A stretch of 64,000 nucleotides of DNA, taken from NCBI GenBank assembly GCA_964016885.1, contig OZ024742.1:682001-746000 (forward strand), given 5' to 3'. The stretch comes from Eledone cirrhosa. Its lineage: Eukaryota. Position numbers and translations under genes: made by a program. Shown piece after piece: positions 1-64,000 of the stretch (within the stretch, counting starts at the first letter, position 1; the number at the start of each line of letters is the position of its first letter). Under the pieces are notes generated by a model, which was not told the origin of the DNA, did not search any database, and worked only from the letters and a program-made list of their open reading frames with translations.

Positions 1-3000
1 TGGTTACTTTTTATCATGACACCAGCATAACCACTTTACAGTTGTCATTGGGTACATGTTATTGTGGGTCCAGCATGAGTACTTTTACAGTGGGGACTGC
101 GTACTTTTTATTGTGGCACCAGCATAACCACTTTACAGTGGAGACTGGGGACTTTTTATCATGACACCAGCATGACCACTTTACAGTGGGGACTGGGTAC
201 TTTTTATCATGACACCACCATGACCACTTTACAGTGGGGACTGGTTACTTTTTATTGTGACACCAGCATGACCACTTTACAGTGGGGACTGGTTACTTTT
301 TATTGTGAAACCAGCATGACCACTTTACAGTGGCGACTGGGTGATTTTTTATTGTGTCACCAGCATGACCACTTTTCAGTGGGGACTGGGGACTTTTTAT
401 TGTGGGACCAGCATGACCACTTTACAGTAGGGACTGGGGACTTTTTATGGTGGCACCAGCATGACCACTTTACAGTGGGGACTGGTTACTTTTTATCATG
501 ACACCAGCATAACCACTTTACAGTTGGCATTGGGTACATGTTATTGTGGGTCCAGCATGAGTACTTTTACAGTGGGGAGTGGGTACATTTTTTATTGTGG
601 CACCAGCATGACCACTTTACAGTGGGGACTGGGTACTTTTTATCATGACACCAACATGACCCCTTTACAGTGTGGACTGGGTACTTTTTATCATGACACC
701 AACATGACCACTTCACAGTGTGGACTGGGTACTTTTTATCATGACACCAGCATGACCACTTTAGAGTGGGGACTGGGTACTTTTTATTGTGGCACCAGCA
801 TGACTACTTTACAGTGGGGACTGGGTACTTTTTATTGTGGCACCAGTATGACCACTTTACAGTGGGGACTGAGTACTTTTTATTGTGGCACCAGCATGAC
901 CACTTTACAGTAGGGACTGGGTACTTTTTATTGTGGCACCAGCATGACCACTTTACAGTGGGGACTGGGGACTTTTTATTGTGGCACCAGCATGACCACT
1001 TTACAGTAGGGACTGGGGACTTTTTATTGTGGCACCAGCATGGCCACTTCACAGTGGGGACTGGGTACTTTTTATCCTGAAACCAGCATGACCACTTTAA
1101 AGTGGGGACTGGGTACTTTTTATTGTGGCACCAGCATGACCACTTTACAGTAGGGACTGGGTACTTTTTATTGTGGCACCAGCATGACCACTTTACAGTA
1201 GGGACTGGGGACTTTTTACTGTGGGACCAGCATGGCCACTTTACAGTGGGGACTGGGTACTTTTTATCCTGACACCAGCATGACCACTTTACAGTGGGGA
1301 CTGGCTACTTTTTATTGTGGCACCAGCATGACCACTTTACAGTGGGGACTGGGGACTTTTTATTGTGGGACCAGCATGACCACTTTGCAGTGGAGACTGG
1401 GTACCTCTTATTGTGGAACCACCATGACCACTTTACAGTGGGGACTGGCTACTTTTTATTGTGGCACCAGCATGACCACTTTTCAGTGGGGACTGGTTAC
1501 TTTTTATTGTGACACCAGCATGACCACTTTACAGTGGGGACTGGTTACTTTTTATTGTGACACCAGCATGACCACTTTACAGTGGGGACTGGTTACTTTT
1601 TATTGTGACACCAGCATGACCACTTTACAGTGGGGACTGGTTACTTTTTATTGTGACAGCAGCATGACCACTTTACAGTGGGGACTGGTTACTTTTTATT
1701 GTGAAACCAGCATGACCACTTTACAGTGCCGACTGGGTGATTTTTTATTGTGTCACCAGCATGACCACTTTTCAGTGGGGACTGGGGACTTTTTATTGTG
1801 GGACCAGCATGACCACTTTACAGCGGGGACTGGGGACTTTTTATTGTGGCACCAGCATGACCACTTTACAGTAGGGACTGGGGACTTTTTATCGTGGCAC
1901 CAGCATGACCACTTTACAGTGGGGACTGGTTACTTTTTATCATGACACCAGCATAACCACTTTACAGTTGGCATTGGGTACATGTTATTGTGGGTCCAGC
2001 ATGAGTACTTTTACAGTGGGGACTGGGTACTTTTTATTGTGGCACCAGTATAACCACTTTACAGTGGAGACTGGGGACTTTTTATCATGACACCAGCATG
2101 ACCACTTTACAGTGGGGACTAGGTACCTTTTATTGCGGCACCAGCATGACCACTTTACAGTGGGGACTGGGTACTTTTTATCATGACCACTTTACAATGG
2201 GGACTGGGTACTTTTTATGATGACCACTTTACAGTGGGGTCTGGGTACTTTTTATCATGACACCAACATGACCACTTTACAGTTGGACTGGGGACTTTTT
2301 ATTGTGGCACCAACATAACCACTTTACAGTGGGGAGGGTACATTTTTTATTGTGGCACCAGCATGACCACTTTACAGTGGGGACTGGGTACTTTTTATCA
2401 TGACACCAACATGACCACTTTACAGTGTGGACTGGGTACTTTTTATCATGACACCAGCATGACCACTTTAGAGTGGGGACTGGGTACTTTTTATTGTGGC
2501 ACCAGCATAACCACTTTACAGTGGGGACTGGGGACTTTTTATTGTGGCACCAGCATGACCACTTTACAGTGGGGACTGAGTACTTTTTATTGTGGCACCA
2601 GCATGACCACTTTACAGTAGGGACTGGGTGCTTTTTATTGTGGCACCAGCATGACCACTTTACAGTGGGGACTGGGTACTTTTTATCATGACACCACCAT
2701 GACCACTTTACAGTGGGGACTGGTTACTTTTTATTGTGACACCAGCATGACCACTTTACAGTGGGGACTGGTTACTTTTTATTGTGACACCAGCATGACC
2801 ACTTTACAGTGGGGACTGGTTACTTTTTATTGTGACACCAGCATGACCACTTTACAGTGGCGACTGGGTCATTTTTAATTGTCACCGGCATGACCACTTT
2901 ACAGTGGGGACTGGTTACTTTTTATTGTGACACCAGCATGACCACTTTACAGTGGGGACTGGTTACTTTTTATCATGACACCAGCATGACCACTTTTCAG

Positions 3001-4535
3001 TGGGGACTGGGGACTTTTTATTGTGGGACCAGCATGACCACTTTACAGTGGGGACTGGGTACTTTTTATTGTGGCACCAGCATGATCACTTTACAGTAGG
3101 GACTGAGGACTTTTTATCGTGGAACCAGCATGACCACTTTACAGTGGGGACTGGTTACTTTTTATCATGACACCAGCATAACCACTTTACAGTTGTCATT
3201 GGGTACATGTTATTGTGGGTCCAGCATGAGTACTTTTACAGTGGGGACTGCGTACTTTTTATTGTGGCACCAGCATAACCACTTTACAGTGGAGACTGGG
3301 GACTTTTTATCATGACACCAGCATGACCACTTTACAGTGGGGACTGGGTACTTTTTATCATGACCACTTTACAATGGGGACTGGGTACTTTTTATGATGA
3401 CCACTTTACAGTGGGGTCTGGGTACTTTTTATCATGACACCAACATGACCACTTTACAGTGGGGACTGGGGACTTTTTATTGTGGCACCAACATGACCAC
3501 TTTACAGTGGGGAGTGGGTACATTTTTTATTGTGGCACCAGCATGACCACTTTACAGTGGGGACTGGGTACTTTTTATCATGACACCAACATGACCACTT
3601 TACAGTGTGGACTGGGTACTTTTTATCATGACACCAGCATGACCACTTTAGAGTGGGGACTGGGTACTTTTTATTGTGGCACCAGCATGACCACTTTACA
3701 GTGGGGACTGGGTACTTTTTATTGTGGCACCAGGATGACCACTTTACAGTGGGGACTGAGTACTTTTTATTGTGGCACCAGCATGACCACTTTACAGTAG
3801 GGACTGGGTACTTTTTATTGTGGCACCAGCATGACCACTTTACAGTGGGGACTGGGTACTTTTTATTGTGGCACCAGCATGACCACTTTACAGTAGGGAC
3901 TGGGGACTTTTTATTGTGGCACCAGCATGGCCACTTTACAGTGGGGACTGGGTACTTTTTATCCTGAAACCAGCATGACCACTTTAAAGTGGGGACTGGG
4001 TACTTTTTATTGTGGCACCAGCATGACCACTTTACAGTAGGGACTGGGTACTTTTTATTGTGGCACCAGCATGACCACTTTACAGTAGGGACTGGGGACT
4101 TTTTATTGTGGCACCAGCATGGCCACTTTACAGTGGGGACTGGGTACTTTTTATCCTGACACCAGCATGACCACTTTACAGTAGGGACTGGGTACTTTTT
4201 ATTGTGGCACCAGCATGATCACTTTACAGTAGGGACTGGGGACTTTTTATTGTGGCACCAGCATGGCCACTTTACAGTGGGGACTGGGTACTTTTTATCC
4301 TGACACCAGCATGACCACTTTACAGTAGGGACTGGGTACTTTTTATTGTGGCACCAGCATGACCACTTTACAGTAGGGACTGGGTACTTTTTATCATGAC
4401 ACCAGCATGACCACTTTACAGTGGGGACTGGGTACTTTCTATTGTGGCACCAGCATGACCACTTTACAGTAGGGACTGGGGACTTTTTATTGTGACACCA
4501 GCATGACCACTTTACAGTGGGGACTGGGTACTTTT
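1..4535. repeat. 48-bp minisatellite, roughly 90-95 units, truncated by the window start
   Basis: Unit CCAGCATGACCACTTTACAGTGGGGACTGGGTACTTTTTATTGTGGCA; 16-aa periodicity in the spurious ORFs. Confidence 0.97.
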
Positions 4536-4588
4536 CCATCGTGTATGATAAAACAACTAAAATAGGAGGTTGGTTGTCAGGTAATTAC

Positions 4589-4738
4589 CTGAATCTTCAA
4601 AGCGGCAGCTCGTTGTCTGATGAAATTTTGACGTTCCAGCAGGGCCTTCATCCATCGCTGTATGGTTACCACTCGTTGCATTATTGCCCGATGTAAAGCC
4701 TCATCAAGCCGCACTTTCTCCACCTCTCGCAGAAAAAC
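4589..4738 (-). CDS. MYO9: Myosin neck exon with IQ motifs: VFLREVEKVRLDEALHRAIMQRVVTIQRWMKALLERQNFIRQRAAALKIQ
   Basis: ttgtAG| acceptor and CAG|GTAATT donor, 150 nt. Contains one IQxxxK-type motif and the start of a second IQ. Confidence 0.95.
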
Positions 4739-5031
4739 CTACAATGAAGAAGACAATAAGATTATAGTTAAATAGTGTAACATTTTAATTAAGGACACGG
4801 GCAAACACACACACACATACATATATATATATACACTCACACATATATATATACACACACACACATACATATACACATACTCAGAGACACACACACATAT
4901 ATATACACACACACAAATACACCCACGCTCATATATGTGTGTGTTACTGGTGTCAGTTATCAGACTACAGGGATGCTAAGGCACCACCATTAATGCTATG
5001 ATACAAAATAAAAGCTAACGTATCATCTTAC

Positions 5032-5154
5032 TTTTGTAATTCCAATCTGATAATTCTCTTGATTCAGATCCATACATTCCAGGAATTTCTTGACGTCTTC
5101 CTTTGAACTGAGGAGACCGTTTGGAAGAATTATTTTATATTGATGAATAAATTC
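5032..5154 (-). CDS. MYO9: Myosin converter exon: EFIHQYKIILPNGLLSSKEDVKKFLECMDLNQENYQIGITK
   Basis: ttgcAG| acceptor and AAA|GTAAGA donor, 123 nt. The YQIGxTK motif continues as VFLRE in the next exon. Confidence 0.95.
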
Positions 5155-5250
5155 CTGCAAAGGAAAGAAAATATTTTACTGAAATATAAATAAATAAAAA
5201 TTGAAATCAATATTAACATTTTTTTTGTTTTACTTTGTGTCGACATTGTT

Positions 5251-6482
5251 GAGGCTATGATGTGAAGACTGCTTCACATAACACAGGAGGGAGAGGGGTA
5301 TGATGTGAAGACTGCTTCACATAACACAGAGGGAGGAGGCTACGATGTGAAGACTGCTTCACATAACACAGGAGGGAGAGGGGTATGATGTGAAGACTGC
5401 TTCACATAACACAGAGGGAGGAGGCTACGATGTGAAGACTGCTTCACATAACAGAGGGAGGAGGCTATGATGTGAAGACTGCTTCACATAACAGAGGGAG
5501 GAGGCTATGATGTGAAGACTGCTTCACATAACACAGCGGGAGGAGGCTACAATGTGAAGACTGCTTCACATAACAGAGGGAGGAGGCTATGATGTGAAGA
5601 CTGCTTCACATAACAGAGGGAGGAGGCTATGATGTGAATACTGCTTCACATAACAGAGGGAGGAGGCTATGATGTGAAGACTGCTTCACATAACACAGCG
5701 GGAGGAGGCTACAATGTGAAGACTGCTTCACATAACAGAGGGAGGAGGCTATGATGTGAAGACTGCTTCACATAACAGAGGGAGGAGGCTATGATGTGAA
5801 TACTGCTTCACATAACAGAGGGAGGAGGCTATGATGTGAAGACTGCTTCACATAACAGAGGGAGGAGGCTATGATGTGAAGACTGCTTCACATAACAGAG
5901 GGAGGAGGCTATGATGTGAAGACTGCTTCCCATAACAGAGGGAGGAGGCTATGATGTGAAGACTGTTTCCCATAACAGAGGGAGGAGGCTATGATGTGAA
6001 GACTGTTTCCTATAACAGAGGGAGGAGGCTATGATGTGAATACTGCTTCACATAACAGAGGGAGGAGGCTATGATGTGAAGACTGCTTCACATAACAGAG
6101 GGAGGAGGCTATGATGTGAAGACTGCTTCACATAACACAGAGGGAGGAGGCTATGATGTGAAGACTGCTTCACATAACACAGAAGGGAGAGGGGTATGAT
6201 GTGAAGACTGCTTCACATAACACGGAGGGAGGAGGCTATGATGTGAAGACTGCTTCACATAACACAGAGAGAGGAGGCTATGATGTGAAGACTGCTTCAC
6301 ATAACACAGAGGGAGGAGGCTATGATGTGAAGACTGCTTCACATAACACAGAGGGGGGAGGCTATGATGTGAAGACTGCTTCACATAACACAGAAGGGAG
6401 AGGGGTATGATGTGAAGATTGCTTCACATAACACGGAGGGAGGAGGCTATGATGTGAAGACTGCTTCACATAACAGAGGGAG
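5251..6482. repeat. 40-44-bp minisatellite with an internal palindrome, about 30 units
   Basis: Unit GAGGCTATGATGTGAAGACTGCTTCACATAACAGAGGGAG; ATGTGAAG-actg-CTTCACAT forms an 8-bp stem. Confidence 0.97.
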
Positions 6483-6689
6483 GGAGAGAGGGTGGATAAA
6501 CTGCCCCAATATTTGACAGGTAATTTTGCATCTGGAAACTTCCTGTGTGAGACACAAACCTTGGTAAGATATTTCTGTGGAAGACCATCTGTGGTCCCTC
6601 CATGCCAGTCACCCCTCACTATGCTACTGATATTGTCCAAAGGAAAGAAAAACATAGTATGACGGAACTTGGTCCCACTCCTATAACAC

Positions 6690-6745
6690 ATTATTTCCAG
6701 CTGAGAGGACAGGAGCAATGTGAAATGAAGTTGTTGAAGGACAAT
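6690..6745 (-). mobile_element. SINE core remnant
   Basis: CAGCTGAGAGGACAGGAGCAATGTGAAATGAAG matches the reverse complement of the SINE body at about 35405-35438. Confidence 0.6.
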
Positions 6746-7150
6746 AAACAGGTTGTGTGTGTGTGTGTGTGTATATATATAGAAGAGTATGCAGGTAGAG
6801 TAGTGATCTCACACAACACTTCGGGTCACATGGTACCATGGGCCCAGCACTATGTGTCAATAATGGTCACAAGTGTAGTGTTTGTACCAGAGTTTTCAAG
6901 TCGCTGGCTGGACTAAAAAGTCACACTCGTTCAGCGCATCGGTAGGGTTCTCCTACATGGATATAAAGTAGTGGCCGTACTCGAAAAACGAGTTGGCAGC
7001 CACCATATATATGTATATATATGTATATATATATCAGTATATAGAGTAGTAGTATACTTACATCAAATGTGAGTATATAGTGGGTGTGTGTGTGTATATA
7101 TATATATAGATAGATATATATATCAGTATATAGAGTAGTAGTATACTTAC

Positions 7151-7261
7151 ATCAAACGTGAGTCTATAGTTGTATCCAGATTGTCTTATCTTCACTGTAG
7201 CTAACATCCCAGTGTAGTGGAGTTGACGTAACACTAAATCATCATCAAACTGACAAGGAGC
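7151..7261 (-). CDS. MYO9: Myosin motor exon (SH2/SH1 helix region): [37 protein letters not shown]
   Basis: ctccAG| acceptor and GAT|GTAAGT donor, 111 nt. VLRQLxYTGMLxTVxIRQSGY is typical of Myo9. Confidence 0.96.
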
Positions 7262-7264
7262 CTG

Positions 7265-7712
7265 GAGAGAGAGAGATATATAGGGTGAGAGAGAGAGGGT
7301 GAGAGTGAGTGAGGGGGTGAGAGAGAGTGAAGTGAGAGGGTGAGTGGGGTGAGTGAGGGTGAGTGGGGTGAGAGAGAGGAGGTGAGAGAGTGAGAGGGGT
7401 GAGAGGGTGAGAGGGGGTGAGAGACTGAGAGGGGGGTGAGAGAGAGAAATACACCACAATCATCATCATCACAACCACCACTACTATCATTATCATTCCC
7501 ACCACCACCACCATCATCATTATCACTCCCACCACCACCATCATCATTATCACTTCCACCACCACCATTATCACTCCCACCACCACCACCACCACCACCA
7601 CCATTATCACTCCCACCACCACCATCATTATCACTTCCACCATCACCAACATTATCACTACCACCACCACCACCACCACCACCACCATTATCACTCCCAC
7701 CACCACCATCAT
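7265..7712. repeat. Compound low-complexity tract: (GA/GAGT/GGGT)n followed by (CAC/CAT)n
   Basis: Visible directly; it fills the intron between exons 7739-7819 and 7151-7261. Confidence 0.9.
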
Positions 7713-7738
7713 AATAAGAAAGAAATAAGCCAACTTAC

Positions 7739-7819
7739 CTTTTCAGAATTAGACTTGATACAACGTACAAAGAATGGGTTGCCTTGACTTAGAGTTTCCA
7801 TCAACCTGGAGAGTGACCA
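7739..7819 (-). CDS. MYO9: Myosin motor exon: WSLSRLMETLSQGNPFFVRCIKSNSEK
   Basis: gacAG| acceptor and AAG|GTAAGT donor, 81 nt. Canonical LMxTL...PxFVRCIKxN myosin motif. Confidence 0.96.
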
Positions 7820-7907
7820 CTGTCAACAGATAGAACACATCATTTACACCTGTTTAGAGACATTCCTACAAATAACTCAATATTTCTATTTCAATTCAGG
7901 TTTTTTT

Positions 7908-8672
7908 ATCATTATCACCATTTAGCATCCATTTTTCCACGTTAGCATGGGTTAGACGAGTTGTCCCATTCTGAGACAAGCCAGATCAGGTGACTGTGTC
8001 TTGTTCATTTAGAACTGTTTCTCATTTGGTTTCTCTTCCTTACACCAACACCATTTTGTATGTGCTGGGTGTCTTTTATTGTACCACCAGCACAACAACT
8101 TTTACAGTGTTAACTGGGTGTTTTTCATCATGACACCACCATAACCAAATTACAGTGTAGACGGGGTGCTTCACGTCATGTCACCAACACAACCACTTTA
8201 CAGTGTGGACTGAGTGCTTTTCATCATGTCACCAACACAACCACTTTACAGTGTGGACTGAGTGCTTTTTGTCATGTCACCAACACAACCACTTTACAGT
8301 GTGGACTGAGTGCTTTTGTCATGTCACCAACACAACCACTTTGCAGTGTGGACTGAGTGCTTTTGTCATGTCACCAACACAACCACTTTACAGTGTGGAC
8401 AGTGCTTTTTGTCATGTCACCAACACAACCACTTCACAGTGTAGTCTGAGTGCTTTTGTCATGTCACCAACACAACCACTTTACAGTGTGGACTGAGTGC
8501 TTTTGTCATGTCACCAACACAACCACTTTACAGTGTGGACAGTGCTTTTTGTCATGTCGCCAACACAACCACTTTGCAGTGTGGACAGTGCTTTTTGTCA
8601 TGTCACCAACACAACCACTTTACAGTGTCGACTGAGTGCCTTTGTCATGTCACCAACACAACCACTTTGCAG
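7908..8672 (-). repeat. RTE/SINE 3' tail remnant grading into a 46-48-bp minisatellite (homogeneous from about 8176 to 8672)
   Basis: 7918-7960 resembles the LINE 3' end at 12353-12390. Unit CACCAACACAACCACTTTACAGTGTGGACTGAGTGCTTTTGTCATGT. Confidence 0.85.
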
Positions 8673-8717
8673 TTTTTCTATAGCATAAAACAACACACAT
8701 CAATTAATGAATGTTAC

Positions 8718-8825
8718 CTGGAATTGAGCGCTGACACTTGGGGGTTGCTTCTTGAAAGGAAATCTTCCACCTCCAATCATGGTACGTGTTGCAATAGTCT
8801 TCAATGTACGGACATCTCTGTAACT
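8718..8825 (-). CDS. MYO9: Myosin IX exon, end of loop 2: SYRDVRTLKTIATRTMIGGGRFPFKKQPPSVSAQFQ
   Basis: tctttAG| acceptor and CAG|GTAACA donor, 108 nt. KKxPPSVSAQFQ is the myosin loop-2 exit motif. Confidence 0.93.
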
Positions 8826-9130
8826 CTAAAGATACAAACGCAGGTGAAATATAATTACTAAGGCTTTAATTAATGCAATATTGTTGTAATATAAAGAAAT
8901 ACAGGTAATGTTAACGAGAAAAACATTGTTTTTAACATCTGTTAATATTTATAGATCTTTTTAAACTCAGAATAGCTGGACAATGGTGCTGTGAAGTCCC
9001 AACGTGATTTTTTTAAAACTGTTTAGTGAGGGATGGAAGGGCAGTACTCATGACCCCCCTTTTTCAGAGCTTCAGCTATTGGAAGAATGGGATCACCTCA
9101 CAGTGGACACATGGCCCAAGTACTTGCAAT

Positions 9131-9668
9131 AGAGTAAACTCAGCTAAAGGTAACACCACAGTAGACTCAGCTAAAGGTAACACCACAGTAGACTCAACTA
9201 AAGGTAACACCACAGTAGACTCAGCTAAAAGTAACACCACAGTAGACTCAACTAAAGGTAACACCACAGTAAACTCAGCTAAAGGTAACACCACAGTAGA
9301 CTCAGCTAAAGGTAACACCACAGTAGACTCAACTAAAGGTAACACCACAGTAGACTCAACTAAAGGTAACACCACAGTAGACTCAACTAAAGGTAACACC
9401 ACAGTAGACTCAGCTAAAGGTAACACCACAGTAGACTCAGCTAAAGGTAACACCACAGTAGACTCAGCTAAAGGTAACACCACAGTAGACTCAGCTAAAG
9501 GTAACACCACAGTAGACTCAACTAAAGGTAACACCACAGTAGACTCAGCTAAAGGGAACACCACAGTAGACTCAGCTAAAGGTAACACCACAGTAGACTC
9601 AACTAAAGGTAACACCACAGTAAACTCAGCTAAAGGTAACACCACAGTAGACTCAGCTAAAGGTAACC
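9131..9668. repeat. 27-bp minisatellite, about 20 units
   Basis: Unit AGTAGACTCAGCTAAAGGTAACACCAC. Confidence 0.97.
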
Positions 9669-10021
9669 ATTGAACCGGTTGACTGTATAAGTCTACCATT
9701 ACTGTAACACATTTCACTTGTCCTCACTTAAAAATAAATAGTCCTCAATTATATGATTCTATTTCACTCTTATGATTCTATAAGAGAGAGCTGGAACTAA
9801 TACAAGGAGGTATTTTGTCCTCACTCTTCCCACATTATAAACTATTCCAGGTATTGGATATATACAGAACCATGACAACATCGGTGTCAATGTTAAAAGA
9901 AGAAAATCTGAAATAGAATATTATGACTGTGGGGTAGTTTTATGTGAGATCTCAAGTATGTGCTGCATATAAGGATGTGAAATAGCTTGAATAATTTTAT
10001 TTTAAACAACAATAATATATT

Positions 10022-11790
10022 ATTAGCCAGGAGTTACATCTGACAGACAGCATAGTATTGGCCAGGAGTTACATCTGGCATATAGTAGTGTTGGTAGGGA
10101 TTACATCTGACAGACAGTATAGTGTTGGCCAGGAGTTATATCTGACATATAGTATAGTGTTGGTCAGGAGTTACATCTGGCATATAGTATAGTGTTGGCC
10201 AGGAGTTACATCTGACAGACAACATAGTGTTGGCCAGGAGTTACATCTGATAGACAGTATAGTGTTGGTCAGGAGTTACATCTGACAGACAGTATAGTGT
10301 TGGCCAGGAGTTACATCTGACAGACAGTATAGTGTTGGCCAGGAGTTACATCTGGCATATAGTATAGTGTTGGCCAGGAGTTACATCTGACAGACAGTAT
10401 AGTGTTGGCCAGGAGTTATATCTGACATATAGTATAGTGTTGGTCAGGAGTTACATCTGACATCTAGTATAGTGTTGGCTAGGAGTTATATCTGGAATCT
10501 AGTATAGTGTTGGCCAGGAGTTACATCTGACATCTAGTATAATGTTGACCAGGAGTTACAGCTGACATATAGTATAGTGTTGGTCAGGAGTTACATCTGA
10601 CATATAGTATAGTGTTGGTCAGGAGTTACATCTGGCATATAGTATAGTGTTGGCCAGGAGTTACAGCTGACATATAGTATAGTGTTGGTCAGGAGTTACA
10701 TCTGACATCTAGTATAGTGTTGGCCAGGAGTTACATCTGGCATATAGTATAGTGTTGGCCAGGAGTTATATCTGACATATAGTATAGTGTTGGCCAGGAG
10801 TTATATCTGACATATAGTATAGTGTTGGTCAGGAGTTACATCTGGCATATAGTATAGTGTTGGCCAGGAGTTACAGCTGACATATAGTATAGTGTTGGCC
10901 AGGAGTTACATCTGACATATAGTATAGTGTTGGCCAGGAGTTACATCTGGCATATAGTATAGTGTTGGCCAGGAGTTACAGCTGACATATAGTATAGTGT
11001 TGGCCAGGAGTTACATCTGACATATAGTATAGTGTTGGCCAGGAGTTATATCTGGCATATAGTATAGTGTTGGTCAGGATATACATCTGACATATAGTAT
11101 AGTGTTGGCCAGGAGTTACATCTGGCATATAGTATAGTGTTGGTCAGGAGTTACATCTGGCATATAGTATAGTGTTGGCCAGGATATACATCTGACATAG
11201 TACAGTGTTGGCCAGGAGTTACATCTGGCATATAGTATAGTGTTGGCCAGGAGTTACATCTGGCATATAGTATAGTGTTGGCCAGGATATACATCTGACA
11301 TATAGTACAGTGTTGGCCAGGAGTTACATCTGGCATATAGTATAGTGTTGGTCAGGAGTTACATCTGGCATATAGTATAGTGTTGGCCAGGATATACATC
11401 TGACATATAGTACAGTGTTGGCCAGGAGTTACATCTGGCATATAGTATAGTGTTGGCCAGGAGTTACATCTGGCATATAGTATAGTGTTGGCCAGGATAT
11501 ACATCTGACATATAGTACAGTGTTGGCCAGGAGTTACATCTGGCATATAGTATAGTGTTGGTCAGGAGTTACATCTGGCATATAGTATAGTGTTGGCCAG
11601 GATATACATCTGACATATAGTACAGTGTTGGCCAGGAGTTACATCTGGCATATAGTATAGTGTTGGCCAGGAGTTACATCTGGCATATAGTATAGTGTTG
11701 GCCAGGATATACATCTGACATATAGTACAGTGTTGGCCAGGAGTTACATCTGGCATATAGTATAGTGTTGGTCAGGAGTTACATCTGCCA
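10022..11790. repeat. 35-bp minisatellite, about 50 units, with 105/210-bp higher-order structure at the right end
   Basis: Unit TATAGTATAGTGTTGGCCAGGAGTTACATCTGGCA; identical ORFs at 11352 and 11562 are 210 bp apart. Confidence 0.97.
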
Positions 11791-12132
11791 GATAATATCA
11801 GCAACAACAATGTTTCATGTAAATATAGTCTGCAGACATTTGTAGTAAATTGTTAAACATTCTCCTTAACAGAAACTTATCCTTCTAGACACTCATACTC
11901 TTACCAAATCCTTCCGCCATAAAACAGCATCCCTCATGAATTCTCTCACCCTCCTCCAACCCCCCAACCCCAAGCCAAAGTTTTCTCTATATAGAAATTT
12001 AACATTCATCACATGAATCTCTCACCAGTCAGATAAAGATGACCCCCACAAAAGTCCAGGGCTCTGCCACAGCCCTACCCCACACTATTTTAGAAATAAA
12101 AAAAAACGAAAATGTGAAAATGCTTTACTTAC

Positions 12133-12172
12133 AACACTTTGTCTGTATTTGGATTTTGTGCACTTGTTTTTC
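12133..12172 (-). CDS. MYO9: Myosin IX loop-2 exon: (R)KNKCTKSKYRQSV
   Basis: cttaacAG| acceptor, |GTAAGT donor, 40 nt, phase 2 in and 0 out. Resembles the basic RNKNFKSK segment recalled from Myo9a. Confidence 0.72.
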
Positions 12173-12337
12173 CTGTTAAGTAGAAAGTAATGAATATATA
12201 TTTATTAATTTATCCTGTGTTTTTCATTGAAAAAATGTTGAATACATCTCTTTTCATGATATTTGGATTACATTGAGTTCTTCATACGGATTGGACATTA
12301 CCGTATATTTTGGTAGATTTATCTACATATATATATA

Positions 12338-13475
12338 TCATCATCATCAACGTTTAACGTCCATGTTCCACGCTTGCATGGGTTTGGACGGGGGTAGTCC
12401 CACTTGAGGCAAGAGTGATTTTCTTGCTCGCATAGGACTGTCTGGCAGGTTTTCTACAGTTGGATGCCCTTCCTAACACCAACCACATTTACAGTGTGGG
12501 TCTGGGAGGTTTTTACCATGTTGCCTACACGGCCACATTACAGCGTGGACTGTGCGTTTTTTTGTCGTGACACCTACACGATCTCATTTGTTTCGGCCTG
12601 GATGGCGCGGCACCAACATAACTTTACATAGAACGGGGTGGTGTGGATGGGGTGGGGGTGGTGGTGGTGGGACGGGGTGTATTTTGTTAGAGATGCCTAC
12701 TGGCAAGGCGGGTCTTCTCTATTACTGAGTACCGCCAAAGGTCTCGGTCCAGTGACATTGTCTTGGTGAGGTGTAAGTGCGTGAGGTCGGAGTTTATCAG
12801 CTCGTCCCAGGTTTTTCTGGGTCTGCCTATTCCGTGGCTACCGTCTATCTTTATTGCCCTGCACTTTGTTATACAGCTATCATCCTTCATGCGTATCACG
12901 TGACCATACCAACGTAGCCTTCTCTCGAGTAAACAACATCTGATCCCTCTTATTTCTAATTTTTTCCTTAGTTCGTTTATGCTTTGTCGTTCACGTATAT
13001 TACTATTACACATCCAGCGGAGCATGCAAGCTTCGTTTCTCTCTAGTCTGCGTATATCCTCTGCACACAATGCCCAGGTCTCACTGCCATGCAACATTGC
13101 TGTTCGTATGCAGGCATCGTACAGCCTGCCTTTCATTTTTAGTGAGAACCCTTTAGCGGCTAATAGTGGTATAAGCTCTCTGAACTTTTTCCACCCAGTT
13201 CTGACTCTAGCTACAGTACTTTCAGAGCACCCTCCCCCACTGCTGATTTTGTCACCCAGGTAACGGAAGCTGTCCACTATTTCTATAGAACCCTCTGCGC
13301 AGTTGAAAGAGCTAGTATTTTGTGGGCACTTGCTGCTACTTATATCCCCAGAATACCGGCCACATGTAAAATCTATGTTCTTAGTTAGCTTACCTGTGAT
13401 CCCACTACATCTTTTATGCACCCAAACTTTGCATTTGGGACACAAAATGGAATTTCTACCTACGCCTTTCCTACA
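12338..13475 (-). mobile_element. 5'-truncated RTE-clade LINE: C-terminal ORF fragment (12687-13475), 3' UTR and (GAT)n tail
   Basis: Motifs FRYLGD, LYDACIRTAMLHGSETW, RRLRWYGHVIRM and GRPRKTW are typical RTE post-RT sequence. Cys/His cluster CxxCxxWVHxxC. Flanked by (TA)n on both sides. Confidence 0.93.
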
Positions 13476-13498
13476 CACATATATATATATATATATAT

Positions 13499-13533
<35 letters not shown>

Positions 13534-13536
13534 CAA

Positions 13537-13569
<33 letters not shown>

Positions 13570-13769
13570 GATAATCTATTATAGCTTTGATAGGGATGAT
13601 AAATAATTAAATATTATTGAATTTAACCATTAAGAATACTATTATAATTATTGTAAGAATATATTCTATGATATGGTACTTTTGAAAGAACTCACTTTAC
13701 GAGATTTTCTATAAATAACAACAGCATCATATTAAAAACAAATAACACCAAACATCCAATATATATATA

Positions 13770-14973
13770 TGTGTGTCATCCGATAAGTAATGTTTTTTTT
13801 TACACTGTACTTTTTAAAATATGTTCCAGTATGTTCAAACAAGATTTCTTCACAGTTGTATAAATACAGAGAAAGAAAAGCTTCAATTAGTTTCTAGTTT
13901 GTAGACACAAATTTTCATTTGTTGCTTTAATAATCCTTCCAGAAAAGTCAGAAAAAAGCACATAAGACAAGACATGATTTACAAGTTTAAAAAACGGCAA
14001 CTGGGCTCTGAATACTTTAAAAAGTGTAAAATTTGTACAGTGAAGATGTCTTGAATGTTAGTAAGTTCCAAAGAGAGTTCAATAAATTTCAACAAGGAAA
14101 GTTTAACTTAGATGATGGCCATTGCTCAGAGTGCCATATCTCTTTTGTTGAAAGACTCCTATTGAAAAAGAAATCCCATGCAACAAAGAGATAGCAGAAG
14201 AGGTTAATTTAATGTCATCAACTGTCTATTGCAGGAACTTGGAATGGTGTCAAATCTTGGCAAATAGATTTTACATGAACTTTTACAACCAAAGAGAACG
14301 TGTCAGCATCTGCACAGCTCTTCATTCTTGAGAGTGTAAGTGTCCATTTTTAAACTGTCTTGTAACTGGTGATGAAAAGTGGATACTCTATAAGAATGTT
14401 ACATGTCGATAGCAGTTGGTTCAATCAGGACAACAAAAATCTCATCTAAAACAAGATCTTCATCCTCAGTTTTGTGAAGTGTTTGGTAGGTTAAGACTTG
14501 TGCCATACACATTGAAACCTCACTTTGCCACAAAATCTGACAATCACAGCTCAAATGTACTGTGAACAATCCAATCAATTGAATGAAATATTGAAATAAT
14601 GTACTCTCTAGTCAATCAAAAGGGTACCATTTTCCATTACAATAACGCCCAGCCTCATAGTGCCTGGATTACATGTTCCATAAAGAACGTGCCTGGAAAA
14701 GGCTTCCACATCGTCCATATTCTTCTGACCTTGTTCCTTTAGTTTATCATTTATTCCAATATTTGTAACATGTTATTAATGGAAAACAGTGCAAATTCTT
14801 AGAGGGGCTTCAAATGGACCACTTCACTTTTTCTCCTCCAAACTGTCTGATTTCTATAGGAACCGCATAAGAAACCTTTATTGAATATAAACTTGATTAA
14901 ATTTAGTAACTTGTGTTTTTTATCTCTTCAAAACCTAAAACTAAAAGTAAAATCTCTTATCGGATGGCCACGC
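13770..14973 (+). mobile_element. Decayed Tc1/mariner DNA transposon, about 1.2 kb, with a transposase pseudogene
   Basis: Inverted termini CATCCGATAAG (13777) and CTTATCGGATG (14956). Remnant motifs VTGDEKWILYKN (~14362), FHYNNAQPH (~14632) and PHRPYSSDLVPLVYHLF (~14706), with stops and frameshifts. Confidence 0.9.
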
Positions 14974-15384
14974 GTGCGTGTGTGTATGTGGACATACACA
15001 CACACAAACACACACACACACACACACACACAAAAACAGCCATAAAATGTTTCTAGAATTTATCTTTTCCTTATTTGAAATTGTTTTCTTTTTCTCAATT
15101 TGTTAAATATCTCATAATTCTTATCACCATCCACGCAGTTTTCAGACTTCATATGCCCCTTATTATTAAAACATCCATGAGGTGTAACGTATAAGGAGGG
15201 TAAACATTGGACCCTATTATTAAAACATCCAAGAAACCCCTATGAAATGTAACCTTGTAAGAAGGTAGTTAAAGCTACATGTGAACTACAACAACAACAA
15301 CAACAACAATATAGAGCAAAGTTAATGTAATATTGTAGAGACAGATATTGAAGTACGGGGAACTTTGTCTATTTTATCAGAACA

Positions 15385-15890
15385 TACATATATAGCATAT
15401 ATACACCATATATACACCATATATATATCATATATACACCACATATATAGCATATATACACCACATATATAATTCATATATACACCACATATATACATCA
15501 TATACACCACATATATACATCATATACACCACATATATACATCATATACACCACATATACCATATATACATAATATATACACCACATATATACATCATAT
15601 ACACCACATATATACATCATATACACACCACATATATACCATATATACATCATATATACACCATATACACACCACATATATACTATACATACACCATATA
15701 TACACCACATATATACATCATATACACACCACATATATACCATATATACATCATATATACACCACATATATAACATATACCACATATACACCACATATAT
15801 ACTATATATATACACCACATATATACTATATATACACCACATATACAGCACATATATACTACATATATACACTATATACACACCACATTT
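15385..15890. repeat. Degenerate compound microsatellite (CATATATACACCA-type)
   Basis: Visible directly. Confidence 0.9.
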
Positions 15891-15998
15891 GTACGTCATA
15901 TACCAACACAACAAATAGATTTCAAACCAGTCACAAGTGACAAACACATGTAAATATATAGAACAAAACATTACCACTTCTTCAAAGACAGTCTGTCT

Positions 15999-16707
15999 TT
16001 AACCCTTTCATTACCATTTTTCTAATGAAAGACACTGTCTATGTCATTAACCCTTTCATTAGCATATTTCTAATGAAAGACACTACCTATGTCATTAACC
16101 CTTTCATTACCATTTTTCTAATGAAAGACACTGTCTATGTCATTAACCCTTTCATTACCATTTTTCTAATGAAAGACACTACCTATGTCATTAACCCTTT
16201 CATTACCATATTTCTAATGAAAGACACTGTCTATGTCATTAACCCTTTCATTACCATTTTTCTAATGAAAGACACTACCTATGTCATTAACCCTTTCATT
16301 ACCATATTTCTAATGAAAGACACTGTCTATGTCATTAACCCTTTCATTACCATTTTTCTAATGAAAGACACTACCTATGTCATTAACCCTTTCATTACCA
16401 TTTTTCTAATGAAAGACACTGTCTATGTCATTAACCCTTTCATTACCATTTTTCTAATGAAAGACACTACCTATGTCATTAACCCTTTCATTACCATTTT
16501 TCTAATGAAAGACACTACTTATGATTTTATAATTTGGAGAGATTTAGAAATATAACTTTCTCATAATTCAGCTGTTGTTCTGAAAATAATTTATCAAAGG
16601 TTTTTGTATAAAATTATGATTTTAGATAAATCTAAACTGTTTAAAATAAATAGTTTTGTATCATAGAACCAGACTAGTTTTAGGCAGTTTGGCATTAAAA
16701 GAGTTAA
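15999..16707. mobile_element. TTAA-flanked (piggyBac-like) MITE whose left end is amplified as a 48-bp tandem repeat (15999-16520, about 11 units)
   Basis: Begins TTAACCCTTT and ends AAAGAGTTAA. Unit TTAACCCTTTCATTACCATTTTTCTAATGAAAGACACT(GT/AC)CTATGTCA. Confidence 0.7.
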
Positions 16708-16998
16708 CCATGTGTTGGCAGTTGATTCATTCAAATGACTAAAACTACTTATTAACTCTTACATCCTGTAATGATTTAGCAGCAAAATATCTAAAAATGG
16801 GTTTGTTAATTCAAGTGTTTATAGTGCCTTTACTAATGGACAGATTTTTATGAAAATTTGCAGTATTAAAATATAAACTTTAATGTGATGCAGTTATAGT
16901 GCATCTTTATAGTTTTCAAGAATACCTTGCCAATGTGGTTTCATGTGGGACAGGACGTTAAGAGTTAAAGAATATAGTGTTATAGGTAGAAGACATAC

Positions 16999-17421
16999 AT
17001 TATCACTTGCTGTGTCTTCATTAAGAGCATCAGCAACTGGTAGATAACTCTCTACAGGACTGGTCAGAGGTTGACTTGTTGGCAACATGCTGCTTGTCAG
17101 GCTATGGCTGTGATGACAACTGTCTGTTGTGCCACAGCCTGTCACATCACATACTCTGCTGCCACTTGGACACAATGTTAGAGGATGAGACACACCAAAA
17201 TGGTCAGCAGTAGCAGTAGTAGCAGTAGTAGCATTAGTAGTAGCTGTAGCATTAGCAGAAGCAGTAGTGGCAGCAGCTGTAGTGGTTTGCTTGTGGTTAG
17301 TAGAGAGTGGACATGCAATACTGGTCAGCTGGTTGTTAGGCAAAGGTAGTGCTGCTCTCTCTCTGATAGTAGGAGAAGGAGGAGGACAGGAAGCAGGTCG
17401 CCATTCCCAGCATGCCGTATA
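16999..17421 (-). CDS. Candidate 423-nt low-complexity (Ser/Thr/Ala/Pro-rich) exon within the Myo9 loop-2 region
   Basis: Strong pyrimidine tract ctttctttctgttttctatatAG|, 141 open codons (YTACWEWRPASCPPPSP...EDTASDN), AAT|GTATGT donor. Phase 0/0 does not join directly to the flanking phase-2 exons. Confidence 0.4.
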
Positions 17422-17666
17422 CTATATAGAAAACAGAAAGAAAGTTGATCCAAACAGCATGGCATCAACATTGCGTCAAATAAAGTTATAGTTTTTCCAA
17501 CACACATACACATGCATACATACACACACACACTCAGATACACCCAGACACACACACACACACACAGGCATTCATTTAACCTTATAATACATTATCACCA
17601 AAATAATGTTTTTATTAGAAGGCTACAGCAATGTAAATAGGACAAAGTATATAAAAAATTAATGAT

Positions 17667-17877
17667 AAAGATGTTGGAATGTTACCTTGCAGTTGTTTAA
17701 TAGCCCCTAATATTTCAGGATAAAATCCTTTCATCAGAAAAATAATTCAGGAAACTAATTTGAAGCAAGATATTTCATCGTTCTTAAGCTTAGATATCCT
17801 ACTCTTTTGAGGAGCGGATTTATCCCGAAATATTAAGGGTTCATTTAATAACTCCAAGGTAACATTCCAATATCTTT
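17667..17877. mobile_element. Old inverted-repeat element (arms of about 62 bp) with degenerate minimal hammerhead motifs; probably Penelope-like
   Basis: 17667-17728 is approximately the reverse complement of 17816-17877. The minus strand reads CTGATGA-a-aggat-ttt-atcct-GAAA-tat-TA-gggg. Confidence 0.6.
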
Positions 17878-18084
17878 GTTATAATATTTTTAACATTTAA
17901 TGTCTCATGTATTACTGTAGTCTTCTAATAAAATACAATATTTTCTACACTTTATACAATCTTTCAAATTATAACAGCCTCTTGTGACTACATCATCACT
18001 GTTGACTTTACAGAAGAAGAAAATGACAACATTGAAAGGTTGGCTGATCTCTAACAATACTTTATATGTGATATGACAGAGATC

Positions 18085-19400
18085 AGCTCTTACAACCTCC
18101 ACCCCGGTCTTCCTTGCTCTCCTACTGCAGCTTCCCTCCACTGAGATTTCTTGGTACTTCATCCAACGATCATTCATACGTATCACATGTCCATACCAGT
18201 GCAGTCTTCTCTCCAGCACACTACACCTGATTCCTCTTATACCCAGTTTCTCTCTCAGTTCATCTCTGCGTATTTGTTATCACACACTAGCATTAAAGCC
18301 CGGCGTTGCTCGGGGTCATTAAGTTACCAAAGTTAGGTTGCACCACCCATTTTATGGCAGCACTTTTTTGTCTGCCAGGCACTGGGTGAATGAATTGCAG
18401 ACCTGGAAGCATGAGCTGCGCCAGCAGTGACAATTGTAGTTTCGCCTATGGATATTATCTCTGCAAAAAAGTGTTGAAATTTATTGTTTCACAGTACTTG
18501 CGCAACACGCGCGTAGACGATGCCAGCCGAACAACAGAGCTGCGATGGAGTTGTTCTGCATGGTTGTCTGTGTGTTTTCTAAATTTAAGACAGTAGGGAG
18601 GGTTGTGATATGAGGGAGAGTTAGCTGTTGTTTCTAGCAGGTTTAGTGACCTCATAGAGGATATGTGTTTTCTAAATTTAAGACAGTAGGGAGTGGTGTG
18701 ATATGGGGGAGAGTTAGCTGCTGTTTCTAGCAGATTTAGTGACTTCATAGAAGATATGTTTTCTAAATTTAAGACAGTAGGGAGGGGTGTGATATGGGGG
18801 AGAGTTAGCTGCTGTTTCTAGCAGGTTTAGTAACCTCATAGAGGATATATGTTTTCTAAATTTAAGACAGTAGGGAGTGGTGTGGGGAGGGGTGTGTTAT
18901 GGGGGAGAGTTAGCTGCTGTTTCTAGCAGGTTTAGTAACCTCATAGAGGATATGTGTTTTCTAAATTTAAGACAGTTGGGAGTGGTGTGGACGGACAGTA
19001 TCACCATCAAGCTTGGAAAGAGAAAGTAGCAGAAAGTATGAAGTTGTATAGATTTTGAATGGTAGTAGAAAGAGTTCAGCAGTTTAAATGAGAGAGAAAA
19101 ATCGTAAAATATTGAGTTTTATCTATTTTTTTCGTAATTGTGGGTGAAATTGAAAAAATTATCTGCGTCAAGACGCAATCAAAGCTATTTTGAATACTGA
19201 ATTGTAAATTTCAATTGAAGAAATTCTATATCGTAGATTTCTATAACGAAGGAGCATGACCACACACTGAGCTTTATAGATTATGATTAACATTGCACAT
19301 CCATTGGAGTATGTTGACTTTGTTTCTCCACATCCTTCACATATCCTCTGCATTCACTGCCCACATCTCACTAACATCACACATCATACAGATCACCATT
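18085..19400 (-). pseudogene. Older RTE LINE ORF fragment split into 18085-18286 and 19281-19400 by a Helitron insertion
   Basis: The two parts translate to SEMWAVNAED / QWMCNVN and ELREKLGIRGIRCSVLERRLHWYGHVIRMND, collinear with the 12687 ORF. Confidence 0.8.
18287..19280 (-). mobile_element. Non-autonomous Helitron (994 bp) with internal ~93-105-bp tandem repeats (18571-18990)
   Basis: On the minus strand it starts A|TC and ends with a GC-rich hairpin CCCGAGC-AAC-GCCGGG, 8 nt, then CTAG|T. A/T target with no target-site duplication. Confidence 0.85.
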
Positions 19401-19677
19401 CTAACTATTACATTTTAATAATTACTAAATTGTGCTTTAATAAACTAAGGTTTATGTGAATAAATTCTAATGTTTACTAAACTGTGGTTCATTAGATTAC
19501 GGTTTAGTAAACTATGGTTTACTAAATTAAACAAAAAAGAAACCAAATGTTAAATGAAGAGAGAATAGCGAAAACAAAAGAAATACAAGACTGTCCCAAA
19601 TAAATGGTGGTTAGTGTAAATAAGATAAATTTAGAGCTTTCTGTTCTACTAAGTCAGGATTAATGATATTAACTTAC

Positions 19678-19740
19678 CTCTCTAAACTGTTCAATAATTT
19701 ATTACCCAAATTACTACAGCATGTCCTTTGTAAATCTGAC
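19678..19740 (-). CDS. MYO9: Myosin IX loop-2 exon: (R)SDLQRTCCSNLGNKLLNSLE(R)
   Basis: ttttcAG| acceptor, GAG|GTAAGT donor, 63 nt, phase 2/2, open frame. Confidence 0.7.
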
Positions 19741-20034
19741 CTGAAAATATAGAAATTATTCCTGAGCTGTGTCAAGGACATGACGACCTCCCTAGTGTTT
19801 GGTGATCTACACAACAAATACACCCAGTGCCCTCTCACTGACCACTTTACTGCATAACTGACAATATAAATGGGCTATCTACCTTGTCTACAGTCAACAA
19901 GGACATCAAATTTAACTTTCAAACCATTGATATATAGTGAGGAACCTTCATAAAACTATACAATATGATAATAGAGAGTAGGTTGGAAAGAGACAGTGGT
20001 AACAAATATGAAACTATGCCATGTGTATTTGTAT

Positions 20035-20065
<31 letters not shown>

Positions 20066-20157
20066 ACGAAGGAAATGTGGTAAGGAACCAGGTGGACCAT
20101 AACGCACCAAAGTACTCAATACTTGAGGTAGTAGAGTGGATAATAGGAACCAGTAAG

Positions 20158-20251
20158 ACCCCGACAGCTGAGCTCAAGCCGTTTCGACGGCTAATTCTGG
20201 ACTAAATGAAAATTTATCCTGGTATTTAAATAGCCGATCTTCTCAAGGGGT
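20158..20251 (-). ncRNA. Second copy of the type I hammerhead ribozyme, sense to the Myo9 pre-mRNA
   Basis: Reverse complement of 20972-21065. Confidence 0.8.
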
Positions 20252-20971
20252 AATTCGATATATGGTCAAAGTGATTGTCAAAAATCAGTAGTAATTCTGT
20301 GGTTGCAAATTAGTAGGGGAGATGGTGGCTAAACCTGCCAGTAGGAGAAAGAGGGGAGGGGTGGAGTAGCCCCAATCAAGCGTTTGTAGTGCCAGCTACA
20401 GCTGGGCATGAGGTCAAAGAAGATACAGGGGAGGGGGAGGGGGAGGAGTCGGAACGGTAGGTAGAACAATGGGGGGGGGGGGGGGGTAGAAATATATAGG
20501 AAGGAAAAATACTGAGAGTGAAGAAAAGCAAATAAGTGTAAAGAAAAACAAATGAGTGTAAAGAAAAAAGTAAAGTAAATTAAATTCTACGACCTAGGTC
20601 TCAGGCTATTGTTAGTCTAGAATAAATAAATAAATAAAGAAAGAAAGAAGTAAAGAAAGAAATAAAGAAATAACGAAATAAGTAAAAGAACTAGGTGGGA
20701 CGGAATAGGCGAGGACCCTTTTAAGAGGTATAAGTACGTAAATGATACGGTGACGGGTCAACAAAAGGGGCCAAAATACTAAAGAGACTACCCCTGTATC
20801 TTCTTTGACCTCATGCCCAGCTGTAGCTGGCACTACAAACGCTTGATTGGGGCTACTCCACCCCCTCCCCTCTTTCTCCTACTGGCATGTTTAGCCACCA
20901 TCTCCCCTACTAATTTGCAACCACAGAATTACTACTGATTTTTGACAATCACTTTGACCATATATCGAATT

Positions 20972-21065
20972 ACCCCTTGAGAAGATCGGCTATTTAAATA
21001 CCAGGATAAATTTTCATTTAGTCCAGAATTAGCCGTCGAAACGGCTTGAGCTCAGCTGTCGGGGT
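20972..21065 (+). ncRNA. Type I hammerhead ribozyme (U3-A8 core variant), predicted cleavage after GUC at 21060
   Basis: Helix I ACCCC/GGGGT; core TTGAGAA; helix II GA(T)CGGCTA/TAGCCGTC; GAA; helix III ACGGCT/AGCTGT; C17. Confidence 0.8.
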
Positions 21066-21075
21066 CTTACTGGTT

Positions 21076-21113
<38 letters not shown>

Positions 21114-21246
21114 ACTCTTTAGTTGCAACAATAAGAAGTGTGCCAATCACAACGTCCTGGGGTTTAATCCTACTTCAATATATTATCACTAGTTATTGTA
21201 TTAATGGAGAACTGTGTGGTAATTTAGTCTCAACAGGTAACCTAAT

Positions 21247-24200
21247 ATGTCACAACCTACCCCACTATATCACAACCTACCCCACTATATCACAACCTAC
21301 CCCCAAATATCACAACCTACCCCACTATATCACAACCTACCCCACTATATCACAACCTACCCCACTATGTCACAACCTACCCCACTATGTCACAACCTAC
21401 TCCACTATGTCACAACCTACCCCACTATGTCACAACCTACCCCACAAGAACACAACCTACCCCACTATTTCACAACCTAAACCACTATATCACAACCAAC
21501 CTCACTATATCACAACCTACTCCACTATATCACAACCTACCCCACTATATCACAACCTACCCTACTATATCACAACCTACCCCACTATATCACAACCTAC
21601 CCCACTATATCACAACCAACCTCACTATATCACAACCAACTCCACTATGTCACAACCTACTCCACTATGTCACAACCTACCCCACTGTCACAACCTACCC
21701 CACTATATCACAACCTACCCCACTATGTCACAACCTACCCCACTATTTCACAACCTACCCCAGTACATCACAACCTACCCCACTATATCACAACCTACCC
21801 CACTATATCACAACCTACCCCACTATGTCACAACCTACCCCACTATGTCACAACCTACTCCACTATGTCACAACCTACCCCACTATGTCACAACCTACCC
21901 CACTATATCACAACCTACCCCACTATATCACAACCAACTCCACTATGTCACAACCTACTCCACTATGTCACAACCTACCCCACTGTCACAACCTACCCCA
22001 CTATATCACAACCTACCCCACTATGTCACAACCTACCCCACAAGAACACAACCTACCCCACTATTTCACAACCTACCCCAGTACATCACAACCTACCCCA
22101 CTATATCACAACCTACCCCACTATATCACAACCTACCCCACTATGTCACAACCTACCCCACTATGTCACAACCTACTCCACTATGTCACAACCTACCCCA
22201 CTATATCACAACCTACCTCACTATATCACAACCTACCCCACTATATCACAACCTACCCCACTATATCACAACCTACCCCACTATATCACAACCTACCCCA
22301 CTATATCACAACCTACCCCACTATATCACAACCAACCTCACTATATCACAACATACTCCACTATATCACAACCTACCCCACTATTTCACAACCTACCCCA
22401 GTACATCACAACCTACCCCACTATAACACAACCTACTCCACTATATCACAACCTACCCCACTATAACAACCTACTCCACTATATCACAATCTACCCCAAG
22501 CATCACAACCTACCCCACTATTTCACAACCTACCCCACTATGTCACAACCTACCCCACTATGTCACAACCTACCCCACTATAACACAACCTACCCCACTA
22601 TAACACAACCTACCCCACTATTTCACAACCTACCCCAGTACATCACTACCTACTCCACTATATCACAACCTATCCCACTATATCACAACCTACCCCACTG
22701 TCACAACCTACCCCACTATTTCACAACCTACCCCAGTACATCACAACCTACTCCACTATATCACAACCTACCCCACCGTTACACAACCTACCCCAGTACA
22801 TCACAACCTACCCCACTATATCACAACCTACTCCAGTACATCACAACCTACCCCAGTACATCACAACCTACCCCACTATTTCACAACCTACCCCACTATG
22901 TCACAACCTACCCCACTATAACACAACCTACCCCAGTACATCACAACCTACCCCACAATAACACAACCTACCCCACTATTTCACAACCTACCCCAGTACA
23001 TCACAACCTACCCCAGTACATCACAACCTACTCCACTATATCACAACCTACCCCACCGTTACACAACCTACCCCAGTACATCACAACCTACCCCACTATA
23101 TCACAACCTACTCCAGTACATCACAACCTACCCCAGTACATCACAACCTACCCCACTATTTCACAACCTACCCCACTATGTCACAACCTACCCCACTATA
23201 ACACAACCTACCCCAGTACATCACAACCTACCCCACAATAACACAACCTACCCCACTATTTCACAACCTACCCCAGTACATCACAACCTACCCCAGTACA
23301 TCACAACCTACCCCACTATATCACAACCTACCCCACTATGTCACAACCTACCCCAGTACATCACAACCTACCCCACTATATCACAACCTACCCCACTATA
23401 TCACAACCTACCCCAGTACATCACTACCTACTCCACTATATCACAACCTACCCCAGTACATTACAACCTACCCCAGTACATCACAACCTACCGCAGTATA
23501 TCACAACCTACCCCACTATATCACAACCTACCCCACTATAACACAACCTAACACACTATTTCACAACCTACCCCAGTACATCACAACCTACCCCAGTACA
23601 TCACAACCTACCGCAGTATATCACAACCTACCCCACTATAACACAACCTACTCCACTATATCACAACCTACCCCACATTTCACAACCTAACCCAGTACAT
23701 CACAACCTACCCCAGTACATCACAACCTACCGCAGTATATCACAACCTACTCCACTATATCACAACCTACCCCACTATAACACAACCTACCCCACTATTT
23801 CACAACCTAACCCAGTACATCACAACCTACCCCACTATATCACAACATATCCCACTATATCACAACCTACCCCACTGTCACAACCTACCCCACAATAACA
23901 CAACCTACCCCACTATATCACAACCTACCACACTATTACACAACCTACCCCAGTACATCACAACCTACCCCACTATATCACAACCTACTCCAGTACATCA
24001 CAACCTACCCCAGTACATCACAACCTACCCCACTATTTCACAACCTACCCCACCTATGTCACAACCTACCCCACTATATCACAACCTACCCCACAATAAC
24101 ACAACCTACTCCATTATTTAACAACCTACCCCAGTACATCACAACCTACCCCAGTACATCACAACCTACCCCAGTACATCACAACCTACCCCAGTACATC

Positions 24201-27200
24201 ACAACCTACCCCACTATATCACAACCGACCCCACTATGTCACAACCTACCCCAGTACATCACAACCTACCCCACTATATCACAACCTACCCCACTATAAC
24301 ACAACCTAACACACTATTTCACAACCTACCCCAGTACATCACAACCTACCCCAGTACATCACTACCTACTCCACTATATCACAACCTACCCCAGTACATT
24401 ACAACCTACCCCACTATAACACAACCTAACACACTATTTCACAACCTACCCCAGTACATCACTACCTACTCCACTATATCACAACCTACCCCAGTACATC
24501 ACAACCTACCCCAGTACATCACAACCTACCGCAGTATATCACAACCTACCCCACTATATCACAACCTACCCCACTATAACACAACCTACTCCATTATTTA
24601 ACAACCTACCCCAGTATATCACAACCTACTCCACTATATCACAACCTACCCCACTATAACACAACCTAACACACTATTTCACAACCTACCCCAGTACATC
24701 ACAACCTACCCCAGTACATCACAACCTACCGCAGTATATCACAACCTACCCCACTATATCACAACCTACCCCACTATATCACAACCTACCCCACTATATC
24801 ACAACCTAACCCAGTACATCACAACCTACCCCAGTACATCACAACCTACCCCAGTACATCACAACCTACCCCAGTACATCACAACCTACCCCAGTACATC
24901 ACAACCTACCCCAGTACATCACAACCTACCCCAGTATATCACAACCTACTCCACTATATCACAACCTACCCCACTATAACACAACCTACCCCACTATTTC
25001 ACAACCTAACCCAGTACATCACAACCTACCCCACTATATCACAACCTATCCCACTATATCACAACCTACCCCACTGTCACAACCTACCCCACAATAACAC
25101 AACCTACCCCACTATATCACAACCTACTCCACTATATCACAACCTACCACACTATTACACAACCTACCCCAGTACATCACAACCTACCCCACTATATCAC
25201 AACCTACTCCAGTACATCACAACCTACCCCAGTACATCACAACCTACCCCACTATTTCACAACCTACCCCACTATATCACAACCTACTCCAGTACATCAC
25301 AACCTACCCCAGTACATCACAACCTACCCCACTATATCACAACCTACCCCACAATAACACAACCTACTCCATTATTTAACAACCTACCCCAGTACATCAC
25401 AACCTACCCCAGTACATCACAACCTACCCCAGTACATCACAACCTACCCCAATACATCACAACCTACCCCACTACATCACAACCTACCCCACTATATCAC
25501 AACCTACCCCACTATATCACAACCTACCCCACTATGTCACAACCTACCCCAGTACATCACAACCTACTCCACTATTTCACAACCTACCCCACTATGTCAC
25601 AACCTACCCCACTATATCACAACCTACCCCACAATAACACAACCTACTCCATTATTTAACAACCTACCCCAGTACATCACAACCTACCCCACTATATCAC
25701 AACCTACCCCACTATTTCACAACCTACCCCAGTACATCACAACCTACCCCACTACATCACAACCTACCCCACTATATCACAACCTACCCCACTATGTCAC
25801 AACCTACACCAGTACATCACAACCTACTCCACTATTTCACAACCTACCCCACTATGTCACAACCTACACCACTACATCACAACCTACTCCACTATTTCAC
25901 AACCTACCCCACTATGTCACAACCTACCCCACTATAACACAACCTTCCCCCACTATAACACAACCTAACACACTATTTCACAACCTACCCCAGTACATCA
26001 CAACCTACCCCACTATATCACAACCTATCCCACTATATCACAACCTACCCCACTGTCACAACCTACCCCAGTACATCACAACCTACCCCAATATGTCACA
26101 ACCTACCCACTATAACACAACCTACCCCAGTACATCACAACCTACCACACTATAACACAACCTACCCCACTATAACACAACCTAACACACTATTTCACAA
26201 CCTACCCCAGTACATCACAACCTACCCCAGTACATCACAACCTACCCCACTATATCACAACCTACCCCACTATAACACAACCTAACACACTATTTCACAA
26301 CCTACCCCAGTACATCACAACCTACCCCAGTACATCACAACCTACCGCAGTATATCACAACCTACCCCACTATAACACAACCTAACACACTATTTCACAA
26401 CCTACCCCAGTAAATCACTACCTACTCCACTATATCACAACCTAACCCCACATTTCACAACCTAACCCAGTACATCACAACCTACCCCAGTACATCACAA
26501 CCTACCCCAGTACATCACAACCTACCCCACTATATCACAACCTACCCCACTATGTCACAACCTACCCCACTATGTCACAACCTACCCCACTATAACACAA
26601 CCTATCCCACTATTTCACAACCTACCCCAGTACATCAGTACCTACTCCACTATATCACAACCTACCCCACTATTTCACAACCTACCCCAGTACATCACAA
26701 CCTACTCCACTATATCACAACCTACCCTACTATATCACAACCTACCCCACTATTTCACAACCTACCCCAGTACATCACAACCTACTCCACTATATCACAA
26801 CCTACCCTACTATATCACAACCTACCCCACTATAACACAACCTACCCCACTATTTCACAACCTACCCCACTATATCACAACCTACTCCACTATATCACAA
26901 CCTACCCCACTATAACACAACCTACCCCACTATATCACAACCTACCCCAGTACATCACAACCTACTCCACTATGTCACAACCTACCCCACTATATCACAA
27001 CCTACCCCACTATAACACAACCTACCCTACATTTCACAACCTACCCAAGTACATCACTATCTACCCCACTATTTCACAACCTACTCCACTACATCACAAC
27101 CTACCCCAGTACATCACAACCTACCCCACTATATCACAACCTACCCCAGTACATCACAACCTACCCCAGTACATCACAACCTACTCCACTATATCACAAC

Positions 27201-30200
27201 CTACCCCACTATTACACAACCTACCCCAGTACATCACAACCTACCCCAGTACATCACAGCCTACCCCACTATATCACAACCTACCCCAGTACATCACAAC
27301 CTACCCCACTTTTTCACAACCTACCCCAGTACATCACAACCTACCCTACTATATCACAACCTACCCTACTATATCACAACCTACCACAGTACATCACAAC
27401 CTACTCCACTATGTCACAACCTACCCCACTATGTCACAACCTACCCCAGTACATCACAACCTACCCCACTATATCACAACCTACTCCACTATATCACAAC
27501 CTACCCCACTATAACACAACCTACCCCACTATTTCACAACCTAACCCAGTACATCACAACCTACCCCACTATATCACAACCTACCCCACTATATCACAAC
27601 CTACCCCACTATGTCACAACCTACCCCAGTACATCACAACCTACCCCAGTACATCACTACCTACTCCACTATTTCACAACCTACCCCAGTACATCACAAC
27701 CTACCCCAGTACATCACAACCTACCGCAGTATATCACAACCTACCCCACTATATCACAACTTACCCCACTATAACACAACCTAACACACTATTTCACAAC
27801 CTACCCCAGTACATCACAACCTACCCCAGTACATCACAACCTACCCCAGTACATCACTACCTACTCCACTATTTCACAACCTACCCCAGTACATCACAAC
27901 CTACCCCAGTACATCACAACCTACCGCAGTATATCACAACCTACCCCACTATATCACAACCTACCCCACTATAACACAACCTTCTCCACTATATCACAAC
28001 CTACCCCACATTTCACAACCTAACCCAGTACATCACAACCTACCCCAGTACATCACAACCTACCCCAGTATATCACAACCTACTCCACTATATCACAACC
28101 TACCCCACTATTTCACAACCTAACCCAGTACATCACAACCTACCCCACTGTCACAACCTACCCCACTACATCACAACCTACCCCACTATATCACAACCTA
28201 CCCCACTATATCACAACCTACTCCAGTACATCACAACCTACCCCAGTACATCACAACCTACCCCACTATTTCACAACCTACCCCACAATAACACAACCTA
28301 CTCCATTATTTAACAACCTACCCCAGTACATCACAACCTACCCCAGTACATCACAACCTACCCCAGTACATCACAACCTACCCCAGTACATCACAACCTA
28401 CCCCAAAACATCACAACCTACCCCACTACATCACAACCTACCCCACTATATCACAACCTACCCCACTATATCACAACCTACCCCACTATGTCACAACCTA
28501 CCCCAGTACATCACAACCTACTCCACTATTTCACAACCTACCCCACTATGTCACAACCTACCCCACTATATCACAACCTACCCCACAATAACACAACCTA
28601 CACCATTATTTAACAACCTACCCCAGTACATCACAACCTACCCCAGTACATCACTACCTACTCCACTATATCACAACCTACCCCAGTACATCACAACCTA
28701 CCCCAGTACATCACAACCTACCCCAGTACATCACAACCTAACCCAGTACATCACAACCTACCCCAGTACATCACAACCTACCCCACTATTTCACAACCTA
28801 CCCCACTATTTCACAACCTACCCCAGTACATCACAACCTACCCCACTACATCACAACCTACCCCACTACATCACAACCTACCCCAGTACATCACAACCTA
28901 CCCCACTATTTCACAACCTACCCCACTATGTCACAACCTACACCAGTACATCACAACCTACCCCACTATAACACAACCTTCCCCCACTATATCACAACCT
29001 ACCCCACTATGTCACAACCTACCCACTATAACACAACCTACCCCAGTACATCACAACCTACCCCACTATTTCACAACCTACCCCACTATGTCACAACCTA
29101 CACCAGTACATCACAACCTACCCCACTGTCACAACCTACCCCACAATAACACAACCTACCCCACTATATCACAACCTACCCCACTATGTCACAACCTACC
29201 CACTATAACACAACCTACCCCAGTACATCACAACCTACCACACTATAACACAACCTACCCCACTATAACACAACCTAACACACTATTTCACAACCTACCC
29301 CAGTACATCACAACCTACCCCAGTACATCACAACCTACCGCAGTATATCACAACCTACCCCACTATATCACAACCTACCCCACTATAACACAACCTACCC
29401 CAGTACATCACAACCTACCCCAGTACATCACAACCTACCGCAGTATATCACAACCTACCCCACTATATCACAACCTACCCCACTATAACACAACCTACTC
29501 CACTATATCACAACCTAACCCCACATTTCACAACCTAACCCAGTACATCACAACCTACCCCAGTACATCACAACCTACCCCAGTACATCACAACCTACCC
29601 CACTATATCACAACCTACCCCACTATGTCACAACCTACCCCACTATGTCACAACCTACCCCACTATAACACAACCTATCCCACTATTTCACAACCTACCC
29701 CAGTACATCAGTACCTACTCCACTATATCACAACCTACCCCACTATTTCACAACCTACCCCAGTACATCACAACCTACTCCACTATATCACAACCTACCC
29801 TACTATATCACAACCTACCCCACTATTTCACAACCTACCCCAGTACATCACAACCTACTCCACTATATCACAACCTACCCTACTATATCACAACCTACCC
29901 CACTATAACACAACCTACCCCACTATTTCACAACCTACCCCACTATATCACAACCTACTCCACTATATCACAACCTACCCCACTATAACACAACCTACCC
30001 CACTATATCACAACCTACCCCAGTACATCACAACCTACTCCACTATGTCACAACCTACCCCACTATATCACAACCTACCCCACTATAACACAACCTACCC
30101 TACATTTCACAACCTACCCAAGTACATCACTATCTACCCCACTATTTCACAACCTACTCCACTACATCACAACCTACCCCAGTACATCACAACCTACCCC

Positions 30201-33200
30201 ACTATATCACAACCTACCCCAGTACATCACAACCTACCCCAGTACATCACAACCTACTCCACTATATCACAACCTACCCCACTATTACACAACCTACCCC
30301 AGTACATCACAACCTACCCCAGTACATCACAGCCTACCCCACTATATCACAACCTACCCCAGTACATCACAACCTACCCCACTTTTTCACAACCTACCCC
30401 AGTACATCACAACCTACCCTACTATATCACAACCTACCCTACTATATCACAACCTACCACAGTACATCACAACCTACTCCACTATGTCACAACCTACCCC
30501 ACTATGTCACAACCTACCCCAGTACATCACAACCTACCCCACTATATCACAACCTACTCCACTATATCACAACCTACCCCACTATAACACAACCTACCCC
30601 ACTATTTCACAACCTAACCCAGTACATCACAACCTACCCCACTATATCACAACCTACCCCACTATATCACAACCTACCCCACTATGTCACAACCTACCCC
30701 AGTACATCACAACCTACCCCAGTACATCACTACCTACTCCACTATTTCACAACCTACCCCAGTACATCACAACCTACCCCAGTACATCACAACCTACCGC
30801 AGTATATCACAACCTACCCCACTATATCACAACTTACCCCACTATAACACAACCTAACACACTATTTCACAACCTACCCCAGTACATCACAACCTACCCC
30901 AGTACATCACAACCTACCCCAGTACATCACTACCTACTCCACTATTTCACAACCTACCCCAGTACATCACAACCTACCCCAGTACATCACAACCTACCGC
31001 AGTATATCACAACCTACCCCACTATATCACAACCTACCCCACTATAACACAACCTTCTCCACTATATCACAACCTACCCCACATTTCACAACCTAACCCA
31101 GTACATCACAACCTACCCCAGTACATCACAACCTACCCCAGTATATCACAACCTACTCCACTATATCACAACCTACCCCACTATTTCACAACCTAACCCA
31201 GTACATCACAACCTACCCCACTGTCACAACCTACCCCACTACATCACAACCTACCCCACTATATCACAACCTACCCCACTATATCACAACCTACTCCAGT
31301 ACATCACAACCTACCCCAGTACATCACAACCTACCCCACTATTTCACAACCTACCCCACAATAACACAACCTACTCCATTATTTAACAACCTACCCCAGT
31401 ACATCACAACCTACCCCAGTACATCACAACCTACCCCAGTACATCACAACCTACCCCAGTACATCACAACCTACCCCAAAACATCACAACCTACCCCACT
31501 ACATCACAACCTACCCCACTATATCACAACCTACCCCACTATATCACAACCTACCCCACTATGTCACAACCTACCCCAGTACATCACAACCTACTCCACT
31601 ATTTCACAACCTACCCCACTATGTCACAACCTACCCCACTATATCACAACCTACCCCACAATAACACAACCTACACCATTATTTAACAACCTACCCCAGT
31701 ACATCACAACCTACCCCAGTACATCACTACCTACTCCACTATATCACAACCTACCCCAGTACATCACAACCTACCCCAGTACATCACAACCTACCCCAGT
31801 ACATCACAACCTAACCCAGTACATCACAACCTACCCCAGTACATCACAACCTACCCCACTATTTCACAACCTACCCCACTATTTCACAACCTACCCCAGT
31901 ACATCACAACCTACCCCACTACATCACAACCTACCCCACTACATCACAACCTACCCCAGTACATCACAACCTACCCCACTATTTCACAACCTACCCCACT
32001 ATGTCACAACCTACACCAGTACATCACAACCTACCCCACTATAACACAACCTTCCCCCACTATATCACAACCTACCCCACTATGTCACAACCTACCCACT
32101 ATAACACAACCTACCCCAGTACATCACAACCTACCCCACTATTTCACAACCTACCCCACTATGTCACAACCTACACCAGTACATCACAACCTACCCCACT
32201 GTCACAACCTACCCCACAATAACACAACCTACCCCACTATATCACAACCTACCCCACTATGTCACAACCTACCCACTATAACACAACCTACCCCAGTACA
32301 TCACAACCTACCACACTATAACACAACCTACCCCACTATAACACAACCTAACACACTATTTCACAACCTACCCCAGTACATCACAACCTACCCCAGTACA
32401 TCACAACCTACCGCAGTATATCACAACCTACCCCACTATATCACAACCTACCCCACTATAACACAACCTACCCCAGTACATCACAACCTACCCCAGTACA
32501 TCACAACCTACCGCAGTATATCACAACCTACCCCACTATATCACAACCTACCCCACTATAACACAACCTACTCCACTATATCACAACCTAACCCCACATT
32601 TCACAACCTACCCCAGTACATCACAACCTACCCCAGTACATCACAACCTACCCCAGTACATCACAACCTACCCCACTATATCACAACCTACCCCACTATG
32701 TCACAACCTACCCCACTATAACACAACCTATCCCACTATTTCACAACCTACCCCAGTACATCAGTACCTACTCCACTATATCACAACCTACCCCACTATT
32801 TCACAACCTACCCCAGTACATCACAACCTACTCCACTATATCACAACCTACCCTACTATATCACAACCTACCCCACTATAACACAACCTACCCCACTATT
32901 TCACAACCTACCCCACTATATCACAACCTACTCCACTATATCACAACCTACCCCACTATAACACAACCTACCCCACTATATCACAACCTACCCCAATACA
33001 TCACAACCTACTCCACTATGTCACAACCTACCCCACTATATCACAACCTACCCTACTATAACACAACCTAACACACTATTTCACAACCTACCCCACTATA
33101 ACACAACCTACCCTACATTTCACAACCTACCCAAGTACATCACTATCTACCCCACTATTTCACAACCTACTCCACTACATCACAACCTACCCCGGTATAT

Positions 33201-34470
33201 GACAACCTACTCCACTATATCACAACCTACCCCACTATTACACAACCTACCCCAGTACATCACAACCTACCCCAGTACATCACAGCCTACCCCACTATAT
33301 CACAACCTACCCCAGTACATCACAACCTACCCCACTTTTTCACAACCTACCCTACTATATCACAACCTACTCCACTATGTCACAACCTACCCCAGTACAT
33401 CCCAACCTACCCCAGTACATCACAACCTACCCCACTATATCACAACCTACCCCAGTACATCACAACCTACCCCACTATAACACAACCTACCCCAGTACAT
33501 CACAACCTACCCCAGTACATCACAACCTACCCCACTATATCACAACCTACCCCAGTACATCACAACCTACCCCGGTACATCACAACCTACCCCACTATAT
33601 CACAACCTACCACAGTACATCACAACCTACCCCACTATATCACAACCTACCCCAGTACATCACAACCTACCCCACTATTTCACAACCTACTCCACTATGT
33701 CACAACCTACCCCACTATGTCACAACCTACCCCACTATAACACAACCTACCCCAGTACATCACAACCTACCCCACTATATCACAACCTACCCCACAATAA
33801 CACAACCTACTCCACTATTTCACAACCTACCCCAGTACATCACAACCTACCCCACTATATCACAACCTACCCCACTATTTCACAACCTACCCCAGTACAT
33901 CACAACCTACCCCACTATATCACAACCTACCCCAGTACATCACAACCTACCCCACTATGTCACAACCTACCCCACTATAACACAACCTACCGCACTATAT
34001 CACAACCTACCCCAGTACATCCCAACCTACCCCAGTACATCACAACCTACCCCACTATAACACAACCTACCCCACTATATCACAACCTACCCCAGTACAT
34101 CACAACCTACCCCACTATGTCACAACCTACCCCACTATAACACAACCTACCCCAAATATCACAACTTACCCCACTATAACACAAGCTACCCCACTATATC
34201 ACAACCTACCCCAGTACATCACAACCTACCCCACTATAACACAACCTACCCCAGTACATCACAACCTACCCCACTATAACACAACCTACCCCAGTACATC
34301 ACAACCTACCCCACTATAACACAACCTACCCCACTATAACACAACCTACCCCAGTACATCACAACCTACCCCACTATAACACAACCTACCCCACTATAAC
34401 ACAACCTACCCCAGTACATCACAACCTACCCCACTATAACACAACCTACCCCAGTACATCACAACCTACC
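21247..34470. repeat. 20-bp minisatellite, about 13.2 kb and 660 units, with a 3073-bp higher-order duplication
   Basis: Unit TCACAACCTACCCCA(CTATA/GTACA). Identical ORFs at 27411/30484 and 28928/32001 are 3073 bp apart. Confidence 0.98.
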
Positions 34471-34548
34471 TCAATAAATGATCACTGGTTAATTTGCAAC
34501 TTTCTCGGTGAGATGTATCATTTGTTATCTTTGGAGGTTTCTTAGATT
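34470..34548 (-). CDS. MYO9: Myosin IX loop-2 exon: KSKKPPKITNDTSHRESCKLTSDHLL(R)
   Basis: Poly-T tract then ggcAG| acceptor, GAG|GTAGGT donor, 79 nt. Phase 1 in and phase 2 out match both neighbouring exons with no stop. Confidence 0.75.
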
Positions 34549-34764
34549 CTGCCAGAAAAAAAACAAAACAATTGTGAGTAAACAATCCTTAACAATAATA
34601 AATTTAAAAATCTTGAAATAAACTATAATTAACATTCTTTGTGATTAGTTAATAGAACAATTAACATTATTAATTAATAATTAACAATAATTTTAATAAA
34701 TTAATTTTTCTAGTACATGATAAACAATGTTCCATAATTTATGTTTAACTTATTCTTTAGAATT

Positions 34765-34900
34765 GGTTGGCAGCAGCAAATTGGTAGAATTGTTAAAACA
34801 TCAGAATGTTTTATAGTGTATGTTCCAGCTCTCTGTTCTCTCAGTTCAAATTCTGCCAAGGTCAATAAAAGGGTACCAGTCCAATACTAAGGTCAATTCT
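34765..34900 (+). mobile_element. Degenerate SINE fragment of the same family as 36035-36245
   Basis: GGCAGCAGCAAATTGGTAGAAT...AGTTCAAATTCTGCCAAGGTCAATAAAAGGGTACCAGTC. Confidence 0.6.
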
Positions 34901-35090
34901 TCCTCTGTATCTCCTTTTCACTTATTTTCTCTAGGAGATATCAGCTGTGTTCAGATCTAAACAGGTTTCACCAGGTTTAAAATAGCCAATGTCATGTCAG
35001 CTACTAAGGCAAACATACGACCTCACCTTCACTAGTGATGAATCCTTACATACATATGAAGATTAAAATAAACAGAGATGAAATACTCAC

Positions 35091-35192
35091 TTCCATTTGC
35101 CTGGTATTCTTTACCAGCAGAAATAAAGGCCGCAACACATCTGAAGAATGCTCTTAGCAATCCCCACCGTAAAATAGCGACTGGATCAACTC
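35091..35192 (-). CDS. MYO9: Myosin IX exon, start of the loop-2 insert: (G)VDPVAILRWGLLRAFFRCVAAFISAGKEYQANG
   Basis: Minus strand tatttcAG|GA...GGAA|GTgagt, 102 nt, open frame. The peptide resembles the class IX motif recalled from vertebrate Myo9a (GIDPVAVFRWAILRAFFRAM). Confidence 0.92.
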
Positions 35193-35195
35193 CTG

Positions 35196-35720
35196 AAATA
35201 TACATACATTATATAGGTTATATTCCATAAATATATATACATTACACAGGTTATATTCCATAAATATATATACATTACACAGGTTATATTTCATAAATAT
35301 ATATATGGAGGCACATGGCTTAGTGGTTAGAGCATTAGCCTTGCAATCGAAAGGTTGTGAGTTCAATTCTCAGACCGGGTATGTGTTGTTTCCTTGAGCA
35401 AGAGACTTTATTTCACATTGCTCCAGTTTACTCAGCTGTAGATATGAGATGATAGGGACCCCATTCCACTGCAAAGCACCCAGCACTCACTGTAAATGAG
35501 GTTGGTGTTAGGAAGGGCATCCAGCTGTAGAAATCATGCCAGAATCAGTTCCCGTCCCACCCTTGCAAGCAGGGAAAAGTGGACGTAAAATGAATGATAT
35601 ACATTACACAGGTTATATTTCATAAATATATATACATTACACAGGTTATATTTCATAAATATACATACATTACACATGTTATATTCCATAAATATATATA
35701 CATACATATTTCATAATATA
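35196..35720. repeat. ~38-bp AT-rich minisatellite abutting the exon acceptor and split by a SINE
   Basis: ATATACATTACACAGGTTATATT(C/T)CATAAAT units at 35198-35306 and 35597-35720. Confidence 0.85.
35307..35598 (+). mobile_element. Full-length tRNA-derived SINE with CORE-like body and RTE-derived 3' tail
   Basis: A box TGGCTTAGTGG (35316), B box GAGTTCAATTC (35359), TCCTTGAGCAAG core. The tail GTTGGTGTTAGGAAGGGCATCC...TGGACGT matches the LINE 3' end. Confidence 0.9.
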
Positions 35721-35721
35721 A

Positions 35722-36582
35722 CCTTGTACTTACTATATTTCTAATGAAAGTCACTTGTTGTGATTTTTAAATAAATTAAAAAAAAAAAGAATTTGGAGAA
35801 ATTTAGTAAATATATAAAACTTTCTCATTTTTAAGTTAATGTTTATACTTTGATCTTATCCAAAACACCAAGAAACATTCTGAGTTCAAATCCTGCCGAG
35901 GTTAGCTTTGCCTTTCATCCTTACGGGGTCAATAAAATAAAGTACCAGTAACTGGGATTGATTTAATCAACTTTACTCTCCCTCCAAAATTGTTGGCCTT
36001 GCGCCTCAATCAGAAACCATTATTTAGTGGAGGTTTAGGGCAGCAGATTGGCAGAAATGTTAAAGCGTCAGATGAAATGGTTTGTGTCATTTAGTTACAT
36101 CCTTTATATCCTGCTGAAATAACTTTGACCTTTCATCCTTCCAGGGTTATTAAAATAAGATACCAGTCAAATACTGCTGTCCATATAATTGACTTTCCCC
36201 TCTTAACAAAATACAGGCCTTGTGCCTAGATTAGAAATCATTATTAAGTTGGGGTTTGGAACATAACTTAACAAAGGTTCTTAAAATTATGATAGAAAAC
36301 TTTCCGTTATGTCCCTCTAAAGACTGAGTTCAAATCCCGCCGAGGTTAACTTTGCCTTTCATTCTTACGAGGTCGATAAAATAAAGTACCAGTAATACAC
36401 TGGGATATACGCTGGCCTTGTGCCAAAAGTAGAACCAATTATTAAGTGGTGTTTGGAACATAACTTAAAGGTTCTTAAAATTATGATACAAAACGTTTAG
36501 ATGAACATAAACACTTTATAATGTACAGTTTTATATCATAAAATCAGGGTCAGTTTCAGGTGGTTTAATATCAAAAGGGCTA
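35722..36582. mobile_element. Degenerate second copy of the TTAA-type MITE, interrupted by three Nin/Deu-domain-like SINE fragments (~35878-36025, 36035-36245, 36324-36445)
   Basis: TTTCTAATGAAAG.CACT, AATTTGGAGA and AAAATTATGAT are shared with 16500-16707. Recurrent GAGTTCAAATCC.GCCGAGGTTA.CTTTGCCTTTCAT...AAATAAAGTACCAG. Confidence 0.65.
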
Positions 36583-36740
36583 CATTAACTACATTAACAT
36601 AACATTTACACCTGCCTTTCCATACTTGCATCAGTTGGACAAGATCCAGTACCAACATCAATATCACCAGAACAGAAGGAAGATTGTTTCATTCAACCAA
36701 TTTTTTTTTAAAATAGGACCCAATCAATTCAGAGCAAGGC

Positions 36741-39700
36741 AAGGTGTTCTGTGGAGGTGTGTGGTCTAGTGGTAAAGGTGTTCTGCAGAGGTGTGTGGTC
36801 TAGTGGTAAAGGTGTTCTGTGGAAGTGTGTGGTCTAGTGGTAAAGGTGTTAGTGGAGGTGTGTGGTCTAGTGGTAAAGGTGTTCTGTGGAGGTGTGTGGT
36901 CTAGTGGTAAAGGTGTTAGTGGAGGTGTGTGGTCTAGTGGTAAAGGTGTTCTGTGGAGGTGTGTGGTCTAGTGGTAAAGGTGTTCTGTGGAGGTGTGTGG
37001 TCTAGTGGTAAAGGTGTTCTGTGGAAGTGTGTGGTCTAGTGGTAAAGGTGTTAGTGGAGGTGTGTGGTCTAGTGGTAAAGGTGTTAGTGGAGGTGTGTGG
37101 TCTAGTGGTAAAGGTGTTAGTGGAGGTGTGTGGTCTAGTGGTAAAGGTGTTAGTGGAGGTGTGTGGTCTAGTGGTAAAGGTGTTAGTGGAGGTGTGTGGT
37201 CTAGTGGTAAAGGTGTTCTGTGGAAGTGTGTGGTCTAGTGGTAAAGGTGTTAGTGGAGGTGTGTGGTCTAGTGGTAAAGGTGTTAGTGGAGGTGTGTGGT
37301 CTAGTGGTAAAGGTGTTAGTGGAGGTGTGTGGTCTAGTGGTAAAGGTGTTCTGTGGAGGTGTGTGGTCTAGTGGTAAAGGTGTTAGTGGAGGTGTGTGGT
37401 CTAGTGGTAAAGGTGTTCTGTGGAGGTGTGTGGTCTAGTGGTAAAGGTGTTCTGTGGAGGTGTGTGGTCTAGTGGTAAAGGTGTTAGTGGAGGTGTGTGG
37501 TCTAGTGGTAAAGGTGTTAGTGGAGGTGTGTGGTCTAGTGGTAAAGGTGTTAGTGGAGGTGTGTGGTCTAGTGGTAAAGGTGTTCTGTGGAGGTGGGTGG
37601 TCTAGTGGTAAAGGTGTTAGTGGAGATGTGTGGTCTAGTGGTAAAGGTGTTCTGTGGAGGTGTGTGGTCTAGTGGTAAAGGTGTTCTGCAGAGGTGTGTG
37701 GTCTAGTGGTAAAGGTGTTAGTGGAGATGTGTGGTCTAGTGGTAAAGGTGTTCTGTGGAGGTGTGTGGTCTAGTGGTAAAGGTGTTCTGCAGAGGTGTGT
37801 GGTCTAGTGGTAAAGGTGTTAGTGGAGGTGTGTGGTCTAGTGGTAAAGGTGTTAGTGGAGGTGTGTGGTCTAGTGGTATAGGTGTTAGTGGAGATGTGTG
37901 GTCTAGTGGTAAAGGTGTTCTGTGGAGGTGTGTGGTCTAGTGGTAAATGTGTTAGTGGAGGTGTGTGGTCTAGTGGTATAGGTGTTAGTGGAGGTGTGTG
38001 GTCTAGTGGTAAAGGTGTTCTGTGGAGGAGTGTGGTCTAGTGGTAAAGGTGTTCTGTAGAGGTGTGTGGTCTGGTGGTAAAGGTGTTCTGTAGGGGTGTG
38101 TGGTCTAGTGGTAAAGGTGTTCTGTGGAGGTGTGTGGTCTAGTGGTAAAGGTGTTAGTGGAGGTGTGTGGCCTAGTGGTAAAGGTGTTCTGTAGAGGTGT
38201 GTGGTCTAGTGGTAAAGGTGTTAGTGGAGGTGTGTGGTCGAGTGGTAAAGGTGTTAGTGGAGGTGTGTGGTCTAGTAGTAAAGGTGTTAGTGGAGGTGTG
38301 TGATCGAGTGGTATAGGTGTTAGGTCTAGTGGTAAAGGTGTTCTGTGGAGGTGTGTGGTCTAGTGGTAAATGTGTTAGTGGAGGTGTGTGGTCTAGTGGT
38401 ATAGGTGTTAGTGGAGGTGTGTGGTCTAGTGGTAAAGGTGTTCTGTGGAGGTGTGTGGTCTAGTGGTAAAGGTGTTCTGTAGAGGTGTGTGGTCTAGTGG
38501 TAAAGGTGTTCTGTAGGGGTGTGTGGTCTAGTGGTAAAGGTGTTAGTGGAGGTGTGTGGTCTAGTGGTAAAGGTGTTAGTGGAGGTGTGTGGTTTAGTGG
38601 TAAAGGTGTTCTGTAGAGGTGTGTGGTCTAGTGGTAAAGGTGTTCTGTGGAGATGTGTGGTCTAGTGGTAAAGGTGTTAGTGGAGGTGTGTGGCCTAGTG
38701 GTAAAGGTGTTCTGTAGAGGTGTGTGGTCTAGTGGTAAAGGTGTTAGTGGAGGTGTGTGGTCTAGTGGTAAAGGTGTTAGTGGAGGTGTGTGGCCTAGTG
38801 GTAAAGGTATTCTGTGGAGGTGTGTGGTCTAGTGGAAAAGGTGTTCTGTGGAGGTGTGTGGTCTAGTGGTAAAGGTGTTCTGTGGAGGTGTGTGGTCTAG
38901 TGGTAAAGGTGTTCTGTAGAGGTGTGTGGTCTAGTGGTAAAGGTGTTCTGTAGAGGTGTGTGGTCTAGTGGTAAAGGTGTTAGTGGAGATGTGTGGCCTA
39001 GTGGTAAAGGTATTCTGTGGAGGTGTGTGGTCTAGTGGTAAAGGTGTTCTGTGGAGGTGTGTGGTCTAGTGGTAAAGGTGTTCTGTAGAGGTGTGTGGTC
39101 TAGTGGTAAAGGTGTTCTGTAGAGGTGTGTGGTCTAGTGGTAAAGGTGTTAGTGGAGATGTGTGGTCTAGTGGTAAAGGTGTTAGTGGAGGTGTGTGGTC
39201 TAGTGGTAAAGGTGTTCTGTAGAGGTGTGTGGTCTAGTGGTAAAGGTGTTAGTGGAGGTGTGTGGTCTAGTGGTAAAGGTGTTAGTGGAGGTGTGTGGTC
39301 TAGTAGTAAAGGTGTTAGTGGAGGTGTGTGATCTAGTGGTATAGCTGTTAGTGGAGATGTGTGGTCTAGTGGTAAAGGTGTTCTGTGGAGGTGTGTGGTC
39401 TAGTGGTAAATGTGTTAGTGGAGGTGTGTGGTCTAGTGGTATAGGTGTTAGTGGAGGTGTGTGGTCTAGTGGTAAAGGTGTTCTGTGGAGGAGTGTGGTC
39501 TAGTGGTAAAGGTGTTCTGTAGAGGTGTGTGGTCTAGTGGTAAAGGTGTTCTGTAGGGGTGTGTGGTCTAGTGGTAAAGGTGTTCTGTGGAGGTGTGTGG
39601 TCTAGTGGTAAAGGTGTTAGTGGAGGTGTGTGGTCTAGTGGTAAAGGTGTTCTGTAGAGGTGTGTGGTCTAGTGGTAAAGGTGTTAGTGGAGGTGTGTGG

Positions 39701-42700
39701 TCTAGTGGTAAAGGTGTTAGTGGAGGTGTGTGGTCTAGTAGTAAAGGTGTTAGTGGAGGTGTGTGGTTTAGTGGTAAAGGTGTTCTGTAGAGGTGTGTGG
39801 TCTAGTGGTAAAGGTGTTCTGTGGAGGTGTGTGGTCTAGTGGTAAAGGTGTTAGTGGAGGTGTGTGGCCTAGTGGTAAAGGTGTTCTGTAGAGGTGTGTG
39901 GTCTAGTGGTAAAGGTGTTAGTGGAGATGTGTGGTCTAGTGGTAAAGGTGTTAGTGGAGGTGTGTGGCCTAGTGGTAAAGGTATTCTGTGGAGGTGTGTG
40001 GTCTAGTGGAAAAGGTGTTCTGTGGAGGTGTGTGGTCTAGTGGTAAAGGTGTTCTGTGGAGGTGTGTGGTCTAGTGGTAAAGGTGTTCTGTAGAGGTGTG
40101 TGGTCTAGTGGTAAAGGTGTTAGTGGAGATGTGTGGCCTAGTGGTAAAAGTATTCTGTGGAGGTGTGTGGTCTAGTGGTAAAGGTGTTCTGTGGAGGTGT
40201 GTGGTCTAGTGGTAAAGGTGTTCTGTGGAGGTGTGTGGTCTAGTGGTAGAGGTGTTCTGTAGAGGTGTGTGGTCTAGTGGTAAAGGTGTTAGTGGAGATG
40301 TGTGGTCTAGTGGTAAAGGTGTTAGTGGAGGTGTGTGGTCTAGTGGTAAAGGTGTTAGTGGAGGTGTGTGGTTTAGTGGTAAAGGTGTTCTGTAGAGGTG
40401 TGTGGTCTAGTGGTAAAGGTGTTCTGTGGAGGTGTGTGGTCTAGAGGTAAAGGTGTTAGTGGAGGTGTGTGGTCTAGTGGTAAAGGTGTTCTGTGGAGGT
40501 GTGTGGTCTAGTGGTAAAGGTGTTCTGTGGAGGTGTGTGGTCTAGTGGTAAAGGTGTTAGTGGAGGTGTGTGATCTAGTGGTAAAGGCGTTAGTGGAGGT
40601 GTGTGGTCTAGTGGTAAAGTTGTTCTGTAGAGGTGTGTGGTCTAGTGGTATAGGTGTTCTGTGGAGGTGTGTGGTCTAGTGGTATAGGGGTTCTGTGGAG
40701 GTGTGTGGTCTAGTGGTATAGGTGTTCTGTGGAGGTGTGTGGTCTAGTGGTAAAGGTGTTAGTGGAGGTGTGTGGTCTAGTCGTAAAGGTGTTCTGTAGA
40801 GGTGTGTGGTCTAGTGGTAAAGGTGTGTGGTCTAGTGGTAAAGGTGTTAGTGGAGGTGTGTGGCCTAGTGGTAAAGGTGTTCTGTGGAGGTGTGTGGTCT
40901 AGTGGTAAAGGTGTGTGGTCTAGTGGTAAAGGTGTTAGTGGAGGTGTGTGGTCTAGTGGTAAAGGTGTTCTGTGGAGGTGTGTGGTCTAGTGGTAAAGGT
41001 GTTAGTGGAGGTGTGTGGACTAGTGGTAAAGGTGTTCTGTGGAGGTGTGTGGTCTAGTGGTAAAGGTGTTCTGTGGAGGTGTGTGGTCTAGTGGTAAAGG
41101 TGTTCTGTGTAGGTGTGTGGTCTAGTGGTAAAGGTGTTAGTGGAGTTGTGTGGTCTAGTGGTAAAGGTGTTCTGTAGAGGTGTGTGGTCTAGTGGTAAAG
41201 GTGTTCTGTGGAGGTGTGTGGTCTAGTGGTAAAGGTGTTAGTGGAGGTGTGTGGTCTAGTGGTAAAGGTGTTCTGTAGAGGTGTGTGGTCTAGTGGTAAA
41301 GGTGTTCTGTGGAGGTGTGTGGTCTAGTGGTAAAGGTGTTCTGTGGAGGTGTGTGGTCTAGTGGTAAAGGTGTTCTGTAGAGGTGTGTGGTCTAGTGGTA
41401 AAGGTGTTAGTGGAGATGTGTGGCCTAGTGGTAGAAGTATTCTGTGGAGGTGTGTGGTCTAGTGGTAAAGGTGTTCTGCGGAGATGTGTGGTCTAGTGGT
41501 AAAGGTGTTCTGTGGAGGTGTGTGGTCTAGTGGTAAAGGTGTTCTGTAGAGGTGTGTGGTCTAGTGGTAAAGGTGTTAGTGGAGATGTGTGGTCTAGTGG
41601 TAAAGGTGTTAGTGGAGGTGTGTGGTCTAGTGGTAAAGGTGTTAGTGGAGGTGTGTGGTTTAGTGGTAAAGGTGTTCTGTAGAGGTGTGTGGTCTAGTGG
41701 TAAAGGTGTTCTGTGGAGGTGTGTGGTCTACAGGTAAAGGTGTTAGTGGAGGTGTGTGGTCTAGTGGTAAAGGTGTTCTGTGGAGGTGTGTGGTCTAGTG
41801 GTAAAGGTGTTCTGTGGAGGTGTGTGGTCTAGTGGTAAAGGTGTTCTGTGGAGGTGTGTGGTCTAGTGGTAAAGGTGTTCTTTGCAGGTGTGTGGTCTAG
41901 TGGTAAAGGTGTTAGTGGAGTTGTGTGGTCTAGTGGTAAAGGTGTTCTGTAGAGGTGTGTGGTCTAGTGGTAAAGGTGTTCTGTGGAGGTGTGTGGTCTA
42001 GTGGTAAAGGTGTTAGTGGAGGTGTGTGGTCTAGTGGTAAAGGTGTTCTGTGGAGGTGTGTGGTCTAGTGGTAAAGGTGTTCTGTGGAGGTGTGTGGTCT
42101 AGTGGTAAAGGTGTTCTGTGGAGGTGTGTGGTCTAGTGGTAAAAGTGTTCTTTGCAGGTGTGTGGTCTAGTGGTAAAGGTGTTAGTGGAGTTGTGTGGTC
42201 TAGTGGTAAAGGTGTTCTGTAGAGGTGTGTGGTCTAGTGGTAAAGGTGTTCTGTGGAGGTGTGTGGTCTAGTGGTAAAGGTGTTAGTGGAGGTGTGTGGT
42301 CTAGTGGTAAAGGTGTTCTGTAGAGGTGTGTGGTCTAGTGGTAAAGGTGTTCTGTGGAGGTGTGTGGTCTAGTGGTAAAGGTGTTCTGTGGAGGTGTGTG
42401 GTCTAGTGGTAAAGGTGTTCTGTAGAGGTGTGTGGTCTAGTGGTAAAGGTGTTAGTGGAGATGTGTGGCCTAGTGGTAGAAGTATTCTGTGGAGGTGTGT
42501 GGTCTAGTGGTAAAGGTGTTCTGCGGAGATGTGTGGTCTAGTGGTAAAGGTGTTCTGTGGAGGTGTGTGGTCTAGTGGTAAAGGTGTTCTGTAGAGGTGT
42601 GTGGTCTAGTGGTAAAGGTGTTAGTGGAGATGTGTGGTCTAGTGGTAAAGGTGTTAGTGGAGGTGTGTGGTCTAGTGGTAAAGGTGTTAGTGGAGGTGTG

Positions 42701-45700
42701 TGGTTTAGTGGTAAAGGTGTTCTGTAGAGGTGTGTGGTCTAGTGGTAAAGGTGTTCTGTGGAGGTGTGTGGTCTACAGGTAAAGGTGTTAGTGGAGGTGT
42801 GTGGTCTAGTGGTAAAGGTGTTCTGTGGAGGTGTGTGGTCTAGTGGTAAAGGTGTTCTGTGGAGGTGTGTGGTCTAGTGGTAAAGGTGTTAGTGGAGGTG
42901 TGTGATCTAGTGGTAAAGGCGTTAGTGGATGTGTGTGGTCTAGTGGTAAAGTTGTTCTGTAGAGGTGTGTGGTCTAGTGGTATAGGTGTTCTGTGGAGGT
43001 GTGTGGTCTAGTGGTATAGGTGTTCTGTGGAGGTGTGTGGTCTAGTGGTATAGGTGTTCTGTGGAGGTGTGTGGTCTAGTGGTAAAGGTGTTAGTGGAGG
43101 TGTGTGGTCTAGTCGTAAAGGTGTTCTGTAGAGGTGTGTGGTCTAGTGGTAAAGGTGTTCTGTGGAGGTGTGTGGTCTAGTGGTAAAGGTGTTAGTGGAG
43201 GTGTGTGGTCTAGTGGTAAAGGTGTTAGTGGAGGTGTGTGGTCTAGTGGTAAAGGTGTTCTGTAGATGTGTGTGGTCTAGTGGTAAAGATGTTTGGTCTA
43301 GTGGTAAAGGTGTTAGTGGAGGTGTGTGGCCTAGTGGTAAAGGTGTTCTGTGGAGGTGTGTGGTCTAGTGGTAAAGGTGTGTGGTCTAGTGGTAAAGGTG
43401 TTAGTGGAGGTGTGTGGTCTAGTGGTAAAGGTGTTTTGTGGAGGTGTGTGGTCTAGTGGTAAAGGTGTTAGTGGAGGTGTGTGGACTAGTGGTAAAGGTG
43501 TTCTGTGGAGGTGTGTGGTCTAGTGGTAAAGGTGTTCTGTGGAGGTGTGTGGTCTAGTGGTAAAGGTGTTGTGTAGGTGTGTGGTCTAGTGGTAAAGGTG
43601 TTAGTGGAGGTGTGTGGTCTAGTGGTAAATGTGTTCTTTGCAGGTGTGTGGTCTAGTGGTAAAGGTGTTAGTGGAGTTGTGTGGTCTAGTGGTAAAGGTG
43701 TTCTGTAGAGGTGTGTGGTCTAGTGGTAAAGGTGTTCTGTGGAGGTGTGTGGTCTAGTGGTAAAGGTGTTCTGTGGAGGTGTGTGGTCTAGTGGTAAAGG
43801 TGTTAGTGGAGGTGTGTGGTCTAGTGGTAAAGGTGTTCTGTAGAGGTGTGTGGTCTAGTGGTAAAGGTGTTCTGTGGAGGTGTGTGGTCTAGTGGTAAAG
43901 GTCTTCTGTGGAAGTGTGTGGTCTAGTGGTAAAGGTGTTAGTGGAGGTGTGTGGTCTAGTGGTAAAGGTGTTCTGTGGAGGTGTGTGGTCTAGTAGTAAA
44001 GGTGTTCTGTGGAGGTGTGTGGTCTCGTGGTAAAGGTGTTCTGTGGAGGTGCGTGGTCTAGTGGTAAAGGTATTCTGTGGAGGTGTGTGGTCTAGTGGTA
44101 AAGGTGTTCTGTAGAGGTGTGTGGTCTAGTTGTAAAGGTGTTTGTGGAGGTGTGTGGCCTAGTGGTAAAGGTGTTCTGTGGAGGTGTGTGGTCTCGTGGT
44201 AAAGGTGTTCTGTAAAGGTGTGTGGTCTAGTGGTAAATGTCTTCTGTAGAGGTGTGTTGTCTCGTGGTAAAGGTGTTCTGTAGAGGTGTGTGGTCTAGTG
44301 GTAAAGGTATTCTGTAGAGGTGTGTGGTCTAGTGGTAAAGGTGTTCTGTGGAGGTGTGTGGTCTAGTAGTAAAGGTGTTCTGTGGAGGTGTGTGGTCTCG
44401 TGGTAAAGGTGTTCTGTGGAGGTGCGTGGTCTAGTGGTAAAGGTATTGTGGAGGTGTGTGGTCTAGTGGTAAAGGTGTTAGAGGAGGTGTGTGGTCTAGT
44501 GGTAAAGGTGTTAGTGGAGGTGCGTGGTCTAGTGGTATAGGTGTTAGTGGAGGTGCGTGGTCTAGTAGTAAAGGTGTTCTGTGGAGGTGTGTGGTCTAGT
44601 GGTAAAGGTGTTCTGTGGAGGTGTGTGATCTAGTGGTAAAGGTGTTCTGTGGAGGTGTGTGATCTAGTGGTAAAGGTGTTCTGTGGAGGTGTGTGGTCTA
44701 GTGGTAAAGGTGTTCTGTGGAGGTGTGTGGTCTAGTGGTAAAGGTGTTAGTGGAGATGTGTTGTCTAGTCGTAAAGGTGTGTGGTCTAGTGGTAAAGGTG
44801 TTCTGTGGAGGTGTGTGGTCTAGTGGTAAAGGTGTTCTGTGGAGGTGTGTGGTCTAGTGGTAAAGGTGTTAGTGGAGGTGTGTGGTCTAGTGGTAAAGGT
44901 GTTAGTGGAGATGTGTGGTTTAGTGGTAAAGGTGTTCTGTAGAGGTGTGTGGTCTAGTGGTAAAGGTGTTCTGTGGCGGTGTGTGGTCTAGTGGTAAAGG
45001 TGTTAATGGAGGTGTGTGGTCTAGTGGTAAAGGTGTGTGGTCTAGTGGTAAAGGTGTTCTGTGGCGGTGTGTAGTCTAGTGGTAAAGGTGTTCTGTGGAG
45101 GTGTGTGGTCTAGTGGTAAAGGTGTTAGTGGAGGTGTGTGGTTTAGTGGTAAAGGTGTTCTGTAGAGGTGTGTGGTCTAGTGGTAAAGGTGTTCTGTGGA
45201 GGTGTGTGGTCTAGTGGTATAGGTGTTCTGTGGAGGTCTGTGGTCTAGTGGTAAAGGTGTTAGTGGAGGTGTGTGGTCTAGTGGTAAAGGTGTTCTGTAG
45301 AGGTGTGTGGTCTAGTGGTAAAGGTGTTAGTGGAGGTGTGTGGTCTAGTGGTAAAGGTGTTAGTGGAGGTGTGTGGTCTAGTGGTAAAGGTGTTCTGGAG
45401 AGGTGTGTGGTCTAGTGGTAAAGGTGTTCTGTGGAGGTGTGTGGTCTAGTGGTAAAGGTGTTGTGTGGAGGTGTGTGGTCTAGTGGTAAAGGTGTTAGTA
45501 GAGGTGTGTGGTCTAGTGGTAAAGGTGTTCTGTGGATGTGTGTGGTCTAGTGGTATAGGTGTTAGTGGAGGTGTGTGTTCTAGTGGTAAAGGTGTTCTGT
45601 AGAGGTGTGTGGTCTAGTGGTAAAGGTGTGTGGTCTAGTGGTAAAGGTGTTAGTGGAGGTGTGTGGCCTAGTGGAAAAGGTGTTCTGTGGAGGTGTGTGG

Positions 45701-48700
45701 TCTAGTGGTAAAGGTGTGTGGTCTAGTGGTAAAGGTGTTCTGTGGAGGTGTGTGGTCTAGTGGTAAAGGTGTTCTGTAGAGGTGTGTGGTCTAGTGGTAT
45801 AGGTGTTAGTGGAGGTGTGTGGTCTAGTGGTAAAGGTGTTTTGTAGAGGTGTGTGGTCTAGTGGTATAGGTGTTCTGTGGAGGTGTGTGGTCTAGTGGTA
45901 TAGGTGTTCTGTGGAGGTGTGTGGTCTAGTGGTAAAGGTGTTCTGTAGAGGTGTGTGGTCTAGTGGTAAAGGTGTTAGTGGAGGTGTGTGGTCTAGTGGT
46001 AAAGGTGTTCTGTAGAGGTTTGTGGTATAGTGGTAAAGGTGTTCTGTGGAGGTGTGTGGTCTAGTGGTAAAGGTGTTCTTTGGAGGTGTGTGGTCTAGTG
46101 GTAAAGGTGTTAGTGGAGGTGTGTGGTCTAGTGGTAAAGGTGTTAGTGGAGGTGTGTGGTCTAGTGGTAAAGGTGTTCTGCAGAGGTGTGTGGTCTAGTG
46201 GTAAAGGTGTTCTGTGGAGGTGTGTGGTCTAGTGGTAAAGGTGTTAGTGGAGGTGTGTGGCCTAGAGGTAAAGGTGTTCTGTGGAGGTGGGGTCTAGTGG
46301 TAAAGGTGTTCTGTGGAGGTGTGTGGTCTAGTGGTAAAGGTGTTCTGTGGAGGTGTGTGTTCTAGTGGTAAAGGTGTTAGTGGAGGTGCGTGGTCTAGTG
46401 GTAAAGGTGTTCTGTAGAGGTGTGTGGTCTAGTGGTAAAGGTGTTAGTGGAGGTGTGTGGCCTAGTGGTAAAGGTGTTCTGTGGAGGTGTGTGGTCTGGT
46501 GGCAAAGGTGTTCTGTAAAGGTGTGTGGTCTAGTGGTAAATGTGTTCTGTAGAGGTGTGTGGTCTAGTAGTAAAGGTGTTCTGTAGAGGTGTGTGGTCTA
46601 GTGGTAAAGGTCTTCTGTAGATGTGTGGCCTAGTGGTAAAGGTGTTAGTGGAGGTGTGTGGTCTAGTGGTAAAGGTGTTCTGTAGAGGTGTGTGGTCTAG
46701 TGGTATAGGTGTTAGTGGAGGTGTGTGGTCTAGTGGTAAAGGTGTTCTGTAGAGGTGTGTGGTCTAGTGGTAAAGGTGTGTGGTCTAGTGGTAAAGGTGT
46801 TAGTGGAGGTGTGTGGCCTAGTGGTAAAGGTGTTCTGTGGAGGTGTGTGGTCTAGTGGTAAAGGTGTGTGGTCTAGTGGTAAAGGTGTTCTGTGGAGGTG
46901 TGTGGTCTAGTGGTAAAGGTGTTCTGTAGAGGTGTGTGGTCTAGTGGTTTAGGTGTTCTGTGGAGGTGTGTGGTCTAGTGGTATAGGTGTTCTGTGGAGG
47001 TGTGTGGTCTAGTGGTAAAGGTGTTCTGTAGAGGTGTGTGGTCTAGTGGTAAAGGTGTTAGTGGTGTGTGGTCTAGTGGTAAAGGTGTTCTGTAGAGGTT
47101 TGTGGTAAAGGTATTCTGTGGAGGTGTGTGGTCTAGTGGTAAAGGTGTTAGTGGAGGTGTGTGGTCTAGTGGTAAAGGTGTTCTGTAGAGGTGTGTGGTC
47201 TAGTGGTAAAGGTGTTAGTGGAGGTGTGTGGTCTAGTGGTAAAGGTGTTAGTGGAGGTCTGTGGTCTAGTGGTAAAGGTGTTCTGTGTAGGTGTGTGGTC
47301 TAGTGGTAAAGGTGTTAGTGGATGTGTGTGGTCTAGTGGTAAAGGTGTTCTGTGGAGGTGTGTGGTCTAGTGGTAAAGCTGTTAGTGGAGGTGTGTGGTC
47401 TAGTGGTAAAGGTGTTCTGTGTAGGTGTGTGGTCTAGTGGTAAAGGTGTTCGTGGAAGTGTGTGGTCTAGTGGTAAAGGTGTTAGTGGAGGTGTGTGGGC
47501 TAGTGGTAAAGGTGTTCTGTGGAGGTGTGTGGTCTAGTGGTAAAGGTCTTCTGTGGAAGTGTGTGGTCTAGTGGTAAAGGTGTTAGTGGAGGTGTGTGAC
47601 CTAGTGGTAAAGGTGTTCTGTGGAGGTGTGGTCTAGCGGTAAAGGTGTACTGTGGAGGTGTGTGGTCTAGTGGTAAAGGTGTTCTGTAGAGGTGTGTGGT
47701 CTAGTTGTAAAGGTGTTAGTGGAGGTGTGTGGCCTAGTGGTAAAGGTGTTCTGTGGAGGTGTGTGGTCTCGTGGTAAATGTCTTCTGTAGAGGTGTGTTG
47801 TCTCGTGGTAAAGGTGTTCTGTAGAGGTGTGGTCTAGTGGTAAAGGTATTCTGTAGAGGTGTGTGGTCTAGTGGTAAAGGTGTTAGTGGAGGTGTGTGGT
47901 CTAGTGGTAAAGGTGTTAGTGGAGGTGTGTTGTCTAGTGGTATAGGTGTTAGTGGAGGTGTGTGGTCTAGTGGTAAAGGTGTTCTGTAGAGGTGTGTGGT
48001 CTAGTGGTAAAGGTGTTCTGTGGAGGTGTGTGGTCTAGTGGTAAAGGTGTTCTGTGGAGGTGTGTGGTCTAGTGGTAAAGGTGTTAGTGGAGGTGTGTGG
48101 TCTAGTGGTAAAGGTGTTAGTGGAGATGTGTGGTTTAGTGGTAAAGGTGTTCTGTAGAGGTGTGTGGTCTAGTGGTAAAGGTGTTCTGTGGCGGTGTGTG
48201 GTCTAGTGGTAAAGGTGTTAGTGGAGGTGTGTGGTCTAGTGGTAAAGGTGTTCTGTGGCGGTGTGTGGTCTAGTGGTAAAGGCGTTCTGTGGAGGTGTGT
48301 GGTCTAGTGGTAAAGGTGTTAGTGGAGGTGTGTGGTTTAGTGGTAAAGGTGTTCTGTAGAGGTGTGTGGTCTAGTGGTAAATGTGTTCTGTGGAGGTGTG
48401 TGGTCTAGTGGTAAAGGTGTTAGTGGAGGTGTGTGGTCTAGTGGTAAAGGTGTTCTGTGGAGGTGTGTGATCTAGTGGTAAAGGTGTTAGTGGAGGTGTG
48501 TGGTCTAGTGGTAAAGGTGTTAGTGGAGGTGTGTGGTTTAGTGGTAAAGGTGTTCTGTAGAGGTGTGTGGTCTAGTGGTAAAGGTGTTCTGTGGTCTAGT
48601 GGTAAAGGTGTTAGTGGAGGTGTGTGGTCTAGTGGTAAAGGTGTTCTGTAGAGGTGTGTGGTCTAGTGGTAAAGGTGTGTGGTCTAGTGGTAAAGGTGTT

Positions 48701-51700
48701 AGTGGAGGTGTGTGGCCTAGTGGTAAAGGTGTTCTGTGGAGGTGTGTGGTCTAGTGGTAAAGGTGTTCTGTGGAGGTGTGTGGTCTAGTGGTAAAGGTGT
48801 TCTGTAGAGGTGTGTGGTCTAGTGGTATAGGTGTTAGTGGAGGTGTGTGGCCTAGTGGTAAAGGTGTTCTGTAGAGGTGTGTGGTCTAGTGGTATAGGTG
48901 TTCTGTGGAGGTGTGTGGTCTAGTGGTATCGGTGTTCTGTGGAGGTGTGTGGTCTAGTGGTAAAGGTGTTCTGTAGAGGTGTGTGGTCTAGTGGTAAAGG
49001 TGTTAGTGGAGGTGTGTGGTCTAGTGGTAAAGGTGTTCTGTAGAGGTTTGTGGTTTAGTGGTAAAGGTGTTCTGTGGAGGTGTGTGGTCTAGTGGTAAAG
49101 GTGTTCTTTGGAGGTGTGTGGTCTAGTGGTAAAGGTGTTAGTGGAGGTGTGTGGTCTAGTGGTAAAGGTGTTAGTGGAGGTGTGTGGTCTAGTGGTAAAG
49201 GTGTTCTGCAGAGGTGTGTGGTCTAGTGGTAAAGGTGTTCTGTGGAGGTGTGTGGTCTAGTGGTAAAGGTGTTAGTGAAGGTGTGTGGTCTAGTGGTAAA
49301 GGTGTTAGTGGAGGTGTGTGGTCTAGTGGTAAAGGTGTTAGTAGAGGTGTGTGGTCTAGTGGTAAAAGTGTTCTGTGGAGTTGTGTGGTCTAGTGGTATA
49401 GGTGTTCTGTGGAGGTGTGTGGTCTAGTGGTATAGGTGTTCTGTGGAGGTGTGTGGTCTAGTGGTAAAGGTGTTAGTGGAGGTGTGTGGTCTAGTGGTAA
49501 AGGTGTTCTGTAGAGGTGTGTGGTCTAGAGGTAAAGGTGTTAGTGGAGGTGTGTGGTCTAGTGGTAAAGGTGTTAGTGGAGGTCTGTGGTCTAGTGGTAA
49601 AGGTGTTCTGTGTAGGTGTGTGGTCTAGTGGTAAAGGTGTTAGTGGATGTGTGTGGTCTAGTGGTAAAGGTGTTCTGTGGAGGTGTGTGGTCTAGTGGTA
49701 AAGGTGTTCTGTGTAGGTGTGTGGTCTAGTGGTAAAGGTGTTCGTGGATGTGTGTGGTCTAGTGGTAAAGGTGTTCTGCAGAGGTGTGTGGTCTAGTGGT
49801 AAAGGTGTTCTGTGTAGGTGTGTGGTCTAGTGGTAAAGGTGTTCGTGGAAGTGTGTGGTCTAGTGGTAAAGGTGTTCTGTGGAGGTGTGTGGTCTAGTGG
49901 TAAAGGTGTTAGTGGATGTGTGTGGTCTAGTGGTAAAGGTGTTCTGCAGAGGTGTGTGGTCTAGTGGTAAAGGTGTTCTGTGTAGGTGTGTGGTCTAGTG
50001 GTAAAGGTGTTCGTGGAAGTGTGTGGTCTAGTGGTAAAGGTGTTCTGTGGAGGTGTGTGGTCTAGTGGTAAAGGTGTTAGTGGAGGTGTGTGGTCTAGTG
50101 GTAAAGGTGTTCTGTGTAGGTGTGTGGTCTAGTGGTAAAGGTGTTCTTTGGAGGTGTGTGGTCTAGTGGTAAAGGTGTTAGTGGAGGTATGTGGTCTAGT
50201 GGTAAAGGTGTTCTGTAGAGGTGTGTGGTCTAGTGGTAAAGGTGTTCTGTGGAGGTGTGTGGTCTAGTGGTAAAGGTGTTAGTGGAGGTGTGTGGTCTAG
50301 TGGTAAAGGTGTTCTGTGGTCTAGTGGTAAAGGTGTTAGTGTAGGTGTGTGGTCTAGTGGTAAAGGTGTTCTGTGGTCTAGTGGTAAAGGTGTTCTGTAG
50401 AGGTGTGTGGTCTAGTGGTAAAGGTGTGTGGTCTAGTGGTAAAGGTGTTAGTGGAGGTGTGTGGCCTAGTGGTAAAGGTGTTCTGTGGTCTAGTGGTAAA
50501 GGTGTTCTGTAGAGGTGTGTGGTCTAGTGGTAAAGGTGTGTGGTCTAGTGGTAAAGGTGTTAGTGGAGGTGTGTGGCCTAGTGGTAAAGGTGTTCTGTGG
50601 AGGTGTGTGGTCTAGTGGTAAAGGTGTTCTGTGGAGGCGTGTGGTCTAGTGGTAAAGGTGTTCTGTAGAGGTGTGTGGTCTAGTGGTATAGGTGTTAGTG
50701 GAGGTGTGTGGTCTAGTGGTAAAGGTGTTCTGTAGAGGTGTGTGGTCTAGTGGTATAGGTGTTCTGTGGAGGTGTGTGGTCTAGTGGTATCGGTGTTCTG
50801 TGGAGGTGTGTGGTCTAGTGGTAAAGGTGTTCTGTAGAGGTTTGTGGTCTAGTGGTAAAGGTGTTAGTGGAGGTGTGTGGTCTAGTGGTAAAGGTGTTCT
50901 GTAGAGGTTTGTGGTTTAGTGGTAAAGGTGTTCTGTGGAGGTGTGTGGTCTAGTGGTAAAGGTGTTCTTTGGAGGTGTGTGGTCTAGTAGTAAAGGTGTT
51001 AGTGGAGGTGTGTGGTCTAGTGGTAAAGGTGTTAGTGGAGGTGTGTGGTCTAGTGGTATAGGTGTTCTGTGGAGGTGTGTGGTCTAGTGGTATAGGTGTT
51101 CTGTGGGGGTGTGTGGTCTAGTGGTAAAGGTGTTAGTGGAGGTGTGTGGTCTAGAGGTAAAGGTGTTAGTGGAGGTGTGTGGTCTAGTGGTAAAGGTGTT
51201 AGTGGAGGTCTGTGGTCTAGTGGTAAAGGTGTTCTGTGTAGGTGTGTGGTCTAGTGGTAAAGGTGTTAGTGGATGTGTGTGGTCTAGTGGTAAAGGTGTT
51301 CTGTGGAGGTGTGTGGTCTAGTGGTAAAGGTGTTAGTGGAGGTGTGTGGTCTAGTGGTAAAGGTGTTCTGTGTAGGTGTGTGGTCTAGTGGTAAAGGTGT
51401 TCGTGGAAGTGTGTGGTCTAGTGGTAAAGGTGTTCTGTGGAGGTGTGTGGTCTAGTGGTAAAGGTGTTAGTGGAGGTGTGTGGTCTAGTGGTAAGGGAGT
51501 TCTGTGTAGGTGTGTGGTCTAGTGGTAAAGGTGTTAGTGGAGGTGTGTGGTCTAGTGGTAAAGGTGTAAGTGGAGGTGTGTGGTCTAGTGGTAAAGGTGT
51601 TCTGTAGAGGTGTGTGGTCTAGTGGTAAATGTGTTCTGTGGAGGTGTGTGGTCTAGTGGTAAAGGTGTTCTTTGGAGGTGCGTGGTCTAGTGGTAAAGGT

Positions 51701-54700
51701 GTTAGTGGAGGTATGTGGTCTAGTGGTAAAGGTGTTCTGTAGAGGTGTGTGGTCTAGTGGTAAAGGTGTTCTGTAGAGGTGTGTGGTCTAGTGGTAAAGG
51801 TGTTAGTGGAGGTGTGTGGTCTAGTGGTAAAGGTGTTAGTGGAGGTGTGTGGTCTAGTGGTAAAGGTGTTAGTGGAGGTGTGTGGTCTAGTGGTAAAGGT
51901 GTTAGTGGAGGTGTGTGGTCTAGTGGTAAAGGTGTTCTGTAGAGGTGTGGGGTCTAGTGGTAAAGGTGTTCTGTGGAGGTGTGTGGTCTAGTGGTAAAGG
52001 TGTTAGTGGAGGTGTGTGGTCTAGTGGTAAAGGTGTTCTGTAGAGGTGTGTGGTCTAGTGGTAAAGGTGTTCTGTGGAGGTGTGTGATCTAGTGGTAAAG
52101 GTGTTCTGTGGAGGTGTGTGGTCTAGTGGTAAAGGTGTTCTGTGGAGGTGTGTGGTCTAGTGGTAAAGGTGTTCTGTGGAGGTGTGTGGTCTAGTGGTAA
52201 AGGTGTTAGTGGAGGTGTGTGGTCTAGTGGTAAAGGTGTAAGTGGAGGTGTGTGGTCTAGTGGTAAAGGTGTTCTGTAGAGGTGTGTGGTCTAGTGGTAA
52301 AGGTGTTCTGTGGCGGTGTGTGGTCTAGTGGTAAAGGTGTTAGTGGAGGTGTGTGGTCTAGTGGTAAAGGTGTTCTGTAGAGGTGTGTGGTCTAGTGGTA
52401 AAGGTGTTCTGTGGAGGTGTGTGGTCTAGTGGTAAAGGTGTTAGTGGATGTGTGTGGTCTAGTGGTAAAGGTGTTCTGTGGAGGTGTGTGGTCTAGTGGT
52501 AAAGCTGTTAGTGGAGGTGTGTGGTCTAGTGGTAAAGGTGTTCTGTGTAGGTGTGTGGTCTAGTGGTAAAGGTGTTCGTGGAAGTGTGTGGTCTAGTGGT
52601 AAAGGTGTTAGTGGAGGTGTGTGGGCTAGTGGTAAAGGTGTTCTGTGGAGGTGTGTGGTCTAGTGGTAAAGGTCTTCTGTGGAAGTGTGTGGTCTAGTGG
52701 TAAAGGTGTTAGTGGAGGTGTGTGACCTAGTGGTAAAGGTGTTCTGTGGAGGTGTGGTCTAGCGGTAAAGGTGTACTGTGGAGGTGTGTGGTCTAGTGGT
52801 AAAGGTGTTCTGTAGAGGTGTGTGGTCTAGTTGTAAAGGTGTTAGTGGAGGTGTGTGGCCTAGTGGTAAAGGTGTTCTGTGGAGGTGTGTGGTCTCGTGG
52901 TAAAGGTGTTCTGTAAAGGTGTGTGGTCTAGTGGTAAATGTCTTCTGTAGAGGTGTGTTGTCTCGTGGTAAAGGTGTTCTGTAGAGGTGTGGTCTAGTGG
53001 TAAAGGTATTCTGTAGAGGTGTGTGGTCTAGTGGTAAAGGTGTTAGTGGAGGTGTGTGGTCTAGTGGTAAAGGTGTTAGTGGAGGTGTGTTGTCTAGTGG
53101 TATAGGTGTTAGTGGAGGTGTGTGGTCTAGTGGTAAAGGTGTTCTGTAGAGGTGTGTGGTCTAGTGGTAAAGGTGTTCTGTGGAGGTGTGTGGTCTAGTG
53201 GTAAAGGTGTTCTGTGGAGGTGTGTGGTCTAGTGGTAAAGGTGTTAGTGGAGGTGTGTGGTCTAGTGGTAAAGGTGTTAGTGGAGATGTGTGGTTTAGTG
53301 GTAAAGGTGTTCTGTAGAGGTGTGTGGTCTAGTGGTAAAGGTGTTCTGTGGCGGTGTGTGGTCTAGTGGTAAAGGTGTTAGTGGAGGTGTGTGGTCTAGT
53401 GGTAAAGGTGTTCTGTAGAGGAGTGTGGTCTAGTGGTAAAGGTGTTCTGTGGCGGTGTGTGGTCTAGTGGTAAAGGCGTTCTGTGGAGGTGTGTGGTCTA
53501 GTGGTAAAGGTGTTAGTGGAGGTGTGTGGTTTAGTGGTAAAGGTGTTCTGTAGAGGTGTGTGGTCTAGTGGTAAATGTGTTCTGTGGAGGTGTGTGGTCT
53601 AGTGGTAAAGGTGTTAGTGGAGGTGTGTGGTCTAGTGGTAAAGGTGTTCTGTGGAGGTGTGTGATCTAGTGGTAAAGGTGTTAGTGGAGGTGTGTGGTCT
53701 AGTGGTAAAGGTGTTAGTGGAGGTGTGTGGTTTAGTGGTAAAGGTGTTCTGTAGAGGTGTGTGGTCTAGTGGTAAAGGTGTTCTGTGGTCTAGTGGTAAA
53801 GGTGTTAGTGGAGGTGTGTGGTCTAGTGGTAAAGGTGTTCTGTAGAGGTGTGTGGTCTAGTGGTAAAGGTGTGTGGTCTAGTGGTAAAGGTGTTAGTGGA
53901 GGTGTGTGGCCTAGTGGTAAAGGTGTTCTGTGGAGGTGTGTGGTCTAGTGGTAAAGGTGTTCTGTGGAGGTGTGTGGTCTAGTGGTAAAGGTGTTCTGTA
54001 GAGGTGTGTGGTCTAGTGGTATAGGTGTTAGTGGAGGTGTGTGGCCTAGTGGTAAAGGTGTTCTGTAGAGGTGTGTGGTCTAGTGGTATAGGTGTTCTGT
54101 GGAGGTGTGTGGTCTAGTGGTATCGGTGTTCTGTGGAGGTGTGTGGTCTAGTGGTAAAGGTGTTCTGTAGAGGTGTGTGGTCTAGTGGTAAAGGTGTTAG
54201 TGGAGGTGTGTGGTCTAGTGGTAAAGGTGTTCTGTAGAGGTTTGTGGTTTAGTGGTAAAGGTGTTCTGTGGAGGTGTGTGGTCTAGTGGTAAAGGTGTTC
54301 TTTGGAGGTGTGTGGTCTAGTGGTAAAGGTGTTAGTGGAGGTGTGTGGTCTAGTGGTAAAGGTGTTAGTGGAGGTGTGTGGTCTAGTGGTAAAGGTGTTC
54401 TGCAGAGGTGTGTGGTCTAGTGGTAAAGGTGTTCTGTGGAGGTGTGTGGTCTAGTGGTAAAGGTGTTAGTGAAGGTGTGTGGTCTAGTGGTAAAGGTGTT
54501 AGTGGAGGTGTGTGGTCTAGTGGTAAAGGTGTTAGTAGAGGTGTGTGGTCTAGTGGTAAAAGTGTTCTGTGGAGTTGTGTGGTCTAGTGGTATAGGTGTT
54601 CTGTGGAGGTGTGTGGTCTAGTGGTATAGGTGTTCTGTGGAGGTGTGTGGTCTAGTGGTAAAGGTGTTAGTGGAGGTGTGTGGTCTAGTGGTAAAGGTGT

Positions 54701-57700
54701 TCTGTAGAGGTGTGTGGTCTAGAGGTAAAGGTGTTAGTGGAGGTGTGTGGTCTAGTGGTAAAGGTGTTAGTGGAGGTCTGTGGTCTAGTGGTAAAGGTGT
54801 TCTGTGTAGGTGTGTGGTCTAGTGGTAAAGGTGTTAGTGGATGTGTGTGGTCTAGTGGTAAAGGTGTTCTGTGGAGGTGTGTGGTCTAGTGGTAAAGGTG
54901 TTCTGTGTAGGTGTGTGGTCTAGTGGTAAAGGTGTTCGTGGATGTGTGTGGTCTAGTGGTAAAGGTGTTCTGCAGAGGTGTGTGGTCTAGTGGTAAAGGT
55001 GTTCTGTGTAGGTGTGTGGTCTAGTGGTAAAGGTGTTCGTGGAAGTGTGTGGTCTAGTGGTAAAGGTGTTCTGTGGAGGTGTGTGGTCTAGTGGTAAAGG
55101 TGTTAGTGGATGTGTGTGGTCTAGTGGTAAAGGTGTTCTGCAGAGGTGTGTGGTCTAGTGGTAAAGGTGTTCTGTGTAGGTGTGTGGTCTAGTGGTAAAG
55201 GTGTTCGTGGAAGTGTGTGGTCTAGTGGTAAAGGTGTTCTGTGGAGGTGTGTGGTCTAGTGGTAAAGGTGTTAGTGGAGGTGTGTGGTCTAGTGGTAAAG
55301 GTGTTCTGTGTAGGTGTGTGGTCTAGTGGTAAAGGTGTTCTTTGGAGGTGTGTGGTCTAGTGGTAAAGGTGTTAGTGGAGGTATGTGGTCTAGTGGTAAA
55401 GGTGTTCTGTAGAGGTGTGTGGTCTAGTGGTAAAGGTGTTCTGTGGAGGTGTGTGGTCTAGTGGTAAAGGTGTTAGTGGAGGTGTGTGGTCTAGTGGTAA
55501 AGGTGTTCTGTGGTCTAGTGGTAAAGGTGTTAGTGTAGGTGTGTGGTCTAGTGGTAAAGGTGTTCTGTGGTCTAGTGGTAAAGGTGTTCTGTAGAGGTGT
55601 GTGGTCTAGTGGTAAAGGTGTGTGGTCTAGTGGTAAAGGTGTTAGTGGAGGTGTGTGGCCTAGTGGTAAAGGTGTTCTGTGGTCTAGTGGTAAAGGTGTT
55701 CTGTAGAGGTGTGTGGTCTAGTGGTAAAGGTGTGTGGTCTAGTGGTAAAGGTGTTAGTGGAGGTGTGTGGCCTAGTGGTAAAGGTGTTCTGTGGAGGTGT
55801 GTGGTCTAGTGGTAAAGGTGTTCTGTGGAGGCGTGTGGTCTAGTGGTAAAGGTGTTCTGTAGAGGTGTGTGGTCTAGTGGTATAGGTGTTAGTGGAGGTG
55901 TGTGGTCTAGTGGTAAAGGTGTTCTGTAGAGGTGTGTGGTCTAGTGGTATAGGTGTTCTGTGGAGGTGTGTGGTCTAGTGGTATCGGTGTTCTGTGGAGG
56001 TGTGTGGTCTAGTGGTAAAGGTGTTCTGTAGAGGTTTGTGGTCTAGTGGTAAAGGTGTTAGTGGAGGTGTGTGGTCTAGTGGTAAAGGTGTTCTGTAGAG
56101 GTTTGTGGTTTAGTGGTAAAGGTGTTCTGTGGAGGTGTGTGGTCTAGTGGTAAAGGTGTTCTTTGGAGGTGTGTGGTCTAGTAGTAAAGGTGTTAGTGGA
56201 GGTGTGTGGTCTAGTGGTAAAGGTGTTAGTGGAGGTGTGTGGTCTAGTGGTATAGGTGTTCTGTGGAGGTGTGTGGTCTAGTGGTATAGGTGTTCTGTGG
56301 AGGTGTGTGGTCTAGTGGTAATGGTGTTAGTGGAGGTGTGTGGTCTAGAGGTAAAGGTGTTAGTGGAGGTGTGTGGTCTAGTGGTAAAGGTGTTAGTGGA
56401 GGTCTGTGGTCTAGTGGTAAAGGTGTTCTGTGTAGGTGTGTGGTCTAGTGGTAAAGGTGTTAGTGGATGTGTGTGGTCTAGTGGTAAAGGTGTTCTGTGG
56501 AGGTGTGTGGTCTAGTGGTAAAGGTGTTAGTGGAGGTGTGTGGTCTAGTGGTAAAGGTGTTCTGTGTAGGTGTGTGGTCTAGTGGTAAAGGTGTTCGTGG
56601 AAGTGTGTGGTCTAGTGGTAAAGGTGTTCTGTGGAGGTGTGTGGTCTAGTGGTAAAGGTGTTAGTGGAGGTGTGTGGTCTAGTGGTAAGGGAGTTCTGTG
56701 TAGGTGTGTGGTCTAGTGGTAAAGGTGTTAGTGGAGGTGTGTGGTCTAGTGGTAAAGGTGTAAGTGGAGGTGTGTGGTCTAGTGGTAAAGGTGTTCTGTA
56801 GAGGTGTGTGGTCTAGTGGTAAATGTGTTCTGTGGAGGTGTGTGGTCTAGTGGTAAAGGTGTTCTTTGGAGGTGCGTGGTCTAGTGGTAAAGGTGTTAGT
56901 GGAGGTATGTGGTCTAGTGGTAAAGGTGTTCTGTAGAGGTGTGTGGTCTAGTGGTAAAGGTGTTCTGTAGAGGTGTGTGGTCTAGTGGTAAAGGTGTTAG
57001 TGGAGGTGTGTGGTCTAGTGGTAAAGGTGTTAGTGGAGGTGTGTGGTCTAGTGGTAAAGGTGTTAGTGGAGGTGTGTGGTCTAGTGGTAAAGGTGTTAGT
57101 GGAGGTGTGTGGTCTAGTGGTAAAGGTGTTCTGTAGAGGTGTGGGGTCTAGTGGTAAAGGTGTTCTGTGGAGGTGTGTGGTCTAGTGGTAAAGGTGTTAG
57201 TGGAGGTGTGTGGTCTAGTGGTAAAGGTGTTCTGTAGAGGTGTGTGGTCTAGTGGTAAAGGTGTTCTGTGGAGGTGTGTGATCTAGTGGTAAAGGTGTTC
57301 TGTGGAGGTGTGTGGTCTAGTGGTAAAGGTGTTCTGTGGAGGTGTGTGGTCTAGTGGTAAAGGTGCTCTGTGGAGGTGTGTGGTCTAGTGGTAAAGGTGT
57401 TAGTGGAGGTGTGTGGTCTAGTGGTAAAGGTGTAAGTGGAGGTGTGTGGTCTAGTGGTAAAGGTGTTCTGTAGAGGTGTGTGGTCTAGTGGTAAAGGTGT
57501 TCTGTGGCGGTGTGTGGTCTAGTGGTAAAGGTGTTAGTGGAGGTGTGTGGTCTAGTGGTAAAGGTGTTCTGTAGAGGTGTGTGGTCTAGTGGTAAAGGTG
57601 TTCTGTGGAGGTGTGTGGTCTAGTGGTAAAGGTGTTAGTGGAGGTGTGTGGTCTAGTGGTAAAGGTGTAAGTGGAGGTGTGTGGTCTAGTGGTAAAGGTG

Positions 57701-60700
57701 TTCTGTAGAGGTGTGTGGTCTAGTGGTAAATGTGTTCTGTGGAGGTGTGTGGTCTAGTGGTAAAGGTGTTCTGTGGAGGTGTGTGGTCTAGTGGTAAAGG
57801 TGTTCTGTGGAGGTGTGTGGTCTAGTGGTAAAGGTGTTAGTGGAGGTGTGTGGTCTAGTGGTAAAGGTGTAAGTGGAGGTGTGTGGTCTAGTGGTAAAGG
57901 TGTTCTGTAGAGGTGTGTGGTCTAGTGGTAAATGTGTTCTGTGGAGGTGTGTGGTCTAGTGGTAAAGGTGTAAGTGGAGGTGTGTGGTCTAGTGGTAAAG
58001 GTGTTCTGTAGAGGTGTGTGGTCTAGTGGTAAATGTGTTCTGTGGAGGTGTGTGGTCTAGTGGTAAAGGTGTTCTGTGGAGGTGTGTGGTCTAGTGGTAA
58101 AGGTGTTAGTGGAGGTGTGTGGTCTAGTGGTAAAGGTGTTAGTGGAGATGTGTGGTTTAGTGGTAAAGGTGTTCTGTAGAGGTGTGTGGTCTAGTGGTAA
58201 AGGTGTTCTGTGGCGGTGTGTGGTCTAGTGGTAAAGGTGTTAGTGGAGGTGTGTGGTCTAGTGGTAAAGGTGTTCTGTAGAGGTGTGTGGTCTAGTGGTA
58301 AAGGTGTTCTGTGGCGGTGTGTGGTCTAGTGGTAAAGGTGTTCTGTGGAGGTGTGTGGTCTAGTGGTAAAGGTGTTCTGTGGAGGTGTGTGGTCTAGTGG
58401 TAAAGGTGTTAGTGGAGGTGTGTGGTCTAGTGGTAAAGGGGTTCTGTGGAGGTGTGTGGTCTAGTAGTAAAGGTGTTCTGTGGAGGTGTGTGGTCTAGTG
58501 GTAAAGGTGTTAGTGGAGGTGTGTGATCTAGTGGTAAAGGTGTTAGTGGAGGTGTGTGGTCTAGTGGTAAAGGTGTTCTGTAGAGGTGTGTGGTCTAGTG
58601 GTAACGGTGTTCTGTGGAGGTGTGTGGTCTAGTGGTATAGGTGTTCTGTGGAGGTGTGTGGTCTAGTGGTATAGGTATTCTGTGGAGGTGTGTGGTCTAG
58701 TGGTAAAGGTGTTAGTGGAGGTGTGTGGTCTAGTGGTAAAGGTGTTCTGTAGAGGTGTGTGGTCTAGTGGTAAATGTGTTAGTGGAGGTGTGTGGTCTAG
58801 TGGTAAAGGTGTTAGTGGAGGTGTGTGGTCTAGTGGTAAAGGTGTTCTGGAGAGGTGTGTGGTCTAGTGGTAAAGGTGTTCTGTGGAGGTGTGTGGTCTA
58901 GTGGTAAAGGTGTTGTGTGGAGGTGTGTGGTCTAGTGGTAAAGGTGTTAGTGGAGATGTGTGGTCTAGTGGTAAAGGTGTTCTGTGGATGTGTGTGGTCT
59001 AGTGGTATAGGTGTTAGTGGAGGTGTGTGGTCTAGTGGTAAAGGTGTTCTGTAGAGGTGTGTGGTCTAGTGGTATAGGTGTTCTGTGGAGGTGTGTGGTC
59101 TAGTGGTAAAGGTGTTAGTGGAGGTGTGTGGTCTAGTGGTAAAGGTGTTCTGTAGAGGTTTGTGGTTTAGTGGTAAAGGTGTTCTGTGGAGGTGTGTGGT
59201 CTAGTGGTAAAGGTGTTCTTTGGAGGTGTGTGGTCTAGTGGTAAAGGTGTTAGTGGAGGTGTGTGGTCTAGTGGTAAAGGTGTTAGTGGAGGTGTGTGGT
59301 CTAGTGGTATAGGTGTTCTGTGGAGGTGTGTGGTCTAGTGGTATAGGTGTTCTGTGGAGGTGTGTGGTCTAGTGGTAAAGGTGTTAGTGGAGGTGTGTGG
59401 TCTAGTGGTAAAGGTGTTCTGTAGAGGTGTGTGGTCTAGAGGTAAAGGTGTTAGTGGAGGTGTGTGGTCTAGTGGTAAAGGTGTTAGTGGAGGTCTGTGG
59501 TCTAGTGGTAAAGGTGTTCTGTGTAGGTGTGTGGTCTAGTGGTAAAGGTGTTAGTGGATGTGTGTGGTCTAGTGGTAAAGGTGTTCTGTGGAGGTGTGTG
59601 GTCTAGTGGTAAAGGTGTTCTGTAGAGGTGTGTGGTCTAGTGGTAAAGGTGTTCTGTAGAGGTTTGTGGTAAAGGTATTCTGTGGAGGTGTGTGGTCTAG
59701 TGGTAAAGGTGTTAGTGGAGGTGTGTGGTCTAGTGGTAAAGGTGTTCTGTAGAGGTGTGTGGTCTAGTGGTAAAGGTGTTAGTGGAGGTGTGTGGTCTAG
59801 TGGTAAAGGTGTTAGTGGAGGTCTGTGGTCTAGTGGTAAAGGTGTTCTGTGTAGGTGTGTGGTCTAGTGGTAAAGGTGTTAGTGGATGTGTGTGGTCTAG
59901 TGGTAAAGGTGTTCTGTGGAGGTGTGTGGTCTAGTGGTAAAGCTGTTAGTGGAGGTGTGTGGTCTAGTGGTAAAGGTGTTCTGTGTAGGTGTGTGGTCTA
60001 GTGGTAAAGGTGTTCGTGGAAGTGTGTGGTCTAGTGGTAAAGGTGTTAGTGGAGGTGTGTGGGCTAGTGGTAAAGGTGTTCTGTGGAGGTGTGTGGTCTA
60101 GTGGTAAAGGTCTTCTGTGGAAGTGTGTGGTCTAGTGGTAAAGGTGTTAGTGGAGGTGTGTGACCTAGTGGTAAAGGTGTTCTGTGGAGGTGTGGTCTAG
60201 CGGTAAAGGTGTACTGTGGAGGTGTGTGGTCTAGTGGTAAAGGTGTTCTGTAGAGGTGTGTGGTCTAGTTGTAAAGGTGTTAGTGGAGGTGTGTGGCCTA
60301 GTGGTAAAGGTGTTCTGTGGAGGTGTGTGGTCTCGTGGTAAAGGTGTTCTGTAAAGGTGTGTGGTCTAGTGGTAAATGTCTTCTGTAGAGGTGTGTTGTC
60401 TCGTGGTAAAGGTGTTCTGTAGAGGTGTGGTCTAGTGGTAAAGGTATTCTGTAGAGGTGTGTGGTCTAGTGGTAAAGGTGTTAGTGGAGGTGTGTGGTCT
60501 AGTGGTAAAGGTGTTAGTGGAGGTGTGTTGTCTAGTGGTATAGGTGTTAGTGGAGGTGTGTGGTCTAGTGGTAAAGGTGTTCTGTAGAGGTGTGTGGTCT
60601 AGTGGTAAAGGTGTTCTGTGGAGGTGTGTGGTCTAGTGGTAAAGGTGTTCTGTGGAGGTGTGTGGTCTAGTGGTAAAGGTGTTAGTGGAGGTGTGTGGTC

Positions 60701-63700
60701 TAGTGGTAAAGGTGTTAGTGGAGATGTGTGGTTTAGTGGTAAAGGTGTTCTGTAGAGGTGTGTGGTCTAGTGGTAAAGGTGTTCTGCGGCGGTGTGTGGT
60801 CTAGTGGTAAAGGTGTTAGTGGAGGTGTGTGGTCTAGTGGTAAAGGTGTTCTGTAGAGGAGTGTGGTCTAGTGGTAAAGGTGTTCTGTGGCGGTGTGTGG
60901 TCTAGTGGTAAAGGCGTTCTGTGGAGGTGTGTGGTCTAGTGGTAAAGGTGTTAGTGGAGGTGTGTGGTTTAGTGGTAAAGGTGTTCTGTAGAGGTGTGTG
61001 GTCTAGTGGTAAATGTGTTCTGTGGAGGTGTGTGGTCTAGTGGTAAAGGTGTTAGTGGAGGTGTGTGGTCTAGTGGTAAAGGTGTTCTGTGGAGGTGTGT
61101 GATCTAGTGGTAAAGGTGTTAGTGGAGGTGTGTGGTCTAGTGGTAAAGGTGTTAGTGGAGGTGTGTGGTTTAGTGGTAAAGGTGTTCTGTAGAGGTGTGT
61201 GGTCTAGTGGTAAAGGTGTTCTGTGGTCTAGTGGTAAAGGTGTTAGTGGAGGTGTGTGGTCTAGTGGTAAAGGTGTTCTGTAGAGGTGTGTGGTCTAGTG
61301 GTAAAGGTGTGTGGTCTAGTGGTAAAGGTGTTAGTGGAGGTGTGTGGCCTAGTGGTAAAGGTGTTCTGTGGAGGTGTGTGGTCTAGTGGTAAAGGTGTTC
61401 TGTGGAGGTGTGTGGTCTAGTGGTAAAGGTGTTCTGTAGAGGTGTGTGGTCTAGTGGTATAGGTGTTAGTGGAGGTGTGTGGCCTAGTGGTAAAGGTGTT
61501 CTGTAGAGGTGTGTGGTCTAGTGGTATAGGTGTTCTGTGGAGGTGTGTGGTCTAGTGGTATCGGTGTTCTGTGGAGGTGTGTGGTCTAGTGGTAAAGGTG
61601 TTCTGTAGAGGTGTGTGGTCTAGTGGTAAAGGTGTTAGTGGAGGTGTGTGGTCTAGTGGTAAAGGTGTTCTGTAGAGGTTTGTGGTTTAGTGGTAAAGGT
61701 GTTCTGTGGAGGTGTGTGGTCTAGTGGTAAAGGTGTTCTTTGGAGGTGTGTGGTCTAGTGGTAAAGGTGTTAGTGGAGGTGTGTGGTCTAGTGGTAAAGG
61801 TGTTAGTGGAGGTGTGTGGTCTAGTGGTAAAGGTGTTCTGCAGAGGTGTGTGGTCTAGTGGTAAATGTGTTCTGTGGAGGTGTGTGGTCTAGTGGTAAAG
61901 GTGTTAGTGAAGGTGTGTGGTCTAGTGGTAAAGGTGTTAGTGGAGGTGTGTGGTCTAGTGGTAAAGGTGTTAGTAGAGGTGTGTGGTCTAGTGGTAAAAG
62001 TGTTCTGTGGAGTTGTGTGGTCTAGTGGTATAGGTGTTCTGTGGAGGTGTGTGGTCTAGTGGTATAGGTGTTCTGTGGAGGTGTGTGGTCTAGTGGTAAA
62101 GGTGTTAGTGGAGGTGTGTGGTCTAGTGGTAAAGGTGTTCTGTAGAGGTGTGTGGTCTAGAGGTAAAGGTGTTAGTGGAGGTGTGTGGTCTAGTGGTAAA
62201 GGTGTTAGTGGAGGTCTGTGGTCTAGTGGTAAAGGTGTTCTGTGTAGGTGTGTGGTCTAGTGGTAAAGGTGTTAGTGGATGTGTGTGGTCTAGTGGTAAA
62301 GGTGTTCTGTGGAGGTGTGTGGTCTAGTGGTAAATGTGTTAGTGGAGGTGTGTGGTCTAGTGGTAAAGGTGTTCTGTGTAGGTGTGTGGTCTAGTGGTAA
62401 AGGTGTTCGTGGAAGTGTGTGGTCTAGTGGTAAAGGTGTTCTGTGGAGGTGTGTGGTCTAGTGGTACAGGTGTTAGTGGAGGTGTGTGGTCTAGTGGTAA
62501 AGGTGTTCTGTGTAGGTGTGTGGTCTAGTGGTAAAGGTGTTAGTGGAGGTGTGTGGTCTAGTGGTAAAGGTGTTCTTTGGAGGTGTGTGGTCTAGTGGTA
62601 AAGGTGTTAGTGGAGGTATGTGGTCTAGTGGTAAAGGTGTTCTGTAGAGGTGTGTGGTCTAGTGGTAAAGGTGTTCTGTGGAGGTGTGTGGTCTAGTGGT
62701 AAAGGTGTTAGTGTGTGGTCTAGTGGTAAAGGTGTTCTGTGGTCTAGTGGTAAAGGTGTTAGTGTAGGTGTGTGGTCTAGTGGTAAAGGTGTTCTGTAGA
62801 GGTGTGTGGTCTAGTGGTAAAGGTGTGTGGTCTAGTGGTAAAGGTGTTAGTGGAGGTGTGTGGCCTAGTGGTAAAGGTGTTCTGTGGAGGTGTGTGGTCT
62901 AGTGGTAAAGGTGTTCTGTGGAGGCGTGTGGTCTAGTGGTAAAGGTGTTCTGTAGAGGTGTGTGGTCTAGTGGTATAGGTGTTAGTGGAGGTGTGTGGTC
63001 TAGTGGTAAAGGTGTTCTGTAGAGGTGTGTGGTCTAGTGGTATAGGTGTTCTGTGGAGGTGTGTGGTCTAGTGGTATTGGTGTTCTGTGGAGGTGTGTGG
63101 TCTAGTGGTAAAGGTGTTCTGTAGAGGTTTGTGGTCTAGTGGTAAAGGTGTTAGTGGAGGTGTGTGGTCTAGTGGTAAAGGTGTTCTGTAGAGGTTTGTG
63201 GTTTAGTGGTAAAGGTGTTCTGTGGAGGTGTGTGGTCTAGTGGTAAAGGTGTTCTTTGGAGGTGTGTGGTCTAGTAGTAAAGGTGTTAGTGGAGGTGTGT
63301 GGTCTAGTGGTAAAGGTGTTAGTGGAGGTGTGTGGTCTAGTGGTATAGGTGTTCTGTGGAGGTGTGTGGTCTAGTGGTATAGGTGTTCTGTGGAGGTGTG
63401 TGGTCTAGTGGTAAAGGTGTTAGTGGAGGTGTGTGGTCTAGTGGTAAAGGTGTTCTGTAGAGGTGTGTGGTCTAGAGGTAAAGGTGTTAGTGGAGGTGTG
63501 TGGTCTAGTGGTAAAGGTGTTAGTGGAGGTCTGTGGTCTAGTGGTAAAGGTGTTCTGTGTAGGTGTGTGGTCTAGTGGTAAAGGTGTTAGTGGATGTGTG
63601 TGGTCTAGTGGTAAAGGTGTTCTGTGGAGGTGTGTGGTCTAGTGGTAAAGGTGTTAGTGGAGGTGTGTGGTCTAGTGGTAAAGGTGTTCTGTGTAGGTGT

Positions 63701-64000
63701 GTGGTCTAGTGGTAAAGGTGTTCTGTGTAGGTGTGTGGTTTAGTGGTAAAGGTGTTAGTGGAGGTGTGTGGTCTAGTGGTAAAGGTGTTCTGTGTAGGTG
63801 TGTGGTCTAGTGGTAAAGGTGTTCTGTGTAGGTGTGTGGTCTAGTGGTAAAGGTGTTAGTGGAGGTGTGTGGTCTAGTGGTAAAGGTGTTCTGTGTAGGT
63901 GTGTGGTCTAGTGGTAAAGGTGTTAGTGGAGGTGTGTGGTCTAGTGGTAAAGGTGTAAGTGGAGGTGTGTGGTCTAGTGGTAAAGGTGTTCTGTAGAGGT
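36741..64000. repeat. 33/34-bp satellite, more than 27 kb and about 800 units, running off the window end, with multi-kb higher-order duplications
   Basis: Unit GGAGGTGTGTGGTCTAGTGGTAAAGGTGTT(CTGT/AGT). Identical ORF sets are offset by 1045, 5194 and 7438 bp. Confidence 0.98.

What the first reader, a model, noticed from the sequence alone, without database searches (positions are those of the whole stretch)
20066..21080. Intronic ribozyme preceded by its own antisense copy: a possible self-masking ~290-bp hairpin in the Myo9 pre-mRNA
Seen: near-perfect inverted arms, so the insertion is probably young, sitting in a (TA)n tract. Myo9 is transcribed on the minus strand, so the antisense arm (21080-20791) is made first and the sense hammerhead (20251-20158) second. 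Established: Penelope-like elements carry hammerheads in their pLTRs and often leave inverted pLTR pairs. Inference: arm pairing could block self-cleavage of the nascent transcript and make the insertion tolerable. The long duplex would also be an ADAR substrate, relevant if the host is a coleoid cephalopod, and editing could destabilise it about 400 nt upstream of exon 19678-19740.
Basis: partly seen in the sequence, partly recalled or inferred. Interest (0 to 1): 0.75.

Follow-up and report, generated by a model that had tools for sequence, protein, structure and literature searches.

The report
Back-to-back Penelope retrotransposon ends, octopus intron
The hairpin in this myosin-IX intron is one copy of a young, abundant Penelope-type jumping gene that often inserts as two back-to-back ends; pairing of the ends is predicted to shut off the ribozyme, which likely does cut RNA in other copies, but nothing shows that the shut-off was selected to protect the host gene.

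Summary
In detail: 289-nt inverted arms (one mismatch, one indel) in (TA)n, in a myosin-IX intron of an octopod, with a U3-A8 type I hammerhead in each arm. The insert is a 5'-truncated, head-to-head copy of a Hydra-clade Penelope-like element (3.6-kb unit, RT plus GIY-YIG; 2,151 exact matches to the ribozyme's 5' half genome-wide). This layout and the core variant are published. 'Antisense first' follows from the geometry in either direction of transcription. Masking is predicted to be complete (about 145 kcal/mol), yet 27 of 61 complete-ribozyme insertions sampled by position have no masking arm, so the adaptive claim is unsupported and untested. Two family-level results add interest. In 50 of 253 ultra-short fold-backs examined, 34 of 100 arms start exactly at the predicted cut, likely a record of cleavage in vivo. 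Most short copies start about 40 nt earlier, at a TATA/Inr-like site inside loop II, likely the element's own transcription start. No editing scar was found and no RNA run was listed. The scan's unchecked notes report the same layout, cut-site starts and an upstream start peak on other DNA.

The parts
20066..21080 (.). Whole insertion: head-to-head pair of 5'-truncated ends of a Hydra-clade Penelope-like element
   Evidence: blastn to one natural full-length unit (L032): unit 2858-3577 at 20792-20066 (96.7%) and unit 3211-3500 at 20791-21080 (99.0%), 2-nt overlap at the junction
20066..20142 (-). 77-nt one-sided 'tail' (stretch between the two fixed 3' ends of the family)
   Evidence: copies end at unit 3500 or 3577 only: 19 and 11 of 30; 46 of 50 ultra-short fold-backs have one end of each kind
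20143..20431 (-). Sense arm in the Myo9 transcript (3' UTR/pLTR end of the element)
20158..20251 (-). Type I hammerhead, U3-A8 core, predicted cut 20163/20162
   Evidence: family copies start at the cut
20199..20232 (-). TATA-like word (20232-20225) and Inr-like word (20205-20199) in loop II: inferred transcription start of the element
   Evidence: positions; exact-word counts step from 3,306 to 23,188 across this site; 26 of 30 copies start at unit 3436-3455; consensus names recalled; no RNA evidence
20432..20790 (-). 359-nt loop of the hairpin: more 3' UTR of the same element, with two acceptor-like pyrimidine tracts (AG at 20617 and 20512)
20791..21080 (+). Inverted short arm (antisense in the Myo9 transcript), with a second complete hammerhead at 20972-21065 (C17 at 21060)
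20038..20065 (.). (TA)n target, left part
   Evidence: 27 of 30 best copies end in (TA)n, the other 3 run on into the next unit
21078..21110 (.). (TA)n target, right part
19678..19740 (-). Myosin-IX exon downstream of the insertion
   Evidence: a 404-nt contig of run X4 (kind not on record) matches only 19677-19742 with other sequence on both sides
34470..34548 (-). Likely upstream myosin-IX exon; the host intron is then 19741-34469 (14.7 kb)
   Evidence: peptide resembles P0015 by eye, AG/GT ends read; it did not appear in the tblastn table filtered at 60% identity

Best explanation
The insert is a 5'-truncated copy of a young Hydra-clade Penelope-like retrotransposon, likely built when both nicked strands of a (TA)n target each primed a copy of the same RNA at two fixed sites 77 nt apart and the two copies were joined head to head; the arms are predicted to pair in the myosin-IX pre-mRNA and block the hammerhead, likely as a by-product rather than an adaptation. 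Shown: family identity, architecture, two fixed ends, shared private variant, frequency of masked and unmasked copies, spike of copy starts at the cut site. Inferred: twin priming, in-vivo cleavage, transcription start in loop II, masking in the cell, neutrality for Myo9.
For: [quoted passage not shown] 31 of 39 best other copies are head-to-head and 25 have a partner covering the whole ribozyme; 26 of 27 partners that reach a 3' end stop at the short end (this set was selected for having the tail). In the unselected ultra-short class 46 of 50 have one long and one short end. Both window arms share a G>C change seen in 0 of 70 and 0 of 71 aligned arms; 12 of 25 pairs share at least one private variant, 28 shared in all; either arm can be the longer one, so one is not simply a copy of the other. 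Folding: the active fold costs 142-149 kcal/mol against the duplex. Unmasked complete copies are common, 27 of 61. The layout is described for PLEs in general (PMC8557442, PMC3846280, PMC2377424).
Against: No gene annotation was available, so purging of unmasked sense copies from introns is not excluded. The ribozyme is probably active (34 of 100 arms at the cut), and fast intronic ribozymes harm splicing (Fong 2009 as cited in PMC10919898), so masking could matter at some loci. Shared private variants could also come from one donor locus giving two RNAs, or from conversion between arms; 13 of 25 pairs share none. The 28 paired clusters were classed from coordinates alone. Pfam and PDB gave no match for the ORF; its identity rests on motifs and on by-eye likeness to Hydra-1_Obim.
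Confidence: 0.8

Rival explanations
1. Selected self-masking: the arm arises mechanically, but unmasked sense copies cut host pre-mRNA and are purged, so intronic copies that persist are enriched for the masking arm.
For: Likely in-vivo cleavage; isolated ribozyme folds well with up to 60 nt of upstream flank (stem probabilities 0.6-0.97 at short downstream lengths); masking is predicted complete; related retrozyme sequences are depleted from introns in Xenopus (bioRxiv 10.64898/2026.07.22.740005).
Against: 27 of 61 sampled complete copies are unmasked (genic status unknown). Cut-start insertions are roughly a tenth as many as insertions copied through an intact site (about 110-180 loci, from 22-35 of 50 times 253, vs 2,151 arms with the 5' half), so cutting looks partial. 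The cut lies only about 420 nt before the next exon, a short time window. The Anolis PLE ribozyme cuts only with the element's protein (PMC11167929). Native flank of 100 nt or more lowers the active fold.
Confidence: 0.12
2. The ribozyme is effectively silent in host transcripts with or without the arm; the starts at the cut site come from cleavage only inside the element's own protein-RNA particle, or from a reverse-transcriptase stop at the G run.
For: Protein-assisted cleavage and no RNA-seq ends at the cut in Anolis; low in-vitro activity of metazoan PLE hammerheads (PMC4209133); arm-less folding disfavours the active form by 4.5-6.9 kcal/mol. 9 of the 50 junctions are ambiguous because of a CG microhomology.
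Against: 13 of 50 loci have both arms exactly at the cut with 1-7 inserted nucleotides, against 1 locus with both arms at any other single offset (p about 2e-14), which fits run-off from a real RNA end; no strong helix base is predicted at that position in the short RNA. This argues for real cleavage but does not say in which context. This rival is largely compatible with the best explanation.
Confidence: 0.4
3. The hairpin is a co-opted regulatory switch for Myo9, in which ADAR editing opens the duplex and releases the ribozyme.
For: 289-bp duplex with 158 adenosines; coleoid editing is widespread in repeats and introns (PMC9068888).
Against: The copy is one of thousands from a recent burst, too young for conservation; no A>G or T>C private change in it and no A>G excess on the element's sense strand in 40 loci; a 140-kcal/mol margin needs very dense editing to reverse (inference).
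Confidence: 0.04

Closest known systems
Hydra clade of C-terminal EN+ Penelope-like elements, incl. Hydra-1_Obim of Octopus bimaculoides and Penelope-13_HM (Craig et al. 2021, PMC8557442; passages, section 11 and supplement rows seen)
   Same: RT plus C-terminal GIY-YIG, DKT, RW, CxCx5C, CxxC and CxH motifs, no CCHH, (TA)n target, hammerhead near the 3' end, inverted 5'-truncated copy (noted for Penelope-13_HM), one-sided tail.
   Different: A different family from Hydra-1_Obim (other hammerhead sequence in File S2). Unit 3.6 kb rather than under 3 kb; tail 77 nt rather than 30-40; U3-A8 core and 37-nt loop II where the six Hydra rows seen have C3 cores and loops of 4-10 nt.
Minimal hammerheads of metazoan PLEs (Cervera and de la Pena 2014, PMC4209133; parts 1-2 of 4 read)
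   Same: Type I, long helix II, short helix I, palindromic loop III, U3-A8 variant (Schistosoma Cercyon), pairs of motifs 100-700 bp apart on opposite strands.
   Different: Here helix III is 5 bp and predicted to form in a monomer; genomic starts at the cut site give indirect in-vivo evidence, which that paper says was lacking.
Poseidon element PAc of Anolis carolinensis (Frangieh et al. 2024, PMC11167929; passages and section 3 part 2 read)
   Same: Two internal reverse-transcription starts that define the tail; both target strands cut and extended; AT-rich target; uncut RNA is the main template.
   Different: PAc showed no RNA-seq ends at the ribozyme cut; this family shows a sharp set of genomic starts there. 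The pairing of one long with one short end per insertion is shown here from genome copies.
Intronic self-cleaving ribozymes such as CPEB3 (PMC10919898; passages)
   Same: Ribozyme upstream of an exon; antisense pairing can block cleavage.
   Different: CPEB3 is conserved and single-copy, HDV-like; this is a recent transposon end with no conservation.

Membership tests
EN+ Penelope-like element | Single ORF with RT and GIY-YIG endonuclease | tested here: met
   787-aa open frame with QFD/YRDD RT motifs and a VIY...YIG motif; by motif, as Pfam gave no hit
EN+ Penelope-like element | Partial tandems forming pLTRs | tested here: met
   L031, L032, L033, L057, L065, L066
EN+ Penelope-like element | Inverted 5'-truncated copy and tail on one side only | tested here: met
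   31 of 39 head-to-head; 46 of 50 long+short; window copy
EN+ Penelope-like element | RT groups with PLE/telomerase RTs in a tree | not tested
   No named reference PLE proteins were held as usable sequences; homologues found (2,190 at E<=0.001) were unnamed
Hydra clade | DKT in place of DKG; RWK-type motif; no GxKF/Y | tested here: met
   DKT at 184, RLRW at 102 (followed by I in L031, R in L033 and L039), no GxKF/Y or DKG/DKA
Hydra clade | CxCx5C linker; CCHH absent; CxxC and CxH around catalytic E and N | tested here: met
   CxCx5C at 639, one Cys only between GIY and YIG, CxxC at 737, CxH at 765; also in 113-119 of 120 homologues
Hydra clade | (TA)n insertion | tested here: met
   27 of 30 best copies end in (TA)n, 3 continue into the next unit
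Hydra clade | Generally under 3 kb; canonical hammerhead | tested here: inconclusive
   Unit 3,577 nt and a U3-A8 variant core; both are stated as general trends, not strict criteria
Type I hammerhead ribozyme | Core nucleotides and three helices with G10.1-C11.1 and A15.1-U16.1 | tested here: met
   All present, with U3-A8 for C3-G8; a G-C for G-U change in helix III is common among copies; no Rfam match
Type I hammerhead ribozyme | Self-cleavage after C17 | tested here: inconclusive
   Indirect only: 34 of 100 arms start at the predicted product end vs 10 over offsets -2 to -8; no assay
Non-LTR retrozyme | Short non-coding tandem monomers with one hammerhead each | tested here: not met
   The repeat unit is a 3.6-kb coding element; the window copy is not tandem
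Naiad/Chlamys PLE | N-terminal GIY-YIG, DKA motif | tested here: not met
   Endonuclease is C-terminal, DKT

The most novel reading that the evidence does not exclude
This family has a live hammerhead with two built-in safeties. Its promoter sits inside loop II, so RNA that the element starts itself carries only half the ribozyme and cannot cut its 5' end, while read-through RNA is cut. Twin-primed insertion adds an antisense arm that silences the ribozyme in either direction, and selection removes unmasked sense copies from host introns. The promoter part alone has perhaps even odds; the selection part is untested.
Probability: 0.1. Interest if true: 0.65.

Novelty: new member of a known kind. 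Interest (0 to 1): 0.33.

Why it matters
The locus itself is ordinary. The family is useful as a test bed: it has more than two thousand nearly identical complete ribozymes, split about 56:44 into masked and unmasked, so one annotation-based count would decide whether transposon hammerheads harm host introns and whether inverted arms rescue them. The copies also record RNA ends: a spike at the predicted cut is indirect evidence for cleavage in the germ line, for which the papers read here report no in-vivo evidence, and the long/short pairing of ends supports copying from both target strands.

Tried and rejected
Rfam: no hammerhead match. Pfam and PDB: no match for the ORF. Sequencing runs: no RNA holder listed; four contig sets of unrecorded kind were laid, which cannot show ends, strand or level; differences in X4 were mostly shared with X1, no splice-like joint in the element was listed, and with thousands of copies these cannot test editing. 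Whether the insertion is polymorphic could not be told from them. ADAR scars: private T>C on the element's sense strand is 3.4 times A>G (71 vs 15, p=3e-6) but without depletion of a 5' G on the antisense strand (16 seen, 15.9 expected), so rejected as editing; U-to-C misreading by the reverse transcriptase is my guess. Arm identity as a clock for this copy: rejected. MITE or DNA fold-back origin: rejected, the arms are ends of an RT-coding unit with variable junctions. Retrozyme and Naiad: rejected (membership table). Intron-orientation test: not possible without gene models. Literature searches for a prior report of masking by an inverted arm or of genomic starts at the cut site listed none by title or abstract start; only nine papers were opened, subscription papers (e.g. 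Lunse 2017, Evgen'ev and Arkhipova 2005, recalled or seen as references only) were not searched, and supplements of the bioRxiv preprint were not seen. The search of earlier findings by sequence gave nothing.

Full report
Observation. The arms are real: 20143-20431 pairs with 20791-21080 with one substitution and one indel, around a 359-nt loop, between (TA)n tracts. The minus-strand motif at 20251-20158 folds as a type I hammerhead with a U3-A8 core, 5-bp stem I, 8-bp stem II with a 37-nt loop and 5-bp stem III; C17 is 20163. Rfam misses it. The same motif lies on the plus strand at 20972-21065, so transcription in either direction meets an antisense copy first and a sense copy second.

Host. 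One exon peptide matches Octopus and Argonauta myosin-IXa at 94%. tblastn with three of these proteins places the exons on the minus strand, including the 63-nt exon 19740-19678. The likely upstream exon ends at 34470, so the intron is 14.7 kb, of which 13.2 kb is a 20-nt tandem array. The host is thus an octopod-type coleoid.

What the insert is. A search of the own genome with the sense arm gave 40 scored matches, 39 besides the window, all 99% identical. Longer stretches showed pLTR-ORF-pLTR units of 3,577 nt. The ORF has RT motifs, a C-terminal GIY-YIG and the Hydra-clade motifs DKT, RW, CxCx5C, CxxC and CxH, without CCHH or GxKF/Y (compared with PMC8557442 section 11). It resembles Hydra-1_Obim by eye but has another hammerhead. 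Pfam and PDB did not recognise it; 2,190 unnamed homologues exist. The window copy is unit 2858-3577 joined head to head, over a 2-nt overlap, to unit 3211-3500.

The inverted arm is routine. Of the 39 best other copies, 31 have a head-to-head junction, 8 show none (one of them runs off the fetched stretch); 25 have a partner covering the whole ribozyme; of 27 partners that reach a 3' end, 26 stop at the short end. That set was chosen for having the tail. For an unselected set I took the first 100 of 2,151 exact matches to the ribozyme's 5' half: 62 insertions, 28 with a divergent pair by coordinates, against a chance of about 0.4% for an unrelated neighbour. All 34 singles were fetched: 6 have a partner over the cut site, 27 have none, 1 lacks its own 3' half. 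So 34 of 61 complete ribozymes are masked and 27 are not. The layout is published for PLEs (PMC8557442 passages; PMC3846280 passages; PMC2377424 passages), and opposite-strand hammerhead pairs and the U3-A8 core are in PMC4209133 (parts 1-2 of 4).

How it likely formed. Copies end only at unit 3500 or 3577 (30 of 30), and 46 of 50 ultra-short fold-backs have one end of each kind. Either arm may be the longer. The two window arms share a G>C change absent from 70 and 71 aligned arms, and 12 of 25 pairs share private variants. PAc cuts and extends both target strands and starts at two internal sites that define the tail (PMC11167929). I infer two cDNAs, one per strand, from one RNA or one donor, joined at their 3' ends. 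Arms within insertions are no more alike than arms between insertions, so the youth is that of the family.

Is the ribozyme live? Of 15,634 exact matches to the 20 nt after the cut, 10,593 also match the 6 nt before it; of 31 such exceptions among the first 100, most were a stem III variant, but two insertions had both arms starting at the cut. A pattern for ultra-short fold-backs found 253 loci; I examined the first 50. Of 100 arms, 34 start exactly at the cut, 27 one base earlier (mostly an ambiguous palindromic junction), 16 read two or more bases through it, 23 are shorter. In 13 loci both arms start at the cut with 1-7 inserted bases, against 1 locus with both arms at another single offset. 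This fits reverse transcriptase running off a cleaved 5' end. Such loci are roughly a tenth as many as those copied through an intact site, so cutting seems partial; unequal RNA stability could bias that ratio. Cleavage was not measured.

A second RNA end. Exact-word counts rise from 3,306 to 23,188 over an 11-nt shift inside loop II (the larger count includes older subfamilies). In the young subfamily 26 of 30 copies start at unit 3436-3455, none between 3380 and 3435, and 30 tiny divergent pairs account for 60 of the first 100 matches. A TATA-like word lies 29 nt before an Inr-like word there (consensus recalled). The likely reading is an internal promoter, as in Drosophila Penelope, but placed inside the ribozyme, so self-started RNA would lack the 5' half of the core. 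There is no RNA evidence.

Masking. With the upstream arm the ribozyme is predicted 99.8-99.9% paired and the active fold costs 142-149 kcal/mol; in-register pairing dominates once 30 nt of the sense arm exist, about 150 nt before the ribozyme begins. Without the arm, the isolated motif folds well, but 100 nt or more of native upstream flank lower it, by 4.5-6.9 kcal/mol in the full context. Fast intronic ribozymes reduce splicing and slow ones do not (Fong 2009, as cited in PMC10919898), the cut is only about 420 nt from the next exon, and the PAc ribozyme needs its protein. So masking is likely but may rescue little. The test for selection needs gene models, which were not available.

Editing. 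Coleoid editing in repeats and introns is widespread (PMC9068888 passages), so the duplex is a plausible but ordinary substrate. No A>G scar is in this copy or in excess in 40 loci. No RNA holder was listed.

Earlier notes. After my first reading, the scan's unchecked notes showed the same layout, twin copying, cut-site starts and an upstream start peak in other families and genomes, and one note that found no concentration at the cut. The cut-site counts here were made after and; they are my own tests, and the notes are not counted as support.

Verdict. Observation confirmed; interpretation partly supported. New member of a known kind. Interest 0.33, mostly for the family-level record of RNA ends and for making the masking question countable.

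Noticed in passing
G000-wide; e.g. L149-L198: About 120-bp fold-back insertions whose two arms start exactly at the predicted hammerhead cut, often with one to a few inserted A/T bases (253 pattern loci, 50 examined).
   Followed up: yes
G000-wide; L071-L100; window 20199-20232: Thousands of about 200-bp fold-backs (60-nt plus 138-nt arms) of several subfamilies start at a TATA/Inr-like site inside loop II of the ribozyme; likely the element's transcription start.
   Followed up: partly
window 21246-34470: The 13.2-kb 20-nt tandem array begins at the likely splice donor of the upstream myosin-IX exon, and each unit repeats that donor hexamer on the minus strand: about 660 donor-like sites in one intron.
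   Followed up: no
window 1-4535, 5251-6483, 8085-8673, 10012-11798, 36741-64000: Most of the window is minisatellite arrays (48, 40, 47, 35 and 34 nt units) filling myosin-IX introns; the 48-nt and 47-nt units look related.
   Followed up: no
window 17023-17416: A long low-complexity myosin-IX exon present in some O. bimaculoides isoforms (P0012) and absent from P0015 and P0016: alternative exon just downstream of exon 19740-19678.
   Followed up: no
L031-L069 vs unit L032: Private T>C changes on the element's sense strand are 3.4 times A>G, without ADAR neighbour bias; possibly a reverse-transcriptase error signature.
   Followed up: partly
window 20617 and 20512, minus strand: Two acceptor-like pyrimidine tracts in the unpaired loop and one donor-like word at 21070; possible cryptic splicing, not tested.
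   Followed up: no
L034:3356-6435 and L039:2-1018: Other, more diverged Hydra-like ORFs lie next to copies of this family (73% DNA identity over 155 nt in L034).
   Followed up: no
window 12690-13613 and 17908-18276, minus strand: Decayed RTE-like LINE fragments in myosin-IX introns (label recalled from peptide appearance).
   Followed up: no

What the first reader, a model, noticed from the sequence alone, without database searches (positions are those of the whole stretch)
21247..34475. 13-kb intronic array reiterating the exon's own 5' splice site about 660 times
Seen: in pre-mRNA sense the predicted exon ends TTATTGAG|GTAGGTTGTGATGTACTGGG, and this intron-initial 20-mer is the satellite unit. 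Most units therefore supply GGG|GTAGGT, and one variant near 22211-22220 restores GAG|GTAGGT. Established: G|GUAGGU pairs well with U1 snRNA. Inference: the donor site itself seeded or was captured by the array. That would create hundreds of competing donors, which could act as a U1 sink, allow stepwise intron removal, or make exon inclusion depend on array length.
Basis: partly seen in the sequence, partly recalled or inferred. Interest (0 to 1): 0.72.

Follow-up and report, generated by a model that had tools for sequence, protein, structure and literature searches.

The report
Octopod myosin-IX donor-repeat minisatellite
In an octopus-type myosin-IX gene, the 20 bases that open one intron are repeated about 660 times over 13 kb, yet the one spliced transcript recovered uses only the first splice signal, so this is likely a tolerated, very large example of a repeat accident already known from human and lancelet genes.

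Summary
A 20-bp array (21246-34470, 663 units) starts at the donor of a 79-nt exon of an octopod Myo9 gene; 620 units keep GT and 471 read GGG|GTAGGT. The exon is real: it is conserved in three octopods, and one spliced contig joins 34470 to 19740 with no added base, using the first donor. That is the only productive choice: skipping shifts the frame, and any internal donor brings in a TAG at intron +2..+4. The unit occurs only here, so it likely arose in place by slippage rather than by capture. No support was found for stepwise removal (no acceptor-like sites) or a U1 sink. A length effect or leaky use of nearby copies was not testable. The arrangement is known from human F7, 6-16, CBS, LMNB2 and PDGF (5-25 copies) and from amphioxus 'mirages'. 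This scan found it before at other loci of the same genome (up to about 1,900 copies); I confirmed one. The same gene carries larger arrays (44 and 146 kb) that do not start at a donor. Verdict: new, large member of a known kind; low interest.

The parts
21246..34469 (-). 20-bp minisatellite, 663 units, filling about 90% of a 14,729-nt intron; G-rich on the transcript strand
34470..34548 (-). 79-nt Myo9 exon (phase 1 to phase 2; SKKPP...DHLLR), whose donor is the array's first unit
   Evidence: spliced contig
34461..34472 (-). authentic 5' splice site GAG|GTAGGTTGT; in-frame TAG at intron +2..+4 (34468-34466)
35091..35192 (-). upstream 102-nt Myo9 exon (VDPVAILRWGLLRAFF...)
   Evidence: joint 34548/35091
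19678..19740 (-). 63-nt downstream exon (SDLQRTCC...), skipped in one O. bimaculoides isoform, included in the contig seen here
17000..17421 (-). approximate large alternative exon (about 140 aa), present in most O. bimaculoides isoforms, skipped in the contig seen here
12133..12172 (-). next exon (KNKCTKSKYRQSV), to which the contig joins 19678; 3' end approximate
   Evidence: loose-end letters match 12171 onward
22211..22219 (-). the single internal unit that matches the authentic 9-mer GAG|GTAGGT
21238..21247 (-). distal short repeat TATTAGGTTA, 7 of 10 identical to TATTGAGGTA across the donor (34476-34467); candidate slippage microhomology

Best explanation
This is a single-locus 20-bp minisatellite whose first unit is the start of a Myo9 intron, likely born by slippage across the splice donor, and the cell likely ignores the roughly 660 copies and splices at the first, exon-adjacent donor. 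Shown: the array, its register with the donor, its restriction to this locus, the exon's conservation, one transcript using the first donor, and a stop codon in every alternative product. Inferred: birth by slippage or unequal crossover between two imperfect 10-bp repeats 20 bases apart (Haber-Louis model), growth by further unequal exchange (an exact 3,073-bp internal duplication fits this), choice of the first donor through exon definition and upstream-first selection as in human F7, and removal of any leak to nearby copies by nonsense-mediated decay.
For: Exon and junction LLR|SDLQ or LLR|KNK are present in all 15 full-length octopod proteins retrieved (13 O. bimaculoides, 1 O. vulgaris, 1 Argonauta). 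One 404-nt contig of run X4 lies on 35091-35165, 34468-34548 and 19677-19742, so record base 250 = 19740 and 251 = 34470 with no insertion. Only the first donor gives an open frame; skipping and internal donors 1-6 all hit stops, the latter at intron +2..+4. A 30-nt pattern has 242 hits in the genome and 242 in the window; a looser one has 517, of which 499 are in the window, and the 18 others are fewer than the 45 of the reversed control. The exon's last 11 nt match the unit's 3' half at 7 of 11 (empirical p 0.009, or 0.03 conditioned on a final G). The authentic donor outscores 659 of 662 internal sites if the unlisted variants, which lose GT or a consensus base, score lower (scores, counts). 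Precedent: F7, LMNB2 and PDGF use only the authentic site (PMC1557585, introduction and discussion read); amphioxus mirages do not disturb splicing (PMC3087553, passages). The pattern recurs here: a second donor of this gene is duplicated 89 nt downstream, and a 22-bp donor-bearing array of about 115 copies follows a RIO1-family exon on C23.
Against: RNA evidence is one contig at depth 3 from one run whose type is not on record; contigs drop rare variants, and products of internal donors would be decay targets, so their use is not excluded. Predicted U1 pairing of the common copy is almost equal to the real donor, and three GGG|GTAAGT copies score above it on the generic matrix (6.5 versus 6.1). 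In 6-16 and CBS two proximal pseudo-sites are used. With a stricter variant-aware test the exon-end similarity is not significant (p 0.07-0.12). No orthologous intron DNA could be examined, so the ancestral state is inferred. 0 of 79 sampled kinesin and kinase donors overlap a repeat, so the arrangement is uncommon per donor.
Confidence: 0.8

Rival explanations
1. The array modulates splicing in cis: longer alleles leak to nearby donors (feeding decay and lowering Myo9) or shift inclusion of the 63-nt and roughly 420-nt cassette exons downstream, as the ABCA7 intron-18 VNTR does for exon 19.
For: The donor feeds at least three alternative exon chains in relatives. Copies are predicted to bind U1 almost as well as the real site. 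ABCA7 VNTR length correlates with lower expression and exon 19 skipping (PMC11095487, passages); 6-16 and CBS use two proximal pseudo-sites.
Against: The one contig uses the first donor. The chain seen here (63-nt exon in, large exon out) is the same as in O. vulgaris, Argonauta and one O. bimaculoides isoform. No allele or expression data.
Confidence: 0.11
2. The intron is removed stepwise through sites inside the array (recursive or nested splicing).
For: Each unit holds TAG followed by GT, and 620 of 663 units keep a GT donor.
Against: No acceptor context: at most 10 of 20 pyrimidines before any AG (mean 7.5), 330 C in 13.2 kb, 10 CAG and 3 YTRAY-type branch motifs. Splicing an internal donor to 19740 leaves array sequence and a stop in the exon. 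Introns of about 148 kb and over 44 kb in this gene are filled with arrays that do not start at a donor.
Confidence: 0.03
3. The array is kept as a U1 platform: a sink, or a local shield against premature cleavage in a very long gene.
For: About 520 G|GTAGGT sites per transcript. U1 pairing to nascent RNA suppresses premature cleavage (PMC6946686, passages).
Against: U1 is the most abundant small nuclear RNP in vertebrates; about 10^6 copies per cell is my recalled figure, against some hundreds of sites on a few nascent copies. The array has 0 AATAAA or ATTAAA to shield. Donor retention is flat at 74-88% along the array, with no sign of selection on distant copies.
Confidence: 0.03
4. A mobile or multi-locus satellite inserted at the exon end and happened to supply the donor.
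For: Internal units differ from the exon end at -2 and elsewhere.
Against: No excess of the unit elsewhere in the assembly; both ends fade into the flanks in register. The searches need exact matches, so diverged relatives could be missed.
Confidence: 0.03
5. The copy number is inflated by assembly error.
For: An exact internal duplication at lag 3,073 bp; the gene's two halves lie in opposite orientation on this contig.
Against: DNA contigs of runs X1 and X3 bridge the exon and the first units (34441-34850) and show summed depth hundreds of times the unique depth over the units (not a copy number, and possibly the assembly's own sample). Removing the block would still leave about 510 units.
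Confidence: 0.1

Closest known systems
Human F7 IVS7 37-bp VNTR, with 6-16 (25 pseudo-sites), CBS intron 13 (15-20), LAMIN B2 (10-15) and PDGF intron 4 (16-18) (PMC1557585; abstract, introduction and discussion read)
   Same: Minisatellite whose first unit holds the authentic donor, so donors are reiterated into the intron; the most upstream site is used.
   Different: About 660 units over 13 kb rather than 5-25. Copies are not identical to the authentic site (A to G at -2 in most). Every alternative product has an immediate stop. Invertebrate host; silence of the copies is not shown at depth.
Amphioxus 'mirage' minisatellites in Adh3 and globins BflGb6 and BflGb9 (PMC3087553; passages read)
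   Same: Tandem repeats at an exon-intron boundary carrying splice signals, with normal splicing; homogenised interior and divergent ends.
   Different: Mirages carry a clear exonic part and few units (3-6 in BflGb6); here the exonic part is at most 7-11 degenerate bases and the array is about 100 times longer in units.
ABCA7 intron 18 VNTR (PMC11095487; passages read)
   Same: Intronic minisatellite of similar unit size that can exceed 10 kb, upstream of a skippable exon.
   Different: ABCA7 has a measured length effect on expression and exon 19 skipping; none is shown here. The passages read do not say that it reiterates a donor.
Haber-Louis minisatellite origin model (seen second-hand in PMC6947457, passages)
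   Same: Short 5-10-bp repeats flank the amplified motif; here two imperfect 10-mers bound the array.
   Different: The match is 7 of 10 and the ancestral sequence was not observed.

Membership tests
Donor-spanning minisatellite (F7 IVS7 / 6-16 / CBS type; amphioxus mirage) | First unit contains the authentic donor of a real exon | tested here: met
   Array starts at 34469-34470; exon conserved and spliced there
Donor-spanning minisatellite (F7 IVS7 / 6-16 / CBS type; amphioxus mirage) | Donor motif reiterated in following units | tested here: met
   620 of 663 keep GT, 519 G|GTAGGT; 1 internal copy has the identical 9-mer
Donor-spanning minisatellite (F7 IVS7 / 6-16 / CBS type; amphioxus mirage) | Unit includes exon-derived bases | tested here: inconclusive
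   7 of 11 match; p 0.009-0.03 against consensus, 0.07-0.12 variant-aware
Donor-spanning minisatellite (F7 IVS7 / 6-16 / CBS type; amphioxus mirage) | Authentic upstream donor is used | tested here: met
   One contig, depth 3, joins 34470 to 19740 exactly
Donor-spanning minisatellite (F7 IVS7 / 6-16 / CBS type; amphioxus mirage) | Pseudo-sites silent, or only the nearest used | tested here: inconclusive
   No alternative joint seen, but contigs drop rare variants and products would be decay targets
Donor-spanning minisatellite (F7 IVS7 / 6-16 / CBS type; amphioxus mirage) | Length polymorphism among individuals | not testable with these tools
   The one RAD run laid (X5) had no cover on the exon or array
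Recursive splicing ratchet points | AG|GT with an upstream pyrimidine tract and branch point (definition recalled) | tested here: not met
   At most 10 of 20 pyrimidines before any AG; 10 CAG; 3 branch-type motifs
Multi-locus satellite DNA family | Related arrays at other loci | tested here: not met
   242 of 242 and 499 of 517 pattern hits lie in this array; remainder below the reversed control of 45; exact-match search
Splicing-modulating VNTR (ABCA7 type) | Array length correlates with isoform ratio or expression | not testable with these tools
   No matched allele and RNA data

The most novel reading that the evidence does not exclude
Octopod genomes carry many giant donor-reiterating arrays, and at Myo9 the allele length tunes the motor's insert region, by leak to decay-bound proximal donors or by shifting inclusion of the two cassette exons downstream, making repeat length a heritable splicing dial at a scale far beyond the human cases.
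Probability: 0.1. Interest if true: 0.55.

Novelty: new member of a known kind. Interest (0 to 1): 0.2.

Why it matters
If the best reading holds, it extends upstream-first donor choice from 5-25 competing copies in mammals to hundreds in a mollusc, and shows that an intact gene tolerates 13 kb of near-cognate U1 sites. That is a useful natural test case for 5' splice-site selection and a caution for annotating octopod genes, not a new mechanism. It would matter more if allele length proved to change Myo9 isoforms.

Tried and rejected
The run search listed no holder on record as RNA; X4 was taken as RNA only because its contig is spliced. X4 has no contig on the first array units; a hole in contigs proves nothing, so this is not counted. 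I laid 4 of 7 listed runs and 1 of 7; the RAD run X5 gave no cover of the exon or array. No relative genome is held, so the orthologous intron start was not seen. Base-rate survey: 140 kinesin and kinase loci; a donor was called in 79 and 61 were dropped (intronless matches, domain ends or weak sites); 0 of 79 overlap a repeat, 9 of 79 have a repeat of 100 bp or more starting within 100 nt, and 2 of 79 have distant look-alikes 362-625 nt away. A check on all 140 without donor calls listed 7 rows (5 loci) near a 3' match end, none reiterating a donor by eye. Donor calls use a generic recalled matrix and are approximate. A 458-codon stop-free frame on the + strand at 21050-22426 is a by-product of the C-rich strand and was rejected as a gene. 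PMC10078293 (passages) had nothing on reiterated donors. A search for a U1 copy number returned no paper. Searches listed no title or abstract opening on donor-reiterating arrays in octopods; subscription papers and supplements were not seen.
Full report
Setting. The window is G000:C3:682001-746000 in a 3.0-Gb assembly. A 50-aa exon hits myosin-IX of Octopus bimaculoides, O. vulgaris and Argonauta at 94%, so the host is an octopod and the gene, on the minus strand, is Myo9. The exons in question lie in the motor-domain insert of class IX myosins (loop 2; this label is recalled).

Observation. TRF finds one array at 21246-34470, period 20, 662.8 copies. It begins at the GT after the exon end TTATTGAG. 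Of 663 phased units, 620 keep GT, 519 read G|GTAGGT, 471 GGG|GTAGGT, 75 GGA|GTAGGT, 3 GGG|GTAAGT and 2 GAG|GTAGGT, namely the real site and 22219-22211. The copies are near-copies: most differ from the real site at -2. Predicted U1 duplex energies are -10.4 (authentic) and -10.0 kcal/mol (common copy); a generic matrix gives 6.1 and 4.6 bits, the 71st and 43rd percentiles of 79 donors sampled from this genome.

The exon is real and uses the first donor. Exons 35192-35091, 34548-34470 and 19740-19678 give an open frame only through the first donor. Skipping the 79-nt exon shifts the frame, and any downstream donor reads AG|G TAG, a stop at intron +2..+4 (internal donors 1-6 translated, and the stop precedes all others). 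All 15 full-length octopod proteins retrieved contain the exon and join LLR to SDLQ (14) or to KNK (1). In run X4 (type not on record, another sample of the same study) one 404-nt contig at depth 3 lies on 35091-35165, 34468-34548 and 19677-19742; record base 250 is 19740 and 251 is 34470, so the 14,729-nt intron is removed with no array base kept. Its loose end continues into the exon at 12172, skipping the large exon near 17421-17000. It does not exclude minor use of internal donors, because contigs drop rare variants and such products would likely be degraded.

Origin. A 30-nt pattern of the unit has 242 matches in the genome and 242 in the window. A looser pattern has 517, 499 of them in the window; the other 18 are fewer than the 45 of the reversed control. 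The repeat is therefore local, which favours birth in place over capture. The ends carry imperfect 10-mers in register, TATTGAGGTA across the donor and TATTAGGTTA at the far end, against internal TAGTGGGGTA. This fits the Haber-Louis slippage model (seen second-hand in PMC6947457, passages). The exon's last 11 bases match the unit's 3' half at 7 of 11, which is weakly significant (p 0.009-0.03 against consensus; 0.07-0.12 variant-aware). An exact internal duplication at lag 3,073 bp points to recent unequal exchange or to an assembly error. The ancestral intron could not be seen.

How unusual is the position? Repeats with period 10 or more cover 12% of exon-flanking DNA in 140 sampled loci. 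Of 79 donors called (61 loci dropped), 0 overlap a repeat and 9 have one starting within 100 nt. That is roughly 0.1% per base, so an array end within 10 nt of a donor would be expected at very roughly 1-2% of donors; 0 of 79 bounds it below about 4%. This is my extrapolation. In Myo9, 2 of 25 donors called are reiterated: this one, and the donor at 7150, copied 89 nt downstream. Earlier AI notes list several such arrays in this genome, up to about 1,900 copies. I checked one: a 2.5-kb array of the 22-mer ACCATTCCATCAATGGTATGTC, about 115 copies, follows a RIO1-family exon on C23 and repeats its AATG|GTATGTC donor. The same Myo9 gene holds a 43.6-kb 48-mer array and a 146-kb 34-mer array that do not start at donors. 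Giant intronic arrays are thus normal here, and some start at a donor.

The proposed functions. Stepwise removal needs internal acceptors. The array has at most 10 pyrimidines in the 20 bases before any AG, 330 C in 13.2 kb, 10 CAG and 3 branch-type motifs, so only the first dozen or so copies could be paired with the upstream acceptor by exon definition (about 300-nt limit, recalled). A U1 sink is unlikely: U1 is the most abundant small nuclear RNP in vertebrates (PMC6946686, passages; about 10^6 per cell is recalled), against some hundreds of sites on a few nascent transcripts. The array has no AATAAA or ATTAAA for U1 to shield, and donor retention is flat along it. A length effect on the downstream cassette exons remains open and has a precedent in ABCA7 (PMC11095487, passages); however, the chain seen here matches that of O. 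vulgaris, Argonauta and one O. bimaculoides isoform.

Comparison with what is known. Borensztajn et al. 2006 (PMC1557585; abstract, introduction and discussion read) describe exactly this class: F7, 6-16, CBS, LAMIN B2 and PDGF, with 5-25 copies. Only the authentic site is used in three of them and two extra proximal sites in the other two; F7 mutants show that the most upstream functional site wins. Amphioxus mirages behave alike (PMC3087553, passages). The present array works like these and meets the testable defining features, with the exonic share of the unit and the silence of the copies inconclusive. It differs in size and in having weakened, stop-bearing copies. Searches listed no octopod report; papers outside the library and supplements were not seen.

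Verdict. Observation confirmed; interpretation partly supported. Most likely a tolerated, locally born donor-spanning minisatellite with first-donor splicing (0.8). New member of a known kind, not the largest in its own genome according to earlier unreviewed notes; interest 0.2.

Noticed in passing
window 7150 and 7061 (minus strand): A second Myo9 donor (ctcacgtttgat|GTAAGT) is duplicated with about 13 exonic bases 89 nt downstream: a two-copy version of the same accident.
   Followed up: partly
window 36741 to G000:C3:865232: A 34-bp array of about 146 kb fills the roughly 148-kb intron upstream of exon 35192; both flanking exons match the orthologous protein.
   Followed up: partly
G000:C3:642917 to window 4543: A 48-bp array of 43.6 kb (914 copies) starts about 45 nt after the donor at 4588.
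   Followed up: no
G000:C3:1665681-1798149 versus 640524-1201001: Myo9 tail exons (aa 1210-1987) lie on the + strand while head exons lie on the - strand; a 200-N gap sits about 51 kb below the window. Probably a mis-oriented scaffold piece.
   Followed up: no
inside 21246-34470: Exact internal duplication at lag 3,073 bp: recent unequal crossover or assembly error.
   Followed up: partly
window 35196-35305: A 33-bp repeat (3.3 copies) runs up to the acceptor of exon 35192, with a second cluster at 35597-35703.
   Followed up: no
window 20138-21080: About 300 bases occur twice in inverted orientation between (TA)n runs, resembling a small DNA element inserted at a TA repeat (read by eye).
   Followed up: no
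window 12687-13613 and 17905-18276: Open frames resembling the C-terminal part of a non-LTR retrotransposon protein (label recalled).
   Followed up: no
   Followed up: partly
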